Positions 1-25,851 of a DNA stretch of 25,851 nucleotides are shown one piece after another; within the stretch, counting starts at the first letter, position 1, and every line of letters starts with the position of its first letter. Under the pieces are notes generated by a model. The model searched no databases, was not told the DNA's origin, and was given only the letters and a program-made list of their open reading frames with translations. A program made the position numbers and the translations under genes. This DNA is from Candidatus Helarchaeota archaeon (lineage in GTDB: Archaea > Asgardarchaeota > Lokiarchaeia > Helarchaeales > RDOG01): contig JALGVI010000042.1 of NCBI GenBank assembly GCA_029838215.1, forward strand, positions 1 through 25,851, read 5' to 3'.

Positions 1-1
1 C

Positions 2-460
2 AAGCATGAAGTGATTCGAGAAGGACGAGAACCCGGGGAATTTTTTTACACGTTCATTAAAAGCAAGGGACTCATAGGTAATAGGAAAAAGACAATTCCT
101 AAAAAATCAGTCCGTGCCGCTGATGATGGCTCGGATATTTTGGAAAGAGCACGATCTCTTCTTAAGAAATCGTCTTCCTCGGGACAAGAAGCTAAAAGTG
201 ACTTTCATTCCTTTTCGGGCACTTCATTTTCTCCGGAGATGAAAAGGTCCACCCAAAAAAGACCCACCTACTCCTTGACAATGTTAGAGCGGAATCGAAT
301 TGAAAATCTATTAAAAGAAATAATTGAGATTCACGCACATGTAAAATATTCAATGAAGCACATTGATGAAAGAATCGATCAAATTCAAACCATTCTAAAA
401 AAATTGAATGAACCATCGAAAAAATCAAATTCAACCAGAGAATCTTCAAAAATCTATTAA
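2..460 (+). CDS. 5'-truncated protein; visible N-terminus resembles the end of a gelsolin/villin repeat, followed by a low-complexity linker and a C-terminal coiled coil
   Basis: The frame is open from position 2 (K-H-E-V-I-R-E-G-R-E-P-G-E-F-F), so the GTG at 11 is probably internal. VIREGREPGEFF resembles the gelsolin-repeat [VI]x[EQ]GxEPxxF motif. There is a Ser/Lys-rich middle and a heptad-like tail (RIENLLKEIIEI...IDERIDQIQTILKKL). That it is coding is fairly clear; the family call is tentative. Confidence 0.55.
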   Translation, partial: KHEVIREGREPGEFFYTFIKSKGLIGNRKKTIPKKSVRAADDGSDILERARSLLKKSSSSGQEAKSDFHSFSGTSFSPEMKRSTQKRPTYSLTMLERNRIENLLKEIIEIHAHVKYSMKHIDERIDQIQTILKKLNEPSKKSNSTRESSKIY

Positions 461-465
461 TTAAA

Positions 466-1434
466 TTGGGCAATGAAACAGGAATTAATTTTGGATATTA
501 TAGAGAAAATTTCGTGAAAAAACGCATAAAATCAAGAATGATTCGGCTAAATCTTGAAGACCCCATTTCTTATTTAAATTACATTAATGAAACGCCGGGT
601 GAAATTGAAAAGTTCTTGAACGGCTTTACAATCAACACGTCATATTTTTTTAGGAATCTTGAAGTTTACGAACAGATCGAGAATTTAATCTATTATTGCC
701 TTAAAGGCGTTAATATTTTGGCTAAAAAACAGAAAAAAATCATGAAATCAGAGAACAAGAAAAATCAACGTTTATCATCAAGAGAAAAAGAAATGAATAA
801 CACCATCTTCACCAAGGAAATACCATTAGAAAAATTATCCATTTTTAAAAAATTAAACAACAAATCAATTAATGCAAGAATAAATATATGGTCCTGTGCT
901 TGTGCTTCTGGTGAAGAACCATATTCGATTGCAATGTTATTAGATACATTAAAGAAAAAGTTTCGCAATTTACCTAATTATAATATTGTTGCCTCTGATG
1001 TTGATCAGGTTGCACTTGAAAACGCACGAGAAGGCATCTATTTTGAGGAATCCGTTAAAGAAGTTCCCGAGTATTTCTTGCAACAGTACTTTACAAGAGT
1101 AAAAATTTATCCATACGGATTAAAATACAAAATAGATAACAAAATAAAGAAACAAGTTCACTTCATTCAAGAAGATGTCACGAAAAGACACGAGAAAACG
1201 ACTAAATATGACATAATTTTTTGCAGGTATTTTTTGATTTATACGGAAAAGACATCACGATTTAAGTTGATACAAATCCTACGGAATAGATTAGCCGATG
1301 GAGGATTACTAATTCTGGGAAAGACCGAAACATTGTTCAACTTGAATCATGATTTGAAACTTATCGATACCAGAAACCATATATACATGAAGACCAAAAC
1401 CTTTGAAGGCGGAGGAATAAATCGTGCCAATTAA
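466..1434 (+). CDS. cheR: Chemotaxis protein-glutamate O-methyltransferase CheR (true start probably upstream of 466)
   Basis: TINTSYFFRN, IWSCACASGEEPYSIAM, IVASDVDQVAL..AREGIY, YDIIFCRYFLIY and GGLLILGKTE match CheR motifs. It overlaps the cheB start. There is a Lys/Asn-rich insert of about 55 aa. Confidence 0.93.
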   Translation: MGNETGINFGYYRENFVKKRIKSRMIRLNLEDPISYLNYINETPGEIEKFLNGFTINTSYFFRNLEVYEQIENLIYYCLKGVNILAKKQKKIMKSENKKNQRLSSREKEMNNTIFTKEIPLEKLSIFKKLNNKSINARINIWSCACASGEEPYSIAMLLDTLKKKFRNLPNYNIVASDVDQVALENAREGIYFEESVKEVPEYFLQQYFTRVKIYPYGLKYKIDNKIKKQVHFIQEDVTKRHEKTTKYDIIFCRYFLIYTEKTSRFKLIQILRNRLADGGLLILGKTETLFNLNHDLKLIDTRNHIYMKTKTFEGGGINRAN

Positions 1435-2551
1435 TGTATTAGTTGCCGAAGATTCCTCTTTTCAAAGGAAAGTCATTTCTGAAATGCTCTCGAAGCATGA
1501 CCTCATTAGAGTTGTTGATGTTGCAAGAAATGGACTTGAAGCCGTAGAAAAAGTGAATCAGCTTCATCCCGACGTGCTTGTTTTGGATCTCATAATGCCA
1601 AAAATGGATGGCTTAACAGCGTTAAAAGAAATCATGAAAACCAATCCAATTCCTACCATAATATTCTCAGTTCTGGACCCGAAATCGCTTGATAATTCGG
1701 TTCAGGCTCTCATCATGGGTGCATTTGATTACATCATAAAACCGGGTGGCGTGTGGAAAGTCGAGTTACCTAAATTCAAGGATGAATTAATTTCAAAAGT
1801 CTTAATGGCGGCAAAATCTCAAGTCAAACAGGTTCACGGCTTGAAACGGGAAAGGAAGCAACAACAAGATAAAATAATTACAGAAAAAACAACAGGAAAT
1901 GGCAAGGTAAAAAAGTCCAAATCGGTTTCACTTCCCAAATTACCACCTGTCCGCATCAAAAATTTAAAAAACGGAATCATTGCAATGGGTGCCAGTGTTG
2001 GCGGACCGAGAACATTAAAAATCATTTTAAGTAAAATTCCAAGCGATTTCTCATCTCCAATCTTGATTGTTCAGCACATAAACCCTTATTTCGTTGATGA
2101 ATTTGCAAAGTCGTTGAGCAGAGAATGCAAGATAACAATTAAAGTTGCAGAGAATGAAGAATATTTGGTTCCCGGAATTGCATATATTTCTCCTGGTGAT
2201 TATCACGTGATAATTTCCGCCAAGAACGATAGACCTTGCATAAAACTCCTTCAAGGAGAGCCGGTTCATTTTTGCATGCCTTCCATTGATGTCCTATTTT
2301 CCTCCGTGGCATCGACATTTAAGACTAGAGCTCTTGGGATACTTCTAACGGGAATGGGAGAAGATGGTGTAATGGGTTTAGGGATGATTCAGCGAAGTGG
2401 AGGGAAGACAATTGCCGAATCTCAAGAAACGGCAGTTCTTTATGGCATGCCGAAATCTGCAGCCGAACGCGGCGTGGCAGATCTCATCCTGCCCAATTAT
2501 AAAATAAAGGAGGAAATGATCCTATTCTCCAAAAAGATCAGACGAAGTTAA
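1424..2551 (+). CDS. cheB: Chemotaxis response regulator protein-glutamate methylesterase CheB
   Basis: N-terminal receiver domain (VLVAEDS, DVLVLDLIMPKMDG, DYIIKP). The C-terminal methylesterase has the catalytic Ser (GASVGGP), His (IVQH) and Asp (LTGMGEDG), plus PSIDVLF and LYGMPKSA. Confidence 0.96.
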   Translation: MPINVLVAEDSSFQRKVISEMLSKHDLIRVVDVARNGLEAVEKVNQLHPDVLVLDLIMPKMDGLTALKEIMKTNPIPTIIFSVLDPKSLDNSVQALIMGAFDYIIKPGGVWKVELPKFKDELISKVLMAAKSQVKQVHGLKRERKQQQDKIITEKTTGNGKVKKSKSVSLPKLPPVRIKNLKNGIIAMGASVGGPRTLKIILSKIPSDFSSPILIVQHINPYFVDEFAKSLSRECKITIKVAENEEYLVPGIAYISPGDYHVIISAKNDRPCIKLLQGEPVHFCMPSIDVLFSSVASTFKTRALGILLTGMGEDGVMGLGMIQRSGGKTIAESQETAVLYGMPKSAAERGVADLILPNYKIKEEMILFSKKIRRS

Positions 2552-2556
2552 TAGCT

Positions 2557-3240
2557 TTGACAAGAACCGAAAAAAAATTTAAAAAATATAAGAATCGAGC
2601 CATTAATGCGGGATTTAGCTCTCACGTTCATCATCAAGACAAAAAGGTAATTCTTCCCATCGGTCATTGCATTTACATTAATTCAGATAGTGTATTTAAT
2701 GAAAAAGGCGTCAAGGAGATCGCAATCTATGGATTGGGATCTTGTATTGCTTTAATCCTAAGAGATCATGAAAACAAAATGAGCGGAATGTCCCATATTT
2801 TATTACCAAGCCATGAAAAACAAAGCGGAGCTATGATAAAATTTCCTCACAAATTTGCCGATCTCTCCGTAAAGGAATTGTTGGAGAAACTAATGCAGAT
2901 GGGTGCAGATAAAAATAAAATCAAGGCCATCATTATCGGCGGTGCGAATATTTTTAATAATCCAAACTTTGCAATCGGGACGGAAAACCTTAAGGTTGTC
3001 AGAAAAAAGTTGCAAGAATTGAATATCCGTATATTTCGAGAGATGGTCGGAGGAAATGTTGGTCGCGTGGTGGAATACGACCTGGATAAAAATGAAATTC
3101 GCGTTAGGAGATCGGGAACAAAAGAAGTCCAAATAATAAACTTGAATGAATCCTATCCCTGTAGAAATGTCAATAGAACGACCGTCCAGAATTTAGATAG
3201 ACCAGAAGTGCAGATAGGTGAAGTAGGTGATAGCAGATGA
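2557..3240 (+). CDS. cheD: Chemoreceptor glutamine deamidase CheD
   Basis: GLGSCIALILRD (catalytic Cys), GMSHILLP (His), KFADLSVKELLEKL, KAIIIGGANIF, IGTENL and EMVGGNVGRVV. Its stop overlaps the cheC ATG (ATGA at 3237-3240). Confidence 0.92.
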   Translation: MTRTEKKFKKYKNRAINAGFSSHVHHQDKKVILPIGHCIYINSDSVFNEKGVKEIAIYGLGSCIALILRDHENKMSGMSHILLPSHEKQSGAMIKFPHKFADLSVKELLEKLMQMGADKNKIKAIIIGGANIFNNPNFAIGTENLKVVRKKLQELNIRIFREMVGGNVGRVVEYDLDKNEIRVRRSGTKEVQIINLNESYPCRNVNRTTVQNLDRPEVQIGEVGDSR

Positions 3241-3923
3241 ATAAGAGTAGGAAGCGGGTGAAAAGCAACAGAGATAACTTAACGTTAACTCCCGAACAAT
3301 TAGATACTTTAATGGAACTCGGAAATATAGGAACGGGAAATGCAGTCACGGCTCTTTCAAAATTATTAAACAAAAAAATAGAAATGTCTTTGACCGATGT
3401 ATCCATCATTCCATTTTGGAAAATCTTAGAAGAGTTTGAAGGTCCGGAAACCCAAGTTTTTGGTATTTATTCAGATATAAACGGTTTTGCGAACCTATCA
3501 ATCCTGCAATTCTTCACGAAAAAATCCACCATAGAAATGATGAATAACCTGCTCCACAAAGATAGAATCATTTCTGAAAAGGTAACAAGTCTAAAGGATC
3601 TAGATGAATTCTCGATCAGCACGATCACGGAAATTGGCAATATATTAGCAGCACATTTTGCAAATTCTCTGGCAAGTTTAATGAAAACAGTCCTAATACC
3701 CGAAGTCCCAGTAGTGGCACTTGACATGATAGCCACGATATTAAATTCGCTTGTAGCAAAATATTCTTTTATCTCAGATTACTTGATAATTACAAAGACC
3801 AACATGAGTATTGAAGAATTTCATTTAGAAGGAAGCATTTGTTTCATCCCGGATTTGAAAACGTTGGAAACACTTTTCAAAGCCATAAACGTGGAATCAA
3901 ACCTAAATTCTAACTATAAATAA
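3237..3923 (+). CDS. cheC: CheY-P phosphatase CheC
   Basis: Two ExxN active-site motifs (LMELGNIGTGNAVTALSKLL; ITEIGNILAAHFANSL) and a P.V..DM motif (PEVPVVALDM). It is translationally coupled to cheD. Confidence 0.92.
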   Translation: MNKSRKRVKSNRDNLTLTPEQLDTLMELGNIGTGNAVTALSKLLNKKIEMSLTDVSIIPFWKILEEFEGPETQVFGIYSDINGFANLSILQFFTKKSTIEMMNNLLHKDRIISEKVTSLKDLDEFSISTITEIGNILAAHFANSLASLMKTVLIPEVPVVALDMIATILNSLVAKYSFISDYLIITKTNMSIEEFHLEGSICFIPDLKTLETLFKAINVESNLNSNYK

Positions 3924-3935
3924 AGGCGAGAATAT

Positions 3936-4943
3936 TTGAACACGGCAAATCCCAATTCCAATATAAAAGAATTGATTTCACACGAACATCTAAAGGAGTT
4001 ACTCGGAAATCTCCTAAGTTTACTTCCACATGTATTTGCTACTTTTATTGCAGATTTTGATGGTCTAATAATTGCACAGGCATCACGCAAGGATTTGGAT
4101 GAGAGCATCATTGGAGCCTTGACCGCTACAATTGATACGGCACTCAAAAGAATAAAAAGAATTGCAGACACATCTTTAGGGAGTGGCTCATTTGATATGG
4201 ATGAATACCGCCTGATATTTGTAGAACTCGGGGGACACACGCCAGCCATCTTCATAGTAGTGACGGACGTTTATTCTGACATTGATGATTACATTCTTTA
4301 TACATATTTGATAGCGGAAAAAGTATCGCTCATTTTAAATAACCGGAAAACATCGCTTTCAATACCCGAATTCATAATAGAAACAAAATTAGAGACAAAA
4401 ACAAATGGTCTCACGAGGAGAGGAAAAGATCTCATCATTAAGATAATGGTCTTGGGAGATACAAGGGTTGGAAAGAGTGCTCTCATAGAAATGTTCACGA
4501 ATGGTGAATTCCACGATAATTACATACCGACCGTTGGGATATCCATTGGTGAAAAAGAATTACAGATCTCAAAATCCATGAAACTCAAATTTCATTTTTT
4601 TGACATGTCTGGCTCTAAAAGCTTCGCAAAAGTCAGGAAAATGTGCTATAAAAATGCGGGTCTTGTATTCGTGATTTTCGATTTTACGAACATCAAGACA
4701 CTTGAAAATGCAAGGAAATGGATAAACGAATCGAGACAATTTCTTGGAAATCAAGACGTCAAGCACGTGCTCATCGGAAATAAGATAGATCTTGTTTCGG
4801 ATCGCGCGGTTATTCGGGAAAAAGCAAGAGAAATCGCCAATGAAAATGAATGTTTGTATTTTGAAGCATCTGCACAAACAGGTGAAGGCGTGGACGAAAT
4901 TTTCACGCTCTTGGCAACAGATATTCTCAACGAGAAAATATAA
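3936..4943 (+). CDS. Fusion of an N-terminal roadblock/LC7 (MglB-like) domain and a C-terminal Rab/Ras-like small GTPase
   Basis: Residues ~15-135 fit the roadblock pattern (FIADFDGLIIAQ..LDESIIGALTATI..LIFVELGG..AIFIVVTD). GTPase motifs are G1 GDTRVGKS (4455-4478), G2 YIPTVG, G3 DMSG (from 4602), G4 GNKID and G5 EASAQ. It starts 12 nt after the cheC stop with TTG. Confidence 0.88.
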   Translation: MNTANPNSNIKELISHEHLKELLGNLLSLLPHVFATFIADFDGLIIAQASRKDLDESIIGALTATIDTALKRIKRIADTSLGSGSFDMDEYRLIFVELGGHTPAIFIVVTDVYSDIDDYILYTYLIAEKVSLILNNRKTSLSIPEFIIETKLETKTNGLTRRGKDLIIKIMVLGDTRVGKSALIEMFTNGEFHDNYIPTVGISIGEKELQISKSMKLKFHFFDMSGSKSFAKVRKMCYKNAGLVFVIFDFTNIKTLENARKWINESRQFLGNQDVKHVLIGNKIDLVSDRAVIREKAREIANENECLYFEASAQTGEGVDEIFTLLATDILNEKI

Positions 4944-5021
4944 TATGAGTTTCATCGTTTCCCCGATTCATGAACATTCGTGTCATTCGTTATAAAATAC
5001 TTGTCCAATGTTAAAACAAGA

Positions 5022-5096
5022 TTTTTTTTTTCATCAAAATGCAACGAAAATTATTGCCCGATTTTCAAAATGAAAGTTAGTCGCGTGTTTTTTTTT
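5022..5096 (+). terminator. Oligo-T tracts (T10 at 5022-5031, T9 at 5088-5096), likely archaeal termination signals for the che operon
   Basis: Long T runs lie 80-150 nt downstream of the last operon gene. Archaeal intrinsic termination uses oligo-T tracts. Confidence 0.45.
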
Positions 5097-5153
5097 CCAC
5101 AATTTTTATTATCGCTTTTCAGAAACCGTTAAGAAAAGTGGAGAAACAAAATT

Positions 5154-5250
5154 GTCTGACGAATCACGTTCCACACCCATCATTAGACCGAGCAGTTCCA
5201 GATGCTCATCGTTCCTAATGGATGATGCGTTCGTGAGAGCGGACTTTTTT
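5154..5250 (+). ncRNA. Candidate structured RNA: nested stem-loop of about 90 nt followed by T6
   Basis: GAGCA 5190-5194 pairs with TGCTC 5203-5207; CATTAG 5181-5186 with CTAATG 5215-5220; TCTGACGAA 5155-5163 with TTCGTGAGA 5230-5238 (8 of 9). T6 follows at 5245-5250. Strand and function are unknown. Confidence 0.3.
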
Positions 5251-5286
5251 GAAATTCGTGAGATGACTGATTTTTGTAAGCTTCTT

Positions 5287-5345
5287 TATTTTAATCCCCT
5301 CTATTTTAATATCCCCTCTCCCCTCAAATCCCCTCCCTCCTAACC
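5287..5345 (-). repeat. G-rich tract on the - strand made of AGGGG units, with an imperfect tandem repeat
   Basis: The + strand reads TATTTTAATCCCCTC-TATTTTAATATCCCCTC-TCCCCTC-AAATCCCCTCCCTCC, giving four GGGG runs plus a GGG on the - strand. Confidence 0.6.
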
Positions 5346-5542
5346 ATCTATTTTTCTTACGAAAATCCATTAAATCACGAATTTCCTTCTTTTTTATTTA
5401 AATTACTCGCCCCAAATCCGCGAAAAAATCGAGATCTTGAAGATCTTGGGATTGAAATAAATCCAAAAATTCATCTATCAGAACAAATATTCATTTAAAA
5501 GGCAAAAAAATGGAAAAAAGATCGGTTACTACTTAATTGTAG

Positions 5543-5926
5543 TTAACTGTTGGTCATAGAATGCTCGTTACCTGAACGACCTTCTTTCCTAGCACTCAAT
5601 AATTGATTGAATTGTCTCTGATATTTCGTAGATAATTTTACCACTTTCTTTATCATTTCTTCTTTTAAATCAGTAGATAGATTCGTCACTTTTATATAAT
5701 TTATCAGGTCATTTTGACATTTATTGATGGGTTCGAGCAGGATTAAAGCAGAGTTGGCGTTTGAATTAAAAGAAGAAGATAATTCTTGGAAGCATTTTCT
5801 ATAGATGGTGTCGAGGTATTTAAGCATTTGAATGATCCTTTGTTTTGACGTTCTATTTAGTTCACACGTTTCAATGAAAGCAATTAAATAATTCTTGTCC
5901 TTTTCAAACAGGTCTTTGGAATTCAA
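5543..5926 (-). CDS. Hypothetical all-helical protein (127 aa)
   Basis: TTG start 4 nt after the longin gene stop. Amphipathic-helix composition; no recognisable motif. Confidence 0.65.
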   Translation of the reverse strand: MNSKDLFEKDKNYLIAFIETCELNRTSKQRIIQMLKYLDTIYRKCFQELSSSFNSNANSALILLEPINKCQNDLINYIKVTNLSTDLKEEMIKKVVKLSTKYQRQFNQLLSARKEGRSGNEHSMTNS

Positions 5927-5930
5927 GCTA

Positions 5931-6341
5931 TCACACTTTTTTTTTGTTTAAAATTGTCAGAAAATTTTCAGGGAGCATGAAATTTTCAAATTTTGTTCGG
6001 TTTCCATTCCATTCTTTTAGGATATATCCATATTCGGAAAGGAATGCTCCAGAAATCTCCGAAAGAATCGATTCGATCATGTTTAAGTCGTGATCGCCAC
6101 AATCACAGGAGATGCATACTATGATGTCATTAGCACCTGTAAAACAATAATAGATGTTTTCAAATTTTATCATCGATAATTTCTTTTTATATAAATCCAG
6201 TCCGATGTTGTAAATTGCACTGAGGTAGGATGAAATCAAGTCAGTTTCGGCTTTCTTAACATCGGAGCCACTGATGGAATTGAATTCAAACGACTTCAAG
6301 CAAATTCCGTCTGCAGTGAAGATAAATAAATCGTATATCAC
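5931..6341 (-). CDS. Longin-like domain protein
   Basis: The pattern IYDLFIFTADGICLKSFEF...LISSYLSAIYNI...MIKFENIYYCF...IIVCISCD...ILSEISGAFLSEY...WNGNRTKFENF matches the stand-alone longin domains common in Asgard archaea (compare AP sigma/TRAPP/SRX longins). Confidence 0.72.
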   Translation of the reverse strand: MIYDLFIFTADGICLKSFEFNSISGSDVKKAETDLISSYLSAIYNIGLDLYKKKLSMIKFENIYYCFTGANDIIVCISCDCGDHDLNMIESILSEISGAFLSEYGYILKEWNGNRTKFENFMLPENFLTILNKKKV

Positions 6342-6559
6342 GGGATTTTCAACTTCATTAACGGGATTAATTGTTTAATTTTAATTTGAGATACTCGTAC
6401 TGAAAGTGTTATTTGAAATTTGCTTCTTTTTTTTACCAATAAAAAAAAACAAAAAGGCAATAAATTCGTCATTTAATTGCAAAAAAGTTACAAAATCGGA
6501 TTTCAATTTGACAAATTATTTATGATGAAATCCCTGCAATTAATTACAAATGCATGTTT

Positions 6560-7249
6560 TTAATCGGTCTTGGTTTTTGCCTGAATCGTTATTCCGTTTT
6601 TCGTAATGATATAAGGAAATGGTTCTAATGGATGGTAGGTACCTCTCATCTTCACGATGGTCATTTCTCTAGATATTTTTCGATCTTTTCGCGCGTATTC
6701 TAGGAGAATCGTTCCATCTGCAATAAACGATTCATGGCAATGAAAGTCACCGACACCGTGTAGTTCTGCGGTCATTAATGCCTGAATCTCATTTTCCTTG
6801 ATATATTTTGAAAGTTCAAACATGAAAGTTCGATATTCTTTAACATCAGTTAAAGAGTAACTAATAGGATTTATGGGGTCGATGACGATGCGATTGATGT
6901 TATAGCTCTCGATTTTGTCGATAAAAAAAGATAAAAATTCACTTCCTTTTCGGAATTTCTTGATCTCATCATCCACGTCTATGAGAAAAACCCTTTTTCC
7001 GATGGCTTTCGAATTGAAGAACCAGAAGGTCGACCCATATTTGATTAGCGATGAAACGGGTTCAGAAAGCGTTGAAAAATAAAGACCCTTTTCTTTATGC
7101 TTAGCACCTTCAAATAGATATTGAAACGAAAAAATGGTCTTTCCGACACCGGATTGTCCTATTACCAAGACTAGTGAAGGAAAAATGAAACCCCCTTCCA
7201 ATTTATCTTTCAGTCCCGGAATACCAGGATCAATCCTAATAACTTCCAT
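6560..7249 (-). CDS. Single-domain KaiC/RAD55-like RecA-superfamily ATPase
   Basis: GIPGLKDKLEGGF, Walker A GQSGVGKT, QYLFEGAKHKEKGLYFS, Walker B RIVIDP, ESFIADGTILL, REMTIVKMRGTYH and C-terminal ITKNGITI. Confidence 0.9.
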   Translation of the reverse strand: MEVIRIDPGIPGLKDKLEGGFIFPSLVLVIGQSGVGKTIFSFQYLFEGAKHKEKGLYFSTLSEPVSSLIKYGSTFWFFNSKAIGKRVFLIDVDDEIKKFRKGSEFLSFFIDKIESYNINRIVIDPINPISYSLTDVKEYRTFMFELSKYIKENEIQALMTAELHGVGDFHCHESFIADGTILLEYARKDRKISREMTIVKMRGTYHPLEPFPYIITKNGITIQAKTKTD

Positions 7250-7264
7250 CTAAAATTTACCAAA

Positions 7265-8050
7265 TTAAATTATTTTAAAGATTTCTCTCTCATATTCACC
7301 TAAACATGGACAACCCGGACATTTTGAATTGATGTAGTTCTCGCAATTAGAACCGCATCTAGTCGCACAACAACTTGTTCCCAGTGCTGAAGAATCGTCG
7401 TTAAAAATTAAATGTTTTGGACTAAATACGAGGTAGATGGGATACATTTCTGGATGTATGGAAACTACCGTGCATTCTTTAACTCTGGTATCTAACTGAA
7501 ACTTTTCGATCATGCACACCATCTGGTTATTATGGTTACCACCATATGACTTTTCAATACCAAAAAGAGTCATTAGACTATTTTGGGCAATATTTTTGGA
7601 AATATTGAATACTCTTGGGCAACTCTGAAGATCGTTGTATAATTCATTAAGATCCTTCAAGTTGTTAAATAATAATTTTAGGAATACCAAATCTAAATTT
7701 AGTTTTTGATAGTTCACACCCACGAAAAATTGGATTTTCGAATGTTGTTTCATCATCTCAATTTTTTTCTTAACGGTTTGTCGAGAAAGTCCGAGTTGTT
7801 TGGCAATATCGATGTAAGATTTTCTCGGATTTGTTACGAGTTCACTCAGAATTGCAATTTCTTTTGGAGAGAATACGTCTTCTTTATTCGTCATGCGCGG
7901 GCCGAGTTTAATTTTTCTTTCTTGCTTTAATTTTTCCTGCACTATTGATTTTTCGATTTTTTGTGGAATATCCTGATTGAAATATTGCCATGTATCCAAA
8001 ATGGATACCAGAAAATTACGGGATTTCTTCACGCCTTTACGCTTCCTCAC
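7265..8050 (-). CDS. Lrp/AsnC-family winged-helix regulator with a C-terminal Cys-rich domain
   Basis: HTH EIAILSELVTNPRKSYIDIAKQLGLSRQTVKKKIEMMKQ, an effector-like middle region, and the tail CCATRCGSNCENYINSKCPGCPC. The GTG start directly abuts the receiver gene stop (8051-8053). Confidence 0.8.
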   Translation of the reverse strand: MRKRKGVKKSRNFLVSILDTWQYFNQDIPQKIEKSIVQEKLKQERKIKLGPRMTNKEDVFSPKEIAILSELVTNPRKSYIDIAKQLGLSRQTVKKKIEMMKQHSKIQFFVGVNYQKLNLDLVFLKLLFNNLKDLNELYNDLQSCPRVFNISKNIAQNSLMTLFGIEKSYGGNHNNQMVCMIEKFQLDTRVKECTVVSIHPEMYPIYLVFSPKHLIFNDDSSALGTSCCATRCGSNCENYINSKCPGCPCLGEYEREIFKII

Positions 8051-8449
8051 TTACGGCATCCCCTTTTTATTTAACAATGTAATGGCGTGATCAACTATTT
8101 TAATCACGTCATCAATAGAAATTGGCTTGCTAATGTAGTCGTATACTTCGGATCTGATGGACTCAATCAGGGTAGGCATGCTCGGGTAACCCGTGATTAC
8201 GATAATCAAAGCATTTTTGTTTTGTCCTTTAATGAGCTTAATCAATTCAAGCCCATTCCCACTTGGAAAGACCAAATCGATGAAGTATATGTCAAATTCA
8301 TCCTTTTCAACAATTTCTTTTGCCTTTTTAAAATCCGCCTCAGATCTTACGTAATATCCCTCTTTTTCAAGAATCCACGTAAGAGATTCACAAATGGATT
8401 TTTCGTCATCAACAATGAGAATCTTTACCATTTTTCTCACACCACTCAT
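8051..8449 (-). CDS. Stand-alone response regulator receiver (CheY-like) domain protein
   Basis: KILIVDDE, phosphoacceptor YFIDLVFPSGNG, ITGY and conserved Lys in YISKP. It has an ATGA overlap with the kinase stop (8446-8449). Confidence 0.93.
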   Translation of the reverse strand: MSGVRKMVKILIVDDEKSICESLTWILEKEGYYVRSEADFKKAKEIVEKDEFDIYFIDLVFPSGNGLELIKLIKGQNKNALIIVITGYPSMPTLIESIRSEVYDYISKPISIDDVIKIVDHAITLLNKKGMP

Positions 8450-11400
8450 AATTCTTCTTTGAATAATTTATTATTTTCATTTTTTAAAGGTAAAAATACC
8501 GAAACGGTGGTTGATTTCTTCCGTTTACTTTCAATGTTAATTTTTCCTGAATGTGCCCGAATTATTCCATACGAAATGCTTAATCCCAAACCCGTTCCGG
8601 GAATGCTTTTTCCTTTTTTAGTCGTAAAAAATGGATCAAACACCTTAGAAAGGTCTTTCTTTTTGATGCCAATCCCATTATCCGTGAAGGAAATTCGTAC
8701 ATATTTCGTATTCTTTTTCTTTGAAAGAGAAGCTTTAATCGTGATTTTTCGATCTTCTTCCAGCTTTTCATCAACGAACCTTTCATCGATTGCGTCTATC
8801 GAATTCTGCAAGATATTAATGAAAACCTGTTGAATTTCCTGAACTTTTAAAGGTATGAATGGAAGATCATCGGGAACGTCTAATGTGACTTCAATTTTCG
8901 ATTTCCTCAATTTTGGTTGTAAAAGCGATAGTGAAGCGTTTATTGGTTTCAAGATACTTTCTATTCTAAAAATTCCGGGATCACGTCGGGCGAAGGACAA
9001 TAAATCAGCCACGATTTTCGAGATGCGTTTTCCTTCTTCAATTATTTGCGTTAAGAAAGAAAAAGGTTTGACTTCCAAATCAAGCCTGCTCAATTCTTTT
9101 AATTCTTCTTTTACAATCTCGGCATAATTGATGATACCCATTAGAGGATTGTTTATTTCGTGTGCCACGCCTGCCGCAAGTAGTCCTATGGAAGCCAATT
9201 TTTCGGATTGCACCAACATTTCTTGCGTGTTTTTCAGTTCTAGAAGAGTATTTTCTAATTTTTTGGCTTCATTCTTTAGTTCTTTGGTTTTCAATTCAAC
9301 TTCTTTTTCGAGATCTTCCATGTAATTCTTTCGTGCTTCTTCAAGGGCTTTTCTTTCGGAAATGTCCCTTGCTAAATACAGACCTTTAATTTTCCCATCT
9401 TTATCCTTGAACTGTTTCCCTTTTATTTCTAGCCAAATGTAATGTCCATCCTTATGGCGGGCAAGGTATTCACGGGGTTCATCACCCATTTTTGCTAGAA
9501 ATTCGGATTGATTTCCAAATTTGATTCTGTTAATCTGTACAGGATGGATGAAATCGCCTCCGAATTTCCCAATTAGATCTTCACTTTTATATCCAAGAAT
9601 TTTGAGGTATATTTCTTCGTTGATATATTCATATCGTCCGTGCTCATCAAATATCGCAATTAAATCATTGGCATTTTCAGATATTAAACGATACTTTTCT
9701 TCGGATTGTCGTAGTTGTTCTTCAGCCATCTTACGAGATGTGATATCTTCAATCATGTGTTGTACATAATTTTTTTCGCCCAGTTTCAGGAGGGTACTTT
9801 GCACTTTAACCCAAACGGTATCGCCCGTTTTAAGTTTAAGCGAAAATTCAAAGGGATCAATTCTTGCACCCTGAACGATCGTTTCAAATCGATCTTTAAT
9901 ACGTGGGATCATGTTTTTGGGAAGCAATGAGATTGCATTCTCAAACGGCCCGATTATTTTTTCTTTTTTAACTCGGAAGATTTGTTCACACGCGCTATTC
10001 ATTTCTAAGATATTCTTGTTCCTATCGGTAATCACGATACCGAGCGTGGATTGTTCGAATAGATATCTATAACGTTCTTCCGATTCCTTGAGTTTTAGTT
10101 CGGCACGTTTTCGTTCTATCGCATTGACGAAAATATCTGCCACGTATTTAAGCAACAAGACATCCTTCTCGAGCCACTCCTTTTTTTCTCCAAAATCGCC
10201 CGAAAAAATCAAAGTTCCAAACAACGTCCCTTTGTGAACCATTGGAATTAACAACACGGGACGGAACCCATACTTTTTTAGCCAATCGTTAGCTCCTGTA
10301 GCGTCAGCAGGAACATCGGCAAGGCTTCGAATTATAATAAACGCTTGACTCCGCAACATCGTTGACAAATAAGGAAAGTCATCAATTTTTATTTCATTTA
10401 GAGGAATATAAGAAAGGTCATCTTCATTTACCATGTATTCATAACTTTTTATTCCAATTTCGGGGTTGTCTTTCGGAAAGGTAAGGATTGCACAATACTT
10501 GCTATTCAAATAGAGCGTCAGGACTTTTAAAGCATTATTTATTCCTTCATCGATTTCCTCGATTGGTAAATTAATGAATTCGGTTGAAACTCTCGATATG
10601 AACTCCTCTAAATCGAGTCGATATTTTAAAGCATCTTCTGCCTGTTTTTGGTCGGTGACATCAATGGCAATGAAGATGGCAGCAACAACATTCCCTTCCT
10701 GCTTGATTGGGGCTATGCTGTTAAGATACCAGCGTAATTCCCCATCGGCATTCTGGGATGCAGTTCGGAATCGGGCTTTTTCACCATTTTTAAATACAGA
10801 ATCTAATACACTTTTTACTTCTTCACGATATTTGGGCTCAATGTACGTGTAGATCTTCCTCCCCAAAAATTCTTCGGGTTTGACGCCGATTCTTTCAAAA
10901 CTTACTTCGGATCGATTTATTTGAAGGATGGTACCCTTCGAGTCTAGCGTGCATATCATTACGGGAGCATTTTCAACTAAAGATCTCCACCGCTCTTCCG
11001 ATGCTTGCAATGCTAATTCTGCTTGTTTTTGGTCGGTTATATCCATGAAAAAGGAGAATAACGAATCTTTTCCTTCAAATTGAATGATCTTGGAAAATAC
11101 ATTCACCCATTTATTAACATTAGATTTCGTAATCATGCGGTACGTGTATTGAATGGGAATCGTAGGATCTTTGAGAAACATCTTCTTGAGATTTTCCAAT
11201 GCAATCATTCGATCTTCGGGATGAATCAAATTTAGAAATGAATTTGCAGACCATTTTGATACATCTTCAAACGAGTACTCCGTGATTTGTTCCAATGCTT
11301 TATTTGCATACTTAACAATTCCATCTTGAATTATGGAAATTCCCATTATCGATTGTTCGGCGATCATGCGGAATTTTGCTTCCGATTCCCGTATTTTCTG

Positions 11401-14400
11401 CTGTGCGTTCATTTTTTCTGTGATATCTCTTGAAATAACGAGCAATTTAGTCTTGCCCGATTTATCCGTGAATGTTTTACCCTTAGATTCAATCCAAATG
11501 TAATATCCATCTTTATGTTTCACGCGGGATGATATCGTCAGATCACCAATTTCAAACACTTTTTGAAAACTAACTCTGATGTCTTCAACTTCACCAGGAT
11601 GAACCACGGATAATGCCGATTTTCCAAGCAAATCGACATCAAAATAGCCGAGAACTCGCTTGAAAGTTTCTTCATTTATATATTCAAACTCAAACTTATT
11701 GTTAAAAATGATTATCAAATCGTCAGCAGCCTCGGAGATGATTCGGTATTTCTCTTCAGATTCTGCCAATTTAAGTTCCGTCTTTTTTCTATCGGATATG
11801 TCTTGGAGAATGAATTGAAAGAATTTTTTTCCTGCAAAGTTCACCAAAGAGCCATTCGCATTTACCCAAACAAAGGCACCATCTTTTCTATTAACTGCAA
11901 ACTCGATGGGCTTTGATTTCTCTCCTTTAATGACACGCGAAATGTTCTCTTGTAATTTTTGTAATGTCTCTTTTGAAACCACCCCTATTTCGCGAAATAA
12001 TTTCCCAATTATTTGTTCTTTTTCTTGTCCAATTATTTTCTGCGCTGCAGGATTTAAATCCAAGATCTTGCCATTCATGTCCATGATTCCAATACCAGTA
12101 GGAGATTTTTCAAATAGAGCGTGGAATTTTTCTTCAGATTCTTGGAGTTTTTCTTCGGCGTGTTTTCGCTCAGTTATATCCAATAAAGTGCCATGAACGC
12201 CTACAAATCGCCCTTCTTTTCTGATGATGCTGTAAAAAGATTCCACCCAGCAAATTTTGCCAGATTTTGTTTTTACTCGAAATTCAAAAGGTGAAATGAT
12301 ACCCTTAAGCATTTTTTTCAAGTGCTTTATCCCTTTAGGAACGTCTTCTGGAACAATGAAATCAGATATCTTTTTTCCAATGACTTCAGAAGGTTTGTAT
12401 CCAAATATACGTTCTATCGCAGGACTAATATATGTAATGACTTGATTTTCATCATGCGAATAGATGATCTCGTGAAGATTCTCTACAAGCTCTCTATATT
12501 TTTCCTCAGATTCTTTTAATTCCCGTTCAGCTCGTTTTCTTTCCGTTATATCACGCACAATTGAAAGCACGAAAATTTTATCCTTGAGTTCAACGAGATG
12601 AGAATTTATTTCGACAGGTAATCGTGATCCATTTTTTAAAACATGTTCCATTTCGAACGTGTTCTCACCGTGAATCAGCAAATCTCCCATTATGTCTTGG
12701 ATTTTATCCATCATTTCGGGTGCATCAATATCACTAGGAGTCATTTTAAGAAATTCTTCTCTTGTATAACCATATCGCTTACAGGCTACATCATTAATTT
12801 CAACAAAAATTCCACGATTTCCATCATCTCGAAGTTCATGCACGAAAATGGCATCGTTTGCACTGTTGAATAGCGTTTTGAAACGTTCTTCGGATTCTTT
12901 TGTTCGTTGTTCTGCAGATTTACGCTCCGAAATGTCCCGCGAGATGAGTAGTGCTACCTTTTCATCTCCAGCACCTTCATATTGAATTCCTCTCACTTCA
13001 AACCAAAGATATTTTCCATTCTCATGACGAATACGAAGCTCAACCTTTCCGTGTCCAACCTCCAAACCTTTTCTAAAAGCTTCTACGGCGAAATGAAGGT
13101 CATCAGGATGAATGAAAGACGTGGCTTTGTTCTTTAATAATTTATCCATTGAATACCCCAAAAGCCGCACGTGAGCAGTATTCACGTATTTCAATCGAAA
13201 GTCAAGATCAATTAATGCAATTAAATCATTAGCATTTTCGGTTATTAGTCGATATTTTGTTTCTGATTCTTTTAATTCCTGCTCCGCCTTTTTTTGTTCT
13301 GTTATATCCGTCAATGAACCGTGCACGCCTATAACTTCACCATTTTTCAGTAATCTTCTGTTAATACTTTGCACCCAACGAACTTCATTGGAGCTTGTGT
13401 TCATCCTGAAATCAAAGGATTTCACCTTTCCTTCTTTAATTCTTTGAAATGTCTTTTCAGCCGTCGAAGAATCTGTGAGGTGAAGAAATTTCGTGAATGA
13501 TTTCCCGATTATCTCCGATGATTCATATCCCAATAATTTTTTGATGATGGGACTAACATACGTGATTTTTCCGTTTAAATCGCAAGAATATATGACTTCA
13601 TTCAGGTTTTCGATCAAGTCACGATACTTTTCTTCGCTTAATCGTAGAGCTTTTTCGGTTTTTGATCGTGCTAGGGCATTTCCAATTTGTAACCCAATCG
13701 TTTCGAGAGCAGTCCGAGCCGATAACGTAATGGTTTCAATTTCATGAGATGAAACGTTAAGAGCACCTATGATTTCATCTTCATGCAATAATGGAATGAT
13801 GGCAATCGCCCGTAATCCCTCTTCTATTTGTCTCTCATCCCTTTGGACCATGATTTTTTCATATTGAGTGTAAATAGGACGACCTTTTAACATGATTTTT
13901 GAATTTGGCGAATTTATTTCATAATGTGATACAGCAGCTACGAAAGCGGATGACAATCCAGCATGGTAGACGAGGTCAAGACATCCAGATATTTCGTCAA
14001 AAATATATACTCCGCCACAATCCATTCCCGATACCTTGAATGCGGCTTCGAGGCATAAACGGAATTTTTCATCAAGACTCTTTGCATTATCTAGTCGAAG
14101 TGCTAAATCTCGCTGTTCACGCATTAGGTCCTGTGCTTGTTTTCTTTCTGTTATGTCTAAGAAATTCAAAAAAATGGCTTGTCTCGTTTCATATTTTATG
14201 ATTTTGGAATAGATTTCTATCCATTTTACCTTTTTAGATTTAGTGATGATACGACAGAAATATGGTAAGTCAAGGTTGTCTTTTCCTTTTTCTCTTTCAC
14301 GCAACCGTTTTAATGTTTGGATTCGATCATCAGGATATACAAAATTGAGAATTTCTTTACTCGTTAGAGAAAGAATTTCCTCTCTTGAATATTCAAAAAT

Positions 14401-14598
14401 CTTGCTACAGGCTTCATTTACGTATTTTATCAAGCCATCTTGAAATATTAAAATTCCCATTATCGTCTGTTCCGTGATTGACGTGATTAAAAGTTGGGGA
14501 TCAACCGCCTGTTTTTCCATTACCATGTTTCGCCAGCCATCTTCTTCCCTTTTTTCCAATGGATTTAGCGTGCTAGCAATAATTTCACCCAATAACAT
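8446..14598 (-). CDS. Cytoplasmic multi-sensor histidine kinase: about 11 PAS/PAC and 2 GAF domains, then HisKA and HATPase_c
   Basis: Repeated SEE[KR][YF]R..E...DI[TS]ERKxAE units were counted by eye. GAF-like blocks are at SGMDCGGVYIFD..IAIIPLL..IGALNV and at YLNSKYCAIL..VLLIPMVHKGTLFGTL. H-box AAGVAHEINNPL, N-box QVFINILQNSIDA, DNGIGI, FDPFFTTK and GTGLGLSI are present. No transmembrane segment is evident. Confidence 0.95.
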   Translation of the reverse strand: MLLGEIIASTLNPLEKREEDGWRNMVMEKQAVDPQLLITSITEQTIMGILIFQDGLIKYVNEACSKIFEYSREEILSLTSKEILNFVYPDDRIQTLKRLREREKGKDNLDLPYFCRIITKSKKVKWIEIYSKIIKYETRQAIFLNFLDITERKQAQDLMREQRDLALRLDNAKSLDEKFRLCLEAAFKVSGMDCGGVYIFDEISGCLDLVYHAGLSSAFVAAVSHYEINSPNSKIMLKGRPIYTQYEKIMVQRDERQIEEGLRAIAIIPLLHEDEIIGALNVSSHEIETITLSARTALETIGLQIGNALARSKTEKALRLSEEKYRDLIENLNEVIYSCDLNGKITYVSPIIKKLLGYESSEIIGKSFTKFLHLTDSSTAEKTFQRIKEGKVKSFDFRMNTSSNEVRWVQSINRRLLKNGEVIGVHGSLTDITEQKKAEQELKESETKYRLITENANDLIALIDLDFRLKYVNTAHVRLLGYSMDKLLKNKATSFIHPDDLHFAVEAFRKGLEVGHGKVELRIRHENGKYLWFEVRGIQYEGAGDEKVALLISRDISERKSAEQRTKESEERFKTLFNSANDAIFVHELRDDGNRGIFVEINDVACKRYGYTREEFLKMTPSDIDAPEMMDKIQDIMGDLLIHGENTFEMEHVLKNGSRLPVEINSHLVELKDKIFVLSIVRDITERKRAERELKESEEKYRELVENLHEIIYSHDENQVITYISPAIERIFGYKPSEVIGKKISDFIVPEDVPKGIKHLKKMLKGIISPFEFRVKTKSGKICWVESFYSIIRKEGRFVGVHGTLLDITERKHAEEKLQESEEKFHALFEKSPTGIGIMDMNGKILDLNPAAQKIIGQEKEQIIGKLFREIGVVSKETLQKLQENISRVIKGEKSKPIEFAVNRKDGAFVWVNANGSLVNFAGKKFFQFILQDISDRKKTELKLAESEEKYRIISEAADDLIIIFNNKFEFEYINEETFKRVLGYFDVDLLGKSALSVVHPGEVEDIRVSFQKVFEIGDLTISSRVKHKDGYYIWIESKGKTFTDKSGKTKLLVISRDITEKMNAQQKIRESEAKFRMIAEQSIMGISIIQDGIVKYANKALEQITEYSFEDVSKWSANSFLNLIHPEDRMIALENLKKMFLKDPTIPIQYTYRMITKSNVNKWVNVFSKIIQFEGKDSLFSFFMDITDQKQAELALQASEERWRSLVENAPVMICTLDSKGTILQINRSEVSFERIGVKPEEFLGRKIYTYIEPKYREEVKSVLDSVFKNGEKARFRTASQNADGELRWYLNSIAPIKQEGNVVAAIFIAIDVTDQKQAEDALKYRLDLEEFISRVSTEFINLPIEEIDEGINNALKVLTLYLNSKYCAILTFPKDNPEIGIKSYEYMVNEDDLSYIPLNEIKIDDFPYLSTMLRSQAFIIIRSLADVPADATGANDWLKKYGFRPVLLIPMVHKGTLFGTLIFSGDFGEKKEWLEKDVLLLKYVADIFVNAIERKRAELKLKESEERYRYLFEQSTLGIVITDRNKNILEMNSACEQIFRVKKEKIIGPFENAISLLPKNMIPRIKDRFETIVQGARIDPFEFSLKLKTGDTVWVKVQSTLLKLGEKNYVQHMIEDITSRKMAEEQLRQSEEKYRLISENANDLIAIFDEHGRYEYINEEIYLKILGYKSEDLIGKFGGDFIHPVQINRIKFGNQSEFLAKMGDEPREYLARHKDGHYIWLEIKGKQFKDKDGKIKGLYLARDISERKALEEARKNYMEDLEKEVELKTKELKNEAKKLENTLLELKNTQEMLVQSEKLASIGLLAAGVAHEINNPLMGIINYAEIVKEELKELSRLDLEVKPFSFLTQIIEEGKRISKIVADLLSFARRDPGIFRIESILKPINASLSLLQPKLRKSKIEVTLDVPDDLPFIPLKVQEIQQVFINILQNSIDAIDERFVDEKLEEDRKITIKASLSKKKNTKYVRISFTDNGIGIKKKDLSKVFDPFFTTKKGKSIPGTGLGLSISYGIIRAHSGKINIESKRKKSTTVSVFLPLKNENNKLFKEEL

Positions 14599-14760
14599 CT
14601 ACATGCAAAAAAACGTGCTCAGGACATCATCCTAAAGACCTCAAATATATACCTAATTGTTATAAAGCACGCGGTGAATTATCCAAAATAGATAGATTCT
14701 TCTTTTTCTTATAACATTTTGCAACAATAAAAGATAAATTTATCACGTAATGTGAAATAT

Positions 14761-14829
14761 TTCTGAGTCTTGCTCGTGACCGGATTTGTGCAAGATTCAG
14801 AATAAAAGAAAGAAAAAGAAGAAAAAGAG
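14761..14829 (-). terminator. U-rich tract followed by a 13-bp inverted repeat, downstream of the fdhB-like gene
   Basis: TTCTGAGTCTTGC (14761-14773) and GCAAGATTCAGAA (14790-14802) match at 12 of 13 positions. The A-rich + strand tract at 14803-14829 is a T-rich tract on the - strand, immediately after the stop at 14833. Confidence 0.5.
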
Positions 14830-14832
14830 GGA

Positions 14833-15948
14833 TTATTGTTGCAATGCTGCCTTGATTGCTTTCATTGTTCGTGGTGGAAGGTCTTCTACGGCTTTTCCAG
14901 TTTCGTATTTGAATGCTTCGAGGATTCTACGACTTACAATGTCATAGTAGAAGTCATTTGGGATCTTTACGGGGCATACATTACCACATTTCCCACATGA
15001 TATGCACGCATCGCTCATGTGGACCATCTTAAGCATCCAATATAGCACGGGATCATCGAGTTCTTTTGCTTTTCTCTTTGCCTGAACATCACATACGGGA
15101 CAATAGCATAGAGGACAAGCATTAATACATGCACCGCACAGCCGACACTTCTTGATATCGGAGAAAAATTTGTTGAACCTCTCAGCATCGGTCATGTTTT
15201 CATATTCAGAAAAAACTTTTTCTGCAAATTCCCGTGCATTTGTTTCCAATTGTTCAAAATGAGCCTTCCGCTTTTCTTTCAGATCATCCGAACTTCCTTT
15301 TAGCCCGATCTTTTCAATGAAATTCTTACCTCGCTCCGATTTTATGGTTATTCGGGCTTTTCCATCTACAAGATCTAGAGTTAAATCAGCTATTCTAGGA
15401 AGTCGATTTGAACATCGTTGGCAGTTATCAAAGCGAGGAAGCTTGAGAACCTCTTTCTTGCCATCAATGGTTATCTCAAGCCCGTCATCGATTAGTTTCT
15501 CTTCGGTGATTTTTTCCGGGTCTAATTCCTTTGCTTTTAGCTGCTTGGTTGCATTTTGAGGACTCGTGGACCCGGGACATTCGATGCCGATAATAAACAA
15601 GTCGTCAACATTAACTTGGTGATACTTGGATAATTCAATGAATGCACGGATATCACAGGGACGAGCAATGAGTCCTGCTTTGGGGAATTTTGCTCGCATT
15701 GATTTTTGATAGAACTTTGAAGCAGAGTTCATTCGTGAATAATTATATGCAAAGTATTGACTTAAAGGGAGAGGATCAATAAGGTCTTTCGATTCTGTAA
15801 TGAGTTTTGGTAAAATTTCCATTCTCGTTTTTCTAATTTCGTAACCAAGGATGGCATCGACTTCCTTTTCTTCTAGTAACTTGACTAGAATCGTTCGGAC
15901 ATCTTTTGCATCCGTGATGAATGATTCTCCAATGTCCATCATTTTCAT
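14833..15948 (-). CDS. FdhB/FrhB-family iron-sulfur protein (formate dehydrogenase beta / FlxC-like), partner of HdrA-MvhD
   Basis: ARPCDIRAFIELSK..VNVDDLFIIGIECPG, FDNCQRC..RLPRIADL, and the ferredoxin motifs CRLCGACINACPLCYCPVC and HMSDACISCGKCGNVCP, as in methanogen FdhB. Confidence 0.8.
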   Translation of the reverse strand: MKMMDIGESFITDAKDVRTILVKLLEEKEVDAILGYEIRKTRMEILPKLITESKDLIDPLPLSQYFAYNYSRMNSASKFYQKSMRAKFPKAGLIARPCDIRAFIELSKYHQVNVDDLFIIGIECPGSTSPQNATKQLKAKELDPEKITEEKLIDDGLEITIDGKKEVLKLPRFDNCQRCSNRLPRIADLTLDLVDGKARITIKSERGKNFIEKIGLKGSSDDLKEKRKAHFEQLETNAREFAEKVFSEYENMTDAERFNKFFSDIKKCRLCGACINACPLCYCPVCDVQAKRKAKELDDPVLYWMLKMVHMSDACISCGKCGNVCPVKIPNDFYYDIVSRRILEAFKYETGKAVEDLPPRTMKAIKAALQQ

Positions 15949-16049
15949 CTCATCTATTTTTCAAGAATTCGAGGGTTCAATCTTCCTCTCATTTCTTTTT
16001 CATTAAATTTCTATTGCTTTTTTCCCAAGAAAGGGAAAGAAATTAAAAT

Positions 16050-16114
16050 CTGCCTCTCTTTGCAAGAGCTGTCCCTTCATGTGAGGCTTTACCATGAAGT
16101 TCATTCGACGGCAG
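16050..16114 (-). promoter_or_regulatory. Eukaryote-like SECIS element in the 3' UTR of mvhD
   Basis: mRNA sense reads CUGCC GUCGA AUGA A CUUCAUG GUAAAGCCUCA CAUGAAG G GA CAG CUCUU GCA AAGAG A GGCAG. This gives an AUGA...GA core, a perfect 7-bp helix, apical AAA, and a closing CUGCC/GGCAG helix. It begins 5 nt after the stop of a gene with in-frame UGAs. Confidence 0.85.
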
Positions 16115-16119
16115 GGCAA

Positions 16120-16542
16120 TTAGTTTGAGGCGTTTTTCTTCAATGGGTTAGGGCCTAATCTTGCGACAATTTCGGTCATTTCAGTAGCGATTTCTGCAAA
16201 CCTTGCGCCTTCTGCAGCACTAACGAAGTGCATTGCCAATCGATCCGGATCAATACCCATCATCTTGCAGATCTGCTTCATGTATTGAATGTTCCTTGAA
16301 GCCAAGAAATTTCCGGTTTCGAATTCGCAATCGCCTTCGTATCATCCCACAACAAGCACGCCATCGGCACCGTTTCTAAGTGCTCGCAGGACGAATTCGG
16401 GATCTACTCGAGCCGTGCACGGAACCATTATCGTGCGTAAACTGGCAGGGTATTGTCTCCGAATCGTACCAGCCATGTCACAGGCACCATAACCTCATTT
16501 CCAACACAAGAAAGCGGCAATTGTTGGTAACTCACTTGACAT
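16120..16542 (-). CDS. mvhD: Selenoprotein MvhD/VhuD (hydrogenase/Hdr [2Fe-2S] subunit), 140 aa with Sec16 and Sec67
   Basis: Read from the ATG at 16542: MSSELPTIAAFLCWK-U-GYGACDMAG..VPCTARVDPEFVLRALRNGADGVLVVG-U-YEGDCEFETGN..GIDPDRL..SAAEGARFA..LGPNP. In-frame TGA at 16495-16497 and 16342-16344 fall at conserved Cys positions. TAA stop at 16120. Confidence 0.93.
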
Positions 16543-16543
16543 T

Positions 16544-18562
16544 TTAACTCTTCACCACCGGAATCATTAACGTTCCATCAATTAAGGCTTCGAATGTATT
16601 GTTTCGATAATAGCGCAAGCTCATTGCGTTATTCTTGCATACACTCGGACAGGCTCCACACCCACGGCACTTGATTTCATCGACAACGGCATGTCCGTTC
16701 TCTATTGTAATGGCAGAGTAGGGGCATATTTGCACGCAAAGTTCACACGCACTGCATAGTTTGTAATCACAAACAGCTCTGACCAGTTCAATTTCATACT
16801 TGCCTTGTGACATCAATATTGAGGCGGCTTGTGCTGCACCCCGTCCTTGGTTCACGGAAGCATCAACCGCTTTTGGTCCTTGTGCAAATCCTGCGATAAA
16901 CACGCCTGGTGTCTTTGTATTAATCGGATTAAGACGGGCATGAAATTCCTTGAGATATCCGCTTGGACCGCGTTCCATTTTCATGATAGCGGCAATTTCA
17001 TCGGTTCCTTGAGAGGGATAGGGGGTCGTGCTCAAAACTACCAAGTCTGCTTCGTATTCGGAGACACCATCCTCGGTTTCCAGGTAACAAATGAGATTTT
17101 TTGTATCGGGATCTTCTTCGACCATTCCAACATTAGCACGAATGAAAGTAATGCCTTCGTTTCGCGCGCGAAGATAATATTCTTCGTAGTCTTTTCCCGG
17201 CGTGCGTATATCGCGATACGAAACAACGATTTCAGCGTCAGGATATTCGCTCAAGACAAGTTTTGCATTCTTGATCGTTACCAAGCAACAAACTCCTGAG
17301 CAGAATGCATATTCTCCTTCTTTTGTTGACCGAGCACCAACGCAATTGACCATCATTATTTTCTTAGGATGCTTTCCGTCGGATGGACGAACCAGATGTC
17401 CTTCGGTTGGCCCATTTGGATTAAGAATTCTTTCAAGTTGTATTTGATTTAGCACGTTATCGTAAATTCCAAGTCCGTATTGTGGCGTGACCTTGTTGTA
17501 GATGTTCCATCCCGTTGCAACAATGATGGTACCAACAGAGACCGTCTCAGTTTCCGGTTCTTGACTCATGTCAATCGCAGAAACTTCACACACTCGACTG
17601 CACGCATAGCAATGAACGCAGAAGTCCATGTCAATATTTGCCTTGGCAGGAACTGCTTGGGCAAAAGAGATGTCAATGCACTTTCGCGGGGAAAGCCCAT
17701 ATTGGAACTCATTTGGAAGAACGATGGGACAGACTTCAAAACAAGCTCCGCACCCGTTACAAGCATCCGTAACATACCACGGATTCTTTTGAACCGTGAT
17801 ATTAAAATTTCCAACGAAGCCCGATACGTCTTTTACTTCCGTATTTGTCCAAAGCGTGATGTTTGGATGCCGATTGACTTCAAGCATGACAGGACCCAAA
17901 ATTCAGATGCAACAATCATCTGTTGGAAATATCCTGTCCAATCTCGCCATGGTTCCACCGATTGTCAAATCCTTCTCAATGAGATATACGTGATATCCTT
18001 CATTAGCAAGATCCAACGCGGCAGAAATCCCTGCAATGCCACCACCAATGATGCAACACTCGTTCTTCACGTTTACGGTTCTCGTGGGAACTTTTTCCAA
18101 AAGGGCTGCACGATTGACAGCTCCGGAAATGAGTTCCATTGCTTTTTGTTGCGCAATATCGGGTTCTTTCATGTGCACGAATGATACGTGTTCTCGGATA
18201 TTTAAGAATTCAAGATTCCTCGGCGGCACGTCCGTTTCTTTTAGAACGGCATGGAAAACCGGTTGATGTGTTTTTGGCGTGCATGCACAGAGAACGACTT
18301 TATCAAGGTTTTCTTTTTCGACGTGTTCCTTGATAAAAGCCGCACCCGGTTCCGAGCAAAGTGCAACATTCTGGTCGGCATAATCAACATATGGTAGTCC
18401 TTTGGCATAAGTCACCAGTTCGTCAACGTTTAAAACGCCTGCAATGTTTTTACCTCAACGACAGATGAAAACCCCAATACGAGGTTCTTCATTCTGTTCG
18501 GTATCTGCTACATTTTTTTGTGCGATCACCATTCTTAATACTTCCAATGCAATATCTTTCAT
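16544..18562 (-). CDS. hdrA: Selenoprotein heterodisulfide reductase subunit A (FAD/Fe-S), 672 aa with Sec36 and Sec220
   Basis: One reading frame joins ORF-track pieces 17903..18415 and 16544..17899 to an upstream segment: RIGVFICR-U-GKNIAG (TGA 18455-18457), FAD motif IIGGGIAGISAAL, FPTDDCCI-U-ILGPVM (TGA 17903-17905), CNGCGACFEVCP, VNCVGARS, YAFCSGVCC and CSACELCVQICP. An AGGAG ribosome-binding site lies 5 nt before the ATG at 18562. Confidence 0.94.
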
Positions 18563-18567
18563 CTATT

Positions 18568-18572
18568 CTCCT
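18568..18572 (-). promoter_or_regulatory. Shine-Dalgarno-like AGGAG before hdrA
   Basis: The - strand reads GAAAGGAGAATAGATG, which supports the 18562 start. Confidence 0.55.
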
Positions 18573-18733
18573 TTCTGGTAATGCACCACCTAGAAAATGA
18601 ATTAAGATGTAAGTTTGGTATTCTGAAGGTTAAAGAAATTATTAAATCTTTGGGACAACTCGTTTCTGAAGAACGGAATCATGTTAAAAAAGCCGATTAA
18701 AATCGCTTGACATGCTCATTGATAATCATCCAT

Positions 18734-18747
18734 GAAAAATTTTTAAA
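18734..18747 (+). promoter_or_regulatory. Possible BRE/TATA element for gap in the divergent hdrA-gap spacer
   Basis: GAAAAAT-TTTTAAA lies about 70 nt upstream of the gap ATG. The region is AT-rich, so specificity is low. Confidence 0.3.
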
Positions 18748-18816
18748 CCAAATCGGTCATAGTGTAATCACCATTAAAAAAATCCAATCTAATGATTTAA
18801 ATGAGGGATTTATGAA

Positions 18817-19818
18817 ATGACAATAAAGATCGGTATTAATGGGTTCGGTAGAATTGGAAAATTAGTCTATCGAGCCATTATCGAACAAAAAGCAGATATT
18901 GAAGTCGTTGGCATTAACGATTTAACTGATACCAGAACATTGGCATGGCTATTCGAGAATGATTCTACTTTCGGCAAATTGTCTGTTAGCGTCGGTTATT
19001 CCGATTCTGCACTCATTATTGACGGAAAAGAAGTACCCGTGAGCTCCATCCGGAATCCTACGGAACTTCCTTGGTCAAAACTCGGAGCAAAAATCGTAGT
19101 TGAGAGCACGGGAATTTTCCGAAAGAGAGAACAGGCAGCTCAGCATTTGACCGCAGGTGCTCAGAAAGTGATCATCAGTGCCCCAAGCCCCGACCCCGAT
19201 TTCACCGTGGTCATGGGTGTTAATGATGACAAATTAACCGGGGAACATAAGATCATTTCTAACGCTTCCTGTACCACGAACAGTCTCGCACCCCCTGTAA
19301 AAGTGCTCAATGAAAAATTTGGAATTGAATCAGGTGTCATAACAACGGTACATAGCTATACGAACGATCAACGGATTCTCGATTTCATCCATAAAGACCT
19401 TCGCCGAGCGCGTGCCGCCGCAGTTAACATAATTCCCACGACAACCGGCGCAGCCGTTGCAGTTGGAAAGGTCATACCAGAATTAAATGGTAAATTAAAC
19501 GGCATTTCGTTAAGAGTTCCAACACCCGATGGTTCTGTTACAGATCTCGTTGCCAAACTAAAGACGGATGTCTCAAAGGAAGACATTAATGCCGCTTTAA
19601 AAGCTGCCGCAGAGGGTCCATTAAAAGGAATTATTCGATACACCGAAGACCCAATCGTTCTTAAAGACATCGTTGGCGATTCCCACTCTTCCATTATCGA
19701 TGGTGGCATGACCATGGTCATTGGTGGAAGTCTCATCAAAATTCTCTCATGGTATGATAACGAATGGGGATTTAGTAATAGAATGGTCGATCTAATCAAA
19801 AAGATTGATGCCCTCTAA
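18817..19818 (+). CDS. gap: Type I (bacterial/eukaryotic class) glyceraldehyde-3-phosphate dehydrogenase
   Basis: [33 protein letters not shown], catalytic [29 protein letters not shown] and [10 protein letters not shown]. Confidence 0.97.
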
Positions 19819-19846
19819 TTTTATCTCTTTTTTTTATCCGATTTTT
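19819..19846 (+). terminator. Oligo-T tract after gap
   Basis: TTTTATCTCTTTTTTTTATCCGATTTTT directly follows the TAA, in a convergent junction. Confidence 0.45.
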
Positions 19847-19867
19847 GTCAAGCACTTTTAAATGTCG

Positions 19868-20758
19868 TCAAGTAGAAATATATTTGTTTTTTTCAATTTC
19901 GATCTTCCCTACATCCACCAAGAACTCCAGATGCTTTCTTACCATTATTCTCTCTGCCGGCTCATAAAATTCCGGTGGTTCAGGGAGTCGTCCATAGATC
20001 ATCGTTTTTGAAACGATCTCATCCAAGGTTTTCGGTTCATTCAGGAAAGTCAAAATTTTTTCATTTCTTTCATCGATTTTGCACAAGAATTTGGCCAGAT
20101 GTTCATCGATTTTCTCGGTAAAAACGCCTTTATGACTCGTTACCAACATGTTCGGTGCTTGTCTCGCTACCATTTTTATGGATTCTTGAAAATCCCTGAT
20201 ATCGCAGTCAATTGCGCCATACCAAGGACCAAAAGAACTGAGATCGATGTCCCCCGAGAAAATCAGGTCGTTGCCTCTAATCTTAAAAATGGAATGCCCA
20301 GCAGAATGACCCGGTGCGTGAATGACCTTGACCTCAATCGATCCTAAATCGAAGACGTGGTCGCTTGTAAAGATCTTGAGGGCTTTCAACGGCGAATAAT
20401 TCATCGACTCGAAAAAGGCATTCACGATGTGTTCGATCTCCTTGCCATCAATTCCATAAAGTTTCAATAATTCCGGTCTTGATTCGGCGGGCTTCTTGTC
20501 CTTTTCATGAATGAAACGCGATGTCGTTGTAAAGAGCTTGGACTCGGAGATGTGGTCTTCGTGAGCATGTGTATAAACGATGAAATCCGGCTGTCCGAAC
20601 TGTTTGATGAGTTTCCTGAGAGCTCTTCGACCTGCACCAGTATCTATCAACAAGGTTTTCCGATCATTTATGAATAAAGAATTCGCAAATGGATACCTGC
20701 CTTTATTTTTGCCCGGAATGAACCAAATCTTGTCCAAAATCTCTTGAAATTCAACCAA
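19868..20758 (-). CDS. Metallo-beta-lactamase-fold hydrolase (glyoxalase II-like) with a C-terminal extension
   Basis: LLIDTG, HAHEDH (HxHxDH), HAPGHSAGH, FSGD and TSH metal-ligand motifs. Confidence 0.9.
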   Translation of the reverse strand: MVEFQEILDKIWFIPGKNKGRYPFANSLFINDRKTLLIDTGAGRRALRKLIKQFGQPDFIVYTHAHEDHISESKLFTTTSRFIHEKDKKPAESRPELLKLYGIDGKEIEHIVNAFFESMNYSPLKALKIFTSDHVFDLGSIEVKVIHAPGHSAGHSIFKIRGNDLIFSGDIDLSSFGPWYGAIDCDIRDFQESIKMVARQAPNMLVTSHKGVFTEKIDEHLAKFLCKIDERNEKILTFLNEPKTLDEIVSKTMIYGRLPEPPEFYEPAERIMVRKHLEFLVDVGKIEIEKNKYIST

Positions 20759-20847
20759 TATTCACAACTCAGAGTGGGTTTCATTTAATAATTTCAAGCT
20801 CTTAATTATTTCTTATAACTAGCAGAATAACTCGGTTTTAAAGATTA

Positions 20848-21201
20848 ATGATCGAGGAACATCCATTAAGAATTGAAATTATTGGGAAGTGTTTTTGCGT
20901 AATGGTGGACGAGCTAGAACATGTTCGGAACCTGAATCGGTTTTTATTTGGAACGAAAATGAAATCATATCGTCCTTCCTTATTTGGTTCTTTACGTGTG
21001 ATCGAATTCATTCCGAGTTTAATATCAATCATGCCGTCTTTCACGCAGGATATCCTGAATCGGTTGCTTCTAATGCCGCAACGAAGTGGTTTCAAGACAC
21101 AACCCCGTGCATTGATAGAATTCTTGAAATTCATATTCAGGATGATTGGAAAGATGGAAATCATCTATGAGGAGAGTCAAAAAACTGAAGCCGCAAAATG
21201 A
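20848..21201 (+). CDS. Hypothetical protein (117 aa)
   Basis: It fills the gap between the divergent promoter region and the URO-D gene and ends 7 nt before the likely URO-D ATG. No motif is recognised, and competing ORFs overlap it. Confidence 0.5.
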   Translation: MIEEHPLRIEIIGKCFCVMVDELEHVRNLNRFLFGTKMKSYRPSLFGSLRVIEFIPSLISIMPSFTQDILNRLLLMPQRSGFKTQPRALIEFLKFIFRMIGKMEIIYEESQKTEAAK

Positions 21202-21208
21202 TGACGTG

Positions 21209-22330
21209 ATGACATCAAAAGAGCGTTTTAATACGGCCGTTCAGTTGAAGGAGCCCGATCGCGTTCCCATCACTCCTTTAATGGATTATTATCATGCGTT
21301 TTGTGCAGGGATCACGCCCGTGGAATACGTGCTCGGCGATTTTGAAGTGGCTGCAAGAGCGGTGAGAGTGACTCATGAACGACACGGAAACAATCTTGAC
21401 ATGGCTCACATACCAATAGGACGAATTTATGCTTTTTTCGAGCCCATTCCTGCGGCTCATTCGGGTTTTTATCAACGGCTTAAAATCCCTAATGAATTGG
21501 GGCAATCCCTGCAATTTATCGAAGATCCGATCCTCGACATCAATGACTTCCCCTTGCTTTACAAGGAAGGGTTTAGCCGCTTGTGGCGTCCCGTAAATCC
21601 AAAACAGATTCGCAAGACGCTCCATGACTTAATCAAGATAAAAAAATTCATTGATTACTGGGAGAAAAAACGACAGGTCCCCATCTATACGGGTGGAGCA
21701 ATTGTGACACCACTCGAAACATTATCTTATTTATGCGGAATCAAGCGATGGAGTCGATACCTCCGGAAAAATCGTGAAGAACTCAAGCAAATGTGCGACT
21801 TCATGATAAAGGGCATGATGGGGATGGATTATTTTCTGAAAAAGATAACGGGCATTGATCGTGCTTACGTGTGCCTTGAACGCGTTTCAAACACGTTCAT
21901 TTCCGAAAAGATCTTTGAAGAATTGGTTTATCCATACTTAGAAATAATCGTCAAAGAAAATAATAAGATGGGATTGACGAACCTCTTTCACATGGATACC
22001 GAGTGGACACCATTTTTTCATCTATTTGCACGATTAATTGAAGAAAATAAGGGAAAATATATACTGCACTTGGAAAATTCGGATATTTTTCAAGCCAAGA
22101 AAGTGATTGGAGACGCTGGAGGAGCCATCATGGGCAACGTTAATTCCACGTTGCAAACCATCGGAAGCCGGCACGAAATCGAGAAGTACGTGCAGAAGTT
22201 GATCGATATTTGCGCGCCTGGTGGTGGTTTTCTACTCGGTTCTGGTTGTGAAATCTCCTCCAATGCTCCTTTTGAAAACATACAGATAATGATCAATCAC
22301 GCAAAAAAACACGGAGTTTACCGGAAGTAA
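21209..22330 (+). CDS. Uroporphyrinogen decarboxylase (URO-D)/MtaA-CmuA superfamily protein, function unknown
   Basis: MTSKERF..A...EPDRVP, FISEKIFEELVYPY, FHMDTEW, AKKVIG..AIMGNV and GGGFLLGSGCEI..NAPFENI. The start is placed at ATG 21209 from the family-typical MTSKER; the ORF track starts at 21146. Confidence 0.85.
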   Translation: MTSKERFNTAVQLKEPDRVPITPLMDYYHAFCAGITPVEYVLGDFEVAARAVRVTHERHGNNLDMAHIPIGRIYAFFEPIPAAHSGFYQRLKIPNELGQSLQFIEDPILDINDFPLLYKEGFSRLWRPVNPKQIRKTLHDLIKIKKFIDYWEKKRQVPIYTGGAIVTPLETLSYLCGIKRWSRYLRKNREELKQMCDFMIKGMMGMDYFLKKITGIDRAYVCLERVSNTFISEKIFEELVYPYLEIIVKENNKMGLTNLFHMDTEWTPFFHLFARLIEENKGKYILHLENSDIFQAKKVIGDAGGAIMGNVNSTLQTIGSRHEIEKYVQKLIDICAPGGGFLLGSGCEISSNAPFENIQIMINHAKKHGVYRK

Positions 22331-22383
22331 ACATTAAGGGCAAGGATCTCAAGAAAAATAAAAAAATGGGAATTGGGATTTCC

Positions 22384-23214
22384 TCAGGCAATACGTTCTC
22401 CAGTCAGAGGCGGCAAGGAGTTATATACTTCTTCAATGTCGATGATTCCTAACTTTATGCCGCGGAATTTTTTGATTCCCTTGTATTTTCCCTTAATCTG
22501 GAACATGATTATCTTCAAGGACAGTCCCAAGCATGCAATTTCGACATTCTCAGGTATTTCAAGGATTTCTTTTTTGAAAGGGCTAATTGGAAAATAAACC
22601 CGTCCCTTGTCAGCAGGTTTCAATGCAATTACAGGAATTATCGTTGGATAGCCATCTTCTTGGAGGTAAGTTATGTATTTCAACGTGAGTAGCTTGTTAA
22701 AATGATTGAATGTCAGCCTGTTTAATTTATCAATCTCGTGCGAGTTCTTTACGGCTCCTTTTGCGATAACGCTCTTGACAAGGCTACCTGCCAGTTTTAA
22801 GATGTTTATTTTCTGTCGATCCACGTGATGAATGTTGATAAATCCGGCTCTAGAAATTCCGCTGTACGCATTATATTTGAATATCGAGCGATTATTGAAG
22901 TATTCAAATGTTTCGCCCGATGTTTCCCAATGTGTAAAATCCCCAGGAATGTTCCAAAAATTAAGCCCGAGATCCATGAACGCCGACGCAACCTTGTGAT
23001 TTCCTTGATCTATGTTTACATTGGTCTTGCCCCACATAAAATCCGCAAAAATCACGGTTTTTGGATCTTTTGCATACAAAGACGCAATGAAGGCGAGATT
23101 TGGCTTTCCATTTTCATCGGAAGTGGCCAGCAACTTCACCATTACTTCAGGAAGAAATTTTGGGATGTCTTCTTCCAATAGTTCGTTCATTCTCAACGTA
23201 TCATTCCTCAACAA
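22384..23214 (-). CDS. Tandem pyridoxamine-5'-phosphate-oxidase-like (FMN-binding split barrel) protein
   Basis: Two related halves: VKLLATSDENGKPNLAFI..TVIFADF..GKTNVNI and LKYITYLQEDGYPTIIPV..GRVYF. It follows the GRE stop by 3 nt; the start may be the later ATG (MNELLEE). Confidence 0.72.
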   Translation of the reverse strand: MLRNDTLRMNELLEEDIPKFLPEVMVKLLATSDENGKPNLAFIASLYAKDPKTVIFADFMWGKTNVNIDQGNHKVASAFMDLGLNFWNIPGDFTHWETSGETFEYFNNRSIFKYNAYSGISRAGFINIHHVDRQKINILKLAGSLVKSVIAKGAVKNSHEIDKLNRLTFNHFNKLLTLKYITYLQEDGYPTIIPVIALKPADKGRVYFPISPFKKEILEIPENVEIACLGLSLKIIMFQIKGKYKGIKKFRGIKLGIIDIEEVYNSLPPLTGERIA

Positions 23215-23217
23215 GAA

Positions 23218-25629
23218 TTAAATGCGATGTGATTCCCGCGAAATTATTTCATCTTGAATTACTGCACCCAAAGTCACGAAGTATGCGTTATATCCCGTCA
23301 CGCGAACCAGCAGATTTCGATAATCTTCAGGGTGTTTCTTCGCTTCTCGCAGCATGTCCGCATTAATCATGTTAATCTGCAATGCCGTTCCTCCAACATC
23401 AACGTAGGTGCGTAGCAGGTCCTTGAATTTCTTTGCATGTTCTGCATCACGTAGGATTGCGGGATTGAATGAGATGGTATGGCTGGCGCCATTCGATGCC
23501 TTGTGCAAGCCCACTTTTCCAACGGATTTTATCACGCTCGTGGGTCCATTTTTATCGGCACCTGCAACGGGACATATTCCATTGCTCAGGAACATTCCGT
23601 GCTTTCGTCCATCGGGTGTTGCTACTTGTAGATTACCATAAGTGACCCAATAATTCCAGCTCAAATATCCTGCTCTATATTTTTTACCCGTGGGCGTTCG
23701 ATACTTCAAGACTTCACTCGTCCAGATGTCATTGACCAGTGCTGCCATCTCGTCCGCTTCATCACTATCACAACCAAATTTTGGTGCCTTGTTCAAGAGC
23801 CTCTGGCGAAGCGGTTCATTACCTTCATAATTCTTTTCAATTGCAGCAATCAACTCTTTCATTGAAACGGACTTTTCATCATAGATGAATTTCTTGACTG
23901 CGAGCAAGGAGTCAACAGCCGTGGCAAAACCAATGCCTTCGACCGTGATGAAATTATAAAGGGCGCCACCCTGCGTGATATCGCGTCCGCTCTCGGCACA
24001 ACCATCAACCAACATCGAAACGTATGGGGTGGGTTCAAAGTTAGCCCGAAGTTTATCGCCCAAGTTGTTTAAGTTGATTATGTAATTTACTAAAAACTTT
24101 ATTTGTTTTTTATATGCGTCAAGGAACTCGTCAAATGTCTGGAAGCGGAGAGGGTTTCCAGTTTTCAAGCCCCACTTCTTTCCAGTAAGTAGGTCCTTCC
24201 CGTTGAACAGGACAAATTCAATTGCCTTTGAAACGTTCAAATTCACGTCGACCGTTCCCGACCTGTCACACCCTTGTAGTGTATTTTCCAAGCATCCCAC
24301 AGGTGCGTAATCCCATAATTTATCCTTGGGTAGTCCTTGGAATTCCAGACCGCGAATGGAGTTTTCGTCAAAATTCAATAGAAATGGCGCACCCTGAGCC
24401 CTTGAAATCATGTCTACGATCTTGTCTAATAATTTTTCGGGAGTTTTTTTATGGAGACGAACGTTCGGTTTCGGTTCAAGCATGTTGATTTCATCGATCA
24501 CGTCAAGCATTAGATAGGTAAGGTCATTGGTAAGGTCTTCTCCGTTGGGTCCCAATCCCGATAATGTTATTAACTGACCGAACGCAGAAGTGATGCCTTG
24601 GTTCGAGCCGACCCGCGCTTGATAATCATATACATAATTGCATTTTATCCAAAAGCATTGCAATATTTCCTTCGCGAAATCTCTAGTTATTGCCTGTTTT
24701 TCGATATCCTTCTTGTAAAAAGGATAAAGATATTGATCGATTCGCCCAAAGGAAACACCCGGTCCGGGATATGATTCTGCGGACATTAATAAAGCATGAG
24801 TGAACCAGAGGCTTTGAACGGCTTCCCAAAAGGTTTCAGCGGGTTCCCACGGAACTCTTCGACAAATACGTGCCATTTCAAGGAGTTCTTTCTTTCTATC
24901 GGGATCCGTTTCATTAGCCGCAAGCTCTTCAGCCTTCGCCGCATAACGATATGCCCAATCCCTTGCAGTTTCTGCGCTGTGGATTAGAGCAATCAATAAG
25001 TTCTTTTTATCAACTTCATTCCGTGAACAACTTGCAAGCAACTCTTTGAAATATTTCGTGAGTTCCTTGAATCCTTCCTTTAGGACCTTTGGATAGTTTG
25101 GAATGAGATGTCCGGGGGTTGGACCACAATTCCCAATTGCCACGTCACTCATTGCCATCACGTTCTCAATGAACTTGTCTTGCATCTTCTTGTGTTTCTT
25201 TGCTTCTTTTTTATTCAGACACCTGGACAAAGCCGTATTAAAACGCCCACCTGCAATTAATTCTCCGTCTAATATGTCGATGTCTATATATTTTGTCATG
25301 ACTTCTTTTAAAAACAGGGACTTGCGAATGATTAGCGGCTGTTCCCAGAAATCCGTTGGTAAATCTACTTTCTTTGCACAAGCTAACAAGCCAATTAAAA
25401 AACTCCGAATGAACATGTGAATTTCTGGAGCAACAGTAAAGCCAGTAGGAACCCAAACCTGATCCCATGGTGTTCCCGTTGTATAAGGATCCACTTCATT
25501 TGTAAATTTCCCATTTTCAAAGCGTTCCTTAAAATTAAAATAATCGTCTCTAAGTTTTCTTATCCGGTTAGATAAATTCTCTGATGGTCCCCATACTTGA
25601 GACCTAAAATCACACGAATCTGATGCCAT
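23218..25629 (-). CDS. Glycyl radical enzyme, single-Cys (PflD/eliminase-like) class, substrate unknown
   Basis: Gly-radical loop LLVRVTGYNAYF (Gly779, 23293-23295) and active-site VGCLEN (Cys446, 24292-24294). Also present are SFGRIDQYLYPFY, PAETFWEAVQSLW, ATPDGRKHG and NGASHTISF. Confidence 0.92.
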   Translation of the reverse strand: MASDSCDFRSQVWGPSENLSNRIRKLRDDYFNFKERFENGKFTNEVDPYTTGTPWDQVWVPTGFTVAPEIHMFIRSFLIGLLACAKKVDLPTDFWEQPLIIRKSLFLKEVMTKYIDIDILDGELIAGGRFNTALSRCLNKKEAKKHKKMQDKFIENVMAMSDVAIGNCGPTPGHLIPNYPKVLKEGFKELTKYFKELLASCSRNEVDKKNLLIALIHSAETARDWAYRYAAKAEELAANETDPDRKKELLEMARICRRVPWEPAETFWEAVQSLWFTHALLMSAESYPGPGVSFGRIDQYLYPFYKKDIEKQAITRDFAKEILQCFWIKCNYVYDYQARVGSNQGITSAFGQLITLSGLGPNGEDLTNDLTYLMLDVIDEINMLEPKPNVRLHKKTPEKLLDKIVDMISRAQGAPFLLNFDENSIRGLEFQGLPKDKLWDYAPVGCLENTLQGCDRSGTVDVNLNVSKAIEFVLFNGKDLLTGKKWGLKTGNPLRFQTFDEFLDAYKKQIKFLVNYIINLNNLGDKLRANFEPTPYVSMLVDGCAESGRDITQGGALYNFITVEGIGFATAVDSLLAVKKFIYDEKSVSMKELIAAIEKNYEGNEPLRQRLLNKAPKFGCDSDEADEMAALVNDIWTSEVLKYRTPTGKKYRAGYLSWNYWVTYGNLQVATPDGRKHGMFLSNGICPVAGADKNGPTSVIKSVGKVGLHKASNGASHTISFNPAILRDAEHAKKFKDLLRTYVDVGGTALQINMINADMLREAKKHPEDYRNLLVRVTGYNAYFVTLGAVIQDEIISRESHRI

Positions 25630-25851
25630 GAACAGTCCTTCTTTTACATCAGGAATGATGGTTATTCATAAATAAATCCTATTAGTGATATTCGTTTAAT
25701 CTCAAATAAAATACAGATTCAAGACATAAAATATTTTTTTAACGAAAAATCATGCATGTTTTTGGAAAGAGCCCAAACAGGTTTTTTTCTTTGAACGATT
25801 AAAAAATTGAGAAAAAAGGTGAGAAAAAACGCTCATTTCGTTTCTTTTAAA

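Follow-up and report, generated by a model that had tools for sequence, protein, structure and literature searches.

Organization of the locus

The window, that is, the whole stretch of 25,851 nucleotides analysed here from Candidatus Helarchaeota archaeon (GCA_029838215.1, JALGVI010000042.1), was found to contain four chemotaxis adaptation genes followed by the gene of a Roadblock–Rab-like GTPase fusion. The features are listed below, where the gene coordinates at 466–4943 are those of the longest-ORF starts.

2–460, plus strand: 3′ part of the gelsolin-domain gene (orf0), of which the 5′ part is on contig C69
466–1434, plus strand: cheR, MCP methyltransferase (PF01739, 1.8e-44; PF03705, 4.2e-8)
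1424–2551, plus strand: cheB, REC and methylesterase (PF01339, 1.2e-55; PF00072, 3.8e-21)
2557–3240, plus strand: cheD (PF03975, 8.7e-24)
3237–3923, plus strand: cheC, CheY-P phosphatase family (PF04509, 7.5e-21, two stretches)
3915–3922, plus strand: TATAAATA, TATA-like box across the cheC stop, read from the sequence
3936–4943, plus strand: Roadblock–Rab-like GTPase fusion, 335 aa, P0001, clade A (Ras family, 2.3e-39, aa 169–331)
3951–4337, plus strand: Roadblock/LC7 domain, aa 6–134 (AF2 secondary structure, PF03259 matches of orthologues)
4425–4937, plus strand: Rab-like G domain, aa 164–334 (motifs, fold)
5022–5096, plus strand: T10 (5022–5031) and T9 (5088–5096), likely archaeal oligo-T terminators

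The open reading frames and the Pfam calls agreed with a preliminary description of this DNA, in which four che genes run into a Roadblock–GTPase fusion. The cheB gene started 11 nt inside cheR, the gap between cheB and cheD was 5 nt, cheD and cheC overlapped by 4 nt, and the GTPase gene followed cheC after 12 nt. The same description had placed oligo-T runs only after the GTPase gene; the longest runs, T10 and T9, were indeed found 79–153 nt downstream of its stop, but T6–T7 runs were also present inside cheR (645–651, 1217–1222, and 1230–1235) and inside the GTPase gene (4595–4601). The TATAAATA box could be an internal promoter or a chance match in DNA of 35% GC. The scan for sigma-70 promoters and hairpin terminators was uninformative, as the host is an archaeon.

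The che cluster of the genome

Nucleotides 1–114 of the window were identical (100% over 114 bp) to the reverse-complement end of contig C69. This overlap joins the window to C69, and the single che cluster of the genome thus contained 14 genes, in the order MCP-like, longin/roadblock protein, CheW, CheY, CheA, DUF11 protein, unknown, CheW~CheC, gelsolin-domain protein, CheR, CheB, CheD, CheC, and GTPase; the region in the window was the 3′ half of this cluster. The core CheA/W/Y/R/B/C/D proteins were all present in the window and the joined contig. The genome contained three MCPs and one MCP-like gene, a single CheA, as did each of the genomes checked, and a sole CheB, which is the one of the window (single match in the genome search).

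The gelsolin-domain gene was found directly 5′ of cheR also in relatives, and the family profile (A3) matched villin (2.8e-9), Thor ProGel (7c2f, 4e-9), and Heimdall/Loki 2DGel in the PDB. The longin/roadblock protein was found to be a tandem, whose fold matched the AP mu/sigma longin domains, Mon1–Ccz1, Fuzzy–Inturned, TRAPP, and Ragulator. Its profile had no match among the PDB sequences, and its look-alikes in the atlas were weak Roadblock/longin leads (0.77–0.82). For the GTPase (A2) paired with this protein (A4), complex prediction gave a score of 0.30 against a mark of 0.32, which weighs neither way on binding.

The Roadblock domain and the G domain

The window protein alone scored E 0.16 and 12.2 bits against Robl_LC7 (PF03259), below the Pfam threshold (cut-off 23), and its N-domain scored E 0.02 against MAPKK1_Int. 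PF03259 was matched by all 22 of the 22 orthologous N-domains at E ≤ 1 (best 5.6e-7), and precomputed matches were present on seven homologues. The AlphaFold2 model (pLDDT 81.7, pTM 0.81) contained, at pLDDT of about 80–90, a Roadblock topology of alpha-beta-beta-alpha-beta-beta-beta-alpha, with helices at 6–29, 56–77, and 120–134 and strands at 33–40, 45–50, 83–87, 92–97, and 104–110. The domain is called Roadblock because of the orthologue matches and this topology. The sole match of the N-domain profile among the PDB sequences was CvnB5 (E 0.23).

The G domain contained G1 GDTRVGKS (4455–4478), Thr199 of G2, G3 DMSGS (4602–4616), G4 NKID, and G5 SAQ. The residues G174, G179, K180, T199, D223, G226, N282, K283, D285, and S312 were invariant across both alignments, and A313 was fully conserved in A2, the alignment of clade A, and almost so in A1. 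Foldseek matched the model with Rab5, Ypt51, Rab27, Rab33, and Rab8 at TM 0.88–0.91 and 26–34% identity. The wide VIA search, which used the full model and is informative for the G domain because its matches were filled by it, returned Rab3C (Z 26.1), Rab32 (Z 25.1), and Rab28 (Z 24.6). The fold of the model thus supports a Rab-like G domain of the Ras superfamily.

In the window protein, Ser227 occupied the site of the switch-II catalytic Gln (Ras Q61/Rab Q67). None of the 30 clade-A proteins had this Gln, nor did the A2 consensus; in the proteins it was replaced by L, S, I, V, K, A, or F, mostly Leu. The sister clade B retained DLAGQ where the motif was read. Since it has no catalytic Gln, the GTPase may depart from the cycle of a classical switch. 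The clade-specific loss of Gln with intact G1–G5 motifs points to neofunctionalisation. Replacement of the P-loop Gly12 was also considered as a catalytic defect and was dropped, because Rabs normally have no Gly at position 12 (for example, Rab5 GESAVGKS). The C-terminal Cys prenylation motif of eukaryotic Rabs was absent, the protein ending in ATDILNEKI; this absence is expected for archaeal homologues.

Conservation of the linkage with che genes

A related-locus search with the single window protein found no relatives, and its alignment had no usable conserved stretch; the relatives were gathered by genome search. Clade A and its sister paralogue clade B were separated by a branch with 100% SH-aLRT. 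Each of the 37 clade-A loci examined was linked with che genes, in about six gene orders; these loci came from 34 species genomes, that of the window among them, and from three further NCBI MAGs. In contrast, a Che gene was present within ±3 kb in none of the 20 clade-B loci. Clade A was confined to genomes with che genes. The preliminary description had left it to a gene-neighbourhood survey to decide whether the adjacency is unique to this genome; it was found to be conserved across many Lokiarchaeia genera, through rearrangements. Such recurrence, seen at all orthologous loci examined, goes far beyond what chance would give.

The gene orders included R-B-D-C-GTPase(-B2), R-D-C-REC-B-GTPase-B2, cheR-GTPase, gelsolin-GTPase, and GTPase-B2 alone adjoining the A-type ATPase operon. 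The gap between cheC and the GTPase gene, where measured in relatives, was mostly 3–23 nt and 53 nt in one. In family f6, the most constant neighbour of the GTPase was the second CheB (CheB2); in three genera, the two formed a two-gene unit. In a split cluster (G188), the GTPase stayed in the adaptation half, apart from CheA/CheY. Clusters of the same type were also found without the GTPase in at least four genomes, namely G206, G190, G183 (cheC directly followed by cheB2), and G152, so the GTPase is not indispensable. A joint loss of cheR and the GTPase was rejected at the genome level, as G206 and G190 carry CheR elsewhere. Ca. L. ossiferum (G137), the species whose chemoreceptor arrays were imaged, had a che cluster of another kind and lacked an orthologue of the GTPase. 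P. syntrophicum, too, appears to be without the cluster.

Archaellum, CheF, and other targets

The preliminary description had supposed an output other than the archaellum motor, and the gene check agreed with it. Archaellin (PF01917) and CheF (PF04283) had no match in the genome of the window (94% complete) or in four relatives, one of which is estimated to be 100% complete, and the controls were matched. With archaellin and CheF undetected in the genome, a target other than the archaellum is needed. The presence of CheF or an archaellum in place of the GTPase, in the che clusters devoid of it, was considered and rejected, because CheF was present in only one of the 161 genomes of the class. 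The genome of the window carried a T2SSE/T2SSF-like pair, given which a pilus-type target may exist there; T2SSF was not found in the four relatives. Chemoreceptor arrays and che genes occur in Lokiarchaeia with no known output (PMC9834061), and actin-driven protrusions let Asgard archaea crawl (PMC13716822).

Proposed role of the GTPase

We propose that the GTPase, the last gene of the cluster, is a che-dedicated Roadblock–Rab-like protein, probably co-transcribed with cheR-cheB-cheD-cheC. With G1–G5 intact it would bind GTP, and hydrolysis is predicted to be slow or non-canonical because the switch-II Gln is missing throughout the clade. The Roadblock domain probably serves in dimerisation or in docking onto a longin/roadblock partner. 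Most likely, it would then serve the Che phosphorelay on the output side, as a switch or adaptor that stays long in the GTP state and is directed toward non-archaellar machinery, a role to which we give a probability of about 0.35. Its input would come from a REC protein, either CheY-P or, in relatives, the second CheB, and the GTPase, together with the gelsolin-domain and longin/roadblock proteins of the cluster, would pass the signal on to, for example, actin-based protrusions or cell polarity. Such a scheme would resemble the action of Frz on MglA/MglB in Myxococcus, with a GTPase outside the MglA family. Of the earlier proposal that a GTPase switch replaces the archaellum as output, the non-archaellar target was supported; the output role was weakened by the placement of the GTPase, always in the adaptation block, by the same-type clusters without it, and by the TATA-like box over the cheC stop. 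The fuller version, in which the Lokiarchaeia array signals via a hydrolysis-poor GTPase with the gelsolin-domain and longin/roadblock proteins and so steers actin protrusions or polarity, is unlikely at present.

The same position would suit an accessory of adaptation or of the array, which regulates or localises CheB2, CheC/CheD, or CheR, or which positions or assembles the array, and has no role in output. This function, which would resemble that of the nucleotide-dependent positioning proteins of bacterial che operons (ParC/ParP, PpfA), is possible but on the doubtful side. It is favoured by the constant placement inside cheR-cheB-cheD-cheC-[GTPase]-cheB2, by the GTPase-cheB2 unit lying apart from the remaining cluster in G162, G275, and, by blast hits, G150, by the split cluster of G188, and by the systems that go without the GTPase, as for a modulator. 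However, the genome of the window, P0003, and P0004 carry the GTPase without CheB2, and in the genus g27 its gene comes after the gelsolin gene, where no adaptation gene adjoins it. The cheB2 gene is also equipped with a conserved TATA box and an SD-like motif of its own, so co-expression of the two genes is not required, and we know of no small GTPase that acts on Che adaptation enzymes.

Adjacency to the adaptation genes would equally be expected if the GTPase reported the state of the cell (GTP level, membrane, or cytoskeleton) to the chemosensory pathway and so tuned adaptation. Lacking the catalytic Gln, its occupancy would follow the availability and exchange of nucleotide and not a GAP-timed cycle, and Roadblock/longin platforms such as Rag/Ragulator sense metabolic state. 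The Asgard context of such platforms has been described (PMC10933270). This feedback is quite improbable, as a sensor domain is absent, and it is speculative, its evidence being common to the other readings. Finally, 50–130 first-look small GTPase candidates are present per Asgard genome and some adjacency to che genes is expected by chance, so that the GTPase might be an unrelated passenger of the che transcription unit or neighbourhood. Against this, the linkage of clade A (37/37) compared with clade B (0/20), its persistence through about six rearranged architectures, the restriction to che-carrying genomes, and the specialisation seen in the clade-specific loss of Gln make a mere passenger extremely unlikely.

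No paper describing a che-linked Roadblock–Rab-like GTPase cluster was found in the literature; the 14-gene cluster, the che-linked clade A, the clade-wide absence of Gln, and the lack of archaellin and CheF matches are new here. The clade-A GTPase, lying beside the gelsolin-domain and longin/roadblock genes, is a testable candidate for the missing link of the Che pathway; it may connect chemical sensing with a eukaryote-style GTPase switch, which bears on the origin of eukaryote-style GTPase-based polarity and motility signalling. If the fuller version with actin protrusions or polarity is true, the closest relatives of eukaryotes would have a prokaryotic Che pathway connected to a GTPase/actin module of eukaryote type. 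Were the protein to act in adaptation or in the array instead, the incorporation of a small GTPase into a chemosensory system would still be a novelty for research on Che pathways.

Comparison with known systems

The Frz–MglA/MglB system of Myxococcus xanthus also combines a Che pathway, a Ras-superfamily GTPase, and Roadblock (PMC4316618, PMC10329633); that organism likewise moves without a flagellum-type rotor, and REC proteins are the expected link. The mglA gene lies away from frz (PMC4316618), whereas here Roadblock and GTPase form one polypeptide inside the che cluster, with no separate MglB gene. Compared with MglA, the window GTPase is Rab-like in fold and contains neither the switch-I Arg finger (invariant Pro198-Thr199) nor the catalytic Gln.

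The RB-GTPase architecture of Asgard archaea has already been described (Tran et al., 2024, PMC10933270; LokiRagO, PDB 8yl2), and each genome encodes several RB-GTPase paralogues, among them the window protein in its own genome. In that study, RB/longin-fused architectures were classed as Rag-like and the small GTPase genes of MK-D1 were generally outside operons with regulators; che linkage was unmentioned (PMC10933270). The clade of the window differs from those fusions in being Rab-like in fold, che-specific, and devoid of the catalytic Gln. As in Rag/Gtr with Ragulator, a G domain is joined covalently to Roadblock and Roadblock/longin partner proteins are present, but here the two domains stand in the opposite order, with Roadblock N-terminal, and the closest fold is that of Rab. 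Gtr1_RagA (PF04670) had no Pfam match on the window protein, whose best family was Ras/Rab.

Core Che proteins, including CheC/CheD, are common to the euryarchaeal chemotaxis system, in which CheA/W/Y/B/R/C/D act with CheF on the archaellum switch. The system described here differs from it in that CheF and archaellin are undetected and in its extra conserved genes, encoding the longin/roadblock, DUF11, unknown 280-aa, CheW~CheC~CheC, gelsolin-domain, and RB-GTPase proteins.

Naturally hydrolysis-poor small GTPases include Rab24, in which Ser occupies the Gln position, and Rnd/RhoH. The replaced switch-II Gln, Ser in the window protein and mostly Leu in clade A, may indicate a similar property, although lineage and context differ. 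The replacement in clade A also resembles the 'locked-on' Q-to-L mutants of Rabs, and several of the best structural matches to the GTPase model were Q-to-L mutants.

Organization of the che cluster

The window contained six ORFs between nucleotides 1 and 4943, all in the same orientation on the + strand. The features of this region were as follows.

2-460, +: gelsolin-domain gene, upstream of cheR (profile against PDB; 5532-6086 in the relative locus L032)
466-1434, +: cheR (Pfam)
1424-2551, +: cheB, REC and methylesterase domains (Pfam)
2557-3240, +: cheD (Pfam)
3237-3923, +: cheC (Pfam)
3915-3922, +: TATAAATA, TATA-like box overlapping the cheC stop
3936-4943, +: GTPase gene, 335 aa (Pfam Ras family, aa 169-331, E 2.3e-39)
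5022-5031 and 5088-5096, +: T10 and T9, the longest oligo-T runs, 3' of the GTPase gene

From cheR to the GTPase gene, neighboring ORFs overlapped by 11 nt (cheR-cheB) and 4 nt (cheD-cheC) and were separated by 5 nt (cheB-cheD) and 12 nt (cheC-GTPase), which bears out the preliminary description of four che genes, overlapping or at most 12 nt apart, running directly into the GTPase gene. Its statement that oligo-T runs occur only after the GTPase gene was partly right, because the longest runs follow the gene but T6-T7 runs were also present within cheR and within the GTPase gene itself. An internal promoter is possible because TATAAATA overlaps the cheC stop; the box may be part of a promoter or may have arisen by chance in DNA of 35% GC.

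The window comprises contig C110 in full. The sole CheA gene of the genome was found on contig C69 (11.8 kb) and not on the window contig. The end of C69 was 100% identical to window 1-114, and its truncated 131-aa ORF and the window ORF 2-460 were two halves of one gene; therefore, the contigs form one 14-gene che cluster in which the GTPase gene is last. On one strand, C69 encoded an MCP-like protein, X, CheW, CheY, CheA, a DUF11 protein, Y, CheW~CheC, and the 131-aa ORF running off the contig end. The genome contained three MCPs, the MCP-like gene, and a single CheB. The following were located on C69 (locus L043).

9436-10272, -: X, 278 aa, no Pfam match, upstream of cheW (predicted fold)
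2622-6284, -: DUF11/CLIPPER-type protein, 1220 aa, between cheA and cheW~cheC
1718-2596, -: Y, 292 aa, no Pfam match, between cheA and cheW~cheC
361-1683: CheW~CheC, 440 aa (CheW~CheC~CheC of 657 aa in genome G188, L032:3439-5412)

The family profile of the split gene matched villin (2.8e-9), Thor ProGel 7c2f (4e-9), and Heimdall/Loki 2DGel in the PDB. The model of X (pLDDT 72.7) contained tandem longin-type and roadblock-type domains, and matched AP mu/sigma longin, Fuzzy-Inturned, Mon1-Ccz1, TRAPP, Ragulator, and a Lokiarchaeal Roadblock-Longin protein (E 4.5e-5 to 1e-3).

In addition to a gelsolin domain of ~100 aa, the gelsolin-domain protein contained a linker that varied and a C-terminal helix that was conserved (E..H..Y motif). 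Its gene was present in nearly all clusters of the GTPase-cluster type. The DUF11/CLIPPER-type protein (670-1220 aa) and Y (~285 aa) were kept in every such cluster seen, and the CheW~CheC or CheW~CheC~CheC fusion was a constant member.

Conservation of the che linkage

Homologues of the GTPase were Asgard proteins of 313-339 aa, and every genome of the class contained several Roadblock-GTPase paralogues. A quick IQ-TREE tree of 62 Roadblock-GTPase proteins resolved two clades, separated by a branch with 100% SH-aLRT: clade A, with the window protein (40-53% identical to the other members), and clade B (30-34% identical to the window protein). Among the foreign clade-A loci, the first 29 to be fetched all had che genes within 1.5 kb. 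The same was true of G147, G282, G274, and G249, and of three NCBI MAGs outside the set (GCA_011365055.1, GCA_048938205.1, and GCA_048941805.1), whereas none of 20 clade-B loci had che genes within 3 kb. A third paralogue (~440 aa) was never on the che-cluster contig wherever both occurred. In the class survey, clade A was found in about 34 of 161 genomes, all of them carrying che genes. A CheD match was absent in 100 of the 161; the only clade-A genomes among them were G250, G147, and G282, which are incomplete (69-88%) and have other che genes beside the clade-A gene. The adjacency, which could have been peculiar to this genome, recurred at every clade-A locus examined. We consider the GTPase to be a dedicated, conserved part of the Lokiarchaeial chemosensory cluster, with a probability of about 0.9; that it is an unrelated passenger gene is highly improbable.

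The following gene orders were found.

cheR-cheB-cheD-cheC-GTPase-cheB2 (second cheB): commonest order
cheR-cheB-cheD-cheC-GTPase, without cheB2: window, P0003, P0004, and, by blast matches, G249
cheR-cheD-cheC-REC-cheB-GTPase-cheB2: G169
gelsolin-cheR-GTPase: G250
gelsolin-GTPase: genus g27
GTPase-cheB2 alone by the A-type ATPase operon: G162, G275 (Pfam), and G150 (blast matches only)

The spacer between the GTPase gene and cheB2 was conserved (70-80 nt; 17 genus-g25 genomes, alignment A6) and contained, in order, an invariant TATA(A/T)ATT box, CACTACTATTTAT, and GGGAGAT, after which cheB2 starts at TTG. The spacer resembles a promoter and leader serving cheB2 specifically, with a TATA box and an SD-like motif; with cheB2 so equipped, the GTPase gene is probably the final gene of its transcription unit in the relatives as well.

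The GTPase-cheB2 pairs of G162 (L036), G275 (L041), and G150 (L040) immediately followed the A-type ATP synthase operon, apart from other che genes. In their CheB2 (440-530 aa), a long insert separated the REC domain from the methylesterase domain.

Roadblock half and G domain

The N-terminal 165 aa of the window protein alone gave sub-threshold Pfam matches (Robl_LC7, E 0.16; MAPKK1_Int, E 0.02), and PF03259 was matched by all 22 orthologous N-domains tested (best 5.6e-7). The AlphaFold2 model built with the clade-A alignment A2 (pLDDT 81.7, pTM 0.81) contained the Roadblock topology alpha-beta-beta-alpha-beta-beta-beta-alpha at aa 6-134, a low-confidence linker at aa 148-162, and the G domain at aa 164-334. 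The nearest folds to the G domain were Rabs (Rab5/Ypt51/Rab27/Rab33/Rab8, TM 0.88-0.91), and a second structure search returned Rab3C (Z 26.1), Rab32 (Z 25.1), and Rab28 (Z 24.6). The orthologue matches, topology, and Rab folds support the proposed fusion of Roadblock and a Rab-like GTPase. Asgard fusions of this kind have already been described (PMC10933270).

The G1-G5 motifs were invariant in the alignments. The catalytic Gln site after DxxG was Ser227 in the window protein and non-Gln, mostly Leu, in 30 of 30 clade-A members, whereas clade B retained DLAGQ wherever the motif was read. Switch I contained an invariant Pro-Thr, and therefore no MglA-type Arg finger is present. No C-terminal Cys was found in the window sequence. 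From these motifs we infer that the protein would bind GTP and change conformation, hydrolysis being slow or relying on a partner that supplies catalytic residues.

Possible role of the GTPase

No match to archaellin (PF01917) or CheF (PF04283) was detected in this genome or in four relatives, one estimated to be 100% complete, and positive controls matched; the suggested check for archaellum genes was thus negative for both. CheF was found in one of 161 class genomes. T2SSF had no match in the four relatives. In the window's genome, a pilus-type filament is possible because a T2SSE-like ATPase (733 aa) adjoins a membrane protein of 525 aa with a borderline T2SSF match (both at C23:41870-45884, L080:5870-9884); the pair may represent a type-IV-filament system. 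About 1.7 kb from the pair lay a gene for a small Ras-like GTPase.

The proposal that chemosensory output passes to the GTPase is favored by the conserved che linkage and the lack of archaellin and CheF matches, and an output or polarity switch can be put forward tentatively. However, the GTPase gene sits among adaptation genes: CheB2 was its most constant neighbor in family f6, and in the split cluster of G188 it was in the adaptation half and not with CheA. Clusters of the same type (gelsolin, X, Y, DUF11) lacked the GTPase in G206, G190, G183, and G152, with cheB2 directly after cheC in the first three. Also against an output switch, G137 (taken as Ca. L. ossiferum Loki-B35) contained no clade-A gene and a different che cluster (28-33% identical; CheW-CheY-CheA-CheB-CheW-CheC-CheD-CheY; L070, C1:1193800-1213799) without gelsolin, longin (X), Y, or GTPase genes. 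A predicted complex of the GTPase with X scored 0.30 against a mark of 0.32, which favors neither binding nor its absence. An accessory of adaptation or of the array is only slightly less likely than an output switch, and a feedback or input element is unlikely.

The GTPase may be likened to Frz/MglAB, yet it is not an MglA family member, and it belongs to neither the Rag nor the canonical Rab family. In Frz-MglA, mglA is distant from its partner genes (PMC4316618), and small GTPase genes of MK-D1 are generally outside operons with regulators (PMC10933270). Lokiarchaeia contain che genes and receptor arrays (PMC9834061). Actin-driven crawling has been reported in a paper that mentions neither chemotaxis nor Roadblock (PMC13716822), and our literature search found no paper joining Asgard, chemotaxis, Roadblock, and GTPase.

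Other genes

CheR and CheD domains were found in one frame of ~700 aa in G190 (C2:205666-207534) and G206, and CheD matches occurred in similar ~700-aa frames, away from the main che cluster, in many Lokiarchaeia genomes. Two further stretches of the window were recorded.

5543-14598, -: converging on the che cluster; two small ORFs without Pfam match, KaiC-like ATPase (229 aa), HTH protein, lone REC, and 2050-aa GAF and multi-PAS histidine kinase
16544-18415, -: 170-aa FAD-binding ORF and 451-aa 4Fe-4S ORF, same frame

Large PAS/GAF kinases also follow the che cluster in GCA_048941805.1 (L069). The FAD-binding and 4Fe-4S ORFs were split solely by a TGA at 17903-17905 (...DDCCI-TGA-ILGPVML...), which may encode selenocysteine in a protein resembling HdrA.

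Follow-up and report, generated by a model that had tools for sequence, protein, structure and literature searches.

We find that, on the reverse (-) strand of the Helarchaeota DNA analysed here (25,851 nt, the window), hdrA and mvhD very probably form an operon in which each product carries two selenocysteines (Sec) and all four UGA codons are served by a single downstream SECIS. This model is supported by our data and is not new. The inference of a shared element, at which the initial annotation had also arrived, is a rediscovery, because it is identical to the model of Mariotti et al. (2016, Mol Biol Evol; PMC4989117) for HdrA–VhuD pairs of Lokiarchaeota, in which one common SECIS acts over ~2 kb. 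The tandem selenoprotein genes described there also bear out the annotation's statement that HdrA and VhuD are selenoproteins in Lokiarchaeota. Huang, Xiao and Zhang (2024, ISME J; PMC11227280) extended the sharing across Asgard archaea, with 'almost all' hdrA/frhD neighbours sharing one element.

All features given below lie on the (-) strand. With TGA translated as Sec (U), hdrA is an uninterrupted frame of 672 aa including two Sec (18562-16544), and ends at TAA (16546-16544). Its product contains an FAD/Rossmann region and 4Fe-4S domains (Pfam), and residues 26-665 align with PDB chain 9sfi_A (E 1e-199, PDB search). The first UGA, codon 36 (18457-18455, motif FICRU-GKN), is an extra site typical of Asgard archaea within the MvhD-like N-terminal domain of HdrA, and its column holds Cys in 9sfi_A (FVCYCGANI). 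The second, codon 220 (17905-17903, motif DDCCIU-ILGP), is the canonical HdrA Sec site beside the bifurcating FAD, and is aligned with X in 9sfi_A (DDCAMXILAP). Its counterpart in M. maripaludis HdrA, Sec197, has been modelled near FAD as part of a Cys-Sec bridge (PMC13518236). The same genome holds two further hdrA paralogues with TGA at both sites (C144 and C12) and four full-length Cys-type copies, and the Cys-type paralogues have Cys at site 36.

The mvhD/vhuD frame (16542-16120, stop TAA at 16122-16120) likewise stays open with TGA read as U and encodes 140 aa including two Sec. Its product belongs to FlpD (Pfam PF02662, E 1e-45) and matches the VhuD chain 9sfi_K (E 1e-40, PDB search). 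UGA codon 16 (16497-16495, motif CWKU-GYGA) is aligned with X in 9sfi_K (CYQXGYGA), and with Cys in Cys-type MvhD chains and in each of the genome's 12 other mvhD copies. UGA codon 67 (16344-16342, motif VVGU-YEGDC) is also aligned with X (VAGXKPNEC) and with Cys in the paralogues of the genome. These are the two classical VhuD Sec sites. Hence three of the four UGA sites match X, a non-standard residue, in solved Methanococcus Hdr-Vhu chains, and the fourth matches Cys. The alignment with Cys-type homologues that the initial annotation had proposed thus places all four UGAs in Cys/Sec columns, and its conserved motifs (FICRU, DDCCIUIL, CWKUGY and GUYEGDC, for the TGAs at 18455, 17903, 16495 and 16342) and the lengths of both full-length products are all recovered. 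Under table 11 the two genes appear merely as fragments of 451, 170, 61 and 44 aa, again as the annotation had described. Because gene callers split or miss hdrA and mvhD in this manner, the Hdr/Mvh electron-bifurcation module would be mis-scored as broken.

The one clear SECIS that had been reported after mvhD, ~2.3 kb from the first UGA, is located at 16114-16050, begins 15 nt past the mvhD TAA, and has its AUGA 2.35 kb downstream of that codon. Judged from its sequence, it is a eukaryote-like "lokiSECIS", and is predicted to fold not as a simple hairpin but as a three-way junction, where an AUGA/GA kink-turn hairpin meets a small hairpin with a GCA loop. In the proposed fold, helix I closes the junction with 5 bp (CUGCC at 16114-16110 paired with GGCAG at 16054-16050), and AUGA (16104-16101) and GA (16073-16072), on the 5′ and 3′ sides of the main stem, form the K-turn core, a kink-turn quartet. 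Hairpin A (16099-16075) consists of 7 bp and the 11-nt loop GUAAAGCCUCA, and hairpin B (16068-16056) reads CUCUU-GCA-AAGAG.

Several details of this element depart from the lokiSECIS of Mariotti et al. and remain inside the type I eSECIS-like model of Huang et al., whose core is GA_GA, with 7-15 bp in the upper stem and 8-20 nt in the loop. Because the upper stem comprises eight positions, seven Watson-Crick pairs and a core-proximal A.G, AUGA-to-GA spacing is 27 nt, compared with the usual 29 nt in PMC4989117. The stem is therefore one pair under the fixed 9 bp of Mariotti et al. and inside the 7-15 bp of Huang et al. (up to 2 mismatches), and paralogous SECIS elements at C144 and C111 have 9-bp stems. 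The apical loop has its adenines near the 5′ end and is nearly identical to that of the C144 element. It begins with GUAAA and not AAAAA, which fits the variant start G[U/G]AAA known from PMC11227280. At its last position, both this element and that of C144 have A in place of the G called 'ultraconserved' in PMC4989117; this G is at least 90% conserved but not invariant in a 26-sequence alignment, and the model in PMC11227280 does not require it.

Computational searches also single out this element. Covariance model R1, trained on 26 relatives that belong for the most part to another family and do not include the window's own sequence, gave it as the best match of the whole window (16110-16066), with a weak score (13.8 bits, E 0.7). 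The orthologous SECIS of L017, which agrees with it in helix I and hairpin B and differs in the stem of hairpin A, reached 28.9 bits. The whole-genome run of R1 scored 150 of 8156 candidates and is not a census; a candidate at C159:7977 (19.6 bits) was rejected, having no convincing Sec ORF. With a junction-level descriptor (junction of at least 9 bp), the SECIS was the sole match on the mRNA strand of the operon (18820-15950). The first descriptors were too loose, with 272 and 459 genome matches, and only the stricter cut-off, with 39 matches in the 3.6-Mb genome, was informative. The proposed junction has a folding energy of -18.3 kcal/mol, 0.3 kcal/mol from the MFE (-18.6). Unconstrained, the MFE fold of the 3′ region differs from the SECIS fold and is no better than shuffles (z -1.0), in an energy model that lacks kink-turn pairs. 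Stem covariation was seen in that 93% of cells were paired, compared with 54% in shuffles, among sequences preselected by pairing pattern. An Rfam search of 15000-19500 at E up to 10 matched no SECIS family, and lokiSECIS is absent from Rfam.

According to the shared-SECIS model, one mRNA would start upstream of hdrA and extend at least to 16050. A TATA-like TTTAATAA (18639-18646), located by motif search ~84 nt upstream of the hdrA ATG, is a candidate promoter of the operon. Ribosomes would decode UGA36 and UGA220 of hdrA as Sec, terminate at UAA and re-initiate 1 nt on at the mvhD AUG. The Shine-Dalgarno-like GGUGGUGA (16552-16559), read from the sequence within the end of hdrA and 9 nt ahead of this AUG, suggests translational coupling of the two genes. 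UGA16 and UGA67 of mvhD would then be decoded as Sec, again followed by termination at UAA. Sec-tRNA(Sec) would be formed by the PSTK/SepSecS route with selenophosphate from SelD, and would be delivered by archaeal SelB/EFSec under the direction of the single kink-turn SECIS 15 nt past the mvhD stop. Across the cistron boundary, this element would act on UGAs ~0.24, 0.39, 1.80 and 2.35 kb upstream.

Where this transcript ends affects the position of the SECIS within it. Directly past the element, a U-rich tract (16027-16048) could be read from the sequence, with U4 and then U3 runs, which is possibly a weak archaeal terminator. An frhB-like gene (15948-14833, Pfam PF04432) follows 171 nt past mvhD; its product has an F420-binding FrhB/FdhB C-terminal domain and two 4Fe-4S motifs. 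Because the next T5 terminator-like tract lies only past this gene, the SECIS may be intercistronic, between cistrons 2 and 3 of a three-gene operon. We consider this arrangement possible, but rather unlikely. In its favour, the tract past the SECIS lacks any T run of at least 5, a strong T5/T5/T4 tract (14826-14804) stands behind the frhB-like gene, and the order-level relatives L017, L018 and L034 show a similar ORF start past mvhD. Against it, a TATA-like AAATTTAA occurs at 16010, 62 nt ahead of the frhB-like ATG, and the U-rich tract past helix I could end transcription, although neither point is decisive. A three-gene transcript would alter the transcript map and leave the recoding model unaffected. 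Hence, in the earlier proposal that one 3′ UTR SECIS recodes four UGAs, the predictions that can be computed from the sequence hold, whereas the 3′ UTR position is uncertain.

Sharing of one SECIS is further indicated by the space between the genes. As the initial annotation had pointed out, there is no room for an hdrA-specific 3′ UTR, because the spacer between the hdrA stop and the mvhD ATG is the single base A16543. A second conserved SECIS was found neither with R1 nor with the junction-level descriptor over 18820-15950, and oligo-T runs of at least 5 are absent from the inside of the operon. An element of hdrA's own, which the annotation had named, on a separate hdrA transcript, as speaking against sharing, has no conserved candidate inside either gene. 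The best case for such an element would be a hairpin in the hdrA coding sequence (17589-17547), in which GUGA and GA flank an 8-bp stem topped by a 5-bp ministem and an AUGA loop; the SECIS after mvhD would then serve mvhD alone. This hairpin is downstream of both hdrA UGAs, is stable (-19.3 kcal/mol over the surrounding 61 nt), and formally satisfies the permissive definition of type II eSECIS-like elements by Huang et al. (PMC11227280), which asks for a GA_GA core, 7-15 bp in the upper stem, a ministem of 2-8 bp and 2-6 nt in the loop. In addition, Hel_GB_B-type relatives show that an hdrA-specific SECIS is possible. However, the hairpin is kept in none of the 7 orthologues examined, including the 65%-identical L017, has no R1 score, and lacks the closing helix and side hairpin of genuine elements. 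Moreover, equal relaxed matches occur by chance ~0.5 times per 2.9 kb in the window, and described archaeal SECIS elements are all outside coding sequence. We therefore regard a cryptic hdrA SECIS as very unlikely. Like the hairpin at 16535-16495, the one at 17589-17547 was rejected as a hidden SECIS because it is not conserved and is within chance expectation.

That the four UGAs, two per gene, encode selenocysteine is almost certain on sequence grounds. The sites are not a matter of chance, since the same sites are TGA in two paralogues of the genome and Cys in the remaining full-length copies. Among 80 named Asgard loci, TGA was found at hdrA site 220 in 80 and at site 36 in 78, and hdrA ended in TAA or TAG in all 80, never in UGA. 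Sites 16 and 67 of mvhD were TGA in 74 of the 75 Asgard loci with an adjacent mvhD; in the 75th, the sites were lost to a contig end. The pattern 36/220 plus 16/67 is the commonest among these 80 loci.

The Sec machinery that the initial annotation had suggested looking for was present in the genome, a MAG of 3.6 Mb with 94% completeness and 6% contamination. Rfam detected a tRNA-Sec (52.9 bits) with a 9-bp acceptor stem and a UCA anticodon that is followed by an insertion; this insertion-bearing tRNA was missed by ARAGORN. SepSecS (498 bits) adjoins both tRNA-Sec and SelB/EFSec (282 bits). SelD has one in-frame TGA (Sec-SelD), and a PSTK-like gene scored 160 bits, under the NCBIfam cut-off of 290. 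SelA was searched in the genome and not found. The machinery is of the archaeal/eukaryal type.

Because both genes are split under table 11 and the MAG has 6% contamination, it might be argued that the UGAs genuinely terminate translation, that they arose by error in sequencing or assembly, or that the two genes are decaying pseudogenes. We give this explanation hardly any weight: all four TGAs fall exactly in Cys/Sec-aligned columns, the frames after each of them remain open and conserved, both hdrA sites are TGA in two paralogues, the pattern recurs in 80 independent MAG loci at the frequencies given above, and full Sec machinery and a SECIS are present in the genome. Genome-wide reassignment of TGA, for example to Trp or Gly, would make SECIS-dependent recoding unneeded and would explain why both frames are open when all TGAs are read through, but it is even less credible, because 5 of the 19 ordinary long ORFs of the window end in TGA, homologues have Cys or Sec, and neither Trp nor Gly, in the aligned columns, and the genome has a dedicated tRNA-Sec and EFSec.

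Gene order and SECIS position are largely constant among related loci. hdrA lies directly upstream of mvhD in 29 of 30 related Sec-mvhD loci and in 75 of the 80 named Asgard loci, and 27 of the 30 have a lokiSECIS at -4 to +21 nt relative to the stop codon of mvhD. Sharing is not obligatory. Hel_GB_B-type Helarchaeales loci (L053/L034; L040/L052), order-level relatives with the same Sec sites (36/220 and 16/67) and the same SECIS type with a three-way junction, have two elements, which R1 scores at 23.5-25.5 bits directly after hdrA and at 42-45 bits after mvhD, compared with one here. In these loci hdrA and mvhD are separated by a 117-nt spacer or an extra gene, compared with 1 nt here; in L034/L053, a similar gene follows mvhD, as in the window. 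No SECIS was recognised in Hel_GB_A-type loci. Within the genome itself, the two paralogous Sec-hdrA genes are operon-terminal, and each has its own SECIS.

The locus resembles the Lokiarchaeota pairs of PMC4989117 in most respects. In both, the two genes are co-oriented, with hdrA first and very little space before vhuD; hdrA has multiple Sec including the canonical site and stops at UAA/UAG; VhuD has two Sec; and only one AUGA...GA SECIS, its apical loop 11 nt long, follows just past vhuD. UGAs there are up to ~2 kb from the SECIS and are likewise distant here. By contrast, our spacer is merely 1 nt, and the host, an Asgard archaeon in the Lokiarchaeia and close to Helarchaeales, is nearer to that order than to Lokiarchaeum.

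Methanococcales/Methanopyrus have homologues of both proteins, HdrA with Sec197 (E 1e-199) and VhuD with two Sec (E 1e-40; Hdr-Vhu structures 9sfi/9t1s, PMC13518236), and share three of the four Sec positions with our locus. There too, recoding depends on a distant SECIS in the 3′ region, and that of VhuD serves two UGAs. However, methanococcal HdrA has one Sec, whereas hdrA here has a second, U36, and the methanococcal genes are each described with their own SECIS of the GAA_A type, whereas ours is of the kink-turn type and probably shared. Eukaryotic SelP and its SECIS resemble our system in the AUGA/GA kink-turn core, the A-rich apical loop and the recoding of several distant UGAs from the 3′ side. 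SelP mRNA is monocistronic, has two SECIS and requires SBP2, of which none is known in Asgard archaea (PMC4989117); our element has a side hairpin and would act across a cistron boundary.

If sharing holds, a single 3′ element serving four UGAs over 2.35 kb and two cistrons would be more extreme than any other long-range Sec recoding known so far. Such sharing bears on the origin of the eukaryotic SECIS, a point made in 2016, for which our locus is another example. What is added here is the within-genome contrast with two paralogous Sec-hdrA genes that have their own SECIS each, the order-level variants with two SECIS or none recognised, and quantitative support for the three-way junction.

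For this junction, a closing helix and a side hairpin with a GC(A) loop were found in 31/31 and 58/59 elements. MAFFT misaligned extended SECIS elements of different sequence classes, and hence a per-sequence descriptor with shuffle controls was used in place of a three-helix covariance model. Neither structure is mentioned in the texts of PMC4989117 and PMC11227280; the latter models core, upper stem and loop alone, and names no conserved nucleotides for either the lower stem or the internal loop of Asgard eSECIS-like elements. We tentatively suggest, as a minority reading, that the functional SECIS of Asgard hdrA/vhuD operons is a kink-turn three-way junction ('k-junction'), in which side hairpin and closing helix hold the kink. 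If so, the k-junction could let one element recode UGAs 2.35 kb off and across a cistron boundary, and might act, e.g., by docking a SECIS-binding factor. The Helarchaeales-like order offers natural variants of this architecture: Hel_GB_A-type loci have a remnant that lacks the apical hairpin, those of the Hel_GB_B type have two SECIS, and the operon described here has one, probably shared.

When in-frame TGA was read as U, two frames were open on the minus strand of the window: hdrA with 672 codons (ATG at 18562 to TAA at 16546-16544) and mvhD/vhuD with 140 codons (ATG at 16542 to TAA at 16122-16120), separated by a single base, A16543. The initial annotation had proposed both full-length products, their 1-nt spacing and four TGA codons within conserved motifs, and translation confirmed these points, with U36 at 18457-18455 and U220 at 17905-17903 in hdrA, and U16 at 16497-16495 and U67 at 16344-16342 in mvhD. 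Its remark that standard ORF calling fragments both genes also held, the pieces being 451, 170, 61 and 44 aa under the standard code. The HdrA product comprises an FAD/Rossmann segment together with two ferredoxin regions of the 4Fe-4S type (Pfam) and matched solved HdrA chains with E values of 1e-199 to 1e-172 in a PDB search, and the second protein is MvhD/VhuD (Pfam FlpD, E 1e-45; PDB VhuD, E 1e-40).

Alignment to orthologues, which had been suggested as a check, placed U220, U16 and U67 on columns that carry X, a non-standard residue, in the Methanococcus Hdr-Vhu chains 9sfi_A/9sfi_K, and U36 on a Cys of the HdrA chain 9sfi_A. U220 is the counterpart of Sec197 of M. maripaludis HdrA, which a 2026 structure paper models as part of a Cys-Sec bridge lying between FAD and cluster A3 (PMC13518236). 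Within the same genome, the same two hdrA columns are TGA in two full-length paralogues (C144:10301-12247 and C12:28228-26252, on other contigs) and Cys in the four remaining full-length copies, and Cys occupies both sites in each of the 12 remaining copies of mvhD. TGA is an ordinary stop of 5 of the 19 long ORFs in the window, and there is therefore no genome-wide reassignment.

The proposed genome search for Sec machinery recovered tRNA-Sec, SelB/EFSec, SepSecS, SelD and a PSTK-like gene (160 bits, under the curated cut-off). EFSec/SelB (282 bits), SepSecS (498 bits) and tRNA-Sec lie in a row at C165:46182-48994. This tRNA (52.9 bits) has a 9-bp acceptor stem, a UCA anticodon and a 25-nt insertion directly after the anticodon, and was not detected by ARAGORN. 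The SelD gene itself carries one in-frame TGA, and no SelA was found in the genome; the Sec system is of archaeal/eukaryal type. The closest named HdrA relatives are from Candidatus Helarchaeota Hel_GB_A (60% identity) and Hel_GB_B (55%), followed by many "Promethearchaeota" (Lokiarchaeota) MAGs. The other genes of the window are in keeping with an Asgard archaeon; they include cheR-cheB-cheD-cheC (466-3923, plus strand), a Ras/Roc-family small GTPase with an N-terminal extension of ~165 aa (3936-4943, plus), a histidine kinase of 2050 aa that has about ten PAS domains and a GAF domain (8446-14598, minus), an 803-aa glycyl-radical (PFL-like) enzyme (23218-25629, minus) and a KaiC-like ATPase.

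The SECIS starts 15 nt past the mvhD stop. Read from sequence and fold on the minus strand, it consists of AUGA (16104-16101), one A, a 7-bp stem CUUCAUG/CAUGAAG (16099-16093 with 16081-16075) closed by an 11-nt apical loop, GUAAAGCCUCA, then one G and the 3' GA (16073-16072). Rfam holds no model of this SECIS class, and plain MFE folding did not recover the fold. Among 30 Sec-mvhD loci from related genomes, hdrA lies directly 5' of Sec-mvhD in 29, and an element of AUGA, 9-bp stem, 11-nt A-rich loop and GA is found in 27, between -4 and +21 nt relative to the mvhD stop. We built a covariance model, R1, from 26 of these elements, leaving out that of the window; its stem paired in 93% of alignment cells versus 54% in shuffles, but members were picked by pairing pattern, so that position rather than pairing is the independent evidence. 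The best R1 match on both strands of the whole 25.9-kb window was 16110-16066, a weak one (13.8 bits, E 0.7). The orthologous element in L017, a genome of the same family, scored 28.9 bits, and those following the paralogous Sec-hdrA genes, two in number, reached 23.8 and 17.4 bits; the loop of the C144 element differs from that of the window by one base. This is the SECIS that the initial annotation had noted after mvhD. The element conforms to the type I eSECIS-like model that Huang et al. published in 2024 (PMC11227280). Compared with the lokiSECIS, the Asgard kink-turn SECIS of Mariotti et al. 2016 (fixed 9-bp stem, terminal loop G; PMC4989117), its stem is one pair shorter and the terminal G is absent.

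The SECIS forms a three-way junction, in which the 3' GA is followed by hairpin B, CUCUU-GCA-AAGAG (16068-16056), and then by GGCAG (16054-16050), which pairs as helix I with CUGCC (16114-16110) just 5' of AUGA; the junction fold has -18.3 kcal/mol versus -18.6 for the MFE, kink-turn pairs not counted. Hairpin B and helix I played no part in selecting elements for comparison. The junction was present in 31/31 elements, versus 5.2 on average and at most 11 with shuffled flanks, and the helix sequences vary among them (CUGCC/GGCAG, CCGA/UCGG, UGUGUU/AACACA, AGUCAAGC/GUUUGACU and others). It recurred in 58/59 additional elements, taken from named MAGs (shuffles: mean 10.8, maximum 19), and 57 of these 58 have a GC-containing hairpin B loop. 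The junction test was also passed by about 17% of genomic decoy hairpins. In their texts, the two papers on Asgard SECIS elements describe neither a side hairpin nor a junction (PMC4989117, PMC11227280), and a full-text literature search found SECIS, Asgard and "three-way junction" together in no paper.

The tract 3' of the SECIS is U-rich but lacks a run of five U. Further downstream there is a TATA-like AAATTTAA, 62 nt ahead of the ATG that comes next. The frhB-like gene beyond it is followed by a strong T5/T5/T4 tract, and in order-level relatives a similar ORF likewise starts after mvhD. We consider it possible, if rather unlikely, that the SECIS is intercistronic, between cistrons 2 and 3, rather than in a 3' UTR.

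Because the hdrA-mvhD spacer is one base, a second element could lie only within coding sequence or upstream. R1 gave no credible match over 18820-15950 besides the element behind mvhD, and a descriptor requiring the three-way junction had a single match on the mRNA strand of the operon. A deliberately permissive scan for hairpins with NUGA and GA flanks added two, 17589-17547 and 16535-16495. The former, inside hdrA on the minus strand, formally satisfies the loose type II model of Huang et al., with GUGA, a perfect 8-bp stem, a 5-bp ministem with AUGA loop, and GA, and is very stable (-19.3 kcal/mol over the surrounding 61-nt stretch). However, neither hairpin is conserved in seven orthologues, and both are within chance expectation (0.5 and 2.1 matches of this quality per 2.9 kb in the window), so we regard a second element as very improbable. 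Both genes stop with UAA, an SD-like GGUGGUGA lies 9 nt ahead of the mvhD AUG, and no T run of at least five occurs between 18562 and 16120.

As far as sequence can show, the hdrA-mvhD feature is real and the initial annotation was right that one SECIS would serve four UGAs across two cistrons. This case is already known, and ours is a rediscovery. The arrangement is precisely that of Mariotti et al. 2016, who described HdrA/VhuD tandem pairs with very short spacers, multi-Sec HdrA, up to six UGAs across about 2 kb and a single lokiSECIS only after VhuD, and who inferred a polycistronic mRNA (PMC4989117); Huang et al. 2024 reported the hdrA-frhD cluster and shared elements in 227 Sec-using Asgard genomes (PMC11227280). 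In our survey of 80 named Asgard loci, hdrA site 220 was TGA in all and site 36 in 78, Sec-mvhD directly followed hdrA in 75, and mvhD sites 16 and 67 were both TGA in 74 of these 75 copies, the last being cut by a contig end; the pattern of the window is thus the one seen most often. The hdrA stop was TAA or TAG in 80/80, in line with the published reasoning that UGA used as a stop would be recoded too. In-frame TGAs are more numerous in some other Asgard hdrA genes: five in L130, aligned to residues 36, 94, 220, 321 and 407, four in L057, and three in L116, one near residue 613. One locus labelled 'Candidatus Nanopelagicaceae bacterium' (DATKTW010000168.1) has a typical Asgard Sec-hdrA/Sec-mvhD pair with lokiSECIS, and this record is probably mis-binned or mislabelled.

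Junction architecture and order-level SECIS variants offer a moderate side-lead beyond the known case. Within the genome itself, the two di-Sec hdrA paralogues each have their own lokiSECIS (C144:10301-12339 and C12:28228-26201). There, a Cys-type mvhD precedes the Sec-type hdrA and the SECIS follows hdrA immediately; the SECIS AUGA of C12 contains the UGA stop codon of hdrA. In these loci and in the window, the last Sec gene always has the SECIS at its 3' end. Sharing of a SECIS between hdrA and mvhD is not universal in this order. Loci of Hel_GB_B type (L034/L053, and L040/L052 from a second genome) are a natural two-SECIS counterpart to the shared arrangement of the window, with one SECIS directly after hdrA (23.5-25.5 bits by R1, E 0.002-0.009; side hairpin and closing helix both complete) and another after mvhD (42-45 bits). 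These elements lie at L053:2152-2199, L053:2664-2710, L034:1405-1452, L040:1960-2006(-) and L052:4997-5043. Loci of Hel_GB_A type (L051, L018, L019) keep all four TGAs, and neither R1 nor pattern scans found a SECIS in the searched parts; after mvhD they have AUGA-AGG-GA without apical hairpin, then a GCAA-loop side hairpin (L051:5395-5450; same in the other two).

Three further Sec ORFs were seen in the genome of the window. A 146-aa ORF without Pfam match (C111:41413-41888; L046:1914-2389) has two adjacent TGA in a GCUU motif and terminates in the AUGA of a lokiSECIS (24.9 bits by R1). An IscA/HesB-like Sec ORF with HRGUSG (C157:39501-39966; L132:1802-2267; Pfam PF01521 E 3e-4, below cut-off) and a VhuU/FrhA-like C-terminal Sec peptide with YDCULSCAAH (C49:15672-15865; L131:2073-2266) are each accompanied by a three-way-junction SECIS.
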